A program made the position numbers and the translations under genes. This document shows positions 1 to 64,000 of a stretch of 64,000 bases of DNA, one piece after another. Origin of the DNA: an uncultured Acidimicrobiaceae bacterium. GTDB lineage: Bacteria; Actinomycetota; Acidimicrobiia; Spongiisociales; ZC4RG35. Under the pieces are notes generated by a model, which worked only from the letters and a program-made list of their open reading frames with translations, searched no databases and had not been told where the DNA came from. The stretch's first letter is position 1; the number at the start of each line of letters is the position of its first letter. The stretch covers positions 28,156 to 92,155 of the forward strand of contig CAZLEQ010000004.1 of the NCBI GenBank assembly GCA_964558575.1. The letters are read 5' to 3'.

Positions 1-28
1 TCGAAGGGCCCGTGTCGACCTCTCCCGG

Positions 29-724
29 CTAGAAACGCACACCGGTGGCCTCACACAGGAATCGGGTATAGGGCGCCGCCGTCTCGAACCGCTTCAGCAA
101 CTCATCGGCGAATCCCGCCGAGGTGACCAACGTCTGGGGCACCCGGGTCGCAGCGGTGAAGCTCCTGAGTCGGAGATCCTCGGAGTAGGGATGACCTGGT
201 TCGCTGAGCTCCTTGGGAACCCGTCGCAGCCGTTGGTCCTCATCTCCATCGATGTTCCAGAAGTCGGTGAAGGGAGGGCCATGCGCCGCCTCATGCCACC
301 CCGACGGATCGTCGTGGATGGCCTGTCGGATCCGCCGCGCCACCGAGGCCTCGGGTCGCCACAGACCCGCCCCGGCGAACGACTTCCCCGGTTCGAGATG
401 GACGTAGAGCCCCGGGGCGTGGACGTCCTTCCCGGCTGCGTGCCTGAAAAAGATCCCCACATTCGTCTTGTAGGGGGCTGCTTTGGCGAAACGCATGTCT
501 CGATGAGGCCTCATCAGTGAGCCGCCGTTCACCCTGGTGTCGGCGGTCAGATGGGGCGAGATCCGCTCCAACTGCCCCCCCAAGTCGGCGATGAAGTCGA
601 GCGCCGGCTCACGGATGGTCGAGACGTAGCGGTCCTTGTTCCTCTCCCACCAGTCCCTGTCATTGTTGATGGCGAGCTCCCGGAGGAACGAGAAGACTGC
701 GGGGGTGAAGTACCGGGTTGCCAT
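29..724 (-). CDS. DUF2461/TIGR02453 family conserved protein
   Basis: ORF 29..928(-). Internal Met begins MATRYFTPAVFSFLRELAINNDRDWWERNKDRY, typical of DUF2461. Upstream 68 codons are Arg-rich and overlap the divergent promoter region, so the start was trimmed to codon 69. Confidence 0.65.
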   Translation of the reverse strand: MATRYFTPAVFSFLRELAINNDRDWWERNKDRYVSTIREPALDFIADLGGQLERISPHLTADTRVNGGSLMRPHRDMRFAKAAPYKTNVGIFFRHAAGKDVHAPGLYVHLEPGKSFAGAGLWRPEASVARRIRQAIHDDPSGWHEAAHGPPFTDFWNIDGDEDQRLRRVPKELSEPGHPYSEDLRLRSFTAATRVPQTLVTSAGFADELLKRFETAAPYTRFLCEATGVRF

Positions 725-846
725 CGGCGAATCCTTTCCGTGCCTCCCTCCAACATATGTCACGCGGATGGCCGATTTGAAGGGGTTGGCGGCAGCGGGC
801 GAAGAATTGCGCGTCCCAGCGATGGCCATATCATTGCGCGCAGTAA

Positions 847-1887
847 GTGATCCTCTTCCTCGCCGCTGCCGAATCCGGCACCACCAACTTCGCCCGCTTC
901 GACGTCCCTGCCTGGGCATGGATCGCACTGGTGTCCGCCATCACGATCATGCTGGTGGTCGATCTGCTCTTGGTGCACCGGACCCCTCACGAGATCAGCA
1001 TCAAGGAGGCGTCGATCGAGTCGGCGGTCTGGATCGGCATCGGGCTCGCCTTCACCGGGGTCATGTTCTGGTGGCAGGGATCCACCGCGTCGGGTGAGTA
1101 CCTGGCCGGGTATCTGATCGAGAAGAGCCTCTCGATCGACAACGTGTTCGTCTGGGCGGTGATCTTCTCCTACTTCGCCGTCCCCCGGAAATATCAGTTC
1201 AGGGTCCTGTTCTGGGGCATCTTCGGAGCCCTGGTGCTGCGGGCCATGTTCATCTTCGCCGGTGTCGCGCTGTTGGACCGGTTCGACTGGATCCTGTACG
1301 TGTTCGGCGCGTTCCTCCTGTTCACCGCGTGGCGCATCTACAGACACGATGAAGCCGAGGTCCATCCCGAGGACAACCCGATCCTGAGGTTCGTGCAGAG
1401 AGTGGTCCCCTCCACGCCGGAGCTCGACGGACAGAAGCTGTTCACCCGGAAGCACGGGCGACTCCTCGCCACACCCTTGTTCGCGGTGCTAATCCTGGTG
1501 GAGACCACCGACGTGGTGTTCGCGGTGGACTCGATCCCGGCAATACTCGCCGTGTCCCGGGAGCCATTCATCGTCTTCTCGTCGAACGCGTTCGCCATCC
1601 TCGGTCTGCGCGCCCTCTACTTCCTGCTCTCCGGGATGCAGGGCCGGTTCCGATACCTCAACGCCGGTCTGGGCGTGATCATGGCCTTCGTCGGGGTCAA
1701 GATGCTCTTGGCGGAGGTCTATCACATGCCCACCTGGCTCAGCCTCGGCGTGATAACGGTGGTGCTCTTCGTGACCATCTGGGCGTCGCTTCGCGCCGAG
1801 CGCCGGGAAGAGGAACAGACCGGTGGGGTGGCCCCGGATTCACCAGCCGGCGTTCCCGGTGACGAGCCCGAGACGGGTGAGCGATGA
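847..1887 (+). CDS. TerC family integral membrane protein
   Basis: 346 aa, multi-TM. IDNVFVWAVIF...AILGLRALYFLL motifs are typical of TerC/Alx. GTG start. Its stop overlaps the uspA ATG (ATGA). Confidence 0.8.
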   Translation: MILFLAAAESGTTNFARFDVPAWAWIALVSAITIMLVVDLLLVHRTPHEISIKEASIESAVWIGIGLAFTGVMFWWQGSTASGEYLAGYLIEKSLSIDNVFVWAVIFSYFAVPRKYQFRVLFWGIFGALVLRAMFIFAGVALLDRFDWILYVFGAFLLFTAWRIYRHDEAEVHPEDNPILRFVQRVVPSTPELDGQKLFTRKHGRLLATPLFAVLILVETTDVVFAVDSIPAILAVSREPFIVFSSNAFAILGLRALYFLLSGMQGRFRYLNAGLGVIMAFVGVKMLLAEVYHMPTWLSLGVITVVLFVTIWASLRAERREEEQTGGVAPDSPAGVPGDEPETGER

Positions 1888-2654
1888 GTCGCACGCTGGC
1901 TTTCGGAGACGACGGGTCCGACGGCGCCGCCCGCTGCTGGGAATGGATCGCCAGTCATGTCTGGGATGGTTGGGAGTTGGAGGTGGTGACCACCGAGCCG
2001 CCGGCGGACATGCACCCCGTTTCCCCCGAGGACGCAGAGCTCCAACCCTGGGAGCCGAATCAACTCCGCGACACCGCCGGCCTCGGTTTCGGCTCCGTCG
2101 AGTATCTCCGGGCCCAGATCGACCCCCGGGTAGCACTCATCGCCCGGGCTTGGGACCTGGTGGCGATCGGGTCGCGCGGATCTGGTGTGCTCAAGGCGCT
2201 CCATCTCGGGAGCACCGCCGACTGGTTGCTGCGTCAGCCCACCTCGCCGCTGCTGATCGCCCATCGGGGAGAGCCGGTGAGACGTGCCCTGGTGTGTGCC
2301 GACGGGTCTGACCACGCCCGACGGGCCATCGAGACGCTGGCCTCCCTCCCGCTGGTGGCCGGGCTGTCGGTGACGGTGTTGGCTGTCGACGACGGCCGGA
2401 TCGATGCCGGCGCAGCCGTCGAAACGGCCGGAGGTCTCCTCGCCGGCTCCCATGCGCAGATCGAGAACGTGACGCGCAAGGGAAGGCCCACCACGGTGAT
2501 CCTGGACCAGATCGCAGAGATGCAGCCTGACCTGGTGGTGATGGGGGCGCGCGGCCATGCCGGCCTGAAGCGGCTGGTCCTCGGTTCCTCCACCTCTGCG
2601 GTTGCGGGCTCTAGCGACGTGTCACTGCTGGTCGCTCACGCCGGGGTGGAGTGA
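1884..2654 (+). CDS. universal stress protein, tandem UspA domains
   Basis: 256 aa. Two Usp halves (LVAIGSRGSGVLKALHLGSTADWLL and LVVMGARGHAGLKRLVLGSSTSAVA). 4-nt ATGA overlap with terC. Confidence 0.8.
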   Translation: MSRTLAFGDDGSDGAARCWEWIASHVWDGWELEVVTTEPPADMHPVSPEDAELQPWEPNQLRDTAGLGFGSVEYLRAQIDPRVALIARAWDLVAIGSRGSGVLKALHLGSTADWLLRQPTSPLLIAHRGEPVRRALVCADGSDHARRAIETLASLPLVAGLSVTVLAVDDGRIDAGAAVETAGGLLAGSHAQIENVTRKGRPTTVILDQIAEMQPDLVVMGARGHAGLKRLVLGSSTSAVAGSSDVSLLVAHAGVE

Positions 2655-2670
2655 TCGCCCGGCCCGGAAA

Positions 2671-3837
2671 TCAATCGAGCACCCTCTTGCAGTTCCAGGC
2701 GTGCCAGTAGTGGTAGCCCAACTGCTGGTAGTGGTTCGCCAGCCATGCCGCGCTGGCAGTGTTGGCCTCCGGATCGAACGGACTGGCGTCCGGATAGCCG
2801 GCGGCAGGGGCGGTGGTGGCCCAGGTGGTGGGGAGAAACTGGAAGAGTCCCGCCGCCCCGGAGTAGGGGTTGACCGCGTTCGGGTCACCGTTCGACTCGC
2901 AGTTGATGATCTGGAGGGCCTCCTCGACACGGCTCGACGGGAAGAACTGCTGTACCAGCGACCGCCATTGCTCGACGGCCGGTGGATGGTTCCCGGACCC
3001 ACCACCTCCGGAGCTGGTGGTGGGTGGTGTCGACGTGGTCGTCGTGGTGGGATTCGATGGGCTCGTGCCGGGCGGGCTCGCCGCGGGTGGGGAGGTGGTG
3101 GTGGTGGAGACGTTGCGGTTCTCCTGACGCTGGCGCTCCTCTGCCTTGACCCTGGCCAATTCCACGGCGCTGAGCGTGGCCCGATACTCCCGATCCGCCT
3201 GGTCGGCGGTTCGAATGGCGGCGGCCACCTCGGCATCGGCCTGCTCGAAGAGGGAGGTGTAGTTGGCGACCTCGGCATCCACGGCCGCCTGCAGCTCTGC
3301 ATAGTGTTCCTGTTCGGTGAGGAAGGTCTCCTTGAGCGCCACCAGGTCCTTCCGCTTGGTCAACAGCTGGCTCACGCTGAGCCGTCCGTCGGCGACCACG
3401 TCCTCCACGACGGAGCTGGCCACCATCGCCCGTTCCACGGTTCCGCTGTTCACGAGAGAGACGCTGGGCGAGGCCACGACGGTCATGTACGCGTCCACTG
3501 CTTGAACCTCCAGGTCGGCCTGGATCCCGGCGAGTTCCACATCGGCGTAGCCGACTTGGGTCGCGATCCGGTCGACATCCGCCCCGACCTGGGACAGTTG
3601 GGCGGTCAGTTCGTTGAGCCGGGCGATGGAGTCGGCCAGCTGGCGTTCGATCTCCTCGCGATTCGCCACCGCCTCGTCGACCAGCCCGGACGCGGAGTTT
3701 GCTCTCTGTCGGGCCTCGTCGACCGCCTCCTCGGCATCGTCGGTGGATTGGGCGAGCGCGAGGCTGTGTCCCGTGGCCACGAGTGAGGCCAGGATGGAGA
3801 AAGCGAGAAGAGCCGTGAACTGGCGCAAGAACCGCAT
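2671..3837 (-). CDS. secreted coiled-coil protein with C-terminal transglycosylase-like (Rpf/SLT-like) domain
   Basis: ORF 2671..3951(-), trimmed to MRFLRQFTALLAFSILASLVATGHSLALA (signal peptide). Long heptad-like central region. C-terminus NCESNGDPNAVNPYSGAAGLFQFLPTTW resembles the transglycosylase-like domain of Rpf-type muralytic proteins. Confidence 0.7.
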   Translation of the reverse strand: MRFLRQFTALLAFSILASLVATGHSLALAQSTDDAEEAVDEARQRANSASGLVDEAVANREEIERQLADSIARLNELTAQLSQVGADVDRIATQVGYADVELAGIQADLEVQAVDAYMTVVASPSVSLVNSGTVERAMVASSVVEDVVADGRLSVSQLLTKRKDLVALKETFLTEQEHYAELQAAVDAEVANYTSLFEQADAEVAAAIRTADQADREYRATLSAVELARVKAEERQRQENRNVSTTTTSPPAASPPGTSPSNPTTTTTSTPPTTSSGGGGSGNHPPAVEQWRSLVQQFFPSSRVEEALQIINCESNGDPNAVNPYSGAAGLFQFLPTTWATTAPAAGYPDASPFDPEANTASAAWLANHYQQLGYHYWHAWNCKRVLD

Positions 3838-3955
3838 CGGGTACCAACGAGGGTAACCAAACGGGAACGGTGCGAGAAGTGGATGGGCCGTCTTGGGCTG
3901 TCCCCTGCAGTTGCCCGTCCCCTCGGGCAGGGCGTTTCCCATAGGCTGCACCCCT

Positions 3956-4339
3956 ATGTCGCGTCAGAGAGTCTCCTCAGGATCCCCGTATGAGCCCCGG
4001 TACGGCTTCTCACGAGCGATCCGGGTGGGTGATCGCGTCATCGTTGCCGGGACCGCCCCGATCTGGGCGGACGACTTCGTCGATCCCGATCCCAGAGCTC
4101 AGGCACGCCGCTGTCTCGAGATCATGCTCGCGGCTCTAGACGAGGCCGGGGGGAAGCCTTCCGATGTGGTCCGCACCCGCATGTTCATCACCGATGCGGG
4201 CCATGCCGACGTCATCGGAGAGGCTCATGGAGAGGTGTTCGGCGAAATAAGACCGGCAGCGACGATGGTTGTAGTCGGTGGGCTCAACGATCCGCGTTGG
4301 CATGTCGAGATGGAACTGGAAGCCGTGATAGGCGGTTGA
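3956..4339 (+). CDS. RidA/YjgF/L-PSP family protein
   Basis: 127 aa from internal Met. RVGDRVIVAGT...RTRMFITD...PAATMVVVGGL is characteristic of the RidA family. Confidence 0.75.
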   Translation: MSRQRVSSGSPYEPRYGFSRAIRVGDRVIVAGTAPIWADDFVDPDPRAQARRCLEIMLAALDEAGGKPSDVVRTRMFITDAGHADVIGEAHGEVFGEIRPAATMVVVGGLNDPRWHVEMELEAVIGG

Positions 4340-4354
4340 GCCGAGGAGGATGTG

Positions 4355-4993
4355 ATGTTTGGCAGGAAGTCGAGAGAGATGCCCGTCGCCGGTGAAGCGC
4401 TCTTCGGCCGGAGCGAGCCGGTGGAGGTGCCCGAGCAGCATTTCGTGAATGGCAATTCCCTGATGGGCCCGTTCCCGGACGACACCGAGTTCGCCGTGTT
4501 CGGGATGGGATGCTTCTGGGGAGCCGAGCGTCGTTTCTGGCAGCTTCCCGGTGTGTACACCACCTCCGCCGGATATGCGGGCGGTGCCACGCCTAACCCG
4601 ACCTACGAAGAGGTCTGCTCGGGGATGACCGGTCACGCCGAAGTCGTGATGGTGGTCTATCGGCCGACGGAGATCTCATACGACGAACTGCTCCGGGTGT
4701 TTTGGGAGACGCACGATCCCACCCAGGGCTATCGGCAGGGCAACGATATCGGCACCCAGTACCGGTCGGCGATCTACACCACCACCGACCGCCAGCTCGA
4801 CCGAGCCAAGAGGTCGAAGGACGTCTACCAGGCCGTGCTGTCCGAGCGAGGTTTCGGGGAGATCACCACCGAGATCGAGCCGCTTGCCGATTACTACTAC
4901 GCGGAGGACTATCACCAGCAGTACCTGGGCAAGAACCCCCACGGCTACGACTGCCATGCCAACACCGGCATCGCCTACCCTGGTCTCGGCTGA
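4355..4993 (+). CDS. msrA: peptide methionine sulfoxide reductase MsrA
   Basis: GMGCFWGAE active-site motif, [22 protein letters not shown] and YHQQYL motifs. GAGGAGGA Shine-Dalgarno 5-8 nt upstream of the ATG at 4355. Confidence 0.9.
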
Positions 4994-5009
4994 GACCCGA
5001 GGAGCCGAG

Positions 5010-5408
5010 ATGCACCACAAGGTCCTGTGGGCCCTTCAATGGCTCTTCGGCTTGTACTTCATCTCCATCGGCATCCTGCATCTGGTGGTGCCAGATGGCC
5101 TGCCGGAGCCGCTCGCCTGGATGTACGACCTGGGCGACACCGTCCACGTCATGGCCGGCGTGGCCGAAATCCTCGGCGGGTTAGGTCTCATCCTGCCGGC
5201 TTTGACCCGGACACTCCCCGTCCTGACGCCGATCGCGGCCGTCGGTCTCGGGGTGGTGATGATCGGGGCCGCGGTCTGGCATGCGCCACGCGGCGAGTTC
5301 CAGAGCATGGCGGTCAACCTGATCAACATGGCCGTGCTCGCCTATGTCGCCTACGGGCGCTGGCGTCTAGCGCCGATCAGGGCGAGGTCCGCCGACTCAG
5401 CCGGCTGA
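5010..5408 (+). CDS. DoxX family membrane protein
   Basis: 132 aa from MHHKVLWALQWLFGLYFISIGILHLVVPDG. 3-4 TM helices typical of DoxX. The upstream part of the ORF is Thr/Pro-rich read-through of the msrA 3' region. Confidence 0.65.
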   Translation: MHHKVLWALQWLFGLYFISIGILHLVVPDGLPEPLAWMYDLGDTVHVMAGVAEILGGLGLILPALTRTLPVLTPIAAVGLGVVMIGAAVWHAPRGEFQSMAVNLINMAVLAYVAYGRWRLAPIRARSADSAG

Positions 5409-6803
5409 CGTGACCGCTGACACCAGCTGTTCGACCGAGAGACCGTCCACTTCGAGCCTGATGTCGGGCTCGACACCGATGCCGCCGAAGTCCTGGCCGT
5501 TGGGAGTGAGCCAGCGAGCGATGGTGAGCTTGAGCGCACCTCCGTTGGAGAGGCTGAACCGCTGCTGGACCGTGTTCTTGCCGAAGGTGTTCTCACCGAC
5601 GATCACGGCACGTTCCGCCTCCTGCACGGCAGCGGCCACGACTTCAGACGCCGAGGCGCTGCCTGCGTTGACCACGATGTAGACGTTGATGTTCTCGGGC
5701 ACGATGGCGTTGCCGTTCACCGGGTACCTGGTGGACTCGTCCGGGCCCTCGGTGACCACGACGTCGCCGTCGTCGACGAACACCGAGGTGACCTCGATCG
5801 CCGTAGTGAGAAACCCTCCAGGGTTGTTCCTGAAGTCGATGACCAACTCGTCGACGCCGTCGGAGAGACGATCGACGATTGCTTGCTCGAAGAGTGAGCC
5901 GGCGTTGCCCGTGAAGTTGGCGAGGCTGATGTAGCCGACGGGGCCGATGGTCTCGGTGTCGATCGTCGGCACCTGGACGGAGGCGCGGGTGATGGTGACG
6001 TCGAACTCCTCGCCTTCCCTCTCCATGGTGAGGGCCACGTCGGTCCCTGCCCGGCCCCGCACCGCCGCGGTGACTTCGTCGACCGTCCACCCCAGAATCG
6101 AATCGCCGTCCACAGCGACGATGATGTCATCGGTCATCAGGCCGGCAGCCTCGGCAGGGGCGCCGGTGATAGTCGACACGATGCGAATCCGGCAGGTCTC
6201 GGAGACCACCCCACACTGCTTGTTGTCCCCGGGGATGGTGTCGTCTTCGGGTGAGACCAGGGCGCCGATGCCCTCGATCTGGCCGTCCTGGTCGTCCTGC
6301 AGCAGTGCCAGGGCCCGGGGGTCGAGATATGCCGAATTGGGGTCGAGACCGTACGTCACCATCCCGGTGACCATGGCTTCGGCCGCCTCGACACTGTCAT
6401 CGGCAGCTCGGGCTGCCACATCGCAAGTCGATTGAAAGGCCGGAACCGGTGTGGCGCAAACCAGCAGTTCGTCGGAGTCGGCCCCGTCGAGCATCTCGAG
6501 CCCGAGGACGGCCGCATCGGCGAGGTATTCCACGTCCACCTCGTCGACATAGTGCTCCAAGACGAGGTCGAAGGCCTCGCAGACGATGGCGACGTCCTCA
6601 TCGGCCTGGTCACATGCGACGAGAGCCAGCTCGCGGTCGAAGGTGACGGGGCCCGGGTCAGCGGTGCTGGTGGTGGTGGCGAGCGTGGTGGTGGTGGTCA
6701 CTGCCGCCGACGTGGTGGTGGATCCCTCCTCTCCGGTCGACGAGCAGGCGGCTGTGATCAACGCCACGGCGACCAGTGCAGAGAGGATCTTCTTGGATGT
6801 CAT
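5397..6803 (-). CDS. S41 family C-terminal processing peptidase, lipoprotein
   Basis: 468 aa. Lipobox LITAAC, Thr-rich linker, PDZ region (IVSTITGAPAEAAGLMTDDIIVAVDG), catalytic region IDFRNNPGGFL...VVNAGSASASEVVAAAV...TFGKNTVQ typical of Ctp/Prc S41. Confidence 0.8.
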   Translation of the reverse strand: MTSKKILSALVAVALITAACSSTGEEGSTTTSAAVTTTTTLATTTSTADPGPVTFDRELALVACDQADEDVAIVCEAFDLVLEHYVDEVDVEYLADAAVLGLEMLDGADSDELLVCATPVPAFQSTCDVAARAADDSVEAAEAMVTGMVTYGLDPNSAYLDPRALALLQDDQDGQIEGIGALVSPEDDTIPGDNKQCGVVSETCRIRIVSTITGAPAEAAGLMTDDIIVAVDGDSILGWTVDEVTAAVRGRAGTDVALTMEREGEEFDVTITRASVQVPTIDTETIGPVGYISLANFTGNAGSLFEQAIVDRLSDGVDELVIDFRNNPGGFLTTAIEVTSVFVDDGDVVVTEGPDESTRYPVNGNAIVPENINVYIVVNAGSASASEVVAAAVQEAERAVIVGENTFGKNTVQQRFSLSNGGALKLTIARWLTPNGQDFGGIGVEPDIRLEVDGLSVEQLVSAVTSAG

Positions 6804-8188
6804 GGGGTCGCTTCCAGCGCAAGCTCGACGATCTCCTCGACGGTGGCTCCCGAGGGCCAGCTGACCTCGATGTCTGGGGTCAGCCCGCCTTCTGCGACGG
6901 TGTCGCCCGACGGTGTCGACCAGCGGGCGACGGCCACATAGAACTCGCCGCCGTTGCGCAGGGTGAAGGTTATCTGCACCGCGTCTTTACCGAATGTGTC
7001 GCTGCCCACGACCACGGCGTTGCGCCTTTCCCTCAGCGCCCCGGCGAGTATCTCGGCGGCCGAGGCCGTTCCCTGGTTCACCAGGACGAGGAGACGCTGT
7101 GAGGTGGCGAGACCTCCCGCCGTGGCCGGGTAGTCATAGGGGCCGGACGGAGAGTCGCTGGACATGACGATCCCACCGTCGATGAACAGGTCGGCGACCG
7201 CGACGACCGCGTCGATATATCCCCCCGGGTTGTCACGGAGGTCGACGACGATGGTCCCCGGGCCCTCGGAGAGGATGTCTTCGATGCTGTCGGCGACGAG
7301 ACTCGGGACGTCGAGCTCGAAGTCGGGGATCCTGATGTAGCCGACCCCGCTGTGAGGCACGCCGAAATGGACCGTCGGTATAGTCAGCTCGCGGCGCTCG
7401 ATCGTGTGGGACGACTCCACCCCCTCTCGCTCGATGGTGATGTCGACCGGGCCCGACTCGTCGCCCGAGATGAGCGACACGACCTCGGTGAAACCCTTCC
7501 CCTCGACGCGCTCTCCATCGATCGCCGTGATGAGGTCGCCGGGCGCGAGGCCGGCGTTCGAGGCAGGGTTGTCCTCCAGGACCGTGACGATCTCCAGCGC
7601 ACAGACCGCGGTGATGCGGGTGCACTTCGATCCGGCGGCGTCCCGGGCATCGAGCAGGATGCCTATGCCTTCCACGATCCCGTTGAGGCGCACCGATCCG
7701 GCCTGGCTGGGTGGGAGGTAGTAGGTGAAAGGATCGAGCCCGAAGTCGATCATATGAGCCATGGCCGCTTCCACGGCAGGTCCCACAGGTAAGTGTTCCG
7801 AGTCGACTCGGGAGACCAATGCCTCGCACAAGGGCATGAAGGCCCGATGGGGGATGGCGCAGAAGAGAGTGCGTGGTGGATCCTCGATCTCGGTGGTGGT
7901 GAACCCCTCGAGACCTTCGATCGCCTCTCGGGCGAGCAGCTCGGCGTCCACCGGGGCATCCACGTACCAGTCCTCGAGCAACTCGAAGATCTCACAGAGC
8001 GGGCTGAAGGTCACCGGGGGCGAGTTGCATCCCCGGATCTCCATCTCGGTCGTCCCGGTGGTCGTGGCGACGGGTGGCGACGGAACGGTCTCCAGCGGAG
8101 GATTGGTCGTGGTGGTGACAGCCTCCATGCCCGCGCATGCCGGGACGAACATCAGGAGAACGACGAGAAGCCGGATCATTGACGCCAT
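6800..8188 (-). CDS. S41 family C-terminal processing peptidase, lipoprotein (paralog)
   Basis: ORF 6800..8695(-), trimmed to MASMIRLLVVLLMFVPACAG (signal/lipobox). VDLRDNPGGYI...LVNQGTASAAEILAGAL...TFGKDAVQ. 4-nt overlap (TCAT) with the downstream S41 gene. Confidence 0.75.
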   Translation of the reverse strand: MASMIRLLVVLLMFVPACAGMEAVTTTTNPPLETVPSPPVATTTGTTEMEIRGCNSPPVTFSPLCEIFELLEDWYVDAPVDAELLAREAIEGLEGFTTTEIEDPPRTLFCAIPHRAFMPLCEALVSRVDSEHLPVGPAVEAAMAHMIDFGLDPFTYYLPPSQAGSVRLNGIVEGIGILLDARDAAGSKCTRITAVCALEIVTVLEDNPASNAGLAPGDLITAIDGERVEGKGFTEVVSLISGDESGPVDITIEREGVESSHTIERRELTIPTVHFGVPHSGVGYIRIPDFELDVPSLVADSIEDILSEGPGTIVVDLRDNPGGYIDAVVAVADLFIDGGIVMSSDSPSGPYDYPATAGGLATSQRLLVLVNQGTASAAEILAGALRERRNAVVVGSDTFGKDAVQITFTLRNGGEFYVAVARWSTPSGDTVAEGGLTPDIEVSWPSGATVEEIVELALEATP

Positions 8189-8191
8189 TAT

Positions 8192-9286
8192 GTGGAACCG
8201 TCGCCAATTACCGTCCCAAACGTGAGTCTTCGAGTCGTCCTCAGGTCTCCCTCGGGGGAGAGCTTGGTGCGTGATGTCGTCGACGGATGCTGGGCCGAGG
8301 CTCGAGGAGATGCCGACACGACGCTGGGGGAGGATCTCTGGGCCCTTCCCGGGTTGGCCGATGCCCATGCCCACCTGGCCGCCGCGGAGCTCGACTATCA
8401 GCCCGGGGTGCTCGACGATGCCATGGAACGAGCCCGGGCCGCGCTTGGTGCGGGGGTCACCCTGGTGCTGGACAAGGGTTGGACCGACGATGTCACCATC
8501 CGACTGATCGACCAGCTGGATCCAGGAGATCGGCCCGAGATCGAGGCCGCGGCGGAGATCATCGCAAGCTTCGGCGGGTATTACCCCGGTTTCGCCCTCG
8601 AGGTCACCGAAGACCGGTTTGCCGCCACGGTGGCTGCCCAGGCCGCATCCGGGGCGGGATGGGTCAAGCTGATCGGCGACTGGCCCCGTCGCCACATCGG
8701 CCCGGTGGCCAACTTCGACGAGTCACAATTGCGCACCGCGGTCGAGATAGCCGAGTCGGCCGGAGCGCGGGTGGCGATCCACACCATGGCGCGCCAGGTT
8801 CCTTCTGCGGCGGTCGCGGCCGGTGTGCACTCCATCGAACACGGGATGTTCCTCGAAGAGGGCGATCTCGACGCCCTGGGGAGCCGGGGAGGCATGTGGG
8901 TGCCGACCGTGCTGCGCTGTGAGACGACGCTCGCCCAGCTAGGGGAGTCTTCCAGTGGCGGGAAACTCTTCGTCGAGGGCCTACAGCGGCTCCGGACGCT
9001 GCTGCCGCAGGCGCTCGAAGCCGGAGTTCGGGTCTTGGCGGGCACCGACCTGGTCGGTGCACCGGCGGATGTCGCCGCGGAGGCGATCCGGTTGGGTGAC
9101 TACGGGCTCTCCAACCGCCAGGTCGTCGAGGCAGTGTCGACCGCTGCTTTCATCGCCACCGATCGTCCGGCGGAGTTCGACGTCGGAGCACCCGCCGATG
9201 CGGTGCTCTTCGCCGCGAACCCAATCGACTCATTGGGAATTCTCAACCATCCGGCCCGGATCATCCGCCTGGGGAATCTGCGATGA
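8192..9286 (+). CDS. amidohydrolase family metal-dependent hydrolase
   Basis: 364 aa. PGLADAHAHL metal-binding HxH region, VAIHTMA and LAGTDLVG motifs of the amidohydrolase superfamily. Alternative GTG start at about 8222. ATGA overlap with maf. Confidence 0.65.
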   Translation: MEPSPITVPNVSLRVVLRSPSGESLVRDVVDGCWAEARGDADTTLGEDLWALPGLADAHAHLAAAELDYQPGVLDDAMERARAALGAGVTLVLDKGWTDDVTIRLIDQLDPGDRPEIEAAAEIIASFGGYYPGFALEVTEDRFAATVAAQAASGAGWVKLIGDWPRRHIGPVANFDESQLRTAVEIAESAGARVAIHTMARQVPSAAVAAGVHSIEHGMFLEEGDLDALGSRGGMWVPTVLRCETTLAQLGESSSGGKLFVEGLQRLRTLLPQALEAGVRVLAGTDLVGAPADVAAEAIRLGDYGLSNRQVVEAVSTAAFIATDRPAEFDVGAPADAVLFAANPIDSLGILNHPARIIRLGNLR

Positions 9287-9867
9287 GGCTGCTGCTCGCC
9301 TCGGGCTCGCCCCGGCGGGCGGCGTTGTTGACCCAGCTGGGCGTTCGATTCGACGTGGTGGCGCCGGACGTCGATGAGACCCGTCTGCCGGGCGAAGAGC
9401 CCGGGGTCTACGTGGAGCGCGTGGCCGGGGCGAAGGCGAGGGCGGTCGTCGTCGCCGATGCCGTGGTGGTGGCTGCCGACACCGCGGTGGTGCATGAGGG
9501 CCATGTCATGGGCAAGCCGGGGCATCCCCAGGAGGCGAGATCGATGCTGCAGCAGATCCAGGGCGATGTCCACGAGGTGGTGACGGGTCTGGCCGTGGCC
9601 GCAGCCGACGAGGTCCACGCGGTCGTCGACGCCACGATCGTGAGGATGCTTCCCATGACCGAGGATGAGATCGGTGAATACGTCGACACCGGCGAGCCCA
9701 TGGACAAGGCCGGTGCCTACGCCCTGCAGGGAAGGGGAGGCGTCTTCGTCGAGTCGGTGAACGGGAGCCCCTTCACCGTCGTCGGGCTGCCGATCCACCT
9801 CCTTCCCAGGTTGCTCGCCCGAGTCGGAGCCGACCTTCGCCGCTTCGATGCGGGCCGGCCGGTCTAA
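9283..9867 (+). CDS. maf: Maf family nucleoside triphosphate pyrophosphatase
   Basis: 194 aa. LLLASGSPRRAALLTQLG...VVAADTAVV...MDKAGAYALQGRGG is classic Maf/YhdE. Confidence 0.85.
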   Translation: MRLLLASGSPRRAALLTQLGVRFDVVAPDVDETRLPGEEPGVYVERVAGAKARAVVVADAVVVAADTAVVHEGHVMGKPGHPQEARSMLQQIQGDVHEVVTGLAVAAADEVHAVVDATIVRMLPMTEDEIGEYVDTGEPMDKAGAYALQGRGGVFVESVNGSPFTVVGLPIHLLPRLLARVGADLRRFDAGRPV

Positions 9868-9877
9868 CTTGTAGGCC

Positions 9878-10822
9878 ATGCGAAAGACGGCTCTGGTCAT
9901 AGCCATGCTCGCTACGGCGTGCAGTCCGGCCGACTCTGCCGACTCCACGACGGAGCCCTCCCCGACATCCACCAGTTCCACGAGCCCCGCCACCACGACG
10001 ACGGCACCGCCTCCCACCACGACCACTGCCCCGACCACGACCACGTCGCCAGGTGACACCACGACCACGACTCTGCTCGAGGGCCATTGGGCTCACGGAC
10101 CCCTGGTGACCACGGAGTTCGGTGCCCTCGGCTGGTGGGATGGCAGCGGGTGGCTGGATGCCGAGAGCGAGGGCGCGTTGCCGGTCGCCGGGGGAGAGGA
10201 CTATCAAGTGATCGTGCTCGACCGGTTGGGCCGGACCACGGGCGGCCCTCAGATCACGGTGTGTGAGCCGCTGGAGCTCATCGGCGTCGAGCTCGCCGAT
10301 CCCGAGCTGCTCGGACAGTTCCCCGGGCCCTATGGCATCGCCATATCCGCTCCATGGGACCTCCAACCCCACTTGTTCGAGACCGTCGCCGACGACGGCA
10401 CCTACGCCGGACATGCCGCACAGCTGCTCTCCGCACGTGGCCTCGACGTTGCCGAGCCCTTCATCAAGCAGCTGTTCCGAACCGACCTCGAGGGGGATGG
10501 CATCAACGAGGTGCTCGTCGTGGCCGAGGAAGTGAGCCCGGGATTCATCATGGAGGAAGGTGACTACTCCATCGCCTTCATGCGCAAGGTGGTAGGCGGT
10601 GAGGTCCAGACCGCGATCCTCGGCGAGACGACGGTCTTCGACGAGATGGACCAGTTCGGGGCGGCTCACTCCTTTGGAGGAGTGGCCGATCTCAATGGCG
10701 ACGGGAAAATGGAGGTCATCGTCAATGCGGCCTTCTTCGAGGGGTTCGCCGTGGAGGTCTGGGAGTATGTGGACGACGACCTGGGGCCCCTCCAGGTCCT
10801 GCAGATGGGATGCGGAAGCTGA
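9878..10822 (+). CDS. secreted lipoprotein of unknown function (Thr/Pro-rich linker, C-terminal beta-rich domain with GDGKMEV motif)
   Basis: Lipobox MLATAC. TTTTAPPPTTTTAPTTTT low-complexity linker. No recognisable catalytic motif. Confidence 0.5.
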   Translation: MRKTALVIAMLATACSPADSADSTTEPSPTSTSSTSPATTTTAPPPTTTTAPTTTTSPGDTTTTTLLEGHWAHGPLVTTEFGALGWWDGSGWLDAESEGALPVAGGEDYQVIVLDRLGRTTGGPQITVCEPLELIGVELADPELLGQFPGPYGIAISAPWDLQPHLFETVADDGTYAGHAAQLLSARGLDVAEPFIKQLFRTDLEGDGINEVLVVAEEVSPGFIMEEGDYSIAFMRKVVGGEVQTAILGETTVFDEMDQFGAAHSFGGVADLNGDGKMEVIVNAAFFEGFAVEVWEYVDDDLGPLQVLQMGCGS

Positions 10823-11229
10823 TGGAGAACCCGTTCGAGGGTCGCCCCACCTTTGTGACACACAGTGGCATCGAGCTCACCGATGCCTCGGTTGACCATT
10901 GCGAAGGTCGTGTCGAAGTGACCCCGACTCATCACCAGCCCTACGGGGTGGTCCACGGTGGTGTCTACTGCACCCTGATCGAGACCCTCGCCTCCACCGG
11001 CGCCGCTCTGTGGGCAATGGAACAAGGAATGGCCGGTGCGGTGGGCCTGACCAACAAGACCGACTTCCTCAAGGCGACCACCGAAGGAGTGCTGCTCGGC
11101 AGGGCTACGCCGATCCACCGCGGGCGAACCCAGCAGCTGTGGCAGGTGGACGTCACCCGGGAAGAAGACGGGAGACTGGTGGCCCAGGGCCAGGTGCGGC
11201 TGCAGAACGTGGCCGGGACCGAGTTCTGA
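10810..11229 (+). CDS. PaaI/4HBT hotdog-fold thioesterase
   Basis: 139 aa. GVVHGGVYCTLIETLAS and RGRTQQLWQVDV typical of the PaaI family. Confidence 0.75.
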   Translation: MRKLMENPFEGRPTFVTHSGIELTDASVDHCEGRVEVTPTHHQPYGVVHGGVYCTLIETLASTGAALWAMEQGMAGAVGLTNKTDFLKATTEGVLLGRATPIHRGRTQQLWQVDVTREEDGRLVAQGQVRLQNVAGTEF

Positions 11230-11236
11230 TCGGCCC

Positions 11237-12034
11237 ATGCCGGAGGGAGACTCGGTTGCCGGGCACGCCGAGAGGCTCCATCCGGTGCTGGCCGGTCGTC
11301 GCATCCAGTCCGTGGCCGGCACCGCTCCCTCGGTGCGGGCCAACTCGCGACGCATCCTCGATGCCACCGTCGACGATGTCAGGACGGTCGGCAAGCACCT
11401 GATCGTCGACCTGTCCACCGGCTATTCGATCAGGGTCCACCTCGGCATGAGCGGGCGGTGGGCGATCTCTCCGCTGGGAAAGCCGCCACACGGTTCGGCG
11501 CGGTTGGTGCTGTCCACCCCCTCCCATCATGCCGCCTGCTACGGCGCGCCGACCGTGGCGGCCGGCCGGACCCCGGTGATCGAAGCCGAGGTCGCCGAGT
11601 TGGGCCCCGATCTCCTGGGCGAATTCGACACGGAGGAGTTCGTGCGGCGAGCCCGGCTTCTCGGCGGCGACCGACCCATCGCACCACTGCTACTCGACCA
11701 GGGGGTGATCGCCGGCATCGGCAACGTGTACAAATCGGAGCTGCTCTTCATGGAAGGGATCCACCCCGACACGCCAGTGGCGGACATCGCCGCAGACGGC
11801 CTCCGCTCCCTCGCCATGCGGGCGCGGCGGCTGATGACCGCCAACGTCGGGCCCGGCCCCCGTAGCACCACTGGGGCCCGGGGCCCGGGACGCGAGCTCT
11901 GGGTCTACGGGAGGCGCGGTCGGCCCTGCCGCCGATGCGGGACCGCAATATTGCAGCGGAACATCGGGGATCGAGTGACCTACTGGTGCCCCGTGTGTCA
12001 GCCACCGGGGCCGCGGTCGATCTCGACCTCCTGA
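11237..12034 (+). CDS. Nei/Fpg family DNA glycosylase (endonuclease VIII-like)
   Basis: Starts MPEGDSV (N-terminal catalytic Pro2 and Glu3). H2TH region IAGIGNVYKSELLFMEGIHP. C-terminal zinc finger CRRCGTAI...YWCPVCQ. Confidence 0.8.
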   Translation: MPEGDSVAGHAERLHPVLAGRRIQSVAGTAPSVRANSRRILDATVDDVRTVGKHLIVDLSTGYSIRVHLGMSGRWAISPLGKPPHGSARLVLSTPSHHAACYGAPTVAAGRTPVIEAEVAELGPDLLGEFDTEEFVRRARLLGGDRPIAPLLLDQGVIAGIGNVYKSELLFMEGIHPDTPVADIAADGLRSLAMRARRLMTANVGPGPRSTTGARGPGRELWVYGRRGRPCRRCGTAILQRNIGDRVTYWCPVCQPPGPRSISTS

Positions 12035-12411
12035 CCCTCGGCGACCGCCGCCAGCCGGGGCAGGTAGTGATCCCAGCCGGTGGTGTGGACGACCACCTCG
12101 TCGTCGGGCAGGTCGCGGTGGGTGAGCGTCATCAAGGAGCCTTCGCCGTCGATCCTCATCTCGACCGTCGAGGACCCCGGGGGGATCCCGGGGTGGTCGG
12201 TCCAACCCCAGGTGAACACCGCCTTGCGATTGGGGATGGTCGATCGGAGACCGATTCCATGTGCGCTTCCCCACGACGGATGTCGTATTCGATCGTTGCT
12301 CTTCTCCCATGGCGGCTTCGCTCCAGACGACCCGATCATCGCCGTGATCACCCCGGCCTGGGTCCGCTTTCTCGACAACCTGGTGGAAGTGGCGCAGACG
12401 GGTCGGCCCAA
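11998..12411 (-). CDS. SRPBCC (Aha1/polyketide cyclase-like) domain protein
   Basis: 137 aa. VEMRIDGEGSLMTLTHRDLPDDE...HTTGWDHYLPRLAAV resembles the SRPBCC/AHSA1 C-terminal pattern. Overlaps the nei 3' end convergently by 37 bp. Confidence 0.4.
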   Translation of the reverse strand: MGRPVCATSTRLSRKRTQAGVITAMIGSSGAKPPWEKSNDRIRHPSWGSAHGIGLRSTIPNRKAVFTWGWTDHPGIPPGSSTVEMRIDGEGSLMTLTHRDLPDDEVVVHTTGWDHYLPRLAAVAEGQEVEIDRGPGG

Positions 12412-12469
12412 CCTTGCCGTCCTGAACCGAGCACCAGTGGCCTGGCCCCGTATCTAGGCTCGGTCGGAC

Positions 12470-14137
12470 ATGCTCGATCTCACCTTCCCGTTGCACGCTC
12501 CCCGTGGCGACGACCTGAACACCAAGGGCTGGCTCCAGGAGGCTGCTCTCAGGTGCCTGCTCAACAACCTCGACCCGGAGGTCGCCGAGGATCCGGAGAA
12601 TCTGGTGGTCTATGGCGGTCGGGGCAAGGCAGCGCGTGACATCGACTCGCTTCACGCCATCGTCCGCACCCTCGAGCGTCTCGAGAGCGATGAGACCCTG
12701 CTGGTCCAGTCGGGCAAGCCGGTGGGAGTCTTCACCACCCACGAGCTGGCGCCACGGGTGCTCATCGCCAACAGCCTGCTGGTCCCGAGATGGGCCACCC
12801 TCGATCACTTCTGGGAGCTCGAAGCCAAGGGCCTTATGATGTACGGGCAGATGACCGCCGGGTCGTGGATCTACATCGGGACCCAGGGCATCCTCCAGGG
12901 CACGTATCAGACGTTCGTAGCCATCGCCGAGAAGGAGTTCGGGGGAAATCTCGCCGGGACTCTCACCCTGACCGGAGGTCTCGGGGGCATGGGTGGGGCT
13001 CAGCCGTTGGCGATCACCATGAACGGCGGGGTGGCACTCTGCGTCGAGGTCGACCCGGCGCGAATCCGCCGGAGGCTGGAGACCGGGTACCTCGATGTGG
13101 AGGCCGACTCCCTCGAGCACGCCATCGAGTTGGCCGTCGAGGCGAAGAATGCCAAGAGGGCCCTCTCCATCGGTCTCCTCGGCAACGCCGCCGACCTGTT
13201 TCCCGAGCTGCTCGACATGGGTCTCGAGGCGGACATCGTCACCGACCAGACCTCGGCGCACGATCCCCTCTATGGATACATCCCCTCGGGATACACCCCC
13301 GAAGAGGCGGCGAAGTTGAGGGAGGACGACCCCGACACCTACATCAAGTCGGCCCGGGAGTCGATGGCGACCCATTGTGAGGCGATGGTCGGTTTCCAAC
13401 GAGCAGGTGCCGAGGTCTTCGACTACGGGAACAACCTGCGTGGAGAGGCCCAAACAGCCGGCTACGCCGATGCCTTCTCCTATCCCGGTTTCGTCCCGGC
13501 ATATATCAGGGATCTCTTCTCCGAAGGCTCCGGGCCCTTCCGGTGGGTGGCGCTGAGCGGAGACACGGCGGACATCGCCGCCACCGACCGAGCCATCGCC
13601 GAGCTCTTCCCCGAAAACGAGCCCCTGCTCCGCTGGCTGGAGCTGGCCGGCGAGAGGGTCCACTATCAGGGCCTCCCCGCCCGGATCTGCTGGCTCTCTT
13701 ACGGGGAGCGACATCTGGCCGGTCTCCGCTTCAACGAACTGGTGGCCTCGGGCGAGGTGTCGGCACCGATCGTCATCGGTCGTGATCACCTCGACTCCGG
13801 TTCGGTGGCCTCGCCGTACCGGGAGACCGAGGCGATGGCCGACGGCTCCGATGCCGTTGCTGACTGGCCCATCCTCAACGCCATGCTCAACGTGTCGTCC
13901 GGGGCTGCCTGGGTCGCGGTCCACCACGGAGGCGGTGTGGGGATCGGCAACTCGATCCATGCCGGTGCCCAGGTCGTGGCCGATGGGACCGACCAGGGAG
14001 CGTTTCGGGTGCAGTGCGTGCTGACCAACGACCCCGGCACGGGTGTGATGCGTCACGCCGATGCCGGCTACCCCAGGGCCCGAGAGGTGGCCCGCCAGCG
14101 CGGGGTCGACATCCCGATGCTCGACCGTGAACTCTGA
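12470..14137 (+). CDS. hutU: urocanate hydratase
   Basis: 555 aa. Full-length match to the HutU architecture ([46 protein letters not shown]). Confidence 0.92.
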
Positions 14138-15023
14138 CCCGCACTGGCCCCGGGCCAGTGTCTGGCTCGCCGGCGAGGCGCCGGTGCCCGACGTGGTCGT
14201 GGTCGGGGTGCCTTCCTCGAAGGCGAGCATCGTCGCGTCCCGGGCCGACCTCGCTCCGCTCGAAGTCCGTCTCCGTCTCGACCGTTTCTCGACCTTCCAC
14301 GGCGAGACCGGGGTCGACTTCTCCTCGGTGGCGGTGCGCGACATGGGCAACTGGCCGGTGTCGGAGCTCGACATGGGCTCTCTGATCTCTGAAGTCGAGA
14401 ATCTCGCTTCGACCCTTCCGAAGGCCACCCTGAGTCTGTTTCTCGGGGGAGACAATGCCATCACCCGTCCCCTGGTGGCGTCGCTGGGTAGCGACCTCTC
14501 CGAAGTGGGGTTGATCACCTTCGACGCCCACCACGACGTGCGCACTCTCTCCGACGGCCCCACCAACGGGACCCCGGTCCGGGGACTGATCGAGGAGCAC
14601 GGCCTCCCCGCGGGCAACGTCGTCCAGATCGGTATCCACTCGTTCTCCAACTCGGCGCAATACCGGAGCTACTGCGACCAGGCCGGTGTCACCAGCGTGA
14701 CGGTGGACCAGGTGGAGACGATGGGGATGATCGCGGCCGTGGATGCCGCCCTGGAACAGCTCAGCGCCTCCTGCTCGGCGATCTACGTCGACGTCGACAT
14801 CGACGTCCTCGACCGCGCCTTCGCCCCGGGAAGTCCCGGCGCCCGGCCCGGCGGGCTCACCGTGCGTCAGCTCGCCCAGGGGGTGTCCCGGTGCGCGGCC
14901 CACCCCGCGGTGCGAGCGATGGACTTCGTCGAGGTGGACCCCACCATCGACATCGCCCACCAGACCATCGACGTGATGGCCCACCTACTCCTCACCGCCG
15001 TCGCCGGCTACGCCACCCGATGA
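14124..15023 (+). CDS. hutG: formimidoylglutamase (arginase/agmatinase/HutG family)
   Basis: [31 protein letters not shown] are Mn-binding motifs of the arginase fold. GTG start overlapping the hutU stop (GTGA). Assignment as HutG is by hut context. Confidence 0.7.
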
Positions 15024-15054
15024 CGCTAGGCGCCCCGAAGGACGGAGAGGGCGC

Positions 15055-16170
15055 TCAGCCGCCGCTGACCACCTGCTCGGCCTCCTTGGCGAGGCCGTTG
15101 CTGGATCGAGTTTCGAGGAAGCCGTGGGGAAGCCGGACCGGGCGGGGCCCATGGCTGTGGCCGCGCACCATGCGTTGGGCGTCCTCCGGGAAGGGAACGT
15201 CGGAGTCCAATCTGCCGACCAGGTCGGCGAGCTCGGCAACCGATGACACCCGGGCGAAGGCATCGCGTAGCACCGGGCCCACCGGAAAACCCTTCAGGTA
15301 CCACGAGGGGTGCTTGCGAAACAGGTTGATGCCGAACGGGTCGCCGAAGTGATCGACCACCAGGGTGGCGTGGCGGATCATGATCCGGCCCACCTCACCG
15401 AGGTTCGGCGCATCTTGCGGGGTCCGTCCGGCGAAGACGTCGGCGAGGTCGCGAAACAGCCAGGGCCGACCCAGACAGCCCCGCCCCACGACCACCCCGT
15501 CGCACCCGGTGGACTCGATCATCTCGACGGCGTCTCCGGCGGTCCAGATGTCGCCATTACCGAGCACCGGAATCGAGGTGACCGCCTCCTTCAGCTTCCG
15601 GATCGCCTCCCAATCGGCCTCCCCCGAGTAGAGCTGGCGGGCAGTGCGGGCGTGCAGGGCGACGGCGGCTGCTCCCTCCTCCTCGGCGATCAGACCGGTC
15701 TCCAGATAGGTGAGGTGACCGTCGTCGATTCCCTTGCGGAACTTGACGGTGACCGGGACGTCGCCCGCGTTGGAGACAGCCGCCCTCACGATCGATCGGA
15801 ACAGGTCGGTTTTCCAGGGCAGAGCGGCGCCACCGCCGTGACGGGTCACCTTGCCCATCGGGCAGCCGAAGTTCATGTCGATGTGGTCGACCTCGCTCTC
15901 CGACACCAGGACACTGACCGCCTCCCCCAGAGACGCCGGGTCGGTCCCGTAGAGCTGGATCGACCGGGGCACCTCGTCGGGATCGAAGCGCGCCAGAGCC
16001 AAAGTCTTGTCGTTCCTCTCGATCAGGCCGCGCGCCCCGATCATCTCCGAGACGTACAGGCCGGCACCGAACTCCCGGCACAACCGTCGGAACGGTGCGT
16101 TGGTCACCCCCGCCATGGGGGCGAGCACGACCGCCGGGTCGACCTGAATCCGGCCGATGGTGAGAGGCAT
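15055..16170 (-). CDS. tRNA-dihydrouridine synthase
   Basis: 371 aa. LAPMAGVTNAPFRRLCREFGAGLYVSEM, DMNFGCP and TVKFRKG motifs of the Dus family. Confidence 0.85.
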   Translation of the reverse strand: MPLTIGRIQVDPAVVLAPMAGVTNAPFRRLCREFGAGLYVSEMIGARGLIERNDKTLALARFDPDEVPRSIQLYGTDPASLGEAVSVLVSESEVDHIDMNFGCPMGKVTRHGGGAALPWKTDLFRSIVRAAVSNAGDVPVTVKFRKGIDDGHLTYLETGLIAEEEGAAAVALHARTARQLYSGEADWEAIRKLKEAVTSIPVLGNGDIWTAGDAVEMIESTGCDGVVVGRGCLGRPWLFRDLADVFAGRTPQDAPNLGEVGRIMIRHATLVVDHFGDPFGINLFRKHPSWYLKGFPVGPVLRDAFARVSSVAELADLVGRLDSDVPFPEDAQRMVRGHSHGPRPVRLPHGFLETRSSNGLAKEAEQVVSGG

Positions 16171-16191
16171 GGGCTCGATGATATTGGCGGC

Positions 16192-17001
16192 CTATTTCCT
16201 CAGCATCCCGTCGAGGCGTCGGGCCGCGATCGATGCCCCCACCACCCCCATCACCACGAGGAAGGCGGCGTGCCCGAGCATGGTCCAGTCGACCATCCCG
16301 AGAGTGAATCCCCTGAGCAGCTCGGTGCCGTGGTACAGCGGTGACAGCTTGGCGATCAATTGCAACACCGGTGGGTAGACGTCGATGGGATAGAAGGTCC
16401 CTGAGAAGAGGAACAGCGGCATGGTCACCAGCGTGACCAGGTCGAAGTCCTGCCACGACTTCATCCAGGTGCAGGCGGCGAGACCGGCCGCGCCGAAGGC
16501 GAAACCGATCAAGGTCGCCGCAGGCACGGCGAATATCGCCATCCAGGACTCAGTCATACCGAGGCCCCACATCACCCCGACGAATGCCGTCGAATAGAGG
16601 ACGCCGCGCACCAGGGCCCACCCGATCTCCCCGATGGCGATGTCCATGGGCTGCATCGGAGTGGTGAGGATGCCCTCGTAGACCTTGCCGAACTGGAGCT
16701 TGAAGAAGATGTTGAACGTGGTCTCGATCACCGCCCCGTTCATCGCCGAGGCGGCCATCATCGCCGGAGCGACGAAGGCGGCGTAGGGGACGGCTTGACC
16801 GTTGGGAAGGGTGACGTCTCCCACTAGGGCCCCGACTCCGATACCCACTGCCAGCAAGTAGAACACCGGCTCGAAGAACCCGCTGAACACGACTTTCCAG
16901 AGTCGGCGGTAGGCCAGGTAGTTCTTCTCCCATATCCGCTGAGCCCGGAACGGGGTGATCTTTCCCAGCGGAGTGAGCCGGGTGGGAGCCGAGACGCTCA
17001 T
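16192..17001 (-). CDS. ABC-2 type transporter permease
   Basis: ORF 16192..17520 trimmed to MSVSAPTRLTPLG (codon 174). Six TM helices. ABC-2 family signature near FLFSGTFYPID. ATGA overlap with the upstream permease. Confidence 0.75.
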   Translation of the reverse strand: MSVSAPTRLTPLGKITPFRAQRIWEKNYLAYRRLWKVVFSGFFEPVFYLLAVGIGVGALVGDVTLPNGQAVPYAAFVAPAMMAASAMNGAVIETTFNIFFKLQFGKVYEGILTTPMQPMDIAIGEIGWALVRGVLYSTAFVGVMWGLGMTESWMAIFAVPAATLIGFAFGAAGLAACTWMKSWQDFDLVTLVTMPLFLFSGTFYPIDVYPPVLQLIAKLSPLYHGTELLRGFTLGMVDWTMLGHAAFLVVMGVVGASIAARRLDGMLRK

Positions 17002-17794
17002 TGGCGGATCCTCTTGTCGAGCAGCCGGACCGACAGGTAGACCCCGATTGCCGACATGGCCAGCAGGTAGGCGGCATGTGACCACATCGGCATAGCAGTG
17101 ACGATCGAGCCGTCGACTCCGGGCAGGGCGATCTTCCGCACCAGCTCCACGCCGTGGAAGAGCGGGGTGAAGTAGGCCACCGGCTCGATCCAATCCGGGA
17201 GTTGGCTGATGGGGAAGAAGGTCCCCGAGAACAGGAACAGCGGCACGATGAGGAAGCGAAACAGCGTGGAGAGGCTGCGCCCGTCCTTCTGGGTCAGGGT
17301 CCAAGCGGTGATCGCGGTTGTGAAGGCGACACCTGTGAGCACCGCCGGGGGGATGGCGGCCAGCGCCGGGCCGATCTCGAGCGCACCGAACAGGACCGCG
17401 ATCACGGCGAACACCAACAGTGTGAAGAGGAGCCGACCTACCCCCCAGATGAGCCGACCCCAGACGATGTCGGCCGGACCCAGCGGGGTGGTGACGGTTC
17501 CGTGGAAGTTCTTCCGCCACAGGATCCCTGCCATCACCGGGAAGGCGCCGTCACCAGCACCGTTCTGCATGGCGTTGGCCGCCATCAGGCCGCTGGCGAC
17601 GAAGGCGAGATAGGAGATCGACAGCGTCTGTCCGGAGCCTTCGTCCACCAGAGCCCCGAGACCCGCTCCCATGGCGGCGAGAAAGAACACCGGGTTGACG
17701 AAAGAGGTGATCACCGTGCCCCGCCAGGTGCGTCGATAAGCGACGACCTCCGACTCGGCGTATCGCAGCGACCGGCTGAGTGTGGTCGATGCCA

Positions 17795-17795
<1 letters not shown>
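16998..17795 (-). CDS. ABC-2 type transporter permease
   Basis: 265 aa. Paralog of the downstream permease (FLFSGTFFPISQLP). ATGA overlap with the ATPase gene. Confidence 0.75.
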
Positions 17796-18721
<926 letters not shown>

Positions 18722-18886
18722 CAGTCGGACGACGGTAGTGCCCGGAGGTGACAAGTCTCGACGTGTTTGCCGGTCGACGGTGCGGTGCGCGCGCCGAACG
18801 CGCTTCTGGGCACGTTCGATGCTGCTCTCGGTCTGAGTGTGCACCGGACACGCGCTGGCCGCGCTCTCCCCCACGCTCGATCGGCG

Positions 18887-19381
18887 TCAGTAGCTGTCGA
18901 GCTTGATCACCTCGGCGGCTCGCTTCCTCCCTCCGAATTTGCGCGGCTCGGCGTCGGCGGTGGGATAACCGAGGGCGATCGCGTAACGAGCCACCGACAT
19001 GTCCGGCACGCCGAGGAAGGCGGCGGCGGCACGGTGGCGATGCAGGGTGACCGGGCATGATGCCACGCCGATCGCCCTGGCGGCCAGCATCATGTTCTGC
19101 GCCGCCCGGCCGATGTCGAACTCGTTGCCTCCCGGCTCTTGCACCAGGACGATCGTGGCCACAGAGTCGCGTACCGGCTGGGTGAAGTCACCGTGCTCGG
19201 CGAGACCCTGGAGCCGCTCCGGGTCGGTCACCCCGATGAACGACCACGATTGTTGGTTCTTCGAGCTACCGGTCCAGCGGCCAGCCTCGAGAATCGCTCC
19301 CAGGTCGTCGTTGCTGAGGAGTTCCGCCTCGTAGTCGCGTATGGCGCGCAGGCCGAGGATGAAGTCGTAGATGTCGGACAT
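18887..19381 (-). CDS. nitroreductase family protein
   Basis: 164 aa. [13 protein letters not shown] and [18 protein letters not shown] typical of the NfsB/nitroreductase fold. Confidence 0.75.
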
Positions 19382-19403
19382 GGTTGGAGACTATGCGCCT
19401 CGG

Positions 19404-19841
19404 TCAACCGTTCGGGTAGAGGATCATCTGAGTGGCACGGAAATAAGCCAGTCTCCGGCCGGTGGCCTCTTCACTGACCTCGACGTCCCACACCTGGGTG
19501 GTACGACCACCATGGATCACGCGTGCCTCGGCGAGCATCGCCCCCTCGAGCAGCGTCCCGGTGAAGTTGGACTTCAGCTCGATGGTGGTGAAACCGGACG
19601 CACCGTCGGGGAAGTTCCCCACACAGCCGAAACCGGCGGCGGTGTCGGCCAGGGTGATGACCGAGCCGGCGTGCAGGTATCCGTTGGGGGCAAGGTGAAA
19701 GGGCTGGATCTCACAGCGCATGCGGGCGGTGCCCTCGCCGATGTCGATCAACTCGAGTCCCATGTGACCGGGCAGGGTCGCCTCGCTGGCTTGACGCAGC
19801 ATATCCGCTATCCCTTCCCGGTCGGTCTCCTGGTACATCAT
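19404..19841 (-). CDS. PaaI family hotdog thioesterase
   Basis: ORF 19404..20654 trimmed to [10 protein letters not shown] (145 aa). [17 protein letters not shown] and [13 protein letters not shown] motifs. Confidence 0.7.
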
Positions 19842-19928
19842 CGCAGCGACGTTACCGGTCGGTTTGGTAGTGCGAGGTGTCGTTCCGATAGGTTGTTCTC
19901 CGTTCAAAGACAGAGGAGAACGCGACCC

Positions 19929-20645
19929 ATGCCCACCCCACACATCTCTGCGCCAGAAGGCGGGTTCGCCCCCTCGATATTGCTCCCGGGCGACCCGCTC
20001 CGCGCCCGGCACATCGCCGAGAACTTTTTCGATGACGTGAGACAGGTAAACGAAATTCGCAACATGCTCGGCTACACCGGGTCTTACCGGGGGGTGCCCA
20101 TATCGGTGATGGGAACGGGCATGGGCATTCCGTCGGCGTCGATCTACGCCACGGAACTGGTCAACGAATACGAGGTGGAGCGACTGATCCGGGTGGGATC
20201 GTGTGGGGCCGTCACTGAGCAGGTAGAGGTGCGCGACGTCATCCTCGCGATCGGCGCCTGCACCGACTCCCTGGTCAACCGGACCCGCTACGGAGGTCTC
20301 GACTTCGCCGCGGTTGCCGACTTCTGGCTCCTCCGGGCGGCCGTCGAAGCAGCCGAGGCGAGGGGGATCGAGGTCAAGGTGGGCAACGTCCACTCGGCAG
20401 ATCTCTTCTACAACCCCGATCCGGAGGCCTTCAACCGCATGGAGGCGATGGGGGTCCTGGCCGTGGAGATGGAGGCGGCCGGTCTTTACGGGGTCGCCGC
20501 CGAGCACGGAGCGCGGGCGCTGACCATCTGCACCGTCTCCGATCACATCCGCACCGGTGAGTGGGTCACCTCCGAGGAGCGGGAGAAGACCTTCGACGAG
20601 ATGGTCGAGATCGCCCTCGAGGCGGTGCGCATCGACAGCGGCTGA
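19929..20645 (+). CDS. deoD: purine nucleoside phosphorylase, DeoD-type
   Basis: 238 aa from [56 protein letters not shown] and VEMEAAGLY match PNP/UDP family 1. Confidence 0.85.
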
Positions 20646-20708
20646 GAGCGGCACCCACTTGGTAATGGGTGTACAGACGGTTGCTCATTACGCTAAGGTG
20701 CCCCGGCC

Positions 20709-21389
20709 ATGTCCGTGGACCGTGCCATCGTCAAGAGGGCCGTCGCCGACGCGCTGCCTCTGTTCGTCCCGGCGGTGCCGTTCGCCCTGGTCATCGGGCT
20801 GGCCATCGTCGAGGCCGGCATCCACCCCTTCTCCGGGTGGTCCGGTTCGTGGCTCATCTTCGGTGGTGCCGCCCAACTCACCCTGATCTCCCTGCTCGGC
20901 TCGGGTGCGGCGGTGGTGGCTGCCGCCACCGCCGCCTTGGTAGTCAATGCCCGCCACCTCATGTACTCGGCGGCCCATGCTCCCACCTTCCAGAAACAGC
21001 CGGTCTGGTTTCGCTGGCTCGGGCCCTACTTGCTCATCGACCAGATGTTCGCCCTCACCATCATCGAGGTGGACCGCGAGCCCGAGGCATTCCGCACCTA
21101 CTACCTGGCGGCCGGCGCCACCTTCTGGACTCTCTGGCAGATCACCACCGCCCTGGGTCTCGCCCTGGGTCCGGTGGTGCCACAGGAGTGGAACCTCGCG
21201 TTCGCGGTGCCGCTGCTCTTCATCGGGCTGATCGTCTTGGGAACCGACAAATGGCCGAAGGCGGTGGCCGCCCTGGTCGGCGGAGGGGTCACCTTCCTCG
21301 TGGCAGGGCTTCCCAACCGCACAGGGCTCCTGGTCGGTGCTCTGGTCGGGATCGCCGTTGGGACCACCATCGAGTGGGTGAGGCGATGA
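20709..21389 (+). CDS. azlC: AzlC family branched-chain amino acid exporter component
   Basis: 226 aa, multi-TM. PFALVIGLAIVEAGI...VVNARHLMYSAA pattern of AzlC. Confidence 0.75.
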   Translation: MSVDRAIVKRAVADALPLFVPAVPFALVIGLAIVEAGIHPFSGWSGSWLIFGGAAQLTLISLLGSGAAVVAAATAALVVNARHLMYSAAHAPTFQKQPVWFRWLGPYLLIDQMFALTIIEVDREPEAFRTYYLAAGATFWTLWQITTALGLALGPVVPQEWNLAFAVPLLFIGLIVLGTDKWPKAVAALVGGGVTFLVAGLPNRTGLLVGALVGIAVGTTIEWVRR

Positions 21390-21694
21390 CCACGTTCCTG
21401 GTCACCGTGGTCGTCGGCATCGGGAGCTATCTGAGCCGATCGATATTCATTCTCGCCCTCGCCAGGAAGAAGATCCCCGACTCGCTGCTCCTCGCCCTCC
21501 AGTTCGTGGCTCCGGCGGTGCTCGGGGCGCTCATCGTCGCCCTGCTCATCGACGAGAACGGATCGGTGGCCATCGGCATCCCGGAGATGAGCGCTCTCGC
21601 CGTCGGCGCCTTCGTCACCCACAAGACCCGCAACCACATTCTCACGCTGATCCTCGGGATGACCGTCTACTGGGTGGTCCGCGCCCTGATCTAG
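21386..21694 (+). CDS. azlD: AzlD family branched-chain amino acid transport protein
   Basis: 102 aa small membrane protein. ATGA overlap with azlC. Confidence 0.7.
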   Translation: MTTFLVTVVVGIGSYLSRSIFILALARKKIPDSLLLALQFVAPAVLGALIVALLIDENGSVAIGIPEMSALAVGAFVTHKTRNHILTLILGMTVYWVVRALI

Positions 21695-22462
21695 CCGGGT
21701 TGGTCGTCGATGAGGATCGACATGCAGGTGAGGCCTCCGTCGGCGGCCTGTATCTCTGAGACGTCGAGGGACCGGGCTCAATCCGAATCGGCGACCAGAG
21801 CGGTGGTGTCCGGTGCGTTGGCGGTGACCAGGACCTCACCACTCCGCAATGGCAAGGCGCTGAATGCGTGACGTTCGTGGGGTGCCTCATGGATGATGTG
21901 CAGCCCGGCCAGCAGAGACTCATCGACCGTTCCCTTCGTCACCACGACGGTGTGGTCGTCGACGGGGAGCACCCCGGACTTGAGGTGCAGCACCCCCTCG
22001 ACGGGCACCGCGATCACCGACAATCCCTGTGATTCGACGATCACCCTCAGCTGGGCGATGCCCTCGTCGTTGGTGCGTTTCGACCTCCCGACGAACACGT
22101 TGTCTTCCAGAACCATCACGTCGCCACCGTCGAGCGTCCCCGGAGCCTCGATCTCGACGACCGGGACCATCCGCTCCAGACGTTCGATGACCGGCTGTAA
22201 TTCGCCTCTTCGCGCTTCCTCACCCGGTCGGGTGGCCACCGCCACCGACCCGATGACCACTGCCGTGTCCTCGATGAAGACGCAGTCGGGATGGTCGTTG
22301 TCTGCGGTGAGGATCTCGAGCTCGTTACCCCGCACCCCGGAGGGCGGCGGCGTAGCTTTCGTGTTGTCGTCGTGCTCTGGCCACGTCGGGCGGGCTCCCA
22401 CCCTCCGACACGATGGCGCGGTCGAAGGTGTCGGCTATTTCACGGAGGAGCGCAGTCGGCAT
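21691..22462 (-). pseudogene. N(G),N(G)-dimethylarginine dimethylaminohydrolase (DDAH/amidinotransferase superfamily) gene, disrupted by a +1 frameshift and an in-frame TGA
   Basis: Three collinear pieces align along the whole length of Pseudomonas DDAH: MPTALLREIADTFDRAIVSEGGSPPDVARARRQHESYAAALRGAG*, then after a shift in a GGGG run GNELEILTADNDHPDCVFIEDTAVV...VGRSKRTNDEGIAQL..., then after an in-frame TGA ARSLDVSEIQAADGGLTCMSIL with the catalytic Cys. Confidence 0.6.
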
Positions 22463-22558
22463 GAGTCGATGCTATGCGGCTCAGGCTGGAACCGCGCCAA
22501 TGTGAAAGGGGAGACCCTCGAGGTCTCCCCTTCCGACTCCGCCCGCTCTTCAGTCGGT

Positions 22559-23956
22559 TCAGCCGAAGAGTTGGTTTATCCACCCGGCCTCGAGGGCGAC
22601 GATCAAGATCGACAACACCCAGAGCACGGGGTGGATCTCTCGGATCCTCCCGCTGATGGCCATGAGGAGGGTGTGAGCCACCAGGGCCAGGCTGATGCCG
22701 AAGGTGATCGAGTAGGTGAACGGCATGCCGACGATGGCGAGAAAAGCCGGCACCGACTTCGAGTAGTCGGACCAGTCGATCTTCACCGCACCGGTCATCA
22801 TCATGGCACCGATCACGATCAATGCCGCCGAGGTGGCGACTGCGGGGATCGCCTGCGCCAGCGGGGATGCGAACATGGCGAGTAGGAACAGGCCGGCGAC
22901 CACCAGCGAGGTGAGCCCGGTCCTTCCGCCCTCCTCGACACCTGCCGCCGACTCGATGTAGGTGGTGGTGCTCGAGGTCCCGAGTGCGGCGCCGATGGCG
23001 GTGGCAGTGCCGTCTGCGGCGAATGCTGCCCTTGGCGCTTCGATGTTGCCCTCGGAATCGAGCATCCCCGCCTTCTCGGTCAGGCCGATCAGTGTCCCTG
23101 CGGTGTCGAAGAAGTCGACGAACAGGAACGTGAACACCACGGCGACGACGCCGAGCCCGAGGGCGGCTCCGAGATCCATCGCCAGGAACAAGTCGGTGGG
23201 GGCAGTGAAACCGAAGAACCCGGCTTCGAACCCGGCGAACGGTGCCAGGGTCTCGCCGCCGTAGTTGTAGGCGTCTGTTCCCATGATGATCACGAAGACG
23301 GTGACGAGCAGAATGCCGATGAGAATCGCTCCCTTGACCCTTCTTGCGAGCAGGGCCCCGGTGATGACCAGCCCGGCGAGGGCGATCCAGGGGAGCGCGT
23401 CGGTGAAATCACCCACGGTGACGAACGTTGCCGGGGAGCTCTGGATGAACCCGGCCCCTGCGAACCCGATGATGGCGAGGAAGGCGCCGATGCCCGCCGT
23501 GATGGCGTGCTTGAGATGCAAGGGTATCGAGTTGAGGACGTACTCCCGCAGGCCGGTGAGGGCCACGATGAGGAAGAGGATTCCCGAGACGAAGACGGCA
23601 CCCAGGGCAGTCTCCCAGGCGATGCCCAGACCCAGCACGACCGTGTAGGTGAAATAGGCATTGAGCCCCATCCCCGGAGCCAGGGCGAATGGCAGTTTGG
23701 CCCACAGCGCCATGATCAACGTGCCGGCGGCGGCCGCAAGGGCGGTGACCGTCAGCAGCTGGGGAAAAGCACCTTCGAAGTTGATCGCGTCGGAGAGGAT
23801 GGCTGGGTTCACGAAGACGATGTAGGCCATCGCCAGGAACGTGGTGATGCCCGCGCGTACCTCTTGACCTACCGATGACCCCCTCTCGGTGATGTGGAAG
23901 TAACGGTCGAGCCCACTGTCTCCACCCGCTACCGGCGGCGTCTCGGTGGTGGCCAT
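22559..23956 (-). CDS. NCS2 family purine permease (AzgA-like guanine/hypoxanthine permease)
   Basis: 465 aa. LDRYFHITERGSSVGQEVRAGITTFLAMAYIVFVNPAIL is the AzgA N-terminal signature. About 12 TM helices. Confidence 0.85.
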   Translation of the reverse strand: MATTETPPVAGGDSGLDRYFHITERGSSVGQEVRAGITTFLAMAYIVFVNPAILSDAINFEGAFPQLLTVTALAAAAGTLIMALWAKLPFALAPGMGLNAYFTYTVVLGLGIAWETALGAVFVSGILFLIVALTGLREYVLNSIPLHLKHAITAGIGAFLAIIGFAGAGFIQSSPATFVTVGDFTDALPWIALAGLVITGALLARRVKGAILIGILLVTVFVIIMGTDAYNYGGETLAPFAGFEAGFFGFTAPTDLFLAMDLGAALGLGVVAVVFTFLFVDFFDTAGTLIGLTEKAGMLDSEGNIEAPRAAFAADGTATAIGAALGTSSTTTYIESAAGVEEGGRTGLTSLVVAGLFLLAMFASPLAQAIPAVATSAALIVIGAMMMTGAVKIDWSDYSKSVPAFLAIVGMPFTYSITFGISLALVAHTLLMAISGRIREIHPVLWVLSILIVALEAGWINQLFG

Positions 23957-24115
23957 GTATCAGCTCCTCCCTGTCGATGGCGCCCGGGGAGTAAACCACG
24001 CGGAAGCGAGCGGTGTCGGCGGGAGGGAGCCTTTTGTCTGTCGCCGACCCCACCTGCCCGGCTAGCCGCGGCGATTGGAGTAGTTCCCCGCCGGTCGGAT
24101 ACCGTTGGGCAGGCC

Positions 24116-24496
24116 ATGACCGAATTCTTCGTCAGCGCCCACGCCTGGTGGCAGTACGTGGTGCTGCTCGCCGTCGTAGTCTCCCTTTTCTTCGCCTTCC
24201 GAAGCTCGATGATGAGCTCGTCTGCCGAGACCGTCTACCGGGTGACTGCTGTCGTGGTGGACATCCAGGTGGCCCTCGGGATCGTCATCTGGCTGGCCAA
24301 CGCTGGTTGGGCCCAGGGCCTCCTGCAGGGGTGGGTGCACCCGATCCTGGGGCTGGCTGCCCTCGGAGTGCTCCACGCCTTCATCGGTCGAGCCCGCAAA
24401 GGCCATCCCGAGGTGGCCAATCGCACGGTGCGCACCGGGCTCGTCATCGCCATCATCCTGGTGGTCGCCGCCATCGGCGTCGCCGAGATGGCCTAG
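24116..24496 (+). CDS. small membrane protein of unknown function
   Basis: 126 aa from MTEFFVSAHAWWQYVVLLAVVV. 3-4 predicted TM helices. Confidence 0.45.
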   Translation: MTEFFVSAHAWWQYVVLLAVVVSLFFAFRSSMMSSSAETVYRVTAVVVDIQVALGIVIWLANAGWAQGLLQGWVHPILGLAALGVLHAFIGRARKGHPEVANRTVRTGLVIAIILVVAAIGVAEMA

Positions 24497-24534
24497 TAGA
24501 GCCACCCGGGTGGCGGGCGCTACCGTCGCCCGTC

Positions 24535-25289
24535 GTGTTCACAACGGGCGGTCTCATCGCCGGCGGCTTGGCGGCGTTCATCGTCGGTCTCTCCAAGACG
24601 GGACTGCCCGGCGTGTCTCTCGCCGCGATTCCGCTCACATTGCGCTGGTGGTCGAGGGGAGGCTCATCCCCGGCGCTACGTTGCCCCTACTGATCGTGGC
24701 CGATCTCTTCGCTATCTATTGGTACCGGAGCTTCGCCAGATGGGACCTCCTCCGTGGTCTGACCCCCTCGATTGGAGTCGGATTCATGCTCGGCATGGCC
24801 TTCTTCATCGTGGTGGGGGCGGCGACACGCCAGTTGGAGCGGTCCATCGGGGTCATCCTCCTCGTCATCGTGCTGCTCCAGATATGGCACATGTTTCGGG
24901 AGTCCACCCCCGACGTCGGTCGGGTGGCGATAGCCGGGTTCGGTGTCGGCGGCGGGTTCACCACCTTCGTGGCCAATGCCGCCGGACCGGTCATCAACAC
25001 CTATCTCGCCGCCCTGCGGTTGCCCAAGAGCGAGCTACTGGGGACGGCGGCGTGGCTCTACTTCGTGGTCAACCTGGCCAAGATCCCCTTCTATCTGGCG
25101 CTCGGCGCCTGGTCGGTGGGAGGCGTCTTCTTCACAGGTGAGAGCCTGTTGTGGAACCTCGCTCTCGTCCCGGGGATCGTCCTTGGAGTGGCGGTCGGTC
25201 GCCAGGTCTATCACCGAATCCCCCAGCGGCAGTTCCTTCTCGCGGTGCTGGCGCTGTCGGCGGCCGGGGCGCTGGTGCTGGTGATCTGA
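24535..25289 (+). CDS. TSUP (TauE/SafE) family anion exporter, apparent -1 frameshift near 24640
   Basis: N-terminal TM1 (VFTTGGLIAGGLAAFIVGLSKTGLPGVSLAAIPLTL) lies in one frame. The remaining 219 aa (IALVVEGRLIPGATLPLLIV...GFGVGGGFTTFVANAAGPVINTYL...) lie in the frame of ORF 24510..25289. The combined length of about 255 aa fits an 8-TM TSUP protein. Confidence 0.45.
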
Positions 25290-25299
25290 TCGGCCGTCG

Positions 25300-25515
25300 C
25301 TAGGGGAGCGGTGTCCCCTGGTGAAAGCGGAGTCGCCAGCCCTCGTTGGTGTTGACCCAGACCGAAGTCTGGTGGGCGTGGCGTTCGACGCCGTCATAGG
25401 TGTCGTGGCTGATGTAGCTGACCAGGGCGACGTCCTCATCGACGAGTGCGACCCGATACGCCTCGTAAGGGAGGCGAGCCTGGAGGTCACCGGGCAGCGT
25501 GTTCAGCTCGGTCAC
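25300..25515 (-). CDS. NTF2-like (SnoaL/DUF4440-like) small protein or C-terminal fragment
   Basis: GTG start forms a GTGA overlap with the VOC stop. Sequence ...ALVDEDVALVSYISHDTYDGVERHAHQTSVWVNTNEGWRLRFHQGTP matches only the C-terminal half of an NTF2-like fold. Confidence 0.3.
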   Translation of the reverse strand: MTELNTLPGDLQARLPYEAYRVALVDEDVALVSYISHDTYDGVERHAHQTSVWVNTNEGWRLRFHQGTPLP

Positions 25516-25946
25516 CCGTTCATCTCTGCCATCCGACGGCGCACTTCCTCGTCGGAGACGTCTTCGATGTGCGTCGAGATCCACCACTGGTTTCCCTGGG
25601 CGTCCACGACGCCTCCGGTCCGGTCGCCGTAGAATTGGTTCTCGGGCTCGCGCAATGGCTTGGCGCCGTTGTCAACGGCCAGGGCGAAGGTTGCGTCCAC
25701 GTCGTCCACGTAGACATTGGCCATGATCGGGAATGCCGGGAAGCTCTCACTAGCCGCGGCGAGCATGATCCGAGAGTCGCCGATCTGCAGCTCCGAATGG
25801 ACGATCCGTTCTCCGTCCTCGTACAGCTCGAGGGGCTGGGCATCGAAGACGGTCCTCAGGAACTCGAGCGTCTCACGGGCATCGTCGGACATGATCTGCG
25901 GGGTGAGGGTGTGGTAACCCTCGGGTGGGTTCTGGGGCATTGTCAC
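25512..25946 (-). CDS. VOC (glyoxalase/bleomycin resistance/dioxygenase) family protein
   Basis: 144 aa. Paired beta-alpha-beta-beta-beta modules with metal-ligand-like H/E positions typical of VOC. Confidence 0.7.
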   Translation of the reverse strand: MTMPQNPPEGYHTLTPQIMSDDARETLEFLRTVFDAQPLELYEDGERIVHSELQIGDSRIMLAAASESFPAFPIMANVYVDDVDATFALAVDNGAKPLREPENQFYGDRTGGVVDAQGNQWWISTHIEDVSDEEVRRRMAEMNG

Positions 25947-26022
25947 CTCCTGGGACCGATCTACATACCTCGACCGGAAGGGTCCAAAACTTGACTCGGC
26001 TGGCCGGTGCCCACCGCCTTAC

Positions 26023-26334
26023 TCAGTCGTCGACCTCGACGATGGTGAGTGCGCGATCGGACGCCTCTTTGGCGATTTCGACGATGCCCTGATACTCGTC
26101 CGACTGGTATGCCTCGACGGCCCGTTCGTAGGTGGGGAAGCGGACCAGGACGTGGCGCGGATAGTCATTGCCCTCCATCTGCTGATAACGCCCGCCGCGG
26201 GCGATGAACTCACCGTCATAGGCGGCTACCACCTGACTCGAGTCTCGAATGTACTCGGCGTACTGGTCGTCGTCTTTCACGTCGACGTGGACGATCCACA
26301 TTCCTGCCATCACGTCTCCTGGTTGCTCTGACAT
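26023..26334 (-). CDS. DUF1330 domain protein
   Basis: HVDVKDDDQYAEYIRDS...FIARGGRY...VLVRFPTYERAVEAYQSDEYQ fits DUF1330. Start at MSEQPGDV (alternative MAGMWIV). Confidence 0.65.
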   Translation of the reverse strand: MSEQPGDVMAGMWIVHVDVKDDDQYAEYIRDSSQVVAAYDGEFIARGGRYQQMEGNDYPRHVLVRFPTYERAVEAYQSDEYQGIVEIAKEASDRALTIVEVDD

Positions 26335-26439
26335 GAGACGGTACCCGTGGGCGTCCCTGTTCACACCACCAGCACGTGCGGATACGGTACGGAACAAGGG
26401 GGTGTAGGGATGCCAGAGAGGCGTCCCCACCCTCACAGT

Positions 26440-26977
26440 CGCAGATCACCTCGAGCGTGGTGTCCCCCGGGACCGGGTCGGCCAGGCTGTCGCCTACAGG
26501 TGAGGTGTCCTGGAGGTATTTGGCAGAGCGCTTCGAGTTGCTCGCTCGTTTGCGTTGGGGCTCGAGACGCGGCCATTCGCCCGGATGTAGATGAGACCCG
26601 GGCGGGCGCCTTCGAGCTCGAGGGACGAGCGGATCGAGGTCTCCCTCGATCTCGTACTCATCCAGTCGATCTCGATCCCCTTGGCGGCTGCATTGGCCAC
26701 GTACCCGACGGCATAACAGAATGCCAAGCCCGGCGAAATGGTGTGCCATGTTCACCACCTCGTTTCATGGGCAGAAGGTGGCGAGACCCTCATCGACGCC
26801 CTCTGCCTTCTCTGCCGCTACCACCACAGCCAAGTTCCACCTCGGGCTGATAACCCTCGAGGATCTGGAGATCACCCCGCTTGCCGGAGCGACCCGGCGC
26901 CGGAGTACCTAGGGTGGTCACGCTTGATCGCCCCACCTCACGCCCGCTCCCCGAGATCTGGATGCCCGATCACCTGA
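26440..26977 (+). pseudogene. HNH endonuclease (DUF222-type) C-terminal remnant, multiply frameshifted
   Basis: HNH signature CHVHHLVSWAEGGETLIDALCLLCRYHH in one frame. WC... and ...AKFHLGLITLEDLEITPLAG continuations in other frames. No intact ORF longer than 80 aa. Confidence 0.4.
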
Positions 26978-27037
26978 GGACTCCTATCTCGTTCCTTGCC
27001 AGATCGGCTCTTCCCGGAATCGAGTGAAGGTGGAGTG

Positions 27038-27688
27038 ATGACATCTGGGACACGGCAGCTGTCAGTGAAAGTCCGACGCGCCGCCTTGTTCGGTTTGGCG
27101 GGTCCGCTGATCTTCGCCCTGGGGATCGTCGTGGCTGGGGCGGTCACCCCCGGTTACTCACATCTCTCCGAGCCGGTCAGCCAGCTGGCTGCTTTCGGGC
27201 AGCCATACCCGGCGATCCAGATGACTGGATTCGTGGTGTTCGGGCTCTCCATGCTGGCGGTCGCCTACGGGCTTCGGCATGTGTTGTCGTCAGCCAGATC
27301 GGCAACGATCGGCATCTCTCTCGTTGCTCTCGCAGGAGTCAGCATGGTGGGGACGGGGCTGTTCCGAGCGGACCCAATGGGCCAGCAACCGATGAGTGTG
27401 TCGGGGACCATTCATATCTCAACTGCGATGATCCTGTTCCTTGCCCTGATCGCAGCCTTCATCGTGCTCAGTCCGGCAATGAAGAAGCTCCAGCCCTGGC
27501 GCGACCTGTCACTCTTCTCACTGATAGCGGGGTTGGCGGCTCTCTTCTTCCTCGTCGCCTACAGCGTGGCCTTCGAGCTCCAGCCCCAATGGATGGGAGT
27601 GTGGCAGCGGCTGCTCGCCGCCACTCTCGTCATCTGGTTCCTGGTCGTGTCACTACGAGTGAAGAGTCTCGCCGCAGAGACCGACTGA
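27038..27688 (+). CDS. DUF998 family membrane protein
   Basis: 216 aa, six TM helices. AGAVTPGYSHLSEPVSQLAAFGQP pattern. Confidence 0.55.
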   Translation: MTSGTRQLSVKVRRAALFGLAGPLIFALGIVVAGAVTPGYSHLSEPVSQLAAFGQPYPAIQMTGFVVFGLSMLAVAYGLRHVLSSARSATIGISLVALAGVSMVGTGLFRADPMGQQPMSVSGTIHISTAMILFLALIAAFIVLSPAMKKLQPWRDLSLFSLIAGLAALFFLVAYSVAFELQPQWMGVWQRLLAATLVIWFLVVSLRVKSLAAETD

Positions 27689-27711
27689 CCGGCCACGCCG
27701 GGGACGACAGA

Positions 27712-28443
27712 TCACTCCTTCAACCACACCGAGACGTGCTGTCTGCTCTCGGCGGTGAACGGAGCCCCCTGCCAGTCGGCGTGTCGCTCGCTGAGCTGCA
27801 TCCCAGCCACCTCGGCCATCAGGTCGAGCTCGGCCGGCCACACGTAGCGAAACGGCATCGAGAACTGCGTCATCCCCTTTTCGGTTCGATCGACGTGGTG
27901 GGAGACGAGCCTTTGGTTGACCACGTCGTACTCGTCGATGCCCCAGCCCGATGCGTCGGCACGGAAGACCACGTGCGACTCGCCTGGCGGAAGCCGGCGC
28001 AGATCGGGGACCGCAACTTCGACCACGAACGCCCCGCCGGGCTCGAGATGATCGGCGGCATTGCGGAAACAGCGCACCTGCTCGGCCTGGGTGGTCAGGT
28101 TCATGATCGTGTTGAAGACCAGATAGACGAGGGAGAACGGGCCCTCAACACGGGTGGTGGCGAGATCACCCACGATGACATCGATCGTTTCGCTGCCGGG
28201 CTTCTTGGCGAGCTCGTCGAGCATGGGCCGGGAAAGGTCGATGCCGACCACCGCCACTCCCCTCCGGGCCAGGGGTAGGGCAATCCTCCCGGTTCCGATG
28301 CCGAACTCCAACAGCCGGCCGCCCCTGCTCCGTTCCACGAGGAAGTCGAGTACCGGATCGACCATGTGGCCGGCGAACATCTCCGAAGCCGACTCCTCGT
28401 AGCGAGCGGCGACTTCACGATCGAAGTAGTTCCGTTGTGACAC
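27712..28443 (-). CDS. class I SAM-dependent methyltransferase
   Basis: 243 aa. Motif I LEFGIGTGRIALPLARRG, post-I DLS, motif II-III region. Confidence 0.8.
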   Translation of the reverse strand: MSQRNYFDREVAARYEESASEMFAGHMVDPVLDFLVERSRGGRLLEFGIGTGRIALPLARRGVAVVGIDLSRPMLDELAKKPGSETIDVIVGDLATTRVEGPFSLVYLVFNTIMNLTTQAEQVRCFRNAADHLEPGGAFVVEVAVPDLRRLPPGESHVVFRADASGWGIDEYDVVNQRLVSHHVDRTEKGMTQFSMPFRYVWPAELDLMAEVAGMQLSERHADWQGAPFTAESRQHVSVWLKE

Positions 28444-28513
28444 GTCGGTGATCTAAGGACGATCCGACATTCAGTGCGGGTCAATTGCTCGGTCGATCAC
28501 TGGTCGAAGGGCA

Positions 28514-28544
28514 GGGAGGGAGCCATGCCGGCTGGCTCCCTCCC
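28514..28544. promoter_or_regulatory. perfect 12-bp inverted repeat GGGAGGGAGCCA-N7-TGGCTCCCTCCC in the divergent intergenic region
   Basis: Read directly from sequence (coordinates +/-1). Lies between the methyltransferase gene (-) and the ECF sigma operon (+). The loop contains an ATG preceded by GGGAGGGAG. Confidence 0.3.
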
Positions 28545-28690
28545 GGCGGGCGATCGGCGGCATCTCAAGGCCACCTAGGAAAGGAATGTCCACCGGAGGC
28601 ACCATCTGACGGGTCACGCTCTATAACTTTCGGTCAGAGGTCGGTCCTGGTGGACACTCTGTATTCAGGGACACCAATCGAGGTATTCCA

Positions 28691-29263
28691 TTGACTGACC
28701 GGCGACTTGGAACTACAGACGCAGAGCGGGCATTCGAAGCCCTCTACGCCGCCCATCATCGAGCGGTCCTCGCCTACTGCGCCCGGCGGGCTCCCCGCTG
28801 GGATGCTTGGGACGCTGTCGCCGAGGTGTTCCTGGTGGCTTGGCGACGCATCGACGAAGTGCCGCCAGCGGACCGCGCCCGGCCGTGGCTTTTGGGAGTT
28901 GCCTACCGGGTGTTGTCCAACCAACGTCGGTCGGCAGCCCGACGGAAGCGACTCGCCGAACGGGCCGCTTCGTCGGGAGTCGCCCCTCGATGGCCCGATG
29001 AGGTGGTGGTTCAGAGCGAGGAGGCGCGCCAGGTGACCCAGGCCTTGAAGCGGCTGCGTCCCGCCGACAGAGAGGTCCTCCAACTGACACTGTGGGAGGA
29101 GCTGTCTCCGGTTGAGATCGCAGGCGTGCTGGGGCTCTCACGAGGTGCTGTCGACCAGCGTTACTCCCGGGCAAAGCGGAGGCTCGCCCGGGAGTTGGAC
29201 ATGCATCGAAGTGTGGCAAGGCGTGCGATCCGAGTCACGACCGGAAAGCGAGGTGCGGCATGA
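28691..29263 (+). CDS. ECF (sigma-70 family group 4) RNA polymerase sigma factor
   Basis: 190 aa. Region 2 (AVLAYCARRAP...DAVAEVFLVAWRR) and region 4 (LTLWEELSPVEIAGVLGLSRGAVDQRYSRAKRRL). TTG start. Confidence 0.85.
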   Translation: MTDRRLGTTDAERAFEALYAAHHRAVLAYCARRAPRWDAWDAVAEVFLVAWRRIDEVPPADRARPWLLGVAYRVLSNQRRSAARRKRLAERAASSGVAPRWPDEVVVQSEEARQVTQALKRLRPADREVLQLTLWEELSPVEIAGVLGLSRGAVDQRYSRAKRRLARELDMHRSVARRAIRVTTGKRGAA

Positions 29264-30117
29264 GCAGGGATCTCGAAGCCCTTGTGCGGCGAGCAAACGT
29301 GCTCTCCCGGGACGAGCAGCTCGAGAAGATGTTCGGGGATGACCTGTCGCACCGGCTCCTCGGTCGTATCCGAGACCTCGAGGAGGGTCGCATGACAGAC
29401 ATGACCACAGATGAGCACTACGACGGCGGTGAGCCTCTCGTCGAGATGAAGACCAACGGAGACCGTGGCCTCACCCGCGCCCCGACGAGTTCGGCTCGTG
29501 GAGGCCCCCGGCGTCTGGCGCCGGCGGCTCTGGTAGCGGCACTCGCGCTGCTCGTGGGTGTGCCGGTCGGGCTGTTCTTCACTGACAGTCGGCCCAGTCC
29601 GGTGGAGATCGCAGAGTCCTATATCGAGGCGAGAAACGCCTCCGACGCCGATCGAGCCCGGGAGCTGGTCGCGGACGACTTCAGGACCACAGAACCACCC
29701 GATGGATTCGTTGATGCGGAGGGGATGGAGCTCGCCTTCCAGCAGCACGAGGCCTACGGGTTCCACTACGGAGACGTTGACTGCGACGTGACAGACGAGG
29801 CCGGCGGAGTCACCTGGGTGGAATGCGGATACCTGTGGACCACGGAGCTGCACCGGATCGCCAACCAGCCGGCCACACCTGAGAGTATGAGATTCGTCAT
29901 TGAGGATGATCTCATCCAGGCGGTGGCCCGGGGGCAAAGGAACTTCTCAGAGTGGTGGGATTCGTGGCTCGACTTCCTGGGCTCCGAACACCCCGAGTTC
30001 AGGAACGTCGTCGTCCGGGCCCTGCGCAACGAGCCGGAGTCGACCAGGGAACTTGTCGAGGGGCTGCCCGAGCATCTGAACCTCTACCGGGAGTGGGTGG
30101 AGAGCGAGGAGGGCTGA
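29260..30117 (+). CDS. putative anti-sigma factor (single-pass membrane protein)
   Basis: ATGA overlap with the sigma gene. One TM helix (LAPAALVAALALLVGVPVGLFF) followed by an extracytoplasmic domain. Confidence 0.55.
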   Translation: MSRDLEALVRRANVLSRDEQLEKMFGDDLSHRLLGRIRDLEEGRMTDMTTDEHYDGGEPLVEMKTNGDRGLTRAPTSSARGGPRRLAPAALVAALALLVGVPVGLFFTDSRPSPVEIAESYIEARNASDADRARELVADDFRTTEPPDGFVDAEGMELAFQQHEAYGFHYGDVDCDVTDEAGGVTWVECGYLWTTELHRIANQPATPESMRFVIEDDLIQAVARGQRNFSEWWDSWLDFLGSEHPEFRNVVVRALRNEPESTRELVEGLPEHLNLYREWVESEEG

Positions 30118-30200
30118 TCCCAAGCGAAGCGCTCCGGGAGTCTCTCAGGGCAGCACCCGAGAGCTCCCCGGGCCGTTCGCCTGGTGGGATACAGCCGGCC

Positions 30201-30386
30201 TCATCCGGGTGGGACGTCGCTGGGCGGTCCACCTCCGATCACTTCGAACAGGAGGGCGACGATCGCCCCGATCATGAGGATCCAGAAGATGGTCATGCCG
30301 ACCGACTGGCTCGGGAAGACGAGCCCCCGGGAGGTGAGCACCCACACCACGGCGGCAATCACCGTGAGCAGGATGACGACTTCCAT
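30201..30386 (-). CDS. small (61 aa) two-TM membrane protein, hypothetical
   Basis: MEVVILLTVIAAVVWVLTSRG...MTIFWILMIGAIVALLF. Short, no homology recognised. Confidence 0.25.
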   Translation of the reverse strand: MEVVILLTVIAAVVWVLTSRGLVFPSQSVGMTIFWILMIGAIVALLFEVIGGGPPSDVPPG

Positions 30387-30477
30387 GACAGCCAACCTAC
30401 CGAGGAGTTGTAACCGGAGAGGGTCGCCGGTGAGCACCCGGAGACGCTCGCGGCATCGGTGCTCTGTCGCCAACGTG

Positions 30478-30508
30478 CAGGGGGCCGCGGAATTCGAGAC
30501 CCCCTGTA
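30478..30508. terminator. candidate bidirectional terminator hairpin CAGGGGG-N15-CCCCCTG
   Basis: 7-bp GC-rich stem about 20 bp downstream of the nrdJ stop. No clear U-tract. Confidence 0.2.
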
Positions 30509-30528
30509 ATAGCGGCACTGAGTTTGGG

Positions 30529-33500
30529 CTAACTACAACCCGTGGTGTCACCACACGTCAGGCAGACGTAGCAACTTCCGTTGCGAACGGTCATGTGGCC
30601 GCAGTTGGAGCAGGCCGGGGCATCGCCCATGTTCTCTGACAGGGCGGCGTTGGCGACACTCGCATCGCCGTTGGCGGCAGCCACCGACACCTTCTCCCGC
30701 TTCGGCGCCCTGATGTCCTCGTCGGGACCGTCGAGGTACTCGACTGCCGACCTCACCGCATCGACGTCGGAGTCGGCGGCGGCGTCGTCGAGCTCGAGTT
30801 GGACTCCGGCCTCGACAGCCAAGCCCTGTGGGGGCTCGGGGAGATCGCTCTCACGGTCAGGTGGCACCTGGGCCAGCTCGTCACGTCGCAGGTACTCGAC
30901 GCCGAGGGCGCGGAACACGTAGTCGACGATCGAATTGGCCATCTTGACGTTGGGATGGCCCTCGACCATGCCTCGGGGCTCGAAGGTCTGGAAGGTGAAT
31001 GTGTCCACGAACTCCTCCAAAGGCACGCCGTACTGGAGACCCTTGGAGACGGCGATGGCGAAACAGGACAGGATCCCCTTGAGGGTCGCCCCCTCTTTGG
31101 CCAAATCGATGAAGATCTCGCCGAGAGTGCCGTCCTCATACTCGCCGGTGCGCAGGTAGACCTTGTGGCCACCCACCCGAGCCTCCTGGTTGAAGCCGGA
31201 GCGTCGGGCGGGAAGCAGGAACCGGGGAGGCTTCATCCCCTGGGCGTAGGCCTGGGTCGGGGAGATGCCGGCGGGCAGGTTCCCCCAGTGGATGGTCTTC
31301 TCCGCTTCGACGGCGGCGGTGATCGCCTCGTCCTCGTCCTCGTTGCCCTCGCCCTCGTCGGCGGTCGAATTGAGTGGCTGGGCCGCCTTCGAACCGTCTC
31401 GGTAGAGGGCCATGGCCTTGAGACCCAGCTCCCAGGAGAGGTGATAGGCACCTTCTATCTCCTCGACGGTCACCTCGTGGGGCATGTTGATCGTCTTCGA
31501 GATCGCACCAGAGATGAACGGTTGAGCCACCGCCATCATCTTGATGTGACCGTTGTGGTGGATGAATCTCGTCCCGTACTTGCCGTTCTTGTTGGCAGTG
31601 TCGAACACCGAGAGATGCTTCTCCTCGATGTGAGGAGCATCCTCGATGGTCTGCCGTCCGCAGATGTGGTCGTTGGCCTCGGTGATCTGCTGTCTGGTGA
31701 ATCCGAGTGCTCTGAGCAGGTCGAAGTCCCAACTGGTGTACTCGTCGACGGAGAAGCCGAGCCGTTGCAGGGTCTCCTCGCCGAAGGTGAACACGTTGAA
31801 GGCGTGCTTCAGCTCGAACACCGCGGGCAGGGCTGCCTGAACCTTGAGGATGTCCTCCTCGGAGAACCCTTTCTCCAGCAACGTGTCGGTGTTGATGTGG
31901 GGAGCGCCCTCGATCGAGCTGGTGCCGACGATGTAGGTGACGATGTCGGAGATCTCCTGGGGCGCGTACCCGAGACGGGTCAGCGCGGGTGCCACCGACT
32001 GGTTGACGATCTTGAAGTAACCGCCACCGGCCAGCTTCTTGAACTTGACCAGGGCGAAGTCCGGCTCGACACCGGTTGTGTCACAGTCCATGAGCAGACC
32101 GATCGTCCCGGTGGGAGCGAGCACCGTCGCCTGCGCGTTGCGGTAGCCGTTGGCTTCACCCCTCTCTAGAGCCAGGTCCCACGAGGTACGGGCCGCTGCC
32201 AACAGGTCTTCGGGGCACGACTCGGGGTCGATCCCCATGACCTTCGTGGAGATGTTGTGGTAGTCGTCGCCGTCGTAGGCGGCAACCCGGTGGTTGCGGA
32301 TCACCCGGAGCATGGCGTCGCGGTTCTCCTCGAACTTGGGGAACGGCCCGACGACTTCCGCGACCTCCGCAGAGGTGGCATACGAGTACCCGGTGAGCAC
32401 CGAGGTGATCGCCCCGGCGATGGCCCGTCCCTCGTCGGAGTCGTAGGCGATGCCTTGACGCATCAGCAGCGACCCGAGGTTGGCATAGCCGAGACCGAGG
32501 GTCCGATAGTCGTGGGAGCCCTGGGCGATCTCCTTCGAGGGGAAGTGGGCCATGGCCACCGAGACCTCGAGGACGATGGTCCAGAGACGGATGGCGTGCT
32601 GGTAGGCGTCGATGTCGAAGGTGCCGGTCTCATCGTCATAGAGCCTGACCAGATTGATCGAGGCCAGGTTGCATGCGGTGTCGTCGAGGAACATGTACTC
32701 GCTGCACGGGTTTGACGCATTGATCCGGCCACCTGCCGGGCTGGTGTGCCACTCGTTGATCGTGGTGTCGAACTGGAGGCCGGGGTCGGCGCAGGCCCAG
32801 GCGGCCTCTGCGATCTGGTTCCACAGCTCGCGGGCCGTGACCGTCCTGCGCACCGAGCCATCGGTGCGGTTGATCAGATCCCAGTCACGGTCCTCCTCGA
32901 CCGCCTTGATGAAGTCGTAGGTGACCCGGACCGAGTTGTTCGAGTTCTGCCCGGACACGGTGGCGTAGGCCTCTCCGTTGAAGTCGGCCGGGAAGCCCCC
33001 ATGTTGGATCAGGACCTTGGCCTTCTCCTCCTCGATTTTCTTCCAGTCGACGAAGGTCTCGATGTCGGGATGGTCGACGTCGAGGATCACCATCTTGGCG
33101 GCACGGCGGGTGGTCCCCCCGGACTTGATGGCACCGGCGGCGCGATCGCCGATCTTGAGGAAGGACATCACGCCCGAGGACTTGCCTCCGCCCGAGAGCA
33201 ACTCGCCCTCGGCCCGGATAGCGGAGAAGTTGGACCCGGCGCCGGAGCCGAACTTGAAGATACGGGCCTCACGAAGCCAGAGATCCATGATGCCGCCCGG
33301 GTTGACCAGATCGTCGGTGACTCCGTTGATGAAGCAGGCGTGGGGGGCGGGTCGGCTGTACGAGTCGGGAGACTCGACCAGCTCTCCGGTCTCGTCGTCG
33401 ACGTACCAGAACCCCTGAGCCGGGCCGGTGATGTCGTAGGCGTGGTTGAGGCCGGTGTTGAACCACTGTGGTGAATTGGGGGCGGCGATCTGGGCGGCGA

Positions 33501-33894
33501 GCATGTACTTGAGCTCGTCCTCGAAGGCGTCGGCGTCGTCGGTCGAGGCGAAGTAACCCTCTTTCTCGCCCCAATGACGCCAGGTGCCGGCGAGACGGTC
33601 GAAGACCTGCTTCGAGGAGCGCTCCGGCCCGGTGACGGGATTGCCGTCCTCGTCCAAGATCTGGTTGCCCTCGTCGTCGACCTGGGGGACACCGGCCTTG
33701 CGGAAGTACTTGGACACCATGATGTCCGACGCCACCTGGCTCCAGCGGGCCGGGATCTCGGCGTCGGTCATCTCGAACACGATCGAACCATCGGGGTTGG
33801 TGATGCGGGAATCTCGGTGCGACCACTCGAACTGGCTGTAGGGGTCGGTTCCGGCCTCCGTGAAGCGTCGGGTGATCCGCAGGCCTTTGCTCAT
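30529..33894 (-). CDS. nrdJ: adenosylcobalamin-dependent (class II) ribonucleoside-diphosphate reductase
   Basis: 1121 aa from MSKGLRITRRFT. RNR catalytic core (NPCSEYMFLDDTACNLASINL, thiyl Cys loop). C-terminal CxxC...CxxC zinc-ribbon (CSNCGHMTVRNGSCYVCLTCG). Confidence 0.92.
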   Translation of the reverse strand: MSKGLRITRRFTEAGTDPYSQFEWSHRDSRITNPDGSIVFEMTDAEIPARWSQVASDIMVSKYFRKAGVPQVDDEGNQILDEDGNPVTGPERSSKQVFDRLAGTWRHWGEKEGYFASTDDADAFEDELKYMLAAQIAAPNSPQWFNTGLNHAYDITGPAQGFWYVDDETGELVESPDSYSRPAPHACFINGVTDDLVNPGGIMDLWLREARIFKFGSGAGSNFSAIRAEGELLSGGGKSSGVMSFLKIGDRAAGAIKSGGTTRRAAKMVILDVDHPDIETFVDWKKIEEEKAKVLIQHGGFPADFNGEAYATVSGQNSNNSVRVTYDFIKAVEEDRDWDLINRTDGSVRRTVTARELWNQIAEAAWACADPGLQFDTTINEWHTSPAGGRINASNPCSEYMFLDDTACNLASINLVRLYDDETGTFDIDAYQHAIRLWTIVLEVSVAMAHFPSKEIAQGSHDYRTLGLGYANLGSLLMRQGIAYDSDEGRAIAGAITSVLTGYSYATSAEVAEVVGPFPKFEENRDAMLRVIRNHRVAAYDGDDYHNISTKVMGIDPESCPEDLLAAARTSWDLALERGEANGYRNAQATVLAPTGTIGLLMDCDTTGVEPDFALVKFKKLAGGGYFKIVNQSVAPALTRLGYAPQEISDIVTYIVGTSSIEGAPHINTDTLLEKGFSEEDILKVQAALPAVFELKHAFNVFTFGEETLQRLGFSVDEYTSWDFDLLRALGFTRQQITEANDHICGRQTIEDAPHIEEKHLSVFDTANKNGKYGTRFIHHNGHIKMMAVAQPFISGAISKTINMPHEVTVEEIEGAYHLSWELGLKAMALYRDGSKAAQPLNSTADEGEGNEDEDEAITAAVEAEKTIHWGNLPAGISPTQAYAQGMKPPRFLLPARRSGFNQEARVGGHKVYLRTGEYEDGTLGEIFIDLAKEGATLKGILSCFAIAVSKGLQYGVPLEEFVDTFTFQTFEPRGMVEGHPNVKMANSIVDYVFRALGVEYLRRDELAQVPPDRESDLPEPPQGLAVEAGVQLELDDAAADSDVDAVRSAVEYLDGPDEDIRAPKREKVSVAAANGDASVANAALSENMGDAPACSNCGHMTVRNGSCYVCLTCGDTTGCS

Positions 33895-33965
33895 GTATTC
33901 CTCCTCGACCGGGGTCCGCCCCTCCCTACCGGGATCTGTCAGGACGGGTTCATTCTCAACTCCAA

Positions 33966-34012
33966 CCACAAGATGTTGTGGTCTGGGGGGAAGTGACCAC
34001 TAGATCTTGTAT
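33966..34012 (-). promoter_or_regulatory. tandem NrdR boxes upstream of nrdJ
   Basis: CCACAAGATGTTGTGG (7-bp perfect arms) and CCACTAGATCTTGTAT, starts 31 bp apart. Matches the NrdR-box consensus acaCwAtATaTwGtgt and tandem spacing. Embedded in an unusually AT-rich leader. Confidence 0.5.
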
Positions 34013-34221
34013 GGACTCCAATACTGTAATTACACCAGTGTCATCCGTCAACCATCAGTTTTCCACAGGCGCGACAGACCTGTAATGGCATCGTCAGCCG
34101 GATGCCGACGGGGGAAGTAGAGGTCAGCGGCATGCACCGGGGGGAAGTGAGGCTGACGATAAACCGTCGCCGATCCAGCGGTCCACCGGTTTCGTTCCTG
34201 GCTTTTCGCGGTCTCCGCGGG

Positions 34222-34761
34222 TCAGTCCACGTCGACGTCGATGTCGAGAGCGCCATCGTCCCATCGGACCTCGACCCGGACGTCGGTATCTGCGCTCTCG
34301 AACTCCACCCGCACCCGGGGCGGGCCCGGGTCGTCGACCTCCACCGAGAAACCAGGCGCCGGAGTGGCCGCCTGAAGTTCGGCCTCGCCAGGGCGGTAGC
34401 GGACCACCACCACACCGCCGGGCGTTGTCACGGTGCGGAGGCTCCACGAGGCGGTGGCGATCGATGACGTGGAGGAGGATGTGGAAGTGACCGAGGTCGT
34501 GGATGGACCAGGCGATGTCGAACTCGACGTGGTGGCGCCGGGGATGGTCGTCGTGGTCGGAGCCGGCGCTGCTGTGGAGCTGACGTCGGCGGCGGGGGAA
34601 GTCGTGGATCCCGAGGGGTCCTGTGGCGTGTCGAGGGTAGGGGCCACCGCCACAGGCCCCTCGCCCACCTGGGAGTCGGCGAGGCCGACGATCTGCCAGG
34701 CGAGGACGGTGGCTACGACCAGGGCCACGACCCATGCGGCTGCCATGCGCCAGGAGATCAT
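34222..34761 (-). CDS. secreted/membrane-anchored Ser/Thr-rich protein with C-terminal beta-rich domain
   Basis: 179 aa. N-terminal hydrophobic anchor, S/T/P-rich linker. C-terminal ...VVVRYRPGEAELQAATPAPGFSVEVDDPGPPRVRVEFESADTDVRVEVRWDDG. Confidence 0.5.
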   Translation of the reverse strand: MISWRMAAAWVVALVVATVLAWQIVGLADSQVGEGPVAVAPTLDTPQDPSGSTTSPAADVSSTAAPAPTTTTIPGATTSSSTSPGPSTTSVTSTSSSTSSIATASWSLRTVTTPGGVVVVRYRPGEAELQAATPAPGFSVEVDDPGPPRVRVEFESADTDVRVEVRWDDGALDIDVDVD

Positions 34762-34862
34762 GCGTCGATTGTCCCAGGCTCACCAGCAACGAGGAGTCAA
34801 CGGAGTCTCAAGGTTCCCTCAAGACGACGATGCGGAGACGACGGTGGTCGTAATCTCACACC

Positions 34863-35546
34863 GTGCCACGGATCGTCCTCATCGAAGACGACGTCGAGAT
34901 CAGACGACTCGCCGCCGGCGCTCTCGCCGAGCAGGGCCATGACGTCGAGAGCGCCGACCGTGCCCTCGAGGGTCTGGAGCTGGCGGTCAAGGGCAATCCC
35001 GACCTGGTGGTGCTCGACCTCGGACTTCCCGATATCGACGGGACCGAGCTCCTGGCGATGATCCGCGCCGTCAGCCAGGTCCCGGTGATCGTGATCACCG
35101 CCCGGGGAGCCGACGAGACGGTGGTCGCCACCCTGGACTCCGGCGCTGACGACTATCTGGTGAAACCCTTTTCGATGACCCAGCTGGAAGCCCGGGTGAG
35201 AGCTGTGCTCCGCCGCCGCGGCGGTGGGGTGCAGGAGAGCAGGATCTCAGTCGGAGAGTTGGTGGTCGACGTCCCCGCCCGCACCGCCACCCTCGGCGGC
35301 GAGACCCTCGACCTCAGCCCCAAGGAGTTCGACACGCTGCGAACTCTGGTCGAGCATGCCGGCGAGGTGATGACCAAACGCGAGCTGCTCGCCGAGGTGT
35401 GGCGCGAGCCATACGGCGGGTCCGACCACACCGTCGACGTTCACATCTCCTGGCTGCGCAAGAAGCTCGGTGAGACCGCCCAGCAGCCCCGATACATCCA
35501 CACGGTCCATGGCGTCGGGGTGAAGCTGGTCGACCCCGATCAGTGA
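34863..35546 (+). CDS. OmpR/PhoB family response regulator
   Basis: Receiver (IVLIEDD...LDLGLPDIDG...DDYLVKPF) plus winged-helix output. GTG start. Confidence 0.9.
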   Translation: MPRIVLIEDDVEIRRLAAGALAEQGHDVESADRALEGLELAVKGNPDLVVLDLGLPDIDGTELLAMIRAVSQVPVIVITARGADETVVATLDSGADDYLVKPFSMTQLEARVRAVLRRRGGGVQESRISVGELVVDVPARTATLGGETLDLSPKEFDTLRTLVEHAGEVMTKRELLAEVWREPYGGSDHTVDVHISWLRKKLGETAQQPRYIHTVHGVGVKLVDPDQ

Positions 35547-36805
35547 GACGCAGACTCGTCCTGCTCAGCTTGGCCACGACGGTGCTGGTCGTGGTGGCCT
35601 TCGTCGTGCCGCTCGGGCTCTTGGTTCGGAGACAGGCCGCGGACAGCGCCAAGGTGGCCGCAGAGCGGGACGCCCAGTCGGTGGCAGGGCTGGTCGCTCT
35701 CGCCTCGGGAGTCGGTGCCGGCTCCGCTGCGGTGGCCTCGGCCCTCGGGGACCTTCCCGAAGGGACCATCGTCGTTCTCGACGGCGACGTCCTCGGCGAG
35801 CCGCGTCAGGGGCAGGGCTCACTGGCAGCGGTGGCGGCCCAGTCCCGGAGCACCGTGGTCGACGAGGTGGACGGCGGCTGGGAGATCGCTCTCCCCGTGG
35901 TGAGTGTGTCCGGTGTCGCCGTGGTCGACTCGTTCGTCACCAGCGCCGAGCTCACTTCGGGGGTGATGACGGCGTGGGCCCTGCTCGGGCTGCTCGGCTT
36001 GGTCCTCATCGGCTTGGCGGTCTGGATCGCTGACCGTCTCGGCGGGAGCCTCACCAGCCCCATCGCCGACCTGGCCAGGTCCGCCCATCGGCTGGCAGAG
36101 GGCGACCTGAGCGTCCGGGTCGAGCCGTCCGACCCCGAGGAGCTGCGAGAGACCGGGGAGGCGTTCAACTACCTCGCCGAACGTCTCGACCAGCTGTTGG
36201 CCGAGGAGAGGGAGAGCGTCGCCGACCTCTCCCATCGCTTGCGCACACCCCTCACCTCATTGCGTCTCCAAGCCGAGGCCCTGGGCTACGAGGAGGAGCG
36301 CAAGGCGATGATCGGCCAGGTCGATCGTCTCGAGCACGCCATGAACCAGGTGATCGACCTGGCACGGTCGCGGGCGGCGCAGGAGCCCGGCGAGTGCGAC
36401 CTCGACCGGGTGGTCTCCGAGCGTGTCACCTTCTGGAGCGTCCTCGCCGAGGAGCAGGACCGCGACCTGACTTCCGAGCTGGCAGCCGCCGGGGCCAAGG
36501 TCCCGCTGAGCTCCGAAGACCTGGGAGTAGTGATCGACACCGTCGTCGGAAACGTCTTCGCCCATACCTCGCCCGGCACGGCATTCACCGTCCATAGCGG
36601 GGCGACTCCGGCTCCATGGTTCGAAGTCGCCGATCGGGGGCCGGGGTTCGGAGGGCAGCCGCTGGTCGAACGCGGCGCCAGTGGGTCGGGCTCGACCGGG
36701 CTCGGCCTCGACATCGTGCGCAAGACCGTCCAGGCGGCCGGGGGAACCGTGGATGCCCACGACCGCCCCGGGGGAGGGGCGGTCGTGAGGGTCAGCTTCG
36801 GCTGA
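35543..36805 (+). CDS. sensor histidine kinase (HAMP-HisKA-HATPase)
   Basis: Two TM helices. HAMP. H-box HRLRTPLTSLRL. G-boxes GLGLDIV. Overlaps the RR stop. Confidence 0.85.
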   Translation: MRRRLVLLSLATTVLVVVAFVVPLGLLVRRQAADSAKVAAERDAQSVAGLVALASGVGAGSAAVASALGDLPEGTIVVLDGDVLGEPRQGQGSLAAVAAQSRSTVVDEVDGGWEIALPVVSVSGVAVVDSFVTSAELTSGVMTAWALLGLLGLVLIGLAVWIADRLGGSLTSPIADLARSAHRLAEGDLSVRVEPSDPEELRETGEAFNYLAERLDQLLAEERESVADLSHRLRTPLTSLRLQAEALGYEEERKAMIGQVDRLEHAMNQVIDLARSRAAQEPGECDLDRVVSERVTFWSVLAEEQDRDLTSELAAAGAKVPLSSEDLGVVIDTVVGNVFAHTSPGTAFTVHSGATPAPWFEVADRGPGFGGQPLVERGASGSGSTGLGLDIVRKTVQAAGGTVDAHDRPGGGAVVRVSFG

Positions 36806-36808
36806 GAG

Positions 36809-37384
36809 TCAGCGCAGGTCGACTTCGATCTCCACCTCGACCCGGCCGTTCTTCAGCCGGGCCTCGAACTCGGCCTCGGCCTCGAGCCCTGAGGTGAGCT
36901 CGAGCTCGATGCGGTCGGGCTCGATCTTGTTGCGCTTCACCTTCCAGCCGGGAGCCGAGACGGAGACCAAGATGAGCTGGCCGGATCTCACCTCCAGGGT
37001 GACGGTCCCGACCCCAGGGATCAGGTGGGTGGTCACACCATCTGGAACCTGCCTGGCGTCACTGTCGGCGAAGCTGGTCGAAGTCGAGGAGGCGACGGAG
37101 GTCGACGTCGTCGAACTGAGACTCGTCGAGGTCGTTCCAGCGATGCTGGTCGAGGTCGAAGCATTGGCGCTCGTCGAGGTCGATGCCGGCATGCTCGTAG
37201 ACGGGGACGAGTTGGGGACGGTCACCTCGGTCGACGGTGTGGACACATCAGCCGAGACTCTGGCAGAAGTGTCGCTCTCAGCCGTGACCGACGTCGACGT
37301 CGCATCGCCACCGGCCCAGGCCACACCGACCACCGCCATCCCGGCGACGACCGCCGTGAACATGGCGAACATCTTCTTGACCAT
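36809..37384 (-). CDS. secreted Ser/Thr-rich protein, paralog of 34222..34761
   Basis: Signal peptide MVKKMFAMFTAVVAGMAVVGVAWA. TSTS low-complexity. C-terminal ...GTVTLEVRSGQLILVSVSAPGWKVKRNKIEPDRIELELTSG...VEVEIEVD shows the same architecture as the upstream paralog. Confidence 0.55.
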   Translation of the reverse strand: MVKKMFAMFTAVVAGMAVVGVAWAGGDATSTSVTAESDTSARVSADVSTPSTEVTVPNSSPSTSMPASTSTSANASTSTSIAGTTSTSLSSTTSTSVASSTSTSFADSDARQVPDGVTTHLIPGVGTVTLEVRSGQLILVSVSAPGWKVKRNKIEPDRIELELTSGLEAEAEFEARLKNGRVEVEIEVDLR

Positions 37385-37483
37385 CAGTTACCTCCTTTGG
37401 TGAACCGTGAGCACCACTGTGCGTCGCTCCACGTCAGGAGGTCTTCAGACAGTGCTCAAGGAGTCCTCAAGATCCCGCTTCGA

Positions 37484-37536
37484 CCGTTCTGTGCGGGTTT
37501 ACCACCGACAGGTGCAAGTCAACCCGCACAGAACGG
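37484..37536. repeat. palindromic element CCGTTCTGTGCGGGTT-N21-AACCCGCACAGAACGG (copy 1)
   Basis: 16-bp perfect stem. Its left arm (TTCTGTGCGGGTTYACCRCC) recurs at about 52180..52199 with a degenerate right arm at about 52220..52229. Confidence 0.4.
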
Positions 37537-37542
37537 CTCCGG

Positions 37543-38139
37543 TTACCGGGCCGGGTGGTCCCAGGCGTCCTCCGGCCGGCCGGTGTCGATGCTCCAGCGG
37601 GGGAGGAAGAACTGGACGATGGGACCGATGAACACGGCGAAGGCGATGGTCCCGACGCCGAACGTTCCGCCCAACAGGATTCCCGCGATCAACACCAGGA
37701 TCTCGAGGCCCCATCGGGTGACCCGGATCGACGGACCGCGTCGGGCGATGGCGGTCATCACCCCGTCGCGTGGTCCGGGCCCGAGATTCGCACCGATGTA
37801 CATGCCCGATGCCAACCCGATGAGGATGATCCCTGCTGCCAGCATGACCGTCTCGAGCCAGACGTTGGGCGGGCGAGGGATGACCAGGACCCCGAGGTCG
37901 ATGACCACCCCGATGACTATGGCGTTGAGGACCGTGCCGATCCCGTAGCGCTCGCGAAGCGGTAGCCACAGGAGGAGGACGACGAAGGAGATGATGATCG
38001 ACCAGATCCCCACGGTGAGACCGAACTGCTCGGTGAGCCCCTGGTGGAGGACGTCCCAGGGAGGCAGCCCCAACTCGGACTGCAACATCAAGGCGATGCC
38101 CAACCCGAACAACACCAGACCGACGTTTAGTTGGATCAT
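37543..38139 (-). CDS. YczE/COG2364-like membrane protein
   Basis: VGLVLFGLGIALMLQSELGLPPWDVLHQGLTEQFGLTVGIWSIIISFVVLLLWLPLRERYGIGTVLNAIVIG pattern of the YczE family. Confidence 0.55.
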   Translation of the reverse strand: MIQLNVGLVLFGLGIALMLQSELGLPPWDVLHQGLTEQFGLTVGIWSIIISFVVLLLWLPLRERYGIGTVLNAIVIGVVIDLGVLVIPRPPNVWLETVMLAAGIILIGLASGMYIGANLGPGPRDGVMTAIARRGPSIRVTRWGLEILVLIAGILLGGTFGVGTIAFAVFIGPIVQFFLPRWSIDTGRPEDAWDHPAR

Positions 38140-38225
38140 GCGGCGGCGCAGGTTCCTGCCGCTCACGGAGATGAACATGGCCGCGGCACGCTAACAATGA
38201 CCTCGACGAACCGACAGGAGACCTC

Positions 38226-38900
38226 ATGGCAATCGATTTCACCGTCAGCGACGCGGCCGGGGAGCCTTGGGCCCTCTCCCAGCACCTCGATGCCGCGGTG
38301 GTGCTCACATTCCAGCGGGGAGATTTCTGAAGCTACTGTCACGGCCAGTTGGCCGTCATGGCGCAGCGGCACGGTGAGTTCCTGGAGCGGGGGGCGCGCG
38401 TCTTCGCCATCAGCGCCGACACTGCACCGATGAACGCCGCCATCGTCGAGAAACTCGCCCTCCCCTTCCCCATCCTCGCCGACCCGGGGCGGGACCTCCT
38501 GATCACACCGCTCGGGTTCGCCGACGAGACCGATCCCCGGGAGATCGCCCGTCCGGGGGCGGCCGTCTTCTCTCCCGAGGGCGACCTGATCTACTCCATG
38601 GTCGGACGCGACTACGCCGATCGTCCCGAGGAGGATGTCCTCCTGGAGCAAGTGACGTCGTTGGGACTGTCCCCGACCAGCCAGGGCCCTCCGAAGGTGG
38701 GCGTGGTGGAGCCCGGGGAGAAGGCGGTGCCCTTCGAAGGTCTCCCTCACTACTTCCGTGGGGCCAAGTTCACCGCCCTCGCCATCCGGCGACGTCATCG
38801 CGACCTCGGCGAAGACTTCGCTGACGACACCACGGCCTATCTGGCGATGGTCGAGCGCTATCTCGATGCATTGACCGAGGTGGAGGAGCGCAGGGAATAA
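38226..38900 (+). CDS. candidate selenoprotein: redoxin/Prx-like thiol peroxidase with in-frame UGA (Sec) in an FUSYC motif
   Basis: Continuous reading frame MAIDFTVSDAAGEPWALSQHLDAAVVLTFQRGDF-TGA-SYCHGQLAVMAQRHGEFLERGARVFAISAD...LALPFPILADPG...AAVFSPEGDL. Thioredoxin-fold AhpC/TSA family homology on both sides of the TGA. The TGA sits at the T/C position of the T/CxxC peroxidatic motif. Hairpin ACGGCC-AGUU-GGCCGU 11 nt downstream. Confidence 0.55.
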
Positions 38901-38909
38901 CCTCGCCCC

Positions 38910-39632
38910 ATGGAGGGGCCAAAGGTCCAGTTGTTCGTCACCTGCCTGGTCGACTCCCTCGCACCCGAGGTCGGCCGGGCCACGGTCGACGCGCTCGAGA
39001 AGGGCGGTTGCGTCGTGGAGTTCCCTCTCGACCAGGGATGCTGCGGCCAGCCCGCCTTCAACGTCGGGCTCGTCGATCATGCCCGGTCGATGGCCGCCCA
39101 CACCCTCGAAGTGCTCGACGCGACCGAAGGCCCGATCGTGGTCCCGTCGGGATCATGTGCGGCGATGATCGCTCGTCACTACCGCGGGCTCTTCAACGAC
39201 GCCGACCGGGCCCAACAGGTGATCCGGATCTCCTCGAGGATCCGCGAGCTGACCCAGTTCCTCGTCGATGATCTCGAAGCAGAGATCACCGCCTCTTGCC
39301 AAGGCTGCACCATCGCATACCACTACTCCTGTCACGGTCTGCGTGAGATGGGCCTGGACCATCAGGCAGACCGGCTGCTCCAAGATGTGGAGCGCGTCGA
39401 CCTCGAAGGGGCGACCGAATGCTGCGGATTCGGCGGCCTCTTCTCGGTGGAGATGCCTGCGGTCTCCGAAGCGATCATGGACGTCAAACTCGACCAGATC
39501 GAGGCGTCGGGGGCGAATACCGTGGTGGGCTCGGACATCTCCTGTCTGCTGCACATCGAGGGAGGGCTTCGCCGTCGCGGCTCCCCAGTGGCGGTCAAGC
39601 ACATCGCGCAACTCATCGGCGACGACTCGTGA
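38910..39632 (+). CDS. lutA: lactate utilization protein A, (Fe-S)-binding CCG-domain oxidoreductase subunit
   Basis: Two CCG motifs (CLVD...CCGQP and YHYSCH...CCGFGG). Confidence 0.85.
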   Translation: MEGPKVQLFVTCLVDSLAPEVGRATVDALEKGGCVVEFPLDQGCCGQPAFNVGLVDHARSMAAHTLEVLDATEGPIVVPSGSCAAMIARHYRGLFNDADRAQQVIRISSRIRELTQFLVDDLEAEITASCQGCTIAYHYSCHGLREMGLDHQADRLLQDVERVDLEGATECCGFGGLFSVEMPAVSEAIMDVKLDQIEASGANTVVGSDISCLLHIEGGLRRRGSPVAVKHIAQLIGDDS

Positions 39633-41029
39633 GCCAGCCCGTCACCTTCCTCTCCCGGGCCGAGGCCCTGATCGGCACCCATGAAGCCGACGCAGTGGCC
39701 CGAGGCGTCCGCAACTTCGTCGCTCTGCGTGAGCAGTCGATGGATGAGTTCCCGCAGATCGAGAAGCTGCGCCACCGGGCCCGGGCAGTCCGGCTCCATT
39801 CGCTCAAGCACCTCGACCGTCTCCTCGCCCGATTCGCCGACCAGTTGGAGGAAGCCGGCGGGCGGGTCCACTGGGCCGGTGACGCCGCCGAGGCGCGTGA
39901 GATCACGGCCCGGATACTCGCCGCGGCGAACGCCCGCCTCGTGGTCAAGTCGAAGTCGATGGTCTCCGAAGAGATCGAGATCAACCGTCATCTCGAATCC
40001 CTCGGCCTCGAGGTCCTCGAGACCGACCTCGGCGAGTTCATCGCCCAACTCGCCGGCGACACTCCCTCGCACATCATCGCCCCGGTCCTCCACATGACCA
40101 GGGAGGACGTGGGTCTGCTGTTCACCGAGAAACTGGGAGTCTCCTACACCAGTGACCCGTTCGAGCTGAATCGGATCGCGCGCTTCCACCTCCGTGACGT
40201 CTTCCTGCGCGCTGACGCCGGCATATCCGGGGTCAACATGGCGGTGGCCGAGTCAGGCTCGATCGTGCTGGTGACCAACGAAGGCAACGGCCGGCTCACC
40301 ACCACGGCCCCGCGGCTGCACATCGCCCTCATGGGCATGGAGCGAATCGTCTCCGGGTGGTCAGACGCCGCCGTCGTCCTCGAGACCCTGGCCCGATCGG
40401 CAACTGGACAACGTCTCTCGGTCTACACCAGCGTGATCACCGGGCCGCGACGCGAGGGGGATCCCGATGGCCCCGAGGAGGTCCACGTGATCGTCATCGA
40501 CAACGGACGCTCCCGGATACTCGCCGGGGAGACCGCCGAGATACTCGCCTGCATCCGATGCGGGGCCTGTCTCAACGTGTGCCCGGTGTTCCGCACCGCG
40601 GGAGGGCACGCCTACGGCACCGTCTATTCGGGTCCGGTGGGGTCGATCGTCACCCCGGGACTGCATGGCATGGACCCCTGGTGGGATCTTCCCTACGCCT
40701 CGACACTCTGCGGTGCCTGCGAGGAGGTCTGCCCGGTGCGCATCCAGATCCCGAAGATGCTGCTCGGGCTCAGGGAGCAGGCCGCCGCGGAAGGACGTCT
40801 TCCCGGATGGCTCGACAAGGGCATGTCTCGTTATGCCCGGACCAGCGCGGATCCGAGGCAATGGTCGAGGGCCAAGAAGTGGGCGTCACGGCTCGGCGGC
40901 CTCATCTCCACGCGGGGCTGGATACGGCGCTTGCCCGGGCCGGGGCGTGGCTGGACCCGGGGGCGTGACATGAGGCGTCCCGCCCGGGAGTCCTTCAACG
41001 ACTGGTGGAGATCACACCGTGGAACGTGA
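39629..41029 (+). CDS. lutB: lactate utilization protein B, 4Fe-4S subunit
   Basis: GTGA overlap with lutA. LUD/DUF162 domain plus CIRCGACLNVCPV and CGACEEVCPV clusters. Confidence 0.85.
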   Translation: MSQPVTFLSRAEALIGTHEADAVARGVRNFVALREQSMDEFPQIEKLRHRARAVRLHSLKHLDRLLARFADQLEEAGGRVHWAGDAAEAREITARILAAANARLVVKSKSMVSEEIEINRHLESLGLEVLETDLGEFIAQLAGDTPSHIIAPVLHMTREDVGLLFTEKLGVSYTSDPFELNRIARFHLRDVFLRADAGISGVNMAVAESGSIVLVTNEGNGRLTTTAPRLHIALMGMERIVSGWSDAAVVLETLARSATGQRLSVYTSVITGPRREGDPDGPEEVHVIVIDNGRSRILAGETAEILACIRCGACLNVCPVFRTAGGHAYGTVYSGPVGSIVTPGLHGMDPWWDLPYASTLCGACEEVCPVRIQIPKMLLGLREQAAAEGRLPGWLDKGMSRYARTSADPRQWSRAKKWASRLGGLISTRGWIRRLPGPGRGWTRGRDMRRPARESFNDWWRSHRGT

Positions 41030-41672
41030 CGCCTTCCTCACCCGTGTCGGCCGGGCATCCTTGACCTCGGTGCTGCCCGACCCTCCCCGCGTCGCCGGCT
41101 CGCTCAGGGAGCCCGATGGCATCGACCTGCTCGAATTGTTCCGGGCGCGGGCCCAGGCGGTCAACGCCGTCATCCACGGGCCGGTCAGCCGTCATGGCGT
41201 TCCCCGCGCGGTGGCCGCCATCGCCGGAGGACATGACGCAGAGACCTTCGTGACGTGGGACGACCTCCCGGTCAGCGGTGTGGCGGCCACGCTGCAGTCG
41301 GCCGGGGTGAGGCGAGTCGACCATTGGGTCCCCGACAAGGACCGGGCCGAGCACAACCTGTCCTACCGCGACCTCGACATGGGCGTCACCGGGGCGCATG
41401 CCGCCCTGGCCGAGAGTGGCAGCCTGGTGCTCATGCACGGCGAGGGGAGACCTCGCATGGCCAGTCTCATCCCTGACGTCCACATCGCTCTGCTCGAGGT
41501 GGCTGCCGTCGAGTGGACGTTGGCCTCCTGGGCGGAGAAAAACCCCGATTTGGTGGCGGAGACGACGAATCTGGTGGTCGTCACCGGTCCGAGCCGGACC
41601 GGAGACATCGAACTTCAGCTCAATCTCGGTGTTCACGGGCCGAGACATGTCCACATCGTGATGATCAGATGA
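41019..41672 (+). CDS. lutC: lactate utilization protein C (LUD domain)
   Basis: 217 aa. LUD-domain pattern (GVTGAHAALAESGSLVL). Confidence 0.8.
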   Translation: MERDAFLTRVGRASLTSVLPDPPRVAGSLREPDGIDLLELFRARAQAVNAVIHGPVSRHGVPRAVAAIAGGHDAETFVTWDDLPVSGVAATLQSAGVRRVDHWVPDKDRAEHNLSYRDLDMGVTGAHAALAESGSLVLMHGEGRPRMASLIPDVHIALLEVAAVEWTLASWAEKNPDLVAETTNLVVVTGPSRTGDIELQLNLGVHGPRHVHIVMIR

Positions 41673-42643
41673 GAGGCCTCCAACCACCACCGAAGACCGA
41701 CAAGCCCAGCCGGCTGGCGGCTCGCTTCATGACGTTGCTTGTCTTCGCCGCTGGAGCAGGGATAGCCGTGTACACCGCGGCAACCAACCAAGCCGCCGAT
41801 CTCAGCGAGGATCTGCGCCCGGTGACCCTCGAGCTCGAAGACTCCACCGACATTGGGGGGTTCGTCACCAGCGCCCGGGTCGACGAAGGCGGGCCCGATC
41901 CGGTTGTGATCCTCCACGACGACGACATCACCGGAGGGTTGATCCTCGACGGTGTCGCCGCAAGTCTCGGCGATGCCTACCACGGTGTCCGCATCGATCT
42001 CCCCGGCTTCGGTTACTCGACCCGCATGCCCCTCGAAGGCACCCACCACACGGTGACCGGCATCGCCGACCGCCTCGCCCAGGTGCTCGAGGAGCGTTTC
42101 GGTGGCCCGGTGCCCGTCGTCGGTGTCGGCCTGGGAGGAGAGGTCGGTGCCGAGCTGGCCCACACCTACCCCGATCTCGTCGAGGCCCTGGTGATGGTGG
42201 ATGTCGACTTCTGGTCCCCTCCATCGTTTGCGGCCGGGCTGCAGAGTCTTCCCTGGCTGGGAAAGGCGGCCACCTACACCTGGGAGACCGGGGGTAGGTT
42301 CGCTCTTCGCAATTGGGCTCCGTACTGCGATGAGGGAGGGTGGTGCCCGACGGGGGACCACGTCGCGGAGCGTTTGGTGATCATCGAACTGGAGCGGACC
42401 ACGGACTCGCTCCATGCCTTCCGGAGCACCAGGGAGGCCGCCCTCGCCTCGGCCAACCTCGATCAGATCACCGTGCCGACCGTCTATGTGTGGAGCACCC
42501 AGGGCGAGGTCGACGAAGACATCGTCGACCGGCTCACCGAGGAGATGTCAGCCTTGAGGATCGTCGAGTCGGCCACGTTCCAGGCCCATCTCGAGGATCC
42601 GGCCACGGTGGCCGAGGCTCTGACGTTGGCCACCGGTCGATAG
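41669..42643 (+). CDS. alpha/beta-hydrolase fold protein with N-terminal membrane anchor, nucleophile Ser apparently replaced (GVGLGGEVG)
   Basis: ATGA overlap with lutC. Single TM. Alpha/beta-hydrolase fold, but the GxSxG elbow reads GLGGE. Confidence 0.6.
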   Translation: MRGLQPPPKTDKPSRLAARFMTLLVFAAGAGIAVYTAATNQAADLSEDLRPVTLELEDSTDIGGFVTSARVDEGGPDPVVILHDDDITGGLILDGVAASLGDAYHGVRIDLPGFGYSTRMPLEGTHHTVTGIADRLAQVLEERFGGPVPVVGVGLGGEVGAELAHTYPDLVEALVMVDVDFWSPPSFAAGLQSLPWLGKAATYTWETGGRFALRNWAPYCDEGGWCPTGDHVAERLVIIELERTTDSLHAFRSTREAALASANLDQITVPTVYVWSTQGEVDEDIVDRLTEEMSALRIVESATFQAHLEDPATVAEALTLATGR

Positions 42644-42649
42644 CTGCGT

Positions 42650-43400
42650 TCACGGACGGTGGGCGAGGAACACGATCTCTTGGTCAGGCCGGTCGGGAGC
42701 ATCACGCACTTCGTCGAGAACGAAGCCGGTTGCCGCAAGGGAGTCTTCGATGGCCGGCAAGTTGTGAAACCGCAGCGTCGAGGACGACTCGAAGGTGGAG
42801 CCGTCCGATTCGAAGATGATCTTCCACTGGAAAGTGACCAACTCCCCGACGACGTCCGTCACCTGATTCCAGGTGCGGACCATGCCCACCTCCGGGATGT
42901 CCTCGACCTGGGTGGTCTTCTCTATCGTCCAATGTTCCCAGGCTCGTCGAGTCGGGTCCCTGGTCTCGAACACCAGGTGACCGCCCGGTCGTAGCGATGC
43001 GTGGAGCAGCTCTCAGGGTCTCGATCCACTCACGGTCGGTGAGGAACACCTGGGCGACGTTGGCGGTCATGAAGACGGCATCGACCCGGAGCGGGGGAAG
43101 GTCGACGACGTAGCCATGGATCCAATGCACACGATCGCCCCCTGGTTTGGAGCGGGCGATGTCGAGTGACCCTCGGGCCGGATCCAGTGCGGTGACTTCG
43201 ACACCACGTCGGGCGAGCATGCAGGCAAAGGTTCCGGTGCCACAACCTATGTCGAGCACCGCCCGAGCTCCGAGGTCGTCCACCATGGCGTCATAGACAT
43301 CCAAATCGCCCCGATCGGGATCGAGGGGGTCGTACACCGCGGCGAGCCGTGGGTCGTCGAAGATGGGGTCGGGCACTGCCCGGTGACGATACGGCCTCAC
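42650..43400 (-). pseudogene. class I SAM-dependent methyltransferase with apparent +1 frameshift
   Basis: N-terminal 150 aa (DIGCGTGTFACMLARRG...DAVFMTANVAQVF...REWIETLRAA) are in frame A. The continuation (SLRPGGHLVFETRDPTRRAWEHW...TLRFHNLPAIEDSLAATGFVLDEVRDAP) is in frame B. Junction near 42975-42990. Confidence 0.5.
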
Positions 43401-43419
43401 CGCGCGCCGAGGAGCCAGG

Positions 43420-44406
43420 TCAGGGGTGGAGCAGCACTTTCCCGGTGGTGGCGCGCCCTTCCAACGCCCGATGCGCCTCGGCCGCCTGTTCCAGCGGGTA
43501 TGTCGCGCCGATGCGGACGTCGAGGCTCCCCTCCACGATCCAGTCGTAGAGATCGCTCACCCGCCCCATCAACTCGTCGCGGGTGCTCATGTAGTGCGCC
43601 ATGGTCGGTCGGGTGAGAAAGATCGAGCCCTTCTGGGCGAGCAGCAAAGGTGAGACCGCCGGGACCGGGCCCGATGCGTTCCCGAACGTGACCATCATGC
43701 CGCGGGGGCGGAGCAGATCGATCCCGTCGTCGAAGGTGGTTGCCCCGACCCCGTCGTAGACGACGTCGAGGGGATTCGGCCCGTAACGGGTCTCGATCTC
43801 TTCCTTGAAGTCCGCCTCGGTGTAGATGATCACATCATCGGCCCCGGCCCGGCGACTCAATTCCGCTTTCTCCTCCGAGCCGACGGTGGTGATGACATGA
43901 GCACCCCGCTTCTTGGCGATCTGGGTGAGCAACAACCCGACTCCACCGGCTCCGGCGTGAATCAGACAGTGGTCACCTTCGGTGAGGGGGAACGTGGAGT
44001 TGGCCAGATAGTGGGCGGTGGTCCCCTGGAGCAGCACTGCCGCGGCGATGTCGGTCTCCACGCCATCGGGGATCGGGATCGCCTTCTCGGCGGGGACCAG
44101 GTGCCGTTCGCGGTAGCTTCCCAGGACGTTCGTCCAGGCCACCCGGTCCCCGACCTCGAAACCGCCGACACCGTCACCCACCGAATCGACCGTGCCGGCT
44201 CCTTCCAGGCCCGGGGTGAAGGGCAGGTCGAGCGGGTAGAGCCCTTCGCGGTGGTAGGTGTCGATGAAGTTGACCCCGGCAGTCTCCACGTCGACCAGTA
44301 GTTCCTCAGCACTCGGAGTGGGATCGTCCACCTCCTCGACGAGGAGTCTGTCGGCTCCACCGGTTTCACGGACCAGTATCGCCCTCACGCTTTCTCCACC
44401 CTCCAT
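43420..44406 (-). CDS. NADPH:quinone oxidoreductase (zinc-type ADH/MDR superfamily)
   Basis: 328 aa. AGVNFIDTY and GAGGVGLLLTQIAKKRGA Rossmann motifs. Confidence 0.8.
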   Translation of the reverse strand: MEGGESVRAILVRETGGADRLLVEEVDDPTPSAEELLVDVETAGVNFIDTYHREGLYPLDLPFTPGLEGAGTVDSVGDGVGGFEVGDRVAWTNVLGSYRERHLVPAEKAIPIPDGVETDIAAAVLLQGTTAHYLANSTFPLTEGDHCLIHAGAGGVGLLLTQIAKKRGAHVITTVGSEEKAELSRRAGADDVIIYTEADFKEEIETRYGPNPLDVVYDGVGATTFDDGIDLLRPRGMMVTFGNASGPVPAVSPLLLAQKGSIFLTRPTMAHYMSTRDELMGRVSDLYDWIVEGSLDVRIGATYPLEQAAEAHRALEGRATTGKVLLHP

Positions 44407-44804
44407 CCTCTCTTCTCGAGCTCATCGGCCAGGATCGAGTCGGGTAGATGGGAGAGATCCAGCCGGTCCCTCTCCGTCCCGAGCAGACGTTCGATCGGGT
44501 CGCGCACCGTCCGCGCCCAGGCCGATCCCTTCGCCTCGGCCTCCAGGGTCAGCGTGGCGTCGGCGTTGACGGTGTACACCTTCGCCATGCTCTGCGGGTT
44601 TCCCCGGGATCCTCTCTCTCCGTACACCAGTAGCACCGACCCCGCCGGCACGTCCTGGATGCCCCCGGCGGCGACGAACGAACCGTCGAATGCCCATCCC
44701 GAAGACTTGGATGTGTCGACGTTGACGACCACTTTCGCCCAGTTCTTGTGTCTCTCGTCACCCGCCAGAGGTATGTCGACGGCGACGATCACCGATCCGT
44801 CCAT
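44385..44804 (-). CDS. hypothetical protein
   Basis: 139 aa from MDGSVIVAVDIPLAGDERHKNW. No family recognised. Confidence 0.35.
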   Translation of the reverse strand: MDGSVIVAVDIPLAGDERHKNWAKVVVNVDTSKSSGWAFDGSFVAAGGIQDVPAGSVLLVYGERGSRGNPQSMAKVYTVNADATLTLEAEAKGSAWARTVRDPIERLLGTERDRLDLSHLPDSILADELEKRGWRVEKA

Positions 44805-44863
44805 CGATAGGTAGCGTAGGCCAGACACCGCACCGAGGGCCCCTGACGATTTACCCTGGGCCC

Positions 44864-45859
44864 ATGGCCAAGCTCCGATTGTTCGCCAGCCTCCGTGAGA
44901 TCGCCGGAACCTCGCGGCTGGACGTGCCTGCCGAGACGGTCGGTGGGGTGGTGGAGGCTGCCAGCGACAAGTTCGGTCCCGACTTCGCTCGTGCCACCGA
45001 GACCGCACGGGTTTGGCTCAACGGACAGGAAGCCGAGGCTTCGGAACGAGTCGGCGACGACGACGAGGTCGTCATCCTTCCCCCGGTGTCGGGTGGGAGC
45101 CAGCCGGCCGCCATCGCTCCATCGGATTTGGCCGGTTTCCTCCCGCTGGTCGTCGCCGTCGTCGCCGTGCTGGCCAACCTGCAGGAGCAGCCGATCTGGG
45201 CCGCGGCCCTGGTGGCAGTGCTGTCGGGTTGGGCGGTCGACGTTGGTAACTCCTTCATGTCACGCCGGCGCGCCTTCGCTCCCCTCGCGGTGGCGACCGC
45301 GGTGGCCACTTCGACCCTGGCCGCCCACATCCTCGGACCCACCGGCTACGGCCTCTCGGTAGCCCTGGCGGTGGCCGTCGTGCTGGGCTGGGCCGTGGCC
45401 TTCCCCGCCTACCGGCAGGCGGAGGTGTTCGCCCCGACCTTCTTGGTCGGGCTGCTGGGTGCGCTCGCGGCCGCTTCGCTGATCCTGACCCGCTCGTCGT
45501 TCACCCCGGACCCCCAGGCGATCGACGTCTTCCTGGTTGCGGTCATCGCCGGGGTGGCCCTGGGGGCTCTGGTGGGTCGTCTCCCGGCGATCCCTTTCCT
45601 CGACCGGTTCTCGACCACCGCGATCGCCTCGGTGCTGGCAGCCCTGGCGGTGGCATCGCTGTGGGATCTCGACGTCGTCGGCTACCTGCTCGTCGGGGTT
45701 GGGATCGCGGTGGCTCTCGTCGCCGGCCAGGGTCTGTCCTCGATGCTGCGGACCGGCGGTGTCATGCTCACTGAGCGCCCCCCCGGCTTCTTCCCCTCGC
45801 TCGACGGTGTGGTCCTGGCCGCTGCCGTCTACTTCCCTTTGATCCGCCTCGTCCTCTGA
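44864..45859 (+). CDS. MoaD/ThiS-like sulfur-carrier domain ending in Gly-Gly, fused in frame to a polytopic membrane domain
   Basis: N-terminal 84 aa (MAKLRLFASLREIAGTSRLDVPAETVGGVVEAASDKFGPDF...DDDEVVILPPVSGG) align end-to-end with MoaD including the terminal GG. No stop follows. About 245 aa of Ala/Leu-rich TM helices continue in the same frame. Confidence 0.5.
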   Translation: MAKLRLFASLREIAGTSRLDVPAETVGGVVEAASDKFGPDFARATETARVWLNGQEAEASERVGDDDEVVILPPVSGGSQPAAIAPSDLAGFLPLVVAVVAVLANLQEQPIWAAALVAVLSGWAVDVGNSFMSRRRAFAPLAVATAVATSTLAAHILGPTGYGLSVALAVAVVLGWAVAFPAYRQAEVFAPTFLVGLLGALAAASLILTRSSFTPDPQAIDVFLVAVIAGVALGALVGRLPAIPFLDRFSTTAIASVLAALAVASLWDLDVVGYLLVGVGIAVALVAGQGLSSMLRTGGVMLTERPPGFFPSLDGVVLAAAVYFPLIRLVL

Positions 45860-46009
45860 GGCGCGATAGTGGTGCCCCGGCCGGGATGTGAGGGTCCATA
45901 GAGCGGGGGTGGGAGCAGGGGAGCGGTACCGGCTCCTGCGAGGGAGGGCACGACGTCACGTCCTCACTGACTTCAACAACACCCGAGCCCTGGTTAGCAT
46001 TTCGGGCCA

Positions 46010-47095
46010 ATGGCTGCCTCGAAGACGCCAGCACGCGTCTTGATCGTCATCTTCCTCGTGGCACTGGTCGGATCCCTATTTCCCATGGTCTCCGGTGCGG
46101 TCACGAGATCCCAAGTGGATGAGGCCTGTCGAGACTCCCAGGATCAGCTGGCTGCCTATCGGGTCGCCCGGACGGCATTCGAGGAGGCAGCGCTCGACTA
46201 CGAGGCGGCTCTCAACGAGGTGGCGCGTCTCGAGTACAAGCAGGGCCGGATCCAGGCATCGGTGGACTCTCACTCGGAGGGCTACGAACGGGTTCAGGAC
46301 CAGCTCGAAGAGCAGGCCGTCCAGATGTACATGATGGGAGGGTTCAACAACCCGGGGATCATCCTCTCGGCGTCCTCGGTGGATCAGGTGATGACCACCT
46401 CGGAGTTCCTCAACTCAGCCACCTTGGGTGGACAACAATCGATCAACGACATCGTGGCCGCCAAGGGAGAGCTGACCCGGTACCAGGGCGAGCTCGACAC
46501 CGTCCACGACGAGCTCAGCGCAGCCGAGGCCGAGTCCCTCGGCATCCTCAACCGCCAGCAGGATGCCATGGAGGCGGAACAGGCCGCATACGCGCGGCTC
46601 AGTGACCGCTGTAAGCAACTGACCGCCCAGTACGAGCGGGAACAGGAGGAGCGTCGGCAGAGGGAAGCGCAGCGGAGGGCCGGATCGGTCCAGGTGGGTT
46701 CGTTCATCTGCCCGTTCACCCCGGGGCGGACCTCGTTCATCGACTCCTGGGGCTTCCCCCGCCCCGGTGGCCGCACCCACAAAGGCGTCGACATGTTCGC
46801 CGCCCGCGGCGAGCCGATGTACGCGGTCCAGGCCGGGACCGCCGGGACATCGAGCAACCGGCTCGGGGGGTTGACCGTTCACCTGCGGGCCGACACCGGC
46901 TTCACCTACTACTACGCCCACCTCGACAGCTTCGCCTTCTCGGGAAGCAAGCGGGTGGCCCAGGGTGAGGTCCTCGGCTACAACGGCAGCTCGGGGAACG
47001 CCCGGGGGATCAGCCCCCACCTCCACTTCGAGATCAGACCCGGCGGCGGAGGGCCGGTCAACCCTTATCCCACGGTGCGGGCAGCCTGTTACTAA
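46010..47095 (+). CDS. M23 family metallopeptidase with N-terminal signal peptide and coiled-coil region
   Basis: [20 protein letters not shown] and [19 protein letters not shown] (LytM HxxxD/HxH motifs). Confidence 0.8.
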
Positions 47096-47105
47096 CCTGG
47101 CCGGC

Positions 47106-47636
47106 GTGACCGACAAGCGCCGCCGTATCGACATCGTCCTCGAGCCCGAGTATCTGGACGGGCTCCCGGAGCTGGATCTGGCCGAGGTGCGAAGTCGCCG
47201 TGACACCGCAACCGACGTGGAAGCCCAGATCTCGTACTACCGGCGCCTGCTCCACGGGCGCATGGATCTCCTCGACTTCGAGCAGAGGAGACGTCGGGGC
47301 CAGGAGGAGCGTTCGATCCTGGAGGCACTTCCCGACATCCTCGCCAAGGGGATGGTCCTCGGGACCGAGCCTGTCCTGAAGCACATCGAGACCATGCCGC
47401 CCCTTCCCTCCGTGACGGGTCGGCGGCTCATCGACAAGATCATGGACGACGGTGTCCTCGCCAATCTCCCCGAGCTCAGCGACGACGAGATCTCCGAGGC
47501 GATCGAGCGTCTCCGTGAGGTGGAGACCCAGCTGTCCGGTCAGCGCAGACAGCTCCATCAGGTCATCGACACGCTCCAGGACGAGATGGTCTCCAGGTAC
47601 AGGAGCCAGCAGGACGGGGCGCAGGTCAGCGGCTGA
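47106..47636 (+). CDS. hypothetical coiled-coil protein
   Basis: 176 aa from a GTG start. Charged helical repeats. No family recognised. Confidence 0.4.
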   Translation: MTDKRRRIDIVLEPEYLDGLPELDLAEVRSRRDTATDVEAQISYYRRLLHGRMDLLDFEQRRRRGQEERSILEALPDILAKGMVLGTEPVLKHIETMPPLPSVTGRRLIDKIMDDGVLANLPELSDDEISEAIERLREVETQLSGQRRQLHQVIDTLQDEMVSRYRSQQDGAQVSG

Positions 47637-47638
47637 CC

Positions 47639-48586
47639 TTGCTTGCTGAGCAGGTCAGATCGGGGCTCGTCGAGACCTCACATGAAGGTGCCGTGGCCGT
47701 GGTGGGCCGTGACGGCGCCCTGGTCGCATCCTCGGGCGACATCGACCGGCCCTTCTACATCCGCTCTTCCGCCAAGCCGTTCCAGGCAACGATCTCCCAG
47801 GAGGCAGGGGCCGGGCTCAGCCCTCTGGAGATGGCGATGGCCTGCGCTTCGCATCGAGGATTCCCGGCCCACATCGCTTTGGTCGAGTCGATGCTCGGGC
47901 GGGCGGGTCTCGACGAGTCGGCTCTGGGATGCCCTCCCGACTGGCCGCTGGGAAGCGCCGCCCGGGAGATGGCCATTGCCTCTGGGCCCTCGGGCAAGCG
48001 GAGGATATGGCACAACTGCTCGGGCAAGCACGCCGCATTCCTGCGGGCATGTGTCGCATCGGGGTGGCCGACGGAGTCGTACTTGTCACCAGGTCACCCG
48101 TTGCAGAGACAAGTCATCGATCTCGTCTCCGAATTGGGTGAGTACCCCTCCGAGCCGGTGGGGATCGACGGATGCGGCGCCCCGGTCCTGCGGACGACGG
48201 TCAGGGCGATGGGACTGCTTTTCGCCCGGTTGGCGACCGAACCCCGGTTGCAGGGGGCCTTCACGGCGATGCACCGCTATCCAGCCCTCGTCGGCGGGAA
48301 CGGTGCCAGCGATACCGAGATCGCCATCGTGACCAATTCGGCGGCGAAGGGTGGTGCCGCCGGCTGTCTTGGCATCGCAGTCGAGAACCGCCTCGGCATG
48401 GCGGTCAAGAGCTGGGACGGACTCGGCATCGTCACCGGGGTGGCGGCGGTGGCCGCCCTGGAGGAGCTCGGCTGTCTGACGGCAGTGGCTCTCGACGCTC
48501 TCCAGCCCGTGCTGCATCCCCCGGTCTCCGGCGGTGGAGTCACCGTCGGTCGCTACGAGCCGCGCCTCAGACTGGAGCCGGCATGA
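47639..48586 (+). CDS. asparaginase (Asparaginase_II family)
   Basis: 315 aa. IRSSAKPFQA, NCSGKHAAFL and DGCGAPV motifs. Confidence 0.65.
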   Translation: MLAEQVRSGLVETSHEGAVAVVGRDGALVASSGDIDRPFYIRSSAKPFQATISQEAGAGLSPLEMAMACASHRGFPAHIALVESMLGRAGLDESALGCPPDWPLGSAAREMAIASGPSGKRRIWHNCSGKHAAFLRACVASGWPTESYLSPGHPLQRQVIDLVSELGEYPSEPVGIDGCGAPVLRTTVRAMGLLFARLATEPRLQGAFTAMHRYPALVGGNGASDTEIAIVTNSAAKGGAAGCLGIAVENRLGMAVKSWDGLGIVTGVAAVAALEELGCLTAVALDALQPVLHPPVSGGGVTVGRYEPRLRLEPA

Positions 48587-49002
48587 GAGCTGTGCTCGAG
48601 GAGCGGATCCGGCTCTGGTTGGAGGACGAGGAGAGCTCGGTCGAGTACGCCGAGGAGGTCGAGGGACGCTGGGCGGTTCGGATGCGCCAGGAGACCCGGG
48701 ATGCCACGACGGTCTGGTTCGACATCGGAGAGCGGAGCCTCCAGTTCGAGGCGTACGTCCTGCCCGAGCCCAACGCTCCGGCCGAGGTCCATCGGCAGGC
48801 CCTGGTGCGCAATGCCCGCGCCTGGCGCTGCTACTTCGCCCTCGATGCCGAGAACGCCGTCGTCCTCCGGGGACGCATCGCCGCCGAGTCGGTAACCATC
48901 GAAGAGCTCGACCGTGTGCTCGGTGAGGTTTATGACACCATCGAGCTGGCGTTCCGTCCCATGGTTCGCGCCGCCTTTCCGGGTCGCGAAAAATCGCCCT
49001 AG
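48583..49002 (+). CDS. YbjN domain protein
   Basis: 139 aa. ATGA overlap with the asparaginase gene. YbjN-like pattern. Confidence 0.5.
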   Translation: MRAVLEERIRLWLEDEESSVEYAEEVEGRWAVRMRQETRDATTVWFDIGERSLQFEAYVLPEPNAPAEVHRQALVRNARAWRCYFALDAENAVVLRGRIAAESVTIEELDRVLGEVYDTIELAFRPMVRAAFPGREKSP

Positions 49003-49109
49003 AAACTTGTGAACATGCCCATGTGGACAAACCCTGTGGAAAACCCCGAATGCTGTTGGTAACCGACCGATCCGAGTTTGTCTGCGATATATGGTGATAG
49101 GAGACGCTC

Positions 49110-49316
49110 ATGAAGTCTCCTGACGAGGTCGTTGATCTCGGTCTGGCAGCGGCGTACATTCCGACCAGGCAAGCGCCCCAGAGGCAGGCCGGAGAAGCGT
49201 CCGTTCGGGGAAGTGCGGAGGAGGCTCCGGAAGGTCACTGGGGCGTTTTGCTGTGTTCTTCGGTCAGCCGACTTCCACTGCGAGTCTCCGAGACCGGGGC
49301 CGTTCCCGCGCGGTAG
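49110..49316 (+). CDS. candidate small ORF (68 aa) with strong Shine-Dalgarno
   Basis: AGGAGA 5 nt upstream of the ATG inside the 570-bp convergent intergenic region. No homology recognised. Confidence 0.2.
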   Translation: MKSPDEVVDLGLAAAYIPTRQAPQRQAGEASVRGSAEEAPEGHWGVLLCSSVSRLPLRVSETGAVPAR

Positions 49317-49574
49317 AGGAATCACCCTCACTGCTCGGACGGCAAGTGAGGATCCCCAGTGGAACAGACGCCTGTCGGCTGACTGCTCCCGCTCCGCGGC
49401 TGGGGCTTCGCTCCGCGCGTCCCGCGAATGTCCAGTCTCTGACGGGCGCGGTAGCTGCGGCGGACCGGCGTCTGTGGAGGTATGAGTCAGTCAGCAGTGA
49501 TGTGGTGAGGGTGATCCCCGGAGGTGCGACTCAGGTCCAGCGCCAGGAGGCACGCGCCCAAAGTCCGCCGCCGT

Positions 49575-50237
49575 TCAATCGTGGCACATCCACCAGAGGC
49601 GGGTGGCGGCGAAGCACGACCCGCCGGGGGTGACCGGCTTGTCGGGGCCGACGATGAGTGTGGTGGTGGTCGTCGGGGGGATCGTGGTCGTGGTCGGAGC
49701 CTGAGTGGTGGTCGTGGTCTTGGGGGGAGAGGACTGGGTGGTCGGCGAGCTCTTTGGTGCCGCGGTGGTCGTTGTAGTGGGGGTGGCAGTGCTCCCCTTC
49801 TTCATGAACACCACGGTGACGTAGAGGATCCCGGAGGCGGTGTCGGTGCCGATGCCCGCGTAGTTGTAGTCACCGAGGATGTTGGCCCGATGACCGGGAG
49901 ACTTCATGAAGGCGTCGTGGAGGCTCGACACGCTCCCGCCCCTTCCCACGTTCTCACCGAGCTTCGACCAACCGCTCCCGGCCGCAGCTTGCAGTTCGGC
50001 ACTGGTGGAGTGGTAGATCTCGCCCTTGGCGATCATGTCGGCGGTGTGCTTGCGGGCGTGCGACTGGAGCCCGCCGTCCATCGTCAACGGGGGGAGCCCC
50101 GCGGAGCTCCGGCTGGAGTTGATGGCGGAGAGGAATGACTGCTCGGACCCGGAGTCGGCGCCTGCCGACGCAGCGAGGCCGAAAGTGGCCAGTGCAACCA
50201 CCAGGAGGATGTGTAGCCAGCGGGTCCTTCCCAACAT
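49575..50237 (-). CDS. CAP (SCP/PR1-like) domain secreted protein with Thr/Pro-rich tail
   Basis: Signal peptide. CAP motifs (HSTSAELQAA...GENVGRGG...SPGHRANIL...YAGIG). Confidence 0.75.
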   Translation of the reverse strand: MLGRTRWLHILLVVALATFGLAASAGADSGSEQSFLSAINSSRSSAGLPPLTMDGGLQSHARKHTADMIAKGEIYHSTSAELQAAAGSGWSKLGENVGRGGSVSSLHDAFMKSPGHRANILGDYNYAGIGTDTASGILYVTVVFMKKGSTATPTTTTTAAPKSSPTTQSSPPKTTTTTQAPTTTTIPPTTTTTLIVGPDKPVTPGGSCFAATRLWWMCHD

Positions 50238-50310
50238 GTGGGGAGATATCGGCCACGGAGAGTGGCTCCTTTAGAGTTCGGTGCACCCGGCGTGATTGTG
50301 CCTCTGACCT

Positions 50311-51192
50311 TCAAATGCCGAACATCAGCTCCCGGAGGTCGATCACCGTGCCCTCGTAGGTGTCGGGATCGATCCGGATCGAGCCCAGTCGGAGCCCCGT
50401 CATTCCTTCACCGACGTTGGTCATGACGCGGAGCGTCTCGTCCTCGACCTGGAGGATCCCCAGACCGAGACAACCTCCCGCGCTGTCCTGCACCCCGACC
50501 AGCACCTTGTCGAGACGACCCAGGTTCAACCCCACCGGGAGGGTGGGAGCGAACACCGTCGGGCGGACCTTCCACCGTTCCAGCGGTGGCCGCAACGCCT
50601 TGGCGAAGGCCTCGGTCCGGCGACGGGCCCGATCGTCGGGACCGAGGGGGATCAGGGAGGGGTCGGTGGGAGCGGTCACCACGTCGACGTCCAGGAACCG
50701 TCTCAGCATCCCCACCACCGGCTCCATCTCCTCGCCACGTTGGAGTGCGATGACGAGGTCGGGTCGGCACAGCTCTGCCTTGTGGTACTTGAGGGTCTCG
50801 CCAGACACGCCAGAGGCGATGGCAGTGGTGTCGACCACGATGACGTTGCCGAGACGGCGAGCCCGTTCGACCATGACCGCAGTCGCCACTACCTGTTGCA
50901 GCACGAGCCGGGAGGAGCTGATCGCACCGACGAAGTGGAGAGCGTCCGGTTCGTGGGCGTTGGCAAGATCCGACTCGGAGTCGAAGACCTTCAATCCGAC
51001 GCAGGCGGGAGGGCCCACCGTCGATATGCCGATGTCGGCGTCGACGAGCACCGGCCGATGCCCGGCAGCGAGCGCGTGACGGACCGCATCCATCGCCACC
51101 GTGGTCTTGCCGGTGTCCAGCCCACCGATGAGCATGGTGACGCCGGGCGACGCCGCCTGGCGGGCGAGGGCCTCGTGTGCTGGATCGGCCAT
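50311..51192 (-). CDS. Clp1/Grc3-like P-loop polynucleotide kinase family protein
   Basis: Walker A MLIGGLDTGKTTV. VLVDADIG. Clp1-like central region (NVIVVDTTAIASGVSG...RPDLVIALQR). Confidence 0.55.
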   Translation of the reverse strand: MADPAHEALARQAASPGVTMLIGGLDTGKTTVAMDAVRHALAAGHRPVLVDADIGISTVGPPACVGLKVFDSESDLANAHEPDALHFVGAISSSRLVLQQVVATAVMVERARRLGNVIVVDTTAIASGVSGETLKYHKAELCRPDLVIALQRGEEMEPVVGMLRRFLDVDVVTAPTDPSLIPLGPDDRARRRTEAFAKALRPPLERWKVRPTVFAPTLPVGLNLGRLDKVLVGVQDSAGGCLGLGILQVEDETLRVMTNVGEGMTGLRLGSIRIDPDTYEGTVIDLRELMFGI

Positions 51193-51257
51193 ACGCGCAA
51201 TATAGGTACTCCTTGGGGTTGGGCCTTCGGCCGGCCCGCGGGGTAGCGTCGCTACCG

Positions 51258-52082
51258 ATGTCCCGCCCGATCAGTTTCTTGTCGGACTTCGGCCACCACG
51301 ACGAGTTCGTCGGGGTGGTTCACGGCGTACTGGCCAAGCTCGCCCCCACCTCACGGGTCATCGACGTCGGCCATGGTTTTCCGCGCGGCAACGTCAAGGC
51401 GGCGGCCCTCGCCCTGACCCGTGCCGTGCAGTATCTGCCCGAAGGTGTGTGCCTGGCGGTGGTCGACCCGGGAGTGGGCACCGATCGCAAGGCGATCGCC
51501 GCCGATACCGCTTGGGGGGTGTTCGTCGGCCCCGACAATGGCCTCCTCTCGCCGGCGGTGGCGATGGTCGGGGGCGCCACCAGGATCGTCTCGATCGAGA
51601 ACCCGGAGGCGATGATCCCCTCTCCGGGCGAGACCTTCCATGGACGTGACGTCTTCGCCCCTGCCGCTGCCGTGCTGGCCTCAGGTGAGGCGGAGATCGA
51701 CGAGTTGGGGCCTGAAGTGTCCGGGGAAGAGATCATGCCACTGCTGTTGCCTCTCACCGAGCTGGAGGGGTCCTCGGTCTCAGGCGAGGCCTGGTGGGTG
51801 GACACCTTCGGAAATGTTCAGACCAATATCGCCCCGGATGACGCTGCGGCGCTCGGTCTCAGTCCCGGGGACACGGTGACGGTGAAGGTGGGCTCCACTC
51901 TCCACTCGGTGCCGTGGGTCACCTCCTACGGGGACGTCGTTGAGGGCGAGACGCTCATCCACGTCGACTCGGTGGGTCTGCTCGCCCTGGCGGTTCGGGC
52001 CGGGCGGGCCGACGAGGAGCTCAATCTCGCCGAGGGGGTGGCGGTGACCCTCACGTCGAATAGAGCAGCCACAGCTGGATGA
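51258..52082 (+). CDS. SAM hydroxide adenosyltransferase (DUF62, chlorinase/fluorinase-related)
   Basis: 274 aa from MSRPISFLSDFGHHDEFVGVVHGV. VDPGVGTDR and ETFHGRDVFAPAAA motifs. Confidence 0.7.
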   Translation: MSRPISFLSDFGHHDEFVGVVHGVLAKLAPTSRVIDVGHGFPRGNVKAAALALTRAVQYLPEGVCLAVVDPGVGTDRKAIAADTAWGVFVGPDNGLLSPAVAMVGGATRIVSIENPEAMIPSPGETFHGRDVFAPAAAVLASGEAEIDELGPEVSGEEIMPLLLPLTELEGSSVSGEAWWVDTFGNVQTNIAPDDAAALGLSPGDTVTVKVGSTLHSVPWVTSYGDVVEGETLIHVDSVGLLALAVRAGRADEELNLAEGVAVTLTSNRAATAG

Positions 52083-52424
52083 CGCCGGCGATGGCGATGA
52101 TCGCCAGCAGAGCGAGGATGACGACGGCGGTCGCTGGTCGCACCACCCGATCGTATGCCTCACCCGGCTCATTTCCCCATTCTGTGCGGGTTCACCGCCA
52201 TGGAGTGCGCAGAGCCCCTCAGAGAACGGTTGTAGGAAGGGTCCCCAGAAAAATGTCGGGGCCCCCGAATGGTGGCGGGGGCCCCGACTACATGAAGGAG
52301 GGTTCTCCACCGTGGGGCGGGCTGGGAGGCTATCCGTTCACATCTTGGGAACGTGCCCTAGATGTGAGGGGAGGAACCACTCCTTCCTGCATGCACCGCC
52401 ATATCGGCCACGGAGAGTGAAATC

Positions 52425-52685
52425 TTGAGAAGTTTATCTGTGAAATTCTTGACCAGAGAAGGCTGCCATCTCTGCGACGAGGCGAGACCGGTCCTGGAGA
52501 AGGTGGCCAGGAGCATGAACGTGACCATCGAGGAGGTCGACATCGACGGCGACGACGAGCTCACCAAGCTCTACGGGCTCAGGGTTCCGGTGGTCCTGGG
52601 CACCCACGATCGGGTCCTCGCCGAAGGGGTCATCGACGATCGCAAGCTGCTGAAGGACGCGCTGAGGGGGGAAGTCGACCTCTAG
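52425..52685 (+). CDS. glutaredoxin-like (DUF836/thioredoxin-fold) small protein
   Basis: FLTREGCHLCDEARPVLE CxxC motif. GGAGAG 7 nt upstream of a TTG start (alternative GTG at 52440). Confidence 0.6.
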   Translation: MRSLSVKFLTREGCHLCDEARPVLEKVARSMNVTIEEVDIDGDDELTKLYGLRVPVVLGTHDRVLAEGVIDDRKLLKDALRGEVDL

Positions 52686-52690
52686 GCCGG

Positions 52691-53815
52691 CTATCCGGAG
52701 AGCCCGACCGAGGCGTCGGCGTCACCCTCGGGTGGCGCCTCTCCGTTCTCGGGGGCTTCCCCGTTTTCGGGTGTCTCCCCGTCTTCGGGTGTCTCCCCGT
52801 CTTCGGTTGGCTCCCCGTCTTCGGGTGTCTCCCCGTCTTCGGGTGTCTCCCCGTCGTCACCGTCGCCCGCGTCCGCGAGACCACAATCGACCAGCGTCTC
52901 GTCTGCGTTCGCACCTCCGAAGCGGACCCGTTCGAAGGCGACCACCGCCCGCAGTTGCTCGTCGGTGAGGGCCTGGTGTCCCGGCATGCCACCGGCCACC
53001 GGCTTGTTGGTGTCTCCGTAGGTGGCTTCGAACCCGGCCGATCCCAGGAGGACCCACTCGACATGGTCCTCACAGGCCCCGAAGGTGGTGAGCACGCCGG
53101 TCATCGCCGGGAAGCTTCCCACCCCTTGCCCATCGCCGCCATGGCAGCCGGCACAGGTCGAAGCCGCGGTCACCGCCCCCGCGTAGAGATCGCCTCCCAG
53201 AGCGATGAAGTCGGTGGTGCCTGGGCCGACTCCTCCGCCGGTGAACTCGGAGCCGTCGCAGTTGACGATCTCCCCGGAGATGATGTCGACTCTCAACTCG
53301 GTTCCCTCGCCACAGGCCCCCGTCGCCGAGCCGCCCAATGTGAACAGAGCGAACAACGGTGCGACCAGGAGCAGTCCCACCAGCCAGCGGGGGAGGTCGA
53401 AATTGGTCCTCTCCCTGATGCCGGCGGTGGGGACGGTCACCACCTCCGGCAGGTGGGCCGCCTCTGCGGCGGTGACCTCCGCTGGGGTTGGGGCCCGGGT
53501 GGGGGCTGTAGCGGCAGCGGCGGCAGGGGCAGGGGCCTCCGCCGGCTCCGGGGTCTCGATGACCGGCTCGGGTGCCGCCGGCTCCTCGGCGGCGTCCGGC
53601 TCCTCGGCTCTGGCCGTGTCCTCCGTCTCTATCTGCGGCTGATCTGCCTCCCCCGGACTCGCCTCGCTCGAAGGGGAGGAGACCGCCTCGCCTCCGGCCC
53701 AGGCGGCGAGGATCTCGTCCACGTTCGCCCCGGTCTCGGCGGCGCGCGCCTCCGCCGAGCGCTGTACCAGCGTCTCGGGCAGACCCATCGCCTCGGCTGC
53801 GGCGCTGAGGCTCAC
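52691..53815 (-). CDS. membrane-anchored monoheme c-type cytochrome, CcoO-like, with long cytoplasmic N-terminal extension and acidic C-terminal repeats
   Basis: 374 aa. N-terminus MSLSAAAEAMGLPETLVQRSAEARAAETGANVDEILAAWAGG. One TM. CAGCH heme motif. C-terminal (DGETPE)n tail. Confidence 0.7.
   Translation of the reverse strand: MSLSAAAEAMGLPETLVQRSAEARAAETGANVDEILAAWAGGEAVSSPSSEASPGEADQPQIETEDTARAEEPDAAEEPAAPEPVIETPEPAEAPAPAAAAATAPTRAPTPAEVTAAEAAHLPEVVTVPTAGIRERTNFDLPRWLVGLLLVAPLFALFTLGGSATGACGEGTELRVDIISGEIVNCDGSEFTGGGVGPGTTDFIALGGDLYAGAVTAASTCAGCHGGDGQGVGSFPAMTGVLTTFGACEDHVEWVLLGSAGFEATYGDTNKPVAGGMPGHQALTDEQLRAVVAFERVRFGGANADETLVDCGLADAGDGDDGETPEDGETPEDGEPTEDGETPEDGETPENGEAPENGEAPPEGDADASVGLSG
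52741..52866. repeat. 18-bp tandem repeat (about 7 units, CCCCGTCTTCGGGTGTCT) inside the cytochrome c gene
   Basis: Read directly from sequence. Encodes DGETPEDGETPEDGEPTEDGETPEDGETPENGEAPENGEAP. Confidence 0.7.
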
Positions 53816-54591
53816 GATCCTCCTCCAGGAGCAGATTCGCTGAGATAGGCGACGAGGTCGTCGAGGTCCTCGGCGCTGAGATCGTGCCCCGGGTGCCCAC
53901 CGAACCCCCCGATGATGGCCTCGAATTGCGAAGTGGTGACTCTCGAGCCCACATCGGAGAGGTCAGGGCCGAGTCGCCTCGTGCCGAGGATCTGGTTGGT
54001 GTCGTTGAGTGTCACAGGGCCCAGTCCCACATCGGCTACCACCGGTCGCACCATCTGGGTGTGGCACGCCACACAGCCGGTGACGGCATAGACTTCCTGG
54101 CCACGGAGGGCTCCAGCCGAGAAGGCGATCTCCGAAGTGCGGGCTCCAGGGTTGTCGGTGGGGATCGATGGCCCCACCAGTCCCACCATGACGACGATGA
54201 TGAAGAGCCCGACGATGCCGGCGAGCACCGCCATCGGGTTGTCCTCGACTCCCACCAGCACGGGTGGCTTGTAGGGACCTGCGGGGACAGTCGGAGTGGG
54301 TGCTTCGGCCCGCTTCTCGGGGGTCTCGATCGCTACCTCCGGGGGCTTCGGCTCCTCGGCGGTGCCCGGTTCCTCGGCGACGGGCGTCTCCTCCGTCTCG
54401 GCCTGCGGCTGATCGACCACCTCCGGACTCGCCTCGCTCGAAGGGGAGGAGATCGCCTCGCCTCCGGCCCAGGCGGCGAGGATGTCGTCCACGTTCGCCC
54501 CGGTCTCGGCGGCGCGGGCCTCTGCCGAGCGCTGCACCAGCGTCTCGGGCAGACCCATGGCCTGGGCGGCGGCGGAGAGCTGGTCACTCAT
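53812..54591 (-). CDS. membrane-anchored monoheme c-type cytochrome, CcoO-like (paralog)
   Basis: 259 aa from MSDQLSAAAQAMGLPETLVQRSAEARAAETGANVDDILAAWAGG. One TM. CVACH heme motif. GTRRLGPDLSDVGSR and LVAYL CcoO-like elements. ATGA overlaps on both sides. Confidence 0.7.
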   Translation of the reverse strand: MSDQLSAAAQAMGLPETLVQRSAEARAAETGANVDDILAAWAGGEAISSPSSEASPEVVDQPQAETEETPVAEEPGTAEEPKPPEVAIETPEKRAEAPTPTVPAGPYKPPVLVGVEDNPMAVLAGIVGLFIIVVMVGLVGPSIPTDNPGARTSEIAFSAGALRGQEVYAVTGCVACHTQMVRPVVADVGLGPVTLNDTNQILGTRRLGPDLSDVGSRVTTSQFEAIIGGFGGHPGHDLSAEDLDDLVAYLSESAPGGGS

Positions 54592-56066
54592 CGGGCTCCT
54601 CCGACCTCTCGGCTCACCAGCACCTCCTGGGGGATCGCCCTCCCCCGGACGACGGTTCCGAAGATGATCCCCACATAGCCGAGGATCCCCAAGAACAGGA
54701 CGATCCCGAAGAGCACGCCGATCAGGACCAGAGTGTCGTAGGTGGCGCCGACGCCGCTCGCCCACCCCTCGCCGGTGTCAACATAGGCGGCGCTGTTGGA
54801 CCCGGCGATCCACGAATAGCCGGAGAGTATTCCGGCTGCACCGAGCGAGATGAGCAGACCCACGGCGCCCGAGATGGTTAGACGCTGGAATCTGCGTGCC
54901 TTGGCCTTGGTCTCCAGTTCCTTACCCACCATGCGGGGAAGGGCGGCGAAGCTGACACTCGACACGAGAAGGGCCCCGATGCCGGTGAGGGAGACGTATT
55001 CGACGGCCTCCCAGAAGGCGGTCAACGACGTCACCGAGCCCACTGACCGGAATCCGGCGAGGGCGGCTACGGCGGCGACACCGAACGTCAGGTAGAGACC
55101 GAGGACTCCGGAGAGCACTCCCGGCTTCTCACCCAGTCGAGACCACGATCCCTCCAGTGTCATCGAGACGTTGGCGGCATTGGCCAGTGCTCCGATCGGC
55201 CAGGCGAGGCCGAGGGCCGCGGCCACACCGGCGACCCAGCCGGGGCCGGGCCCGAAGAGCAACTGGGCGGCTCCCCACCAGACCGCTGCGAAACCCAGCG
55301 ACCAGAACCCGACCAGGGCGAGCTGACGGCTGGCCAAGGGGATGTCCAGCTCCTTGACCGTCGTGTAGTACACGAGACCCGAGCCCACCGTGACCAGGAA
55401 CATGGTCACGAACCCGGCGAGGAAGAACGTCTCGGCATACGCGATGGTCACCGCCGAAGCAGCCGGCACCTCGGAGGCCAGGTGGGCGACATAGAGGAGG
55501 GGCAGCCAAATGACACCACCGAGCACGAACCACAGAGTCACGAAGCTGCGCTGCTCCTCGCGTCTGCGAATGGTGTTGACCGTCACCAGGGCGGGCACGA
55601 ACAGCACCGCAGCCAGAGGTAGGTCGAGCCACCAGGCGAGACCGAGCGGCTGACGGCCGTTGCCGAGGCCGAAGGAGATGGCGAGCACGCCCAGGGCGGT
55701 GAGGCCGGCCATTCCGAGGAGGCCGAGCCCGGCGATGCCGGCCCCCCAAAGCCGCGCCCCGGTGAGTCGGGGAAGCACGTAGTAGATCCCGCCGACCAGC
55801 GAAACGGCACCGAAGCCGATCATGAGGGTCAGGTTGGCGGCGCTCTCCAAGCGCCCGTACGGGAGGGGCAAGAGCGATCCAAAGCGGAGGGCGATCAAGG
55901 AGAGGAGCTGGAGGGCGCCTCCCAGGACCAGGAAGACCCCACCCACCAGCAAATGGGTGACTGCGAGGCGGTCTTCGACGCTTCCGCCGCCGAGCAGGGC
56001 TCGCATGTCTGCTGTTCGGGTGTCAGTCAACCGTCTTCCTCGCACCAGAAGGGACGGCGGGAGCAT
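54588..56066 (-). CDS. cbb3-type cytochrome oxidase subunit I (CcoN) homologue lacking the canonical His ligand set
   Basis: 492 aa, 12 TM. GAVSLVGGIYYVLPRLTGARLW aligns with CcoN [23 protein letters not shown], but the TM2 heme His is Asn. Only two His residues occur in the whole protein. Confidence 0.6.
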   Translation of the reverse strand: MLPPSLLVRGRRLTDTRTADMRALLGGGSVEDRLAVTHLLVGGVFLVLGGALQLLSLIALRFGSLLPLPYGRLESAANLTLMIGFGAVSLVGGIYYVLPRLTGARLWGAGIAGLGLLGMAGLTALGVLAISFGLGNGRQPLGLAWWLDLPLAAVLFVPALVTVNTIRRREEQRSFVTLWFVLGGVIWLPLLYVAHLASEVPAASAVTIAYAETFFLAGFVTMFLVTVGSGLVYYTTVKELDIPLASRQLALVGFWSLGFAAVWWGAAQLLFGPGPGWVAGVAAALGLAWPIGALANAANVSMTLEGSWSRLGEKPGVLSGVLGLYLTFGVAAVAALAGFRSVGSVTSLTAFWEAVEYVSLTGIGALLVSSVSFAALPRMVGKELETKAKARRFQRLTISGAVGLLISLGAAGILSGYSWIAGSNSAAYVDTGEGWASGVGATYDTLVLIGVLFGIVLFLGILGYVGIIFGTVVRGRAIPQEVLVSREVGGAR

Positions 56067-56204
56067 AACTACTTCGTGGATTCAGTCCGTCACTGCATTG
56101 GGGACTGTCGGTGTCACGACCGCCGGGTTCTCGAACCAGGACCCACCTGTGGTAGAAACGAACCGACAAACGTCTTTTCCGCGTCTGGGATCTACGTAAA
56201 GAAC

Positions 56205-56834
56205 ATGTATCGCCTCGCAGAATTAAGCGACCTCCGCCGCAGGAGGATCGGCGGCGGCCTGCTCTTCCTCGGTTTGGCGGGCCTCGTACTCGGGGTCATC
56301 TGGATTCACTGGTCGTCGATCCCCGAGACCGAGTCGGTCAACGGTGTCGAGGTCCCGGTCGTCGTCGACTACCTCAACTGGTGGCCGCGCGGGATCCTCT
56401 GGAAGGGGGTCGGGTATCTGGTAGTGCTCGGAGCGACCACCATGACCTTGGTCGGGGCCACCTTCCTCTGGGTGCTCAATCAGAGAATGACCTGGGCCCG
56501 TGCCACCGTGGCCGCCATCATCGCCTGGGTAGCCCTGGTGTTCTACTTCGGGATGGTTCCCTCGGAGTGGCTCAACTACGCCCAGACCGACCTCGATTGG
56601 TCCTCGCAGCGGGCCGCCATCACCATTCCCCCGTTCCTGGTCCTGGGCAACACCGTCGACATCAGTTGGGCCGTGATCAAAGACTCCATCCAGATGGGCT
56701 ACAGCCTCGGCTTGCTCGGTTTCGCCGCCGTCCTCGCCATCCAGATGCAGAAGATGAAGGAGGGGCGGCCCCCCAGCGCCGCACCCGCCGAGAAGAAGTC
56801 GCCATACGGCCGCCCGCTGGTGAGGGGGAACTGA
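56205..56834 (+). CDS. 4-TM membrane protein, first gene of the Rieske/cytochrome b operon
   Basis: 209 aa from MYRLAELSDLRRRRIGGGLLFLGL. No family recognised. Its stop overlaps the ferredoxin ATG. Confidence 0.45.
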   Translation: MYRLAELSDLRRRRIGGGLLFLGLAGLVLGVIWIHWSSIPETESVNGVEVPVVVDYLNWWPRGILWKGVGYLVVLGATTMTLVGATFLWVLNQRMTWARATVAAIIAWVALVFYFGMVPSEWLNYAQTDLDWSSQRAAITIPPFLVLGNTVDISWAVIKDSIQMGYSLGLLGFAAVLAIQMQKMKEGRPPSAAPAEKKSPYGRPLVRGN

Positions 56835-57283
56835 TGCCCAAGGGAGTCATCGACGAGACCCCGCCGATCAGGGACGACTACCAGCTCGCGGTGGTCGAGG
56901 GTGACTACTTCGCCGACAAATTGCGCCCCAAGCAGTTCCTGCACATCGACCAGTCGGAGTGCATCCTGTGTGAAGGATGTGTCGACATCTGCCCGTGGAA
57001 GTGCATCCACTACCTGTCGCTCGACGCCATCGCCGAGGCGGTCAACGTGGACCACCCCGGGGAGGACACCCAGAACATGGGTTTCTTCATCGTCGACGAG
57101 GACGAGTGCACCCGGTGCGCGCTGTGTATCGACAGATGCCCGACCAACGTCATCACCTTGGGCAAGTTCGAAGGCTCGCTCGCCGAACAGGCGCAAGAGC
57201 TGGGTCTCGACCGTCGTCCCTGGGACTTGGACACCGGGCAGCGTGACTTCAAGAATGGTTACTCGTACGGGATGCGCTGGTAG
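56834..57283 (+). CDS. 2x[4Fe-4S] ferredoxin-like protein
   Basis: CILCEGCVDICP and CTRCALCIDRCP cluster motifs. Confidence 0.75.
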   Translation: MPKGVIDETPPIRDDYQLAVVEGDYFADKLRPKQFLHIDQSECILCEGCVDICPWKCIHYLSLDAIAEAVNVDHPGEDTQNMGFFIVDEDECTRCALCIDRCPTNVITLGKFEGSLAEQAQELGLDRRPWDLDTGQRDFKNGYSYGMRW

Positions 57284-57299
57284 GGAGGCGTAGGGATCC

Positions 57300-58076
57300 A
57301 TGGCCAACGGAAACGGCAGAGTCGGACTGAGAGAGCGAGTAAGGGAGGGCGCGGAGAAGGTCTGGAACTCACAGGTCGCCGAGTCGATCATGCGTCCCGG
57401 CTCACCGTTCAAACAGGGATACTCGGACAGCCCGAGGAACCGCTCCTACGTGGTGATGAACAACGTGCTCTATCACCTCCACCCGGTGAAGGTGAAGCGG
57501 CACGGGGTGAAGCTCTCCTACACCCTGTGCCTCGGGGGCTTGAGCTTCTTTCTCTTCATCCTGCTCACCATCACCGGCATCTTCCTGATGTTCTATTACA
57601 CCCCGACCGCGGAACTCGCCTACTCGGACATGGAGGCCCTGTCGACGGACGTGGCCTTCGGGTCGCTGGTGAGGAACATGCATCGGTGGGGAGCCCACCT
57701 GATGGTGTTGTCGGTTTTCCTCCACATGAGCCGGGTGTTCTATCACGGGGCCTACAAACCGCCGCGTGAGTTCAACTGGGTGGTGGGCGTGGTCCTTCTC
57801 TTCCTCACCCTGTTCCTCTCGTTCTCCGGCTATCTGCTGCCCTGGGACCAGCTGGCGCTGTGGGCGGTCACCGTGGGCTCCAACATGGCCGGTTTCTCAC
57901 CGGTGATCGGTGAGCAGGTCAAGTTCGCCCTCCTCGCCGGGGTGGAGGTGACCGGGGCGACGTTGCTCCGCTTCTATGTGCTCCATGTGCTCGCCTTCCC
58001 GTTCATCCTGGTCATCTTCCTGGCGGTCCACTTCTGGCGGGTCCGCAAGGACGGCGGAATCTCGGGGCCCTTGTAA
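57300..58076 (+). CDS. cytochrome b6-type (split cytochrome b, N-terminal heme-binding half)
   Basis: 258 aa, four TM. Bis-His pairs ([12 protein letters not shown] and [22 protein letters not shown]). PetB/QcrB N-domain pattern. Confidence 0.85.
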
Positions 58077-58085
58077 GGAGTATCG

Positions 58086-59147
58086 ATGGTGGAGATCCCA
58101 GAGAGCCTGCTGAGACGATCGGCCGAAGCCAAGGCCAAGGCCTTGGGCGTGCCGGTCGAACAGGTCCTCGCCGAGATGAAGGGTGAGGGCCCGCCGGTCG
58201 AGCCGCCCCAATTCGAACCCGAGGGCCCGGACACCGAGGACGTGGCCCTCGAGGACGATGCCGCCGAGCCCGTGGAAGAGGTGCCCGCCGACGACGAGGC
58301 AGAAGCCCAGTCGCCCGAGGTCTCCTCGGACATCGAACAGGACGTCTTGCCCACCGAACCCAAGGAAGCCACCGCCCCGCCGGAGGAGACGCCGCGGGCG
58401 ATGGTCGCCGAGGCGGGAGCGGTCGCAGTCGCCGAAGCCGATGAGACCGAGGAAGCCGAGCAGGACGATGACGGTGACGACGGCGAGGAGTCCCCGGAAG
58501 TGGACGTCGAGGACCTGGAGGAAGGCTCCCCGGGGAACGGCTCAGGAAACGGCGCCGGCGACGGCAAGGTGGCCGCGATGGTCAGCCCCCGGCCCTCGGT
58601 ACCTCCGACCGGGCTTCCCGAGGGAGTCCGCACCCAGCGTCTCCTCACGGTGGTCAAGGCCAGGGCGATCCAGAATGTCAAGGCGGAGCCGACCGACAAG
58701 GTGAACACCTGGCCCCATCTCATGCTCATGGAGTTCGGTGCCCTGCTCGCCATCACCGGCCTGCTGGTGATCATGTCGGTGGTGATCCACTCGCCGTTGC
58801 TGGAGCCGGCCAACTTCAACGCCACTCCCAACCCCTCCAAGGCGCCGTGGTACTTCCTCGGGCTCCAGGAACTGCTCAGCTACTTCGATCCGCAGATCGC
58901 CGGGGTCATGGTCCCGCTGTTCATCGGGATGATCGGGTTCATGCTGATTCCCTACGTCGACAAGAATCCCTCCACCCGGCCCACCGACCGCAAGTTCGCC
59001 ATCATGCTCTACTCGTTCTTCCTGGCGGGATCGGCGACCCTGACCATCATCGGCGTTCTGTTCCGGGGTCAAGGGTTCAATTTCACCTTTCCGTGGCGGG
59101 ACGGAGTGTTCTTCGACGACCTGAAAGACTGGGTGCACTTCGAATGA
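58086..59147 (+). CDS. cytochrome bc complex subunit IV (PetD-like) with long acidic N-terminal extension
   Basis: AAGGAG SD. C-terminal 3-TM PetD-like domain (NTWPHLMLMEFG...KAPWYFLGLQELL). N-terminus MVEIPESLLRRSAEAKAKALGVPVEQVLAEMKG followed by an E/D/P-rich region. Confidence 0.8.
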   Translation: MVEIPESLLRRSAEAKAKALGVPVEQVLAEMKGEGPPVEPPQFEPEGPDTEDVALEDDAAEPVEEVPADDEAEAQSPEVSSDIEQDVLPTEPKEATAPPEETPRAMVAEAGAVAVAEADETEEAEQDDDGDDGEESPEVDVEDLEEGSPGNGSGNGAGDGKVAAMVSPRPSVPPTGLPEGVRTQRLLTVVKARAIQNVKAEPTDKVNTWPHLMLMEFGALLAITGLLVIMSVVIHSPLLEPANFNATPNPSKAPWYFLGLQELLSYFDPQIAGVMVPLFIGMIGFMLIPYVDKNPSTRPTDRKFAIMLYSFFLAGSATLTIIGVLFRGQGFNFTFPWRDGVFFDDLKDWVHFE

Positions 59148-60037
59148 CGTTCGCCAACTGGATTCTCGTCGCCGTCGCGGTATTCGCCATCCTCGGAGCG
59201 GTTGGCGCCTTCACCATCGCCTTTCGTCGCACCAGGGCCGAGCGGCCCGATCCCACGGCGGGGGTCTCCGATGAGACCCGACGGGCCGACCGGTCGATGA
59301 TTGGGGTGCGCGTCGACCCGATCCCCGTGCCCGAGGCGGAACCAGATGAAGTCGACGAGACCCCTGAAGTCGGAGAAGCCGCCGAGGGGGAGCCGTCCGA
59401 GGGCAAGGAGGAGAGGGAACTGGTTGGCGCCGGGGCCGCGGTCGAGGTCGTCGAGGCCCAGCGTGTCGTCGAAGTCAGCCCCGAGGAGTCCGGTGTCAGC
59501 CGGCGTCAGTTCTTCAACCGCGCCATCGGCGCCACCTTCGGGTTGTTTCTCGGTCTGCAAGGTGTCTACTACCTGGCCTTCTTCTGGCCGAAGCTGAGCG
59601 GCGGCTTCGGCACCGACGTCGATGCCGGGTCCCTCGAGGCTCTCTCTGCCCAGACCGTCAATCCCGATGGTTCGGTGGTGCCGGTCTTCGTTCCCGAGGC
59701 GCGGGCCTACATCGTCCCCGCCCCCGACACCCTCTCCAGTCAGTACGAAGGGCGCGACGTCGCCGCCGGCGGTTTCATGGCCCTTTTCCAGCGATGCGTC
59801 CACCTGGGATGCCGGGTGCCGTGGTGCTCCACCTCGATCGGGTTCGAATGCCCCTGCCATGGGTCCCGGTACAACTCCATCGGCGAATACTTCTCGGGCC
59901 CGGCGCCGAGGAACCTCGACCGTTTCGTGGTCGAGGTCAGAGAGGATCGCTTCATAGTCCGCACTGGCACCATCATCGAGACGCCCCGCGCTCCCCGAGC
60001 GAGTGTCTCGTATCCACAGGGCCCGAGTTGCATCTGA
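59144..60037 (+). CDS. Rieske [2Fe-2S] iron-sulfur protein (Tat substrate)
   Basis: ATGA overlap with subunit IV. TM/Tat motif SRRQFFNRAIG. CVHLGC...CPCHGS cluster boxes. Confidence 0.85.
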   Translation: MTFANWILVAVAVFAILGAVGAFTIAFRRTRAERPDPTAGVSDETRRADRSMIGVRVDPIPVPEAEPDEVDETPEVGEAAEGEPSEGKEERELVGAGAAVEVVEAQRVVEVSPEESGVSRRQFFNRAIGATFGLFLGLQGVYYLAFFWPKLSGGFGTDVDAGSLEALSAQTVNPDGSVVPVFVPEARAYIVPAPDTLSSQYEGRDVAAGGFMALFQRCVHLGCRVPWCSTSIGFECPCHGSRYNSIGEYFSGPAPRNLDRFVVEVREDRFIVRTGTIIETPRAPRASVSYPQGPSCI

Positions 60038-60059
60038 TGGTCGAGATGGAGGCCGGGAA

Positions 60060-61766
60060 GTGACCGCCGACGTAGTCATCGTCCTCGCCGTCGTCGCCGG
60101 GATCATCTGGCTCGGTTTGATGCTGGTCTCGGCGCTGAGGAACCGGGGTGGGGTGGAGGAAGTCGCTCCCAACCTCAAGCCCGGCATCGACGACCAACAG
60201 CTCGAGACCAGGCGGCTCGAGGGAGGACAGAAGGCGGCCATCGCCTTCTCCGCCTTCCTCGCCATCTCACTGCCGCTCTACTTCCTCGGCGAGAACAGCC
60301 GCCAAGAGGGGTTCGTGGAGGAGTTCGCAGAGGCCTCCGTCGAGCGGGGTGAGCATCTGGTCGAGGAGTTCGCCTGTTTCGACTGCCACGGCCCGCTCGG
60401 CTCCGGCGGCTCGGCGCCGTTCGTCGAGCAGCGATCGGGCATCAGCGTCTCGTGGGCGGCTCCCCGGCTCGATGACATCCTTTATCGATACGACGAGGAC
60501 GCGGTCAACTTCTGGATCACCTATGGCCGGGGCAATACGCCGATGCCGGCATGGGGTCTCGCCGGGGGTGGCCCGATGAACGAGAATCAGGTCGAAGACG
60601 TGGTCAACTATCTGGCGACCATCCAGATACCCCAGCAGGAGGCGGTCGACCACACCCCGCTCCTGATCGACCAGGAGCTCGGGCGGCTCGCCAATGCTGC
60701 GGGTACCGTCGAGCAGGCGATCATCAACCAGGCTCAGACGCTCGCCGAGATCGACCAGGCGCCCGAGGATCTCGCCGTCATCGGGCCTCTTGCCGACCGG
60801 GCGGTCGAGATCGTCGACAATCCGGACGACGGCATCGACACCGACGGTGACGGGCTCTCCGATGCTGCCGAGGCGGAGTTGTCGGATATCTCGGCACGGG
60901 CCGTGGAGCACTTCCGGGTGATCGAGCCCGTGACCCTCGACCCCGAGACTCCCGATGCCGAGCTGGTCGACGCAGTCCTCGCCGAGATGGAGGCAGCTCT
61001 CGACACCAATCCCGTATTCGAGATCTACATCAACCGGATCGAGGCAGCCCTCGAGGGCGACGAGATCAGTGAGGAGTCCCCAGACACCGATGGCGACGGA
61101 ATCTCGGATGCCGCGGAGGGTGCGATCAGTGGTCTGATCTCGGAGGCGAGCTCGGCCACCGTCCCCTCGGGGGTCACCCAGATCGACCTCGATCCGACCA
61201 ACCCCGAGACCACTGGTGACCCCGACCTCAGAACGGCCAATTCGATGGTCGGAGGGCTCGAGTCGATTGCCATCAACCTCAGGGTCGCCGTCGAGAACGT
61301 CGAGCGAATCCGACCCCAGCAGGAGGCCGGTCTCCAATTTCTGGTCGATTCCGCCGAGAGGGCGGCCTGGGAGGTCGATTTCGCCGGGGTCGCCGCGGCG
61401 ATGGGCGGTTCCGAGGACGACGCCCGGCGGGCGGTTGCGCTATTCAACGCCTACTGCGCCCGGTGCCACACCGCAGGTTTCTCCGCCGGCATGGCCTACA
61501 CCCAGGAGATCGGCTCCGGCGGATTCGGCCCCGCTCTCTGGGACGGGAGACCGGTGGTCCAGTTCGGCGACGAACCGGCAGACCCGGATCAGACCGACCT
61601 GCTCGTCGACTTCATAATCAATGGATCTCAACCCGAGACGCCCTACGGGCTCAACGGGTTCGGGTCGGGTCGGATGCCCGCGTTCGGCGCCGTCCTCGAC
61701 CAGGACGACATCGACCTCCTCGCCCGCTATCTCCGCGCCGGCAATCTGAACGGAATGGAGGACTAG
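60060..61766 (+). CDS. membrane-anchored diheme c-type cytochrome with an inserted domain of about 330 aa carrying thrombospondin-type-3-like Ca-binding repeats
   Basis: GTG start with GGAGG SD. N-terminal TM. Heme motifs CFDCH and CARCH. DTDGDGLSDAAE and DTDGDGISDAAE (DxDxDGxxD) loops between them. Confidence 0.7.
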   Translation: MTADVVIVLAVVAGIIWLGLMLVSALRNRGGVEEVAPNLKPGIDDQQLETRRLEGGQKAAIAFSAFLAISLPLYFLGENSRQEGFVEEFAEASVERGEHLVEEFACFDCHGPLGSGGSAPFVEQRSGISVSWAAPRLDDILYRYDEDAVNFWITYGRGNTPMPAWGLAGGGPMNENQVEDVVNYLATIQIPQQEAVDHTPLLIDQELGRLANAAGTVEQAIINQAQTLAEIDQAPEDLAVIGPLADRAVEIVDNPDDGIDTDGDGLSDAAEAELSDISARAVEHFRVIEPVTLDPETPDAELVDAVLAEMEAALDTNPVFEIYINRIEAALEGDEISEESPDTDGDGISDAAEGAISGLISEASSATVPSGVTQIDLDPTNPETTGDPDLRTANSMVGGLESIAINLRVAVENVERIRPQQEAGLQFLVDSAERAAWEVDFAGVAAAMGGSEDDARRAVALFNAYCARCHTAGFSAGMAYTQEIGSGGFGPALWDGRPVVQFGDEPADPDQTDLLVDFIINGSQPETPYGLNGFGSGRMPAFGAVLDQDDIDLLARYLRAGNLNGMED

Positions 61767-61769
61767 GCG

Positions 61770-62129
61770 ATGTTTCGTGAGCTCTTCAGATCGCTTCTCT
61801 CGGCCAACGTGTTCGTCACCGGCATCATCCTGACCGCGGTCTCGGTGTTGCTCTTCTTCGGCTCCATCTATCTCTTCAACCACACGAACCTGGGCCGACG
61901 TCTCGGATTCCTGGTCACCGGTGCGGCCGTCTTCGGCTGGTTGGCCCTCAACTCGATGCTGTTCGTCGTCTACGCGCCACGCGGCCCGATCCCCGAGAGC
62001 ATCGAAGGTCTCAACGCCTTCGAGATCCGCATCATCCCCATCACCTACCTGATGGTGTCCCTGGTGTTGTTCCTGGTGTTCCTGGTCGCCCTCCACCAAT
62101 ACGAGGAGACCAAGGAAGCCGGGGGGTAG
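61770..62129 (+). CDS. small 3-TM membrane protein, last gene of the Rieske/cytochrome b operon
   Basis: 119 aa. Starts 3 nt after the cytochrome c stop. No family recognised. Confidence 0.4.
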   Translation: MFRELFRSLLSANVFVTGIILTAVSVLLFFGSIYLFNHTNLGRRLGFLVTGAAVFGWLALNSMLFVVYAPRGPIPESIEGLNAFEIRIIPITYLMVSLVLFLVFLVALHQYEETKEAGG

Positions 62130-62219
62130 CCCAGACGCGAACCCTGGGTTCGGGGCCCCGTTCAGCGAAGTCCAGCGCCCTCAGTTCGGGGGCCCATCCC
62201 CGTTGGAGGTAGATGGCCG

Positions 62220-62828
62220 TTACCCGTAGTAGGAGAGGATCTGCAGCTCGGTGCTCAGGTCGACCTGACGGACCGGGACCTCGTCGGGCACGGACACCCG
62301 GACCGGGGCGAAGTTGAGGATCGACGAGATCCCCGCCGCCACCAGCCCATCGGCCACTCTCTGCGCCGCGCTGGCCGGGACCGCCAGTATGGCCATGTCG
62401 AACAGACCTCGGCGGCAGTCGCCGTCGATGCGATTCGAATCTCTCACCTCCAGCTCGCCGACGTGTCGACCGATCCGCTTCGGGTCGACGTCGTACATGG
62501 CCACCACGTCGAAACCCCGCTGACTCAGGCCGTGGTATCGGGCGAGAGCCGTCCCGAGGTTTCCGGCCCCGACGATTGCCACCCGTCGCCTCCCTTCGAT
62601 ACCCAGCTCCTTCTGGATCCGGGAGCGGAGATCGGAGACCGAGTATCCGACACCTCTGGTCCCCTGGAAACCGAGGTCCGAGAGGTCGCGTCGCACGTTT
62701 GCCGGGTTGACACCGGCGGCGTCGGCGAGCTCACCCGAGCTGATGGTTCGCTGCGACTCGCGGATGTCGTCGAGGAGCCGGAGGTATCTCGGCATCCGGG
62801 AGACGGTGGCGCGTGAGAGCCCGCTCAT
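62220..62828 (-). CDS. rex: redox-sensing transcriptional repressor Rex
   Basis: SRATVSRMPRYLRLL winged-helix, SSGELADAAGVNPANVRRDLSDLGFQGTRGVGYSV, NAD(H) Rossmann VAIVGAGNLGTALARY. Alternative start at 62867. Confidence 0.8.
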   Translation of the reverse strand: MSGLSRATVSRMPRYLRLLDDIRESQRTISSGELADAAGVNPANVRRDLSDLGFQGTRGVGYSVSDLRSRIQKELGIEGRRRVAIVGAGNLGTALARYHGLSQRGFDVVAMYDVDPKRIGRHVGELEVRDSNRIDGDCRRGLFDMAILAVPASAAQRVADGLVAAGISSILNFAPVRVSVPDEVPVRQVDLSTELQILSYYG

Positions 62829-62891
62829 CTCGAGGAACGTTACAGCCGCACTTCCTCGTTTCCCCATTCCGCAGATACCATCCGGAGCTCC

Positions 62892-64000
62892 ATGTCCTCT
62901 CCCCGAGTCCTCGTCGTCGGTGGCGGCCCCGCCGGGTCGGCCGCCGCCTACTGGATGGCGCGGGACGGACTCGACGTCACCCTCGTAGAGAAGAAGGAAT
63001 ACCCCAGGGAGAAGACATGCGGCGACGGGCTCACCCCGAGGGCGATCCTGCAGCTCCAGGACATCGGCTTCGACTTCGACGTCCCCGAGTTCCACCGCAT
63101 CACCGGGTTGCGCTCCTACGCCGGCGACGACTTGATGATCGAAATGCCCTGGCCAGACCACAGTCGCTTCCCCAATTGGGGTGGTGTCATCAGGCGGCGG
63201 GACCTCGATCAGCAGGTGGCCCGCTTGGCGGAGAAGGAAGGGGTTCGAATCCGCGAGAAGACCACCGCCACCCCGGTGATCGAAGACGGCCGGCTCGTCT
63301 CGGTGACCCTGACCAACGGCGGTGGTGAGGAGATGGTCACCCCCGACATCACCATCATCGCCGATGGTTCGATGAACCGGTTCGGCCGCGATCTGGGGAC
63401 CAGCAGACGCCGTGACTACCCCATGGGCATGGCGGCACGCGGCTACTTCTCCTCTCCTCGGTCCGACGACCCGTTCCTCGAGAGCCAGCTCGACCTGCGC
63501 GACTCATCCGGGGCGACGATGCCCGGGTACGGCTGGGTCTTCCCCCTCGGTGACGGCACCGTCAACGTCGGAGTGGGACTCCTCTCCACGTTCAAGAGGT
63601 GGAAGGACGTCAACACCACCCACATGATGAACGACTACGTCGCCTCGGCACCCGACTATTGGGGTCTCAGCGAAGAGTCGAAGTTGAGCAAGCCCATGGG
63701 CGGCAAGCTCACCATGTCGTACTCGAAGAGCCCGTTGGTGGGGTCCAACTGGCTGACCATCGGAGACGCCGCCGGGGCGATCAACCCCTGGAACGGGGAA
63801 GGCATCTCGTATGCCTACGAGACCGGTCGCATCGCCGCCGGATACGTGAGCGAGTCGATGGGCAGTGAAGACCTCGGCCTGCTCCGTCGCTATCCCCGGC
63901 GTCTCGAGGACGAGTACGGGCTCTACTACAAGATGGCCCGCATCTTCGTGAAGCTGATCGGAAACCCGTCGGTTATGCGGACCCTCGCTCACACCGGCCT
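62892..64000 (+). CDS. geranylgeranyl reductase family FAD-dependent oxidoreductase (partial, runs off window end)
   Basis: VLVVGGGPAGSAAAYWMARDGLDVTLVEKK FAD-binding GxGxxG. CGDGLTP. No stop before the window end. Confidence 0.7.
   Translation, partial: MSSPRVLVVGGGPAGSAAAYWMARDGLDVTLVEKKEYPREKTCGDGLTPRAILQLQDIGFDFDVPEFHRITGLRSYAGDDLMIEMPWPDHSRFPNWGGVIRRRDLDQQVARLAEKEGVRIREKTTATPVIEDGRLVSVTLTNGGGEEMVTPDITIIADGSMNRFGRDLGTSRRRDYPMGMAARGYFSSPRSDDPFLESQLDLRDSSGATMPGYGWVFPLGDGTVNVGVGLLSTFKRWKDVNTTHMMNDYVASAPDYWGLSEESKLSKPMGGKLTMSYSKSPLVGSNWLTIGDAAGAINPWNGEGISYAYETGRIAAGYVSESMGSEDLGLLRRYPRRLEDEYGLYYKMARIFVKLIGNPSVMRTLAHTG

What the first reader, a model, noticed from the sequence alone, without database searches (positions are those of the whole stretch)
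52691..54591. Shared N-terminal cytoplasmic motif on three different membrane subunits
Both CcoO-like cytochromes begin AMGLPETLVQRSAEARAAETGANV[DE][DE]ILAAWAGG. Subunit IV of the bc module (58086..) begins EIPESLLRRSAEAKAKALGVPVEQVLAEMKG. This is the same [IL]PE[ST]L[LV][QR]RSAEA[KR]A...G..V[ED][EQ][IV]LA...G helix, in each case followed by an acidic/Pro-rich linker and then the first TM. A common docking or assembly handle linking the two modules is an attractive explanation.
Basis: seen in the sequence. Interest (0 to 1): 0.65.

Follow-up and report, generated by a model that had tools for sequence, protein, structure and literature searches.

The report
Shared cytoplasmic domain on respiratory subunits
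Three membrane proteins of a respiratory gene cluster start with the same small, folded, roughly 45-residue domain on a long flexible acidic tether; no library I could search describes it, it is confined to Acidimicrobiia, and it most likely lets respiratory complexes dock to each other or to a shared cytoplasmic partner.

Summary
It is a domain, not a single helix. A module of about 45 residues opens the FixO/CcoO-like cytochrome (54454-54591, -), the next monohaem cytochrome c (53684-53815, -) and subunit IV of the Rieske/cytochrome b complex (58086-58193, +). AlphaFold2 predicts three helices (pLDDT 92); the subunit IV copy has two. Nothing else in the window matches in six frames.

The two cytochrome copies are about 93% identical in DNA, so they count as one observation. 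Homology with the subunit IV copy still holds: separately built profiles find each other (hhalign 99.2%, E 2e-19).

An exhaustive profile search found 447 cluster representatives, and the genome matches are almost all Acidimicrobiia. The module occurs 1-7 times in tandem on Ala/Pro/Glu-rich linkers, always before the first transmembrane helix. Besides those three carriers there are two more. One is a small membrane protein of the same operon. The other is a polytopic protein next to caa3 oxidase genes. Pfam, NCBIfam, PDB and the literature searches gave no match.

The best explanation is a tethered, sometimes multivalent, protein-docking module. That is an inference: no partner was identified.

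In passing, the "CcoN" here lacks all six haem/copper histidines, so this "cbb3 oxidase" is probably not an oxidase.

The parts
53684..53815 (-). Module copy on the monohaem cytochrome c (aa 1-44), three-helix type
   Evidence: HMM 75 bits; AF2 gives helices 3-10, 14-28 and 32-39 with pLDDT 92.3; sequence
53384..53683 (-). Acidic Ala/Pro/Glu-rich linker of the cytochrome c (about 100 aa)
   Evidence: 20 D/E against 5 K/R, 17 P, 24 A; sequence
53327..53383 (-). Single TM anchor of the cytochrome c (aa 145-163)
   Evidence: Hydropathy scan
52691..53326 (-). Periplasmic monohaem cytochrome c domain (CAGCH) with a C-terminal (GETPED)n tail
   Evidence: PF00034 and PF13442; CXXCH; 18-nt tandem repeat at 52758-52855
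54454..54591 (-). Module copy on the FixO/CcoO-like cytochrome (aa 1-46), three-helix type
   Evidence: HMM 82.8 bits; about 93% DNA identity to the copy at 53684-53815
54232..54453 (-). Acidic Pro-rich linker of the FixO-like cytochrome (about 74 aa)
   Evidence: 16 D/E against 4 K/R, 16 P
54175..54231 (-). TM anchor of the FixO-like cytochrome (aa 121-139)
   Evidence: Hydropathy scan
53812..54174 (-). Periplasmic FixO-type haem c domain (CVACH)
   Evidence: PF02433 at 37.5 bits, above the 29.6 cut-off
54588..56066 (-). CcoN-like 12-TM protein lacking all six canonical haem/CuB histidines (pseudo-CcoN); no module
   Evidence: E 1e-17 to R. capsulatus CcoN 6xkw_n with all ligand positions substituted; only 2 His in total, and no His at those columns in 55 homologues
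56205..56834 (+). Conserved membrane protein of unknown family, first gene of the bc operon; no module
   Evidence: No Pfam or NCBIfam hit; homologue present in 79 loci; start codon
56834..57283 (+). 2x[4Fe-4S] ferredoxin encoded within the bc operon; no module
   Evidence: Fer4 families
57300..58076 (+). Cytochrome b6-type subunit; no module
   Evidence: PF00033 E 7e-47; NF040969 ExtP 297 bits
58086..58193 (+). Module copy on subunit IV (aa 1-36), two-helix type that lacks helix 1
   Evidence: HMM 63.5 bits, profile positions 11-45; AF2 gives helices 6-20 and 24-32, pLDDT about 90 in the helices
58194..58733 (+). Strongly acidic linker of subunit IV (180 aa) ending in the conserved pre-TM segment
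   Evidence: 49 D/E against 10 K/R, 23 P
58734..59147 (+). Subunit IV (PetD-like) membrane core with 3 TM helices; the PEWY-equivalent 'APWY' follows TM1
   Evidence: PF00032 at 30.4 bits, above the 20.7 cut-off; TM helices
59144..60037 (+). Rieske iron-sulfur subunit; no module
   Evidence: PF00355 and NF045928
60003..61766 (+). Membrane-anchored dihaem cytochrome c with TSP3 repeats; no module
   Evidence: PF13442 twice and PF18884; two CXXCH motifs
61770..62129 (+). Small membrane protein; has no module here, but its homologues P0051 and P0059 carry 7 and 3 modules
   Evidence: 46% identity, E 2e-31 to the membrane domain of P0051; homologue present in 44 loci

Best explanation
The motif is a previously uncatalogued domain family of about 45 residues, confined to the class Acidimicrobiia. 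It is a small three-helix bundle; the N-terminal copy on subunit IV is a two-helix hairpin.

The domain is fused to the cytoplasmic N-terminus of respiratory membrane proteins through a 50-200 residue disordered tether rich in Ala, Pro and Glu, which is acidic. It occurs 1-7 times in tandem, like beads on a string.

It most likely works as a tethered, and when repeated multivalent, protein-protein docking module on the cytoplasmic face of the membrane. It would hold together, or bring a common cytoplasmic partner to, three units: the Rieske/cytochrome b6 complex, the neighbouring haem-c module built on a ligand-less CcoN scaffold, and a membrane protein associated with the caa3 oxidase locus.

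Shown here: the domain exists, it is predicted to fold, it is conserved, its carriers and copy number are as stated, it lies on the cytoplasmic side of the first TM helix, and the synteny holds.

Inferred: that it binds protein, and what it binds.
For: Domain reality
- AF2 gives pLDDT 92.3 for three helices. The subunit IV copy gives two helices at pLDDT about 90.
- The exhaustive HMMER profile search of 1.84 billion cluster representatives gave 447 hits at E<=1e-3 and 307 at E<=1e-10.
- Profiles built separately from cytochrome-type and subunit IV-type modules detect each other in 104 of 104 and 102 of 102 cases. hhalign gives probability 99.2%, E 2e-19.

Specificity
- Only three hits in the 64-kb window in six frames.

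Carriers
- In those loci: subunit IV 68, monohaem cytochrome c 51, FixO-like cytochrome 43, polytopic protein X 7.
- Also homologues of the small operon-terminal membrane protein, with 3-7 copies.
- Protein X lies convergent to the COX2/COX1/COX3/COX4/CtaG genes.

Architecture
- 1-7 tandem copies, always before the first TM helix.
- Linkers are 24-27% Ala, 20-29% Pro and 10-13% Glu, with net charge -6 to -9.

Selection
- The module is conserved at least as well as the catalytic domain: 0.78 against 0.73, 0.63 against 0.49, 0.65 against 0.52.
- Differences between the two cytochrome copies in the window are mostly synonymous.

Functional linkage of the carriers
- The nine-gene divergent arrangement holds in 45 of 45 loci that contain both halves.
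- The two cytochrome modules evolve in concert within genomes: 0.77 identity within a genome against 0.61-0.64 between genomes.

Mobility of the module among subunits of one locus (subunit IV, small subunit, both cytochromes) argues for a function at the level of the complex rather than of one subunit.
Against: - No binding partner or self-association was tested or could be tested here. AlphaFold-Multimer was not available.
- The within-genome similarity of the two cytochrome copies may be neutral gene conversion between adjacent genes rather than co-selection.
- The link of protein X to the caa3 oxidase rests only on convergent adjacency in 6 of 9 loci.
- The first subunit IV copy lacks helix 1, so it may not be an autonomous fold.
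- Only the best 150 of the 447 hits could be inspected, so soluble carriers or carriers outside respiration may exist among the rest.
- Cytoplasmic location is inferred from homology-based topology (PetD and CcoO are N-in; haem c domains are periplasmic). It was not measured.
Confidence: 0.5

Rival explanations
1. Biogenesis handle. The N-terminal module is recognised only during synthesis, by a dedicated assembly chaperone or a targeting or insertion factor, in the way redox-enzyme maturation proteins bind N-terminal peptides. It would ensure ordered insertion and cofactor loading of respiratory subunits and would have no role in the mature complexes.
For: - It is always at the extreme N-terminus, so it is the first part of the protein to emerge from the ribosome.
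- It is present on subunits that must be inserted N-in, with large exported haem domains.
- It is restricted to respiratory proteins.
Against: - Tandem arrays of up to 7 copies on long linkers are hard to explain for a chaperone tag.
- Other haem c and cofactor subunits of the same operons carry no module: dihaem cytochrome c, Rieske, cytochrome b6.
- The module moves between subunits of the same locus in different genomes.
Confidence: 0.2
2. Intramolecular or intracomplex regulator. The tethered module folds back onto the cytoplasmic (n-side) face of its own complex, for example the cytochrome b6 n-side or the ferredoxin subunit, as a plug or stabiliser. It would not link complexes.
For: - A flexible tether with a highly conserved head.
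- A 2x[4Fe-4S] ferredoxin, presumably on the cytoplasmic side, is encoded in the same operon.
Against: - The same module sits on five structurally unrelated membrane proteins.
- Linkers of 50-235 residues are much longer than needed for folding back.
- Copy number varies from 1 to 7.
Confidence: 0.12
3. Helix-turn-helix nucleic-acid binding. The first two helices ('AAEALGxPExLvxR') form an HTH that tethers respiratory complexes to DNA or acts in regulation.
For: One multi-repeat protein, P0053, scores 39.5 bits against Xre-like-HTH PF20432, summed over its repeats. It also hits several HTH families weakly.
Against: - 37 individual modules scanned on their own hit no HTH family, even at E<=1.
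- The modules are net acidic (-0.8 to -2.5 over 32 residues) and sit on strongly acidic linkers.
- The subunit IV N-terminal copy lacks the first helix of the putative HTH.
- No match by sequence or fold in the PDB.
Confidence: 0.04
4. Chance or low-complexity similarity. The motif is an Ala-rich amphipathic helix of no specific function, or a membrane-surface helix.
For: The sequence is Ala-rich. Foldseek finds only designed helical repeat proteins, at E>5.
Against: - 447 profile hits with a sharp, near-invariant signature: P, RSA-A-A, G.
- A gap of about 60 bits to noise within the window.
- The module is more conserved than the catalytic domains.
- Net negative charge argues against binding to anionic membranes.
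- A confident compact AF2 fold.
Confidence: 0.02

Closest known systems
Peripheral-subunit-binding domain (PSBD, Pfam E3_binding PF02817) and the inter-domain linkers of 2-oxoacid dehydrogenase E2 chains
   Same: A helical domain of about 35-45 residues, set between or after long Ala/Pro/charged flexible linkers, that serves only to dock other proteins. There is a superficial pattern match: P-helix-G-[VI]-x-[VL]-x-x-[VI]-x-G-x-G. (The properties of PSBD are from my own knowledge. The linker composition here is.)
   Different: No sequence match to PF02817, even at E<=10. The domain here has three helices, is attached to membrane proteins, occurs in 1-7 copies, and has no known partner.
RodZ-type N-terminal cytoplasmic HTH on a bitopic membrane protein (Pfam HTH_25 PF13413), which binds MreB rather than DNA
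   Same: A small N-terminal cytoplasmic helical domain, then a linker, then a TM helix. An HTH-like fold is used for protein-protein docking. (RodZ biology is from my own knowledge.) HTH_25 appears weakly for P0053, E 0.032.
   Different: Single modules do not match any HTH family. The module here is acidic, can be tandemly repeated, and sits on respiratory subunits.
Respiratory III-IV supercomplexes: the obligate actinobacterial bcc-aa3 supercomplex and the Rhodobacter capsulatus bc1-cbb3 supercomplex (PDB 6xkw)
   Same: A quinol:cytochrome c reductase physically coupled to the next haem c/oxidase module through membrane-anchored cytochromes c. Background is reviewed in PMC8361435. 6xkw CcoN is the best PDB match of the window's CcoN-like protein. 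The gene order here is strictly conserved.
   Different: The known supercomplexes are held together by TM and periplasmic contacts, not by a shared cytoplasmic domain. Here the CcoN-like subunit lacks all redox ligands. No supercomplex has been demonstrated for Acidimicrobiia.
cbb3-type cytochrome c oxidase CcoNOP, which is what public records call these genes
   Same: The gene order N-O-(P-like) with overlapping start and stop codons. The FixO Pfam match is above its cut-off. The CcoN fold is recognisable at E 1e-17.
   Different: All six His ligands of haem b, haem b3 and CuB are replaced. Scores against the NCBIfam equivalog models are far below their cut-offs: ccoN 96 against 583, ccoO 34 against 201. 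The third subunit is monohaem, not dihaem like CcoP. Both cytochromes carry the extra N-terminal module.

Membership tests
Helix-turn-helix families (Xre-like-HTH PF20432, HTH_25, HTH_31, HTH_23) | A single domain scores above the Pfam gathering threshold | tested here: not met
   None of 37 isolated modules hit any HTH family at E<=1. Only the five-repeat protein P0053 reaches 39.5 bits, summed over its repeats.
Helix-turn-helix families (Xre-like-HTH PF20432, HTH_25, HTH_31, HTH_23) | A basic or polar recognition surface compatible with binding nucleic acid | tested here: not met
   Module net charge is -0.8 to -2.5; linker net charge is -6 to -9.
Peripheral-subunit-binding domain (E3_binding PF02817) | Sequence match to the family profile | tested here: not met
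   No hit at E<=10 for the window modules, nor at E<=1 for 37 modules.
Peripheral-subunit-binding domain (E3_binding PF02817) | Binds a peripheral enzyme subunit | not testable with these tools
   Needs binding assays or multimer prediction.
cbb3-type cytochrome c oxidase (CcoN catalytic subunit) | Six conserved His ligands for haem b, haem b3 and CuB | tested here: not met
   Every ligand position is substituted in the alignment to 6xkw_n. The protein has only 2 His. No His occurs at those columns in 55 homologues.
cbb3-type cytochrome c oxidase (CcoN catalytic subunit) | Scores above the NCBIfam equivalog cut-off (TIGR00780) | tested here: not met
   95.8 bits against a cut-off of 583.
FixO/CcoO monohaem subunit (PF02433) | Pfam gathering threshold, a CXXCH haem site and an N-terminal TM anchor | tested here: met
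   37.5 bits against 29.6; CVACH and a TM helix at aa 121-139. It falls below the NCBIfam ccoO equivalog cut-off, 34 against 201.
Cytochrome b6f/bc subunit IV (PetD; Cytochrom_B_C PF00032) | Pfam gathering threshold, three TM helices, and a PEWY-type motif after TM1 | tested here: met
   30.4 bits against 20.7; three TM helices, with 'APWY' after TM1.
G-x-x-V-[DE]-x-[VI]-L, in 35-46 residues, at the N-terminus before the first TM helix | tested here: met
   The three window copies score 63-83 bits against the profile. Invariant columns are P, R, S, A, A, A, G.

The most novel reading that the evidence does not exclude
The module is a lineage-specific 'molecular Velcro'. Copies on different complexes bind each other, or bind a multivalent cytoplasmic hub. 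They would cross-link three units from the cytoplasmic side: the Rieske/b6 complex, a haem-c relay built on a catalytically dead CcoN scaffold, and the caa3 oxidase. The result would be a respiratory megacomplex or membrane patch. Copy number (1-7) would set the valency. This would be a new principle of respiratory supercomplex assembly, and it would give a function to a degenerate haem-copper oxidase.
Probability: 0.2. Interest if true: 0.8.

Novelty: new variant of a known kind. Interest (0 to 1): 0.6.

Why it matters
Acidimicrobiia are abundant in oceans, sponges, soils and sediments and are mostly uncultured, so their respiratory chain is inferred only from annotation.

A domain shared by subunits of up to three respiratory modules, highly conserved and variable in copy number, gives a concrete and testable handle on how these complexes are organised or regulated. 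Pull-downs, multimer prediction and cryo-EM could all use it.

It also defines a new family of several hundred members that current domain libraries miss.

The side finding has a practical consequence. The neighbouring 'cbb3 oxidase' has a CcoN without any haem or copper ligand. Public records name these genes cbb3 oxidase subunits. Surveys that count CcoN or CcoO as markers of microaerobic respiration may therefore over-call that trait in this class.

Tried and rejected
- Pfam and NCBIfam scans of the full proteins and of isolated modules found no family covering the module. Weak MIF, DUF3562 and HTH hits were judged to be pattern coincidences.
- The first homologous-protein run, with the 43-aa profile, returned only short fragments. 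This is a bias of the word index, so it was used only to seed alignments.
It was replaced by a degenerate DNA pattern scan.
- Literature searches for the motif strings, for Acidimicrobiia with CcoN, and for ligand-less haem-copper oxidases found nothing relevant.
- A Rex operator search of the window gave 0 matches at up to 3 mismatches.
- Pfam and NCBIfam gave no hits for polytopic protein X. NCBIfam gave none for the first membrane protein of the bc operon or for P0051. Pfam found nothing for the protein paired with X (membY), and NCBIfam gave it only one insignificant hit, E 0.11.
- Looking up the window's own contig through P0197 failed; it is not on record.
- Linker 'identity' values are inflated by low complexity and were not used.
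Full report
**Layout of the region**

The window has 62-68% G+C. The region holds two divergent operons.

On the minus strand:
- a CcoN-like protein (54588-56066);
- a FixO/CcoO-like monohaem cytochrome (53812-54591);
- a second membrane-anchored monohaem cytochrome c (52691-53815).

Starts and stops overlap between these genes.

On the plus strand:
- an uncharacterised membrane protein (56205-56834);
- a 2x[4Fe-4S] ferredoxin (56834-57283);
- cytochrome b6 (57300-58076);
- subunit IV (58086-59147);
- a Rieske protein (59144-60037);
- a dihaem cytochrome c (60003-61766);
- a small membrane protein (61770-62129).

**Check of the observation**

Each is followed by an acidic Pro/Ala-rich linker of 75-181 residues and then the first TM helix.

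A six-frame HMM scan of all 64 kb with filters off finds only these three copies, at 65-71 bits. The next hit scores 5 bits.

Four corrections are needed.
1. The two cytochrome copies share about 93% nucleotide identity over about 270 nt, linker included. They are one independent observation plus a recent duplication or conversion.
2. Only one of the two cytochromes is FixO-like.
3. The motif is a three-helix domain, not one helix.
4. The stated coordinates 52691-54591 span both whole cytochrome genes. The motif occupies only their first 44-46 codons.

**Is it a real domain?**

AlphaFold2, run on a 22-sequence alignment of the cytochrome-type module, gives three helices (3-10, 14-28, 32-39) at mean pLDDT 92.3. 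The subunit IV copy lacks helix 1 and is predicted as a two-helix hairpin, with pLDDT about 90 in the helices.

An exhaustive HMMER search with a 45-position profile covered 1.84 billion cluster representatives. It gave 447 proteins at E<=1e-3, 307 at E<=1e-10 and 20 at E<=1e-30. The strongest hits have 2-7 copies per protein.

To avoid circularity I built separate profiles from modules on cytochromes and from modules on subunit IV.
- The cytochrome-type profile detects 104 of 104 subunit IV modules, with median E 8e-8 when scaled to the 1.8-billion library.
- The reverse search detects 102 of 102.
- hhalign gives 99.2% probability, E 2e-19.

**Who carries it, and where**

A degenerate DNA pattern for P-E-x-L-x-x-R-S-A-E-A-[KR]-A was scanned against one genome per GTDB species. 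It hit the 120-locus limit. Nearly all records are Acidimicrobiia MAGs, including OM1/Actinomarina-type and Spongiisociaceae.

In those loci the module sits on:
- subunit IV, 68 times, with 1-6 copies;
- the monohaem cytochrome c, 51 times;
- the FixO-like cytochrome, 43 times;
- a 6-8 TM protein of no known family ('X'), 7 times.

Unclassified cases are truncated or frameshifted versions of the same proteins.

Protein X lies convergent to the caa3-type oxidase genes in 6 of the 9 loci examined. L123 shows the fullest set: COX2-cytochrome c, COX1, COX3, COX4_pro and CtaG. L124 shows only CtaG.

There is a fifth carrier. P0051 and P0059 carry 7 and 3 modules. Their membrane domain is homologous (46% identity, E 2e-31) to the small protein encoded right after the dihaem cytochrome c in the window. 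The window copy has no module.

In every full-length case the modules precede the first TM helix.

By homology-based topology the modules are cytoplasmic. PetD and CcoO have their N-termini inside. CXXCH domains must be periplasmic. The PEWY-type 'APWY' follows TM1 of subunit IV.

**Constraints**

Across orthologues the 32-residue core of the module is as conserved as, or more conserved than, the attached catalytic or TM domain: 0.78 against 0.73 for subunit IV, 0.63 against 0.49 for FixO-like, and 0.65 against 0.52 for cytochrome c.

The linkers are 24-27% Ala, 20-29% Pro and 10-13% Glu, with net charge -6 to -9. The module itself is slightly to clearly acidic.

The invariant positions are P, R-S-A, A, A and G.

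The FixO-like and cytochrome c modules of the same genome are more alike (0.77) than orthologous modules of different genomes (0.61-0.64). This indicates concerted evolution.

**Context**

The order is cytochrome c <- FixO-like <- CcoN-like | membrane protein -> ferredoxin -> b6 -> subunit IV -> Rieske -> dihaem cytochrome c. It recurs throughout the class. All 45 loci that capture both halves have them on opposite strands. The two modules are a conserved unit.

The CcoN-like protein aligns to R. capsulatus CcoN (6xkw_n, E 1e-17), but all six canonical His ligand positions are replaced. It has two His in total. None of 55 near-full-length homologues has His at those columns, and several have only 1-2 His overall.

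The two cytochromes keep CXXCH. This 'cbb3 oxidase' is therefore most likely a scaffold carrying two c-type haems, not an oxygen reductase. Public records nonetheless name it as an oxidase.

**Mechanism**

The evidence has several parts:
- a compact, highly conserved head on a long flexible acidic tether;
- variable valency;
- restriction to respiratory-associated membrane proteins;
- migration between subunits of one locus.

Together these fit best a tethered protein-docking module acting at the level of whole complexes. It would either bind like modules on other complexes or bind a shared cytoplasmic partner. The architectural analogy is the peripheral-subunit-binding domain and its Ala/Pro linkers in E2 chains (my own knowledge). 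There is no sequence relationship.

DNA binding by an HTH is unlikely. Single modules hit no HTH family, only one multi-repeat protein does so by summation, and the module and its linkers are acidic.

A pure biogenesis tag is hard to square with 7-copy arrays, or with the absence of the module from the other cofactor subunits of the same operons.

Docking itself, and the partner, remain inferred.

**Novelty**

No Pfam-A (2025) or NCBIfam (2026) model covers the module. No PDB sequence or fold is related to it. No paper in the searchable library contains the motif strings or describes it.

It is a new domain family doing a known kind of job: an accessory docking domain on a flexible linker. I rate it as a new variant of a known kind, interest 0.6.

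Noticed in passing
window 54588-56066 (-): The CcoN-like subunit has only 2 histidines and lacks all six canonical haem b, haem b3 and CuB ligands. The same is true of 55 Acidimicrobiia homologues. Public records annotate the adjacent gene as 'cbb3-type cytochrome c oxidase subunit II', so this is probably a non-catalytic scaffold that is mis-scored as a microaerobic oxidase marker.
   Followed up: partly
window 53540-53815 and 54310-54591 (-): The N-terminal module plus the first part of the linker of the two adjacent cytochrome genes are about 93% identical in DNA, while the rest of the two genes is unrelated. Across 33 genomes the two modules are more alike within a genome (0.77) than between genomes (0.61-0.64), which indicates recurrent gene conversion or co-selection.
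   Followed up: yes
window 52758-52855 (-): An 18-nt tandem repeat of 5.4 copies at 93% match encodes a (GETPED)n acidic tail at the periplasmic C-terminus of the monohaem cytochrome c.
   Followed up: no
window 56834-57283 (+) and 57300-58076 (+): A 2x[4Fe-4S] ferredoxin is encoded inside the Rieske/cytochrome b operon, overlapping the stop codon of the upstream gene. The cytochrome b6 scores above the NCBIfam cut-off for ExtP (297 against 290), a Geobacter-type selenite/tellurite-operon cytochrome b. This suggests electron exchange on the cytoplasmic side of the complex.
   Followed up: no
window 60003-61766 (+): The membrane-anchored dihaem cytochrome c has bacterial thrombospondin type 3 (TSP3, calcium-binding type) repeats in a long acidic insert between its two haem domains.
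   Followed up: no
window 61770-62129 (+); P0051, P0059: The small 3-TM protein after the dihaem cytochrome c has no module here. Its homologues in other metagenomes carry 3-7 modules, so the module has moved between subunits of the same locus.
   Followed up: partly
L123 8001-9206; L043, L068, L098, L103, L124: A 6-8 TM protein of no known family carries one module. It is usually paired with a second unknown polytopic protein, and it lies convergent to the caa3 oxidase operon (COX2-cytochrome c, COX1, COX3, COX4_pro, CtaG).
   Followed up: partly
window 56067-56204: The divergent intergenic region between the two operons is only about 140 bp. No Rex-type operator (TTGTGAAN6TTCACAA, up to 3 mismatches) occurs there or anywhere else in the window.
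   Followed up: partly

What the first reader, a model, noticed from the sequence alone, without database searches (positions are those of the whole stretch)
54588..56066. cbb3-type CcoN homologue stripped of its heme/CuB histidines
Sequence conservation with CcoN is clear in TM2-TM3 (...GGIYYVLPRLTGARLWGAG...). The TM2 low-spin heme His is Asn. The protein has only two His in total (VTHLL, VAHLAS) versus six essential ligands in any heme-copper oxidase. Yet it is still operonic with two CcoO-like cytochromes c. It is therefore a non-catalytic scaffold, a protein using different cofactors, or the product of errors.
Basis: partly seen in the sequence, partly recalled or inferred. Interest (0 to 1): 0.8.

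Follow-up and report, generated by a model that had tools for sequence, protein, structure and literature searches.

The report
Cofactor-less CcoN oxidase relic beside Rieske/b6 complex
This is a real, conserved gene for an oxidase-fold membrane protein that has lost every residue needed to bind its haems and copper. It is always encoded next to an uncharacterised Rieske/cytochrome b6 complex, so it is probably a structural relic and not the "cbb3 oxidase" it is annotated as.

Summary
ORF 54588-56066(-) is a full-length 12-helix homologue of cbb3 CcoN: HHalign gives probability 100% over 442 columns, and the AF2 model matches solved CcoN at TM 0.80. It has only two His. Three alignment methods place non-ligand residues in all six metal-ligand columns (A77, A217, A267, Q268, V355, Y357). 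The cross-link Tyr and most proton-channel residues are gone too.

This is not a sequencing error. Relatives occur in 175 GTDB species, dN/dS is 0.11-0.19, and the ligand-less forms cluster together in a distance tree, some fused to a CcoO domain.

The gene overlaps (ATGA, GTGA) a CcoO-like monohaem cytochrome c and a second monohaem cytochrome c. The trio always lies divergent to an operon of membrane protein, 2[4Fe-4S] ferredoxin, cytochrome b6 (haem ci Cys), subunit IV (APWY), Rieske, dihaem cytochrome c and a small membrane protein. A reverse search anchored on the ferredoxin confirmed this in 44 of 44 loci. A novel ~44-aa cytoplasmic N-terminal module is shared by both cytochromes c and subunit IV.

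Best reading (inferred, not shown): a non-catalytic scaffold that holds c-type cytochromes beside the b6 complex. I found no prior description. Databases label it "cbb3 oxidase subunit I".

The parts
54588..56066 (-). Pseudo-CcoN: a 12-TM haem-copper-oxidase subunit-I fold with no haem or CuB ligands. The probable true start is 56030 (TTG) or 56006 (ATG).
   Evidence: Ligand columns are A77, A217, A267, Q268, V355 and Y357; the cross-link Tyr is A261. The AF2 model has pLDDT 79 and pTM 0.86, and TM 0.79-0.80 to cbb3 CcoN structures.
53812..54591 (-). CcoO-like membrane-anchored monohaem cytochrome c (259 aa). Its ATG overlaps the pseudo-CcoN stop codon (ATGA).
   Evidence: FixO scores 36.8 bits against a gathering score of 29.6. 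CxxCH is at aa 173. CHTQMVRP and GPDL are conserved, the canonical Met-ligand region is absent, and a His in GGHPG is invariant.
52691..53815 (-). Second membrane-anchored class-I monohaem cytochrome c (374 aa) with an acidic GETPED-type C-terminal repeat. Its GTG overlaps the upstream stop codon (GTGA).
   Evidence: Cytochrom_C scores 39.4 bits; the ccoP model gives only E 1.6e-5. CxxCH is at aa 221.
54451..54582 (-). ~44-aa N-terminal cytoplasmic module, copy 1, in the CcoO-like protein.
   Evidence: Module HMM hit at E 4.5e-26. No Pfam or PDB match.
53681..53812 (-). N-terminal module, copy 2, in the second cytochrome c.
   Evidence: Module HMM hit at E 4.1e-25.
58095..58181 (+). N-terminal module, copy 3, at the N-terminus of subunit IV of the b6 complex.
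   Evidence: An HMM built only from the two cytochromes c hits it at E 2.9e-8. It is the only other hit among 881 window ORFs. The module recurs in the relatives.
56205..56834 (+). Conserved membrane protein of unknown family. First gene of the divergent operon.
   Evidence: No Pfam family. Syntenic wherever the flank reaches it, including the distant L085 and L086.
56834..57283 (+). 2[4Fe-4S] ferredoxin-like subunit (149 aa).
   Evidence: Fer4 families. 87-98% identical across close loci. Used as the anchor for the reverse synteny test.
57300..58076 (+). Cytochrome b6 (split type). Its single Cys lies in YTLCLGG, the position of the haem ci attachment Cys.
   Evidence: PF00033 at E 7e-47. Sequence.
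58086..59147 (+). Subunit IV (PetD-like) with Qo motif APWY and a ~210-aa acidic cytoplasmic N-terminal extension.
   Evidence: PF00032. Sequence. The APWY clade is described in PMC4122944.
59144..60037 (+). Rieske iron-sulfur protein (CVHLGC...CPCHGS). Its start overlaps the subunit IV stop codon.
   Evidence: PF00355. Sequence.
60003..61766 (+). Membrane-anchored dihaem cytochrome c with TSP3-type Ca-binding repeats. The start is uncertain.
   Evidence: Two CxxCH motifs at aa 125 and 485. Pfam hits.
61770..62129 (+). Small conserved membrane protein (119 aa). Last gene of the operon.
   Evidence: No Pfam family. 71-97% identical across close loci.
62223..62830 (-). Rex-like redox-sensing regulator, a conserved neighbour. 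The start is approximate.
   Evidence: Put_DNA-bind_N plus CoA_binding. In the same position in L001, L002, L004, L085 and L086.

Best explanation
The gene encodes a pseudo-CcoN. It is the catalytic-subunit fold of a cbb3-type haem-copper oxidase that has lost haem b, haem b3, CuB, the His-Tyr cofactor, the Ca2+/propionate-binding residues and most of the proton channel. It therefore cannot reduce O2 or NO at the canonical site.

It is made together (overlapping start and stop codons) with a CcoO-like monohaem cytochrome c and a second membrane-anchored monohaem cytochrome c.

Most likely the 12-helix body now serves only as a membrane scaffold. It would hold these c-type haems on the outer face of the membrane, next to the ferredoxin-containing APWY-type Rieske/cytochrome b6 complex encoded divergently. 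That would make it a relic of a bc-cbb3 supercomplex whose oxidase half went catalytically dead. Electrons from Rieske and the dihaem cytochrome c would pass through the retained haems c to a separate terminal oxidase or other acceptor.

The three cytoplasmic N-terminal modules, on both cytochromes c and on subunit IV, would tether the two halves to each other or to a common cytoplasmic partner.

Shown: homology, ligand loss, purifying selection, gene overlaps, reciprocal synteny, the shared module, and CcoN-CcoO fusions in sister clades.

Inferred: absence of any cofactor, physical association with the b6 complex, and the direction and destination of electron flow.
For: - Fold and homology over 12 TM helices.
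- 0% His in the six ligand columns across 57 ligand-less representatives, against 100% in 21 true CcoN representatives. The cross-link Tyr is kept in 0%, the T215 equivalent in 7%, S240 in 18%, the Y317 equivalent in 9%, and the conserved Arg in 19%. Structural G/P/W, GR, YY and FW positions are kept.
- dN/dS is 0.11-0.19.
- 175 GTDB species carry a relative.
- ATGA and GTGA overlaps link it to two haem-c genes whose CxxCH motifs are invariant.
- Sister clades fuse the ligand-less CcoN to a CcoO domain with a single CxxCH, so the N-O partnership is retained.
- Every locus with enough flank, including the 27-34% identical L085 and L086, has the divergent operon of membrane protein, ferredoxin, b6, subunit IV, Rieske, cytochrome c and small protein. 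L088 has the same association with ccm genes interposed.
- Reverse test anchored on the ferredoxin: 44 of 44 metagenome loci carry a divergent CcoN-like ORF, and 52 of 54 such ORFs have no His in any ligand column.
- The N-terminal module HMM links subunit IV to both cytochromes c (E 2.9e-8). Copy number stays at about 3-4 per cluster even in fused clades, where extra copies appear in the cytochrome c or in subunit IV.
Against: - No biochemical, expression or structural data exist for any member.
- I had no model coordinates, so I could not check whether the former haem pockets are collapsed or open.
- H38 is 99% conserved in the close family. By alignment and topology it lies near the cytoplasmic end of TM1, but a role in binding something is not excluded.
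- Y357 occupies a former haem b ligand column in the close clade.
- Synteny and a shared module suggest physical association with the b6 complex but do not prove it.
- The b6 operon already has its own dihaem cytochrome c, so the need for two more haems c is unexplained.
- No terminal oxidase is present in the 64-kb window to receive the electrons.
Confidence: 0.55

Rival explanations
1. A stand-alone cytochrome c carrier complex. The ligand-less CcoN anchors the two haem-c proteins but is not physically part of the Rieske/b6 complex. The trio would be a separate membrane electron relay, for example between the b6 complex and an aa3 oxidase, or to or from periplasmic or extracellular donors and acceptors such as iron. 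Its gene would sit beside the b6 operon only for co-regulation.
For: The three genes form their own overlapping-gene operon on the opposite strand. The b6 operon has its own dihaem cytochrome c. In L088 the ccm genes sit between the two units.
Against: The N-terminal module is shared between subunit IV and both cytochromes c, and its copy number is compensated in fused clades. Synteny is reciprocal in every informative locus down to 27% identity.
Confidence: 0.2
2. Still an enzyme or cofactor-binding protein. The fold would bind a different cofactor through non-His ligands (haem via Tyr, Met or Lys; a quinone; or a metal) and catalyse a new redox reaction fed by the CcoO-like haem c.
For: Purifying selection is strong. 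H38, E74, N78, Q268 and Y357 are conserved in the close family. Pockets lined by small residues (Ala/Gly at former ligand sites) could accommodate a ligand. gNOR shows that ligand replacement within the haem-copper oxidase (HCO) superfamily can keep function (PMC11214002).
Against: Across the wider ligand-less clade the only invariant residues are G64, P79, R80, T329 and P357 (model numbering). No candidate metal ligand is conserved. The former ligand columns are variable: A/F/G, A/G/N, A/R/T, R/Q/F, V/T/L and Y/F/L. The propionate- and Ca-binding Arg and Glu are also lost.
Confidence: 0.12
3. An ion- or proton-conducting or sensing module. The HCO scaffold would be reused as a channel, transporter or conformational sensor coupled to the redox state of the attached haems c.
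For: Polar and charged residues are conserved at the cytoplasmic helix ends (R100, R169, E171, Y233, Y234). There is precedent for redox enzymes evolving from or to transporter-like modules (general knowledge).
Against: The C-family proton-channel residues are mostly lost: T215->V, S240->A, Y251->A, and the Y317 equivalent is kept in 9% (the residue list is from my recollection of the cbb3 literature). No conserved intramembrane acidic or basic residue exists across the wider clade.
Confidence: 0.08
4. A decaying pseudogene, or an assembly or sequencing artefact.
For: All relatives found are from MAGs or metagenomes.
Against: The frame is intact in all 120 closest homologues and in relatives from 175 GTDB species. 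dN/dS is 0.11-0.19. Length, synteny and coupling are conserved.
Confidence: 0.01

Closest known systems
cbb3-type cytochrome c oxidase subunit CcoN (C-family HCO; e.g. 3MK7 P. stutzeri, 6XKW R. capsulatus, 8SMR P. aeruginosa)
   Same: Same 12-TM fold (TM 0.79-0.80) and the closest sequence family. It has a CcoO-like partner encoded immediately downstream, followed by a further cytochrome c. N-O fusions occur in both.
   Different: All six metal ligands, the cross-link Tyr, most channel residues and the Ca/propionate residues are missing. It scores 95.8 bits against the 583-bit equivalog cutoff. The third subunit is monohaem, not the dihaem CcoP. No ccoQ or ccoGHIS genes are nearby.
bc1-cbb3 supercomplexes (R. 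capsulatus CIII2CIV 6XKW; P. aeruginosa 8SMR)
   Same: A Rieske/cytochrome b complex is paired with a CcoN/CcoO/cytochrome c module and membrane-anchored cytochromes c. This is the architecture I propose the locus descends from.
   Different: There the cbb3 half is an active oxidase and the genes are not divergent neighbours. Here the oxidase half lacks all catalytic-site ligands and the bc part is a split b6 type with a ferredoxin subunit. Physical association is not shown here.
APWY clade of Rieske/cytochrome b complexes (Kao & Hunte 2014, PMC4122944)
   Same: Subunit IV here carries APWY. That paper lists a split cytochrome b from an Acidimicrobidae member (Ilumatobacter) among those that fall in either the PEWY-cyt c clade or the APWY clade, and states that no APWY complex has been characterised.
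   Different: The sections of that paper I read and searched mention no CcoN-like partner for the APWY complexes. I did not confirm that Ilumatobacter carries the pseudo-CcoN.
gNOR and other divergent HCO families (Murali et al. 2024, PMC11214002)
   Same: These are HCO relatives with altered active sites, found by mining genomes and metagenomes.
   Different: [quoted passage not shown] Here all six are gone, along with both haem sites.
Cofactor loss in HCO accessory subunits (qNOR NorC-like domain without haem c; bo3 subunit II without CuA)
   Same: These are precedents for HCO components that keep the fold and lose the redox cofactor (PMC11214002).
   Different: In those cases the catalytic subunit stays intact. 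Here the catalytic subunit itself is emptied while the accessory haem c is kept.

Membership tests
Haem-copper oxidase superfamily, subunit I (PF00115) | Homologous 12-TM core fold | tested here: met
   PF00115 scores 59.8 bits against a gathering score of 34.8. HHalign gives probability 100% over 442 columns. Foldseek gives TM 0.8 to CcoN and 0.68-0.76 to NorB and A-type subunit I.
Haem-copper oxidase superfamily, subunit I (PF00115) | Two His ligands of the low-spin haem (TM2 and TM10) | tested here: not met
   They are A77 and Y357. His occurs in 0% of 57 ligand-less representatives.
Haem-copper oxidase superfamily, subunit I (PF00115) | Proximal His of the high-spin haem (TM10) | tested here: not met
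   It is V355.
Haem-copper oxidase superfamily, subunit I (PF00115) | Three His ligands of CuB/FeB (TM6 and TM7) | tested here: not met
   They are A217, A267 and Q268.
C-family oxygen reductase CcoN (TIGR00780) | Score above the curated equivalog cutoff | tested here: not met
   95.8 bits against a cutoff of 583.15.
C-family oxygen reductase CcoN (TIGR00780) | Cross-linked active-site Tyr in TM7 | tested here: not met
   It is A261, and Tyr occurs in 0% of the ligand-less clade.
C-family oxygen reductase CcoN (TIGR00780) | Conserved proton-channel residues (T215, Y223, S240, Y317 in P. stutzeri numbering, recalled from the literature) | tested here: not met
   Only Y223->Y233 is kept. T215->V225, S240->A250, and the Y317 equivalent is T327.
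C-family oxygen reductase CcoN (TIGR00780) | CcoO monohaem partner encoded adjacent | tested here: met
   FixO hit above the gathering score, with an ATGA overlap. Fused in sister clades.
C-family oxygen reductase CcoN (TIGR00780) | Dihaem CcoP third subunit | tested here: not met
   The third gene has one CxxCH. The ccoP model scores 24.4 bits against a cutoff of 180.
cNOR/qNOR NorB | FeB site of three His plus Glu, and two haems b | tested here: not met
   No His in any ligand column. NorB structures match less well than CcoN.
Pseudoenzyme (a working category, not a curated family) | Clear homologue of an enzyme that lacks the catalytic residues yet is under purifying selection and phylogenetically persistent | tested here: met
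   dN/dS 0.11-0.19; 175 species; the ligand-less forms cluster together.
Pseudoenzyme (a working category, not a curated family) | Demonstrated absence of cofactor and activity | not testable with these tools
   This needs purified protein, haem and metal analysis, and activity assays.

The most novel reading that the evidence does not exclude
The emptied oxidase fold may not be an inert anchor. It could be a working new module of a previously unrecognised respiratory supercomplex made of ferredoxin, b6/subunit IV, Rieske, dihaem c and the pseudo-cbb3 trio. For example, it could be a redox-gated ion or proton path, or a new quinone- or cofactor-binding site driven by the attached haems c. That would mean the haem-copper oxidase scaffold has been re-used for an energy-coupling job other than O2 or NO reduction.
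Probability: 0.12. Interest if true: 0.9.

Novelty: new variant of a known kind. Interest (0 to 1): 0.72.

Why it matters
1. In the literature I could search, the haem and CuB histidines are treated as essentially universal in the haem-copper oxidase superfamily (PMC11214002). A large, ancient, selected clade that has lost all of them shows that the catalytic subunit itself can be exapted as a pseudoenzyme.

2. NCBI and JGI annotate these proteins as "cbb3-type cytochrome c oxidase subunit I". Marker-gene surveys that use CcoN to infer high-affinity microaerobic respiration may therefore over-call it for Acidimicrobiia, which occur in many of the soil, sediment and marine metagenomes searched here. 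I did not test any such pipeline.

3. The gene flags an uncharacterised respiratory unit for direct biochemical and cryo-EM study. That unit is an APWY-type split b6 complex with a haem ci Cys, a built-in 2[4Fe-4S] ferredoxin and a shared cytoplasmic tether module.

Tried and rejected
- Sequencing error or pseudogene: rejected.
- Alignment artefact hiding the histidines: rejected by three independent alignments with true-CcoN controls.
- Exact look-up of the 100%-identical protein P0001: not on record.
The narrower A3 worked.
- Taxonomy of the distant and fused clades: the listing of cluster members and the second homologue search returned almost no organism names, so the taxonomic reach beyond Acidimicrobiia/Actinomycetota is unresolved. 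About 17 of the 80 GTDB loci carry other labels (Acidobacteriota, Acidobacteria, Boseongicola, Gammaproteobacteria). I could not check these labels.
- Identity of the N-terminal module: no Pfam or PDB match. A profile search returned only short partial ORFs, those named being mostly Acidimicrobiia plus one Ca. Actinomarina, so no new carrier proteins were found.
- Rex operator or inverted repeat in the divergent intergenic region 56007-56204: matches were no better than chance and there were no inverted repeats.
- AFDB Foldseek search, intended to find named cultured-organism orthologues: the library was unavailable.
- Literature searches for a ligand-less CcoN, a cbb3-like pseudo-oxidase, or a partner of APWY complexes: nothing found. 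The library lacks most subscription papers, so absence is not proof.
- A terminal oxidase in the window: none in 64 kb.
Full report
**What is there.** ORF 54588-56066 on the minus strand encodes 492 aa from the first ATG. It has two His (H38, H195), no Cys, and is 55% Gly/Ala/Leu/Val. It passes the Pfam COX1 gathering score (59.8 against 34.8 bits). Its best NCBIfam hit is ccoN at E 2.7e-27, but its 95.8 bits are far below the 583-bit equivalog cutoff. Its best solved relatives by sequence are cbb3 CcoN chains (6xkw_n at E 1e-17; 9g6b_A, 3mk7_A, 8smr_E). An AlphaFold2 model built on 52 relatives has pLDDT 79 and pTM 0.86. It superposes on cbb3 CcoN structures over its whole length (TM 0.79-0.80, E about 1e-12). 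It fits NorB and A/B-type subunit I less well. So it is a full 12-helix CcoN homologue, not a fragment. Orthologues begin about 10-20 residues after the first ATG, so the true start is probably 56030 (TTG) or 56006 (ATG).

**Ligand columns.** Three independent alignments agree.
- HMMER pairwise alignments to PDB CcoN.
- A MAFFT L-INS-i alignment with 98 full-length representatives, in which the true oxidases all show H/H/HH/HxH.
- An HHalign profile-profile alignment of the family against 13 true CcoNs, with probability 100%, E 5.8e-41 and 442 columns.

The substitutions are haem b His->A77 and Y357, haem b3 His->V355, and CuB His->A217, A267 and Q268. The cross-linked Tyr is A261.

I then looked at 56 columns that are at least 85% conserved in 21 true CcoN representatives. 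The 57 ligand-less representatives keep the structural Gly, Pro, Trp, GR, YY and FW positions. They retain 0% of the six His and the Tyr. They retain 7% of T215, 18% of S240, 9% of the Y317 equivalent, 19% of a conserved Arg and 33% of a conserved Glu. That these last residues belong to the C-family proton channel and the Ca/propionate sites is my recollection of the cbb3 literature, not a result obtained here.

**Not an error.**
- The 120 closest homologues (64-100% identity) have 0-6 His each. Those carrying NCBI organism names are Acidimicrobiia, and many are labelled "cbb3-type cytochrome c oxidase subunit I".
- A scan of one genome per GTDB species found 175 relatives via the motif YY[VL]LPRLTG. 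The best 80 are 55-94% identical and are mostly labelled Acidimicrobiia or Actinomycetota MAGs.
- Pairwise dN/dS against eight orthologues is 0.11-0.19.

**A large ligand-less clade.** An exhaustive HMMER search of 1.84 billion cluster representatives gave 551 hits. Among the 98 full-length representatives in the top 150, 57 have no His in any ligand column. In a neighbour-joining tree all but two of them form one cluster, separate from the true CcoNs and from a few partial forms such as P0182 (HQAKEH) and P0218 (HEAPHH). About half of that cluster are 610-750-aa proteins in which the ligand-less CcoN is fused to a C-terminal CcoO-like domain with one CxxCH (COX1 plus FixO on one chain). The tree is distance-based and midpoint-rooted, so a single loss event is likely but not proven.

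**The operon.** The pseudo-CcoN stop codon overlaps the ATG of a 259-aa CcoO-like protein (ATGA). That protein's stop codon overlaps the GTG of a 374-aa cytochrome c (GTGA). Both junctions have Shine-Dalgarno-like sequences upstream.
- The CcoO-like protein passes the FixO gathering score. It keeps CxxCH, the CHTQMVRP motif and GPDL. It lacks the canonical C-terminal Met-ligand region and has an invariant His in GGHPG.
- The third protein is a class-I monohaem cytochrome c. It is not CcoO-like and not a dihaem CcoP.

**The neighbour.** Divergently transcribed from the same ~200-bp intergenic region are seven genes:
- a 209-aa membrane protein of no known family;
- a 149-aa 2[4Fe-4S] ferredoxin;
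- a split cytochrome b6 whose only Cys lies in YTLCLGG, the haem ci attachment position;
- a subunit IV with the Qo motif APWY;
- a Rieske protein;
- a dihaem cytochrome c with TSP3 repeats;
- a 119-aa membrane protein.

Kao & Hunte (PMC4122944) defined an APWY clade and reported that none of its complexes had been characterised. They list a split cytochrome b from Ilumatobacter among those falling in either that clade or the PEWY-cyt c clade.

**Synteny in both directions.** Every one of the 86 loci first retrieved through the CcoN homologue shows this divergent operon wherever the flank reaches it. These include the fused L085 (27% identity) and L086 (34%). L087, retrieved later, shows the same operon. 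The distant L088 has the same association, with ccm genes interposed and nuo genes downstream. I then anchored a metagenome scan on the ferredoxin subunit. All 44 loci with at least 2.6 kb of upstream flank carry a divergent CcoN-like ORF. Of 54 such ORFs of at least 430 aa, 52 have no His in the six ligand columns and two have one. Four true-CcoN controls read HHHHHH.

**A shared module.** Both cytochromes c begin with a conserved ~44-aa sequence (…AAAAALGLPEALVQRSAEARAAETGASVDEILAAWAGGE…), followed by a long acidic, Pro-rich linker and a single TM helix. An HMM built only from these two proteins hits the N-terminus of subunit IV (IPESLLRRSAEAKAKALGVPVEQVLAEMK) at E 2.9e-8, and nothing else among 881 window ORFs. 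By topology all three copies must be cytoplasmic: CxxCH domains are periplasmic, and the PetD N-terminus is on the n-side. This is inference. Three copies per cluster are found in 65 of 88 loci. In fused clades, where CcoO has no free N-terminus, extra copies appear in the cytochrome c (L085) or in subunit IV (three copies in L087). The module matches no Pfam family or PDB chain.

**Interpretation.** The data fit a pseudoenzyme: an oxidase skeleton kept for its structure.

*What the evidence shows.* The CcoO interface is evidently retained, given the gene overlaps and the fusions in sister clades. The periplasmic haems c are retained. The partnership with a particular Rieske/b6 complex is invariant.

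*Proposed model.* The trio is the dead oxidase half of an ancestral bc-cbb3-type supercomplex. It now serves as a scaffold and cytochrome c relay beside the b6 complex. Electrons leave to a separate terminal oxidase or acceptor. The three N-terminal modules tie the two halves together or to a common cytoplasmic partner, possibly the ferredoxin subunit.

*What remains inference.* The absence of any cofactor, the physical association, and the electron route are all inferred.

*Alternatives.* These are a stand-alone cytochrome c relay, a new cofactor or new chemistry, an ion path or sensor, and an artefact. They are weighed in the rivals section. The new-cofactor idea is weakened because no candidate ligand is conserved across the wider clade.

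**Novelty.** Murali et al. [quoted passage not shown] I found no paper describing a ligand-less CcoN or a CcoN-like partner of APWY complexes. The searchable library omits most subscription journals, so this is not proof of absence. [quoted passage not shown]

**Limits.**
- All members found are from MAGs or metagenomes.
- The taxonomic reach of the distant clades is unresolved.
- I had no model coordinates to inspect the former haem pockets.
- No expression or biochemical data were available.
- No terminal oxidase lies in the window.

Noticed in passing
window 54451-54582(-), 53681-53812(-), 58095-58181(+): A ~44-aa N-terminal module with no Pfam or PDB match, followed by acidic Pro-rich linkers. 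It is shared by both cytochromes c of the pseudo-cbb3 operon and by subunit IV of the divergent b6 operon. Its copy number stays at about 3-4 per cluster even when genes are fused in relatives (L085, L087).
   Followed up: yes
window 56205-62129(+): An uncharacterised seven-gene Rieske/b6 operon. It has an unknown 209-aa membrane protein, a built-in 2[4Fe-4S] ferredoxin, a haem ci-type Cys in b6, Qo motif APWY and a small terminal membrane protein. The ferredoxin and b6 are extremely conserved (86-98% identity where pseudo-CcoN is 56-94%).
   Followed up: partly
window 60003-61766(+): The dihaem cytochrome c of the b6 operon carries two thrombospondin-type-3 Ca-binding repeats (DTDGDG.SDAAE) in a long acidic linker between its two haem domains.
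   Followed up: no
window ~52700-52850(-): The second cytochrome c ends in a tandem acidic repeat (GETPED GETPED GEPTED GETPED GETPEN GEAPEN GEAPPE). The repeat is not conserved in orthologues.
   Followed up: no
window 62223-62830(-) and 62817-63998(+): A Rex-like redox-sensing regulator and a geranylgeranyl-reductase-family FAD protein flank the b6 operon. The FAD protein may be MenJ-like, a menaquinone side-chain reductase; that is my inference. Both stay near it in most annotated relatives (L001, L002, L004, L085; L086 has Rex only; L087 and L088 have the FAD gene only). No Rex-box better than chance was found.
   Followed up: partly
representative search, proteins P0182, P0218, P0247, P0257, P0244, P0262: Other CcoN-related clusters keep only some ligands, for example the haem b pair only (HQAKEH) or the haem ligands without CuB (HEAPHH). 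Most are fused to a CcoO domain. These may be further undescribed degenerate or re-purposed HCO families.
   Followed up: no
locus L088 (JGI 3300036859): In a distant ligand-less subclade the full ccm cytochrome c maturation operon sits between the pseudo-CcoN and the ferredoxin-b6-Rieske operon, and complex I (nuo) genes follow. The gene after pseudo-CcoN is 201 aa with no Pfam hit, and the N-terminal module is absent.
   Followed up: no
window 50311-51192(-) and 51177-52082(+): A CLP1_P-type P-loop protein and a SAM hydroxide adenosyltransferase-family protein lie next to the cluster. They are conserved there in relatives, together with a glutaredoxin-like ORF at 52425-52685.
   Followed up: no
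window 38901-41669(+), 30532-33999(-), 5400-8722(-): Other window content: a LutABC-like lactate-utilisation cluster, a class II (B12) ribonucleotide reductase with a TSCPD domain, and two tandem S41/PDZ peptidases. No terminal oxidase genes occur anywhere in the 64 kb.
   Followed up: no

What the first reader, a model, noticed from the sequence alone, without database searches (positions are those of the whole stretch)
60060..61766. Diheme cytochrome c whose two heme domains are separated by calcium-binding TSP3-like repeats
CFDCH and CARCH are about 330 aa apart. The intervening region carries DTDGDGLSDAAE and DTDGDGISDAAE loops (the DxDxDGxxD pattern of thrombospondin type 3, OmpA-like or EF-hand-like Ca sites) and long acidic helices. 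A Ca-dependent or surface-binding extension on a bc-complex cytochrome is unusual.
Basis: seen in the sequence. Interest (0 to 1): 0.6.

Follow-up and report, generated by a model that had tools for sequence, protein, structure and literature searches.

The report
Diheme cytochrome with calcium-loop helical insert
This gene encodes the membrane-anchored two-heme cytochrome c of a respiratory Rieske/cytochrome b complex in uncultured Acidimicrobiia, and in this lineage a folded, very acidic 260-residue helical domain with two conserved calcium-binding-type loops has been inserted between the two heme domains; it is a real but moderate novelty.

Summary
Window 60060-61766 (+) is one 568-aa gene with two CxxCH motifs (C106, C466; 360 residues apart, not ~330). 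It carries the only two DxDxDGxxD motifs in all six frames of the window, and Pfam TSP3_bac scores above its cut-off.

The protein is the last catalytic gene of a conserved operon: membrane protein, 2[4Fe-4S] ferredoxin, cytochrome b6, subunit IV, Rieske, diheme c, small membrane protein. This order is kept in about 80 Acidimicrobiia genomes.

Short orthologues in Acidimicrobiales sit in the same operon with hemes 112-140 residues apart and no motif. Their profile hits mycobacterial QcrC (E 3e-8).

So residues ~191-450 are a lineage-specific domain inserted in the inter-heme linker. AlphaFold2 folds it alone (pLDDT 95, all helical). It has no sequence or Foldseek match in the PDB. It contains an internal duplication of a unit [DxDxDGxxDxxE loop - helix - LDP loop].

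Of the 14 acidic residues conserved in at least 90% of sequences, 13 lie in these loops.

Ca2+ binding and the insert's role are inferred, not shown. The likeliest role is a Ca2+-stabilised structural or docking module on the outer face. Verdict: new variant of a known kind, interest 0.4.

The parts
60060..61766 (+). Whole gene: membrane-anchored diheme cytochrome c with helical insert (568 aa, GTG start, TAG stop)
   Evidence: ORF and RBS; 100% identical 568-aa database protein
60060..60299 (+). N-terminal transmembrane hairpin (residues 1-80; TM1 about 4-26, basic cytoplasmic loop, TM2 about 59-77). It places everything downstream on the outer (P) side.
   Evidence: Helices 2-27 and 45-77 in the model. 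Six R/K in the loop (positive-inside reasoning from the sequence). Conserved in short-form orthologues.
60300..60629 (+). Heme domain 1 (residues about 81-190): CFDCH at nt 60375-60389, distal Met162 at nt 60543-60545 in NTPMPAWG
   Evidence: Pfam Cytochrom_C, 39 bits against a cut-off of 21; C106, C109, H110 and M162 invariant in 93 sequences
60630..61409 (+). Inserted all-helical acidic domain (residues about 191-450), lineage-specific
   Evidence: AF2 alone gives pLDDT 95.1 and pTM 0.85. Absent from short-form orthologues. No PDB sequence hit at E up to 10 and no Foldseek hit below E 0.19.
60837..60872 (+). Ca-type loop 1, DTDGDGLSDAAE (D260-E271), followed by a helix starting at residue 268
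   Evidence: Pfam TSP3_bac. D260, D262, D264, D268 and E271 invariant in 93 sequences. Fixed at +153 to +156 from the heme-1 Cys in all 78 complete loci-derived homologues.
61083..61118 (+). Ca-type loop 2, DTDGDGISDAAE (D342-E353), followed by a helix starting at residue 350
   Evidence: Second TSP3_bac stretch. D342, D344, D346, G347 and E353 at least 90% conserved. Reads DPDGDGLSTAAE in the long-linker clade and is degenerate in a small short-linker clade.
60936..60956 (+). Conserved LDPETPD loop closing repeat unit 1 (L293-D299)
   Evidence: D294, P295 and D299 at least 90% conserved; aligns with unit 2 in the internal duplication
61188..61226 (+). Conserved LDPTNPETTGDPD loop closing repeat unit 2 (L377-D389)
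   Evidence: D378, P379 and D389 invariant; internal duplication at BLASTP E 1e-6
61410..61766 (+). Heme domain 2 (residues about 451-568): CARCH at nt 61455-61469, distal Met539 at nt 61674-61676 in GSGRMPAFG; c6/CcoP-like
   Evidence: Pfam Cytochrome_CBB3, 60 bits against a cut-off of 27; weak c6/CcoP PDB hits; C466, C469, H470 and M539 invariant
59144..60037 (+). Rieske [2Fe-2S] subunit, immediately upstream (presumed electron donor)
   Evidence: Pfam Rieske; NCBIfam b6f PetC-like; synteny in 79 of 80 loci
57300..59147 (+). Split cytochrome b: b6-like (57300-58076) and subunit IV-like with a roughly 200-aa acidic N-extension (58086-59147)
   Evidence: Pfam Cytochrome_B and Cytochrom_B_C; NCBIfam ExtP at 297 bits against a cut-off of 290, and cytochrome b6 at 210 bits
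56205..57283 (+). First two operon genes: unknown membrane protein (56205-56834) and 2[4Fe-4S] ferredoxin (56834-57283)
   Evidence: conserved also in short-form operons
61770..62129 (+). Small membrane protein, 4 nt downstream of the cytochrome; last operon gene
   Evidence: Conserved in 77 of 80 loci; no family hit

Best explanation
The gene encodes the c-type cytochrome subunit of the Rieske/cytochrome b6-type quinol oxidoreductase of an uncultured Acidimicrobiia lineage. It plays the role that QcrC plays in other Actinobacteria.

An N-terminal transmembrane hairpin anchors it. Both heme domains lie outside the membrane. Heme domain 1 takes electrons from the Rieske cluster and heme domain 2 passes them to the next acceptor.

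In this lineage the short linker between the heme domains has acquired a 260-residue, strongly acidic, autonomously folding helical domain. I infer its layout from helix lengths: a long helix goes out, two duplicated units [DxDxDGxxDxxE loop - helix - LDP loop - helix] form a distal head, and long helices return. Its two ends would then be close together, so the heme domains could still pack side by side as in the short ancestral form.

The two EF-hand-like/TSP3-type loops most likely bind Ca2+ constitutively on the Ca-rich outer face and rigidify the domain. The domain would serve as a structural or partner-docking module, not as part of the electron path.

Shown here: gene identity, operon membership, the insertion event, foldedness in the model, and motif conservation. 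Inferred: Ca2+ occupancy, the hairpin geometry, the order of electron flow, and the role of the insert.
For: - Two class-I heme c domains are above Pfam cut-offs, and TSP3_bac is above its cut-off.
- The operon memX-Fdx-b6-subunit IV-Rieske-diheme c-small TM is conserved in essentially all of 80 Acidimicrobiia loci.
- 194 species-level genomes encode a relative.
- Heme spacing across the wider family runs from 100 to 432 residues. TSP3 motifs are present only in the nearest relatives.
- Short-form orthologues (spacing about 112-140, no motif) come from Acidimicrobiales. They sit in the same core operon and share the TM hairpin and both heme domains.
- The short-form profile's best PDB hits are mycobacterial QcrC, E 3.3e-8.
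- The full-length AF2 model has pLDDT 87 and pTM 0.77. The insert alone has pLDDT 95 and pTM 0.85 and is all helical, with a helix starting at position 9 of each loop.
- D260, D262, D264, D268 and E271 are invariant in 93 sequences.
- 13 of the 14 acidic residues conserved in at least 90% of sequences in the insert lie in the four loops of the two units. The other 43 acidic residues vary.
- The insert contains an internal duplication, E 1e-6.
- The Dx[DN]xDG ligand scheme (positions 1, 3, 5, backbone 7, 9, 12), its repeated independent evolution, and its mainly extracellular occurrence are described in PMC3123361.
- A diheme cytochrome cc links complex III to complex IV in Actinobacteria that lack soluble cytochrome c (PMC8361435).
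Against: - No Ca2+ binding was measured.
- Pfam matches only the first 13 of the 22 TSP3_bac positions.
- EF-hand models do not hit. The hydrophobic residue sits at loop position 7, not 8, and the entering helix ends 6 residues before position 1.
- Loop 2 is degenerate in one small clade, so at least that site is dispensable.
- The long-form profile itself does not reach QcrC at E up to 1, and no NCBIfam QcrC model hits.
- The insert evolves faster than the heme domains (46-49% against 67-74% mean column identity to the query).
- The electron acceptor is unknown.
Confidence: 0.6

Rival explanations
1. The insert is a docking arm for a supercomplex. Its Ca-loop head would bind a partner complex: either a terminal oxidase, or the neighbouring CcoN-like/FixO-like/cytochrome c module. 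That would bring heme domain 2 into electron-transfer range, as the QcrC cc domain does in the actinobacterial III2IV2 supercomplex.
For: A divergent operon encoding a CcoN-like protein, a FixO-like monoheme protein and a monoheme cytochrome c adjoins the bc operon in 59 of 60 insert-bearing loci with enough flank. It is absent from all 4 short-form contexts examined. Heme domain 2 is CcoP/c6-like. Actinobacteria rely on obligate III-IV supercomplexes (PMC8361435).
Against: The co-occurrence amounts to one phylogenetic event, not independent replicates. The CcoN-like protein lacks all six metal-ligand histidines, so it cannot be a conventional oxidase. No interaction evidence exists.
Confidence: 0.2
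2. The insert is a Ca2+-responsive switch. Ca2+ binding or release would change the relative position of the two heme domains and gate electron flow. This would parallel the open and closed states of mycobacterial QcrC.
For: The loops are EF-hand-like and flanked by helices. A movable cc domain is known in M. smegmatis (PMC8361435).
Against: The domain lies outside the cell, where Ca2+ is normally far above EF-hand affinities, so the sites should be permanently filled. The model is a rigid, high-confidence bundle. Extracellular Dx[DN]xDG sites are typically structural (PMC3123361).
Confidence: 0.07
3. The insert is a cell-envelope or mineral-binding extension. The acidic stalk and TSP3-type loops would attach the cytochrome to the cell wall, an S-layer or metal oxides, for extracellular electron exchange.
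For: TSP3_bac repeats are common in bacterial surface proteins (Pfam family context, from memory). The insert has a net charge of about -47. The b6 subunit resembles Geobacter ExtP.
Against: The protein has only two hemes and cannot span an envelope. No multiheme, porin or other extracellular-electron-transfer genes lie in the operon. The gene is embedded in a standard quinol-oxidising module, which in short-form relatives sits next to complex I genes.
Confidence: 0.05
4. The insert is a neutral, tolerated acidic expansion with no specific function. This clade also shows acidic low-complexity growth in subunit IV, the Rieske protein, the FixO-like protein and the cytochrome c tail.
For: Several neighbouring proteins carry acidic extensions. 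The linker is an insertion hot spot with spacings from 100 to 432 residues. The insert is the least conserved part of the protein.
Against: Unlike those tails, the insert is predicted to fold with very high confidence. It has kept its length and register over 44-89% identity. Its ligand-type residues are invariant while the bulk acidic residues vary.
Confidence: 0.08

Closest known systems
QcrC, the diheme cytochrome cc subunit of the actinobacterial bcc complex (M. smegmatis 6HWH/6ADQ, M. tuberculosis 7E1V, C. glutamicum 7Q21)
   Same: Same phylum. Both are membrane-anchored proteins with two class-I heme c domains, encoded with the Rieske and cytochrome b genes. QcrC is the best PDB match of the short-form orthologue profile (E 3.3e-8). 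The presumed role is the same: FeS to heme 1 to heme 2 to acceptor, without soluble cytochrome c (PMC8361435).
   Different: There is no hit to an NCBIfam QcrC model and no hit from the long-form profile to QcrC at E up to 1. The anchor is an N-terminal TM hairpin. The partner cytochrome b is split (b6 plus subunit IV), and the Rieske protein is PetC-like rather than QcrA-like. The operon carries an extra ferredoxin and extra membrane proteins. A 260-residue helical Ca-loop domain separates the heme domains.
Short-form Acidimicrobiales orthologues (330-370 aa 'mono/diheme cytochrome c family protein')
   Same: Same TM hairpin, the same two heme domains with the same signature motifs, and the same core operon.
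   Different: Heme spacing is 112-140 residues with no insert and no DxDxDG motif. Their operon continues into the nuo genes and has no CcoN-like neighbour.
Bacterial TSP3 repeat (Pfam PF18884) and the Dx[DN]xDG Ca-binding loop class (EF-hand, thrombospondin T3, dockerin and others; PMC3123361)
   Same: D at positions 1, 3, 5 and 9, G at 6 and E at 12, with a helix starting at about position 9. The score is above the Pfam cut-off. The location is extracytoplasmic.
   Different: There are only two copies, 82 residues apart, each embedded in a helical unit. Only profile positions 1-13 match. There is no tandem array, no disulfides and no paired EF-hand. Ca2+ binding is not shown.
CcoP of cbb3 oxidases and cytochrome c6/c552
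   Same: Heme domain 2 matches PF13442 and has its weak best PDB and NCBIfam hits there.
   Different: Scores are far below the family cut-offs (31 against 180 bits for TIGR00782). The gene lies in the bc operon, not the cco-like operon.

Membership tests
Class I c-type cytochrome domain (Pfam PF00034 / PF13442), two copies | CxxCH heme-attachment motif in each domain | tested here: met
   CFDCH at 106-110 and CARCH at 466-470; all Cys and His invariant in 93 sequences
Class I c-type cytochrome domain (Pfam PF00034 / PF13442), two copies | Profile score above the curated cut-off | tested here: met
   PF13442 at 60 bits against 27; PF00034 at 39.2 bits against 21.3
Class I c-type cytochrome domain (Pfam PF00034 / PF13442), two copies | Distal methionine sixth ligand | tested here: met
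   M162 (NTPMPAWG) and M539 (GSGRMPAFG) are invariant. Domain 2 aligns with the c6 MPAFG motif. Actual ligation is not testable.
Bacterial TSP3 repeat (Pfam PF18884) | Profile score above the gathering cut-off | tested here: met
   32.5 bits against 25, E 7.6e-8, two stretches; 10 of 16 distant homologues also hit at E up to 0.01
Bacterial TSP3 repeat (Pfam PF18884) | Full-length repeat in a tandem array | tested here: not met
   Only profile positions 1-13 of 22 match. There are two copies 82 residues apart, separated by helices.
Dx[DN]xDG Ca2+-binding loop class | Acidic or oxygen ligands at loop positions 1, 3, 5, 9 and 12, and Gly at position 6 | tested here: met
   Loop 1 is D260, D262, D264, G265, D268, E271. 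Loop 2 is D342, D344, D346, G347, D350, E353. Accepted variants occur (N at position 6, T at position 9). The pattern follows PMC3123361.
Dx[DN]xDG Ca2+-binding loop class | Ca2+ actually bound with pentagonal-bipyramidal geometry | not testable with these tools
   Model coordinates are not exposed and AF2 places no ions. This needs a structure or ITC.
Canonical EF-hand (helix-loop-helix) | Match to EF-hand profiles, hydrophobic residue at loop position 8, and entering helix abutting position 1 | tested here: not met
   No EF-hand family at E up to 0.1. The hydrophobic residue (L266, I348) is at position 7. The entering helix ends at 253, six residues before D260.
Eukaryotic thrombospondin type 3 repeat (PF02412) and Calx-beta | Profile match | tested here: not met
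   Neither family is listed at E up to 0.1
Actinobacterial QcrC (bcc complex cytochrome cc) | Membrane-anchored diheme c encoded with the Rieske and cytochrome b genes of a quinol:cytochrome c oxidoreductase | tested here: met
   The operon is conserved in 80 loci and the gene starts 22 nt after the Rieske stop
Actinobacterial QcrC (bcc complex cytochrome cc) | Sequence membership (NCBIfam or PDB QcrC) | tested here: inconclusive
   No NCBIfam QcrC hit at E up to 0.01. The long-form profile gives no QcrC hit at E up to 1. The short-form orthologue profile hits QcrC at E 3.3e-8, but each matched stretch is weak on its own (i-E 0.02-0.06).
Actinobacterial QcrC (bcc complex cytochrome cc) | Partnered with unsplit QcrB and QcrA-type Rieske | tested here: not met
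   Cytochrome b is split. QcrB_actin scores 112 against 500 bits and QcrA_actin 27 against 275 bits. The best matches are b6/ExtP and PetC.

The most novel reading that the evidence does not exclude
The Ca-loop helical insert is the docking arm of a previously unseen respiratory assembly. In it, an Acidimicrobiia b6c-type complex is physically coupled to a module built around a CcoN homologue that has lost all heme and copper ligands but keeps its FixO-like and cytochrome c partners. The insert and that module would have arisen together and would depend on each other.
Probability: 0.12. Interest if true: 0.75.

Novelty: new variant of a known kind. Interest (0 to 1): 0.4.

Why it matters
Actinobacteria lack soluble cytochrome c, so the diheme subunit is the only wire between complex III and its acceptor. 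This work shows that a large, globally distributed, uncultured Acidimicrobiia clade has rebuilt that wire. The clade is found in soil, marine, sponge, coral and hot-spring metagenome-assembled genomes.

Three consequences follow:
- It defines a new, probably Ca2+-dependent domain with no solved structural relative.
- It gives a clean natural comparison for testing what such ectodomain elaborations do for assembly or partner choice: the short form in Acidimicrobiales against the long form in this clade, in the same operon.
- It flags that current annotation ('c-type cytochrome') hides this architecture.

It does not overturn any principle of bc-complex function.

Tried and rejected
- Foldseek against the PDB with the full model and with the insert alone gave only generic long-helix matches (best E 0.16 and 0.19, TM at most 0.23).
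- A PDB sequence search with the insert found nothing at E up to 10.
- Model coordinates are not exposed. Ca-site geometry, heme-heme distance and the stalk shape could therefore not be measured.
- Literature searches for TSP3 or Ca loops in cytochromes, Acidimicrobiia bc complexes, and Acidimicrobiia heme-copper oxidases found nothing relevant.
- I looked for a Rex operator between the divergent operons, because rex is a conserved neighbour. There was only one 3-mismatch hit elsewhere, at chance level, so I dropped the idea.
- Rfam and tRNA scans of the window were empty.
- I considered and rejected 'low-complexity acidic spacer' (high pLDDT, fixed register, invariant ligand residues).
- I also rejected 'EF-hand protein', 'Calx-beta' and 'eukaryotic TSP_3' (no profile hits).
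Full report
**Observation.** The finding's coordinates are exactly one gene on the + strand. GTG 60060 lies 7 nt after GGAGG (60048-60052), and the gene ends at TAG 61764-61766. It encodes 568 aa, identical to a database protein of the same length (P0001).
- CFDCH is residues 106-110 (nt 60375-60389) and CARCH is residues 466-470 (nt 61455-61469).
- The two first cysteines are 360 residues apart, not about 330.
- DTDGDGLSDAAE is residues 260-271 and DTDGDGISDAAE is residues 342-353.
- DxDxDGxxD occurs only twice in all six reading frames of the 64-kb window, both times here. The protein's own composition predicts 0.003 occurrences.
- Pfam gives Cytochrom_C (39 bits, cut-off 21), Cytochrome_CBB3 (60 bits, cut-off 27) and TSP3_bac PF18884 (32.5 bits, cut-off 25, two stretches).
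- No EF-hand, eukaryotic TSP_3 or Calx-beta family appears at E up to 0.1.

**Context.** The gene is the sixth of seven tightly spaced or overlapping + strand genes:
- an unknown membrane protein (56205-56834);
- a 2[4Fe-4S] ferredoxin (56834-57283);
- a cytochrome b6-like protein (57300-58076);
- a subunit IV-like protein with a roughly 200-aa acidic N-extension (58086-59147);
- a Rieske protein (59144-60037);
- the diheme cytochrome;
- a small membrane protein (61770-62129).

NCBIfam places the b and Rieske subunits with the b6/PetC/ExtP types. They score far below the cut-offs of the actinobacterial QcrB and QcrA models. A scan of one genome per species found 194 genomes with a relative. 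The best 80 are all Acidimicrobiia metagenome-assembled genomes (a few bins are mislabelled), with full-length matches from 89% down to 44% identity. In these loci the whole gene order is conserved wherever the flank is long enough, and rex lies downstream on the opposite strand in 57 of the 80.

**The family and the insertion event.** An exhaustive search of 1.8 billion cluster representatives found 705 relatives.
- They share the N-terminal TM hairpin and two heme c domains.
- The distance between the two CxxCH motifs ranges from 100 to 432 residues.
- Many have 112-140 residues (adjacent domains). Others have 150-310 residues (most at 150-260) without any DxDxDG.
- Only the nearest relatives (spacing 279-432) carry the motif.
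- The short forms align with the query across the TM hairpin and both heme domains, and lack everything between 'YL.SIQ' and 'LF..NCARCHT'.
- They are annotated as Acidimicrobiales or Actinomycetota.
- In four contexts they sit in the same core operon (membrane protein, ferredoxin, b6, subunit IV, Rieske, diheme c), here followed by complex I genes.

So residues about 191-450 of the window protein are a lineage-specific domain inserted into the inter-domain linker of an orthologous bc-complex subunit.

A profile of the short forms has mycobacterial and corynebacterial QcrC as its best PDB matches (E 3.3e-8 for the whole sequence, each stretch weak on its own). The long-form profile finds only weak c6, c552 and CcoP hits. 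I read this as a remote relationship and the same role, not as demonstrated membership.

**The insert.**
- *Fold.* AlphaFold2 with a 93-sequence alignment gives mean pLDDT 87 and pTM 0.77 for the whole protein. It gives pLDDT 95.1 and pTM 0.85 for residues 188-455 alone. The insert is therefore predicted to be an autonomous, all-helical domain.
- *Order of elements.* Helices 199-211 and 213-253; loop 254-267 with motif 1; helix 268-285; the LDPETPD loop; helices 300-312 and 320-332; loop 333-349 with motif 2; helix 350-366; the LDPTNPET..PD loop; helices 389-412, 414-434 and 441-448.
- *Duplication.* The two halves are an internal duplication (BLASTP E 1e-6, 40% identity over 42 residues).
- *Loop geometry in the model.* In both loops the exiting helix starts at loop position 9, as in Dx[DN]xDG sites. 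There, positions 1, 3 and 5, backbone 7, position 9, and Glu 12 at the start of the following helix coordinate Ca2+ (PMC3123361).
- *Register.* Motif 1 sits 153-156 residues after the heme-1 cysteine in all 78 complete homologues.
- *Invariant residues.* D260, D262, D264, D268 and E271 are invariant in 93 sequences.
- *Motif 2.* It is at least 90% conserved. It reads DPDGDGLSTAAE in a clade with a further 70-residue insertion, and it is degenerate only in a small short-linker clade.
- *Which acidic residues are conserved.* The insert has 57 acidic residues (net charge about -47). Only 14 are conserved in at least 90% of sequences, and 13 of those lie in the four loops of the two repeat units. 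That pattern indicates site-specific constraint rather than generic acidity.
- *Rate.* Outside the motifs the insert is the fastest-evolving part of the protein (46% against 67-74% mean column identity to the query).

**Mechanism, with the status of each step.**
- *Shown.* The protein is a membrane-anchored diheme class-I cytochrome encoded in a Rieske/b6 operon. The middle domain is an insertion. It is predicted to fold. It carries two conserved Ca-type loops.
- *Inferred from the sequence.* The topology is N-terminus out, a basic loop inside (six R/K), and everything after TM2 outside, as c-type heme attachment requires.
- *Inferred by analogy.* By comparison with QcrC (PMC8361435) and from gene order, electrons pass from the Rieske cluster to heme 1, next to the anchor, then to heme 2, then to an unknown acceptor.
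- *Inferred from helix lengths only.* A 41-residue outgoing helix and 24 plus 21 residues of returning helices suggest a hairpin stalk about 6 nm long. The duplicated Ca-loop units would form its distal head. The two ends of the insert would lie together, so the heme domains could pack as in the short form.
- *Inferred.* The sites are filled permanently by external Ca2+ and stabilise the domain, which acts as a structural or docking module.

I put 0.9 on the identity as the bc-complex diheme subunit, about 0.7 on real Ca2+ binding, and about 0.6 on the overall explanation.

**Rivals.**
- *Docking arm for a supercomplex (0.2).* This is the most interesting rival. Every insert-bearing locus with enough flank also has a divergent operon encoding CcoN-like, FixO-like and cytochrome c proteins. 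None of the four short-form contexts has it. But this is effectively one evolutionary event.
- *Ca2+-gated switch (0.07).* Unlikely for an extracellular site.
- *Envelope or mineral binding (0.05).* Nothing in the gene content supports it.
- *Neutral acidic expansion (0.08).* Contradicted by the fixed register, the invariant ligand residues and the confident fold.

**Comparison, novelty and score.**
- The protein works like QcrC but fails or only marginally meets sequence membership. Its partners are b6f-like rather than bcc-like.
- The loops meet the TSP3_bac cut-off and the Dx[DN]xDG pattern. They are two isolated half-repeats inside a new helical domain, not a TSP3 array, and they are not canonical EF-hands.
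- I found no paper describing this architecture. Public annotations say only 'c-type cytochrome' or 'mono/diheme cytochrome c family protein'.
- I classify it as a new variant of a known kind and score interest at 0.4. It is real, conserved, undescribed and structurally novel at the domain level. It remains an elaboration of a familiar subunit whose function is still inferred.

Noticed in passing
window 54588-56066 (-): A 492-aa homologue of cbb3 oxidase subunit CcoN (Pfam COX1 E 3e-16; PDB CcoN 6xkw_n E 1e-17) is transcribed divergently from the bc operon. It has lost all six metal-ligand histidines: HFW is now GFW, PHHLH is AAQLL, and GHVH is AVEY. It has only 2 His in total. Homologues in 58 related genomes carry 1-7 non-conserved His. 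It appears to be a conserved, cofactor-less heme-copper-oxidase scaffold of unknown function.
   Followed up: partly
window 52691-54591 (-): Two genes lie downstream of the CcoN-like gene and overlap by 4 nt (ATGA/GTGA). One is a FixO-like monoheme protein (53812-54591, CVACH). The other is a monoheme cytochrome c (52691-53815, CAGCH). The FixO-like gene with its CxxCH is conserved in 53 related loci. So the heme c partners are kept although the catalytic subunit is degenerate.
   Followed up: partly
window 53546-53809 and 54316-54579: A 264-nt direct repeat at 86% identity gives the FixO-like and cytochrome c proteins the same roughly 88-aa N-terminal module (LSAAAxAMGLPETLVQRSAEARAAETGANVDxILAAWAGGEA plus an acidic/Pro linker). 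A related motif (PESLLRRSAEAKAKALGVPVEQVLAEM) opens subunit IV at 58086. This may be a shared cytoplasmic module on three respiratory membrane proteins.
   Followed up: partly
window 52716-52877 (-): An 18-nt tandem repeat of about 9 copies encodes a (GETPED)n acidic tail at the C-terminus of the monoheme cytochrome c.
   Followed up: no
window 57300-58076 (+) and 58086-59147 (+): The cytochrome b6-like protein passes the NCBIfam cut-off for ExtP, the b cytochrome of the Geobacter selenite/tellurite 'ext' operon (297 against 290 bits). Subunit IV weakly resembles ExtQ (56 against 150 bits) and carries a roughly 200-aa highly acidic N-terminal extension that is shorter or absent in Acidimicrobiales orthologues (235-288 aa against 353 aa).
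   Followed up: partly
window 56205-57283 (+): An unknown 209-aa membrane protein and a 149-aa 2[4Fe-4S] ferredoxin are conserved as the first two genes of the Rieske/b6 operon in both long-form and short-form Acidimicrobiia. A cytoplasmic ferredoxin subunit is not part of classical bc1, b6f or bcc complexes.
   Followed up: no
window 62220-~62864 (-): A Rex-type redox-sensing repressor gene lies convergent to the operon end in 57 of 80 related loci. No Rex operator-like site was found in the 56066-56205 intergenic region (a single chance-level hit at 52438).
   Followed up: yes
whole protein 60060-61766 and neighbours: Lysine content is extremely low (0.4%, 2 K in 568 aa) against 18% D+E. Acidic expansions recur in several envelope-facing or membrane proteins of this cluster, which suggests a lineage-wide compositional trend.
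   Followed up: no
L042-L054, L061 (related loci): One sub-clade carries a further insertion of about 70 residues immediately before Ca-type loop 2 (heme spacing 420-431). Another (L034, L036, L038, L039) has lost loop 2 (spacing 348-349). The linker keeps being remodelled.
   Followed up: partly
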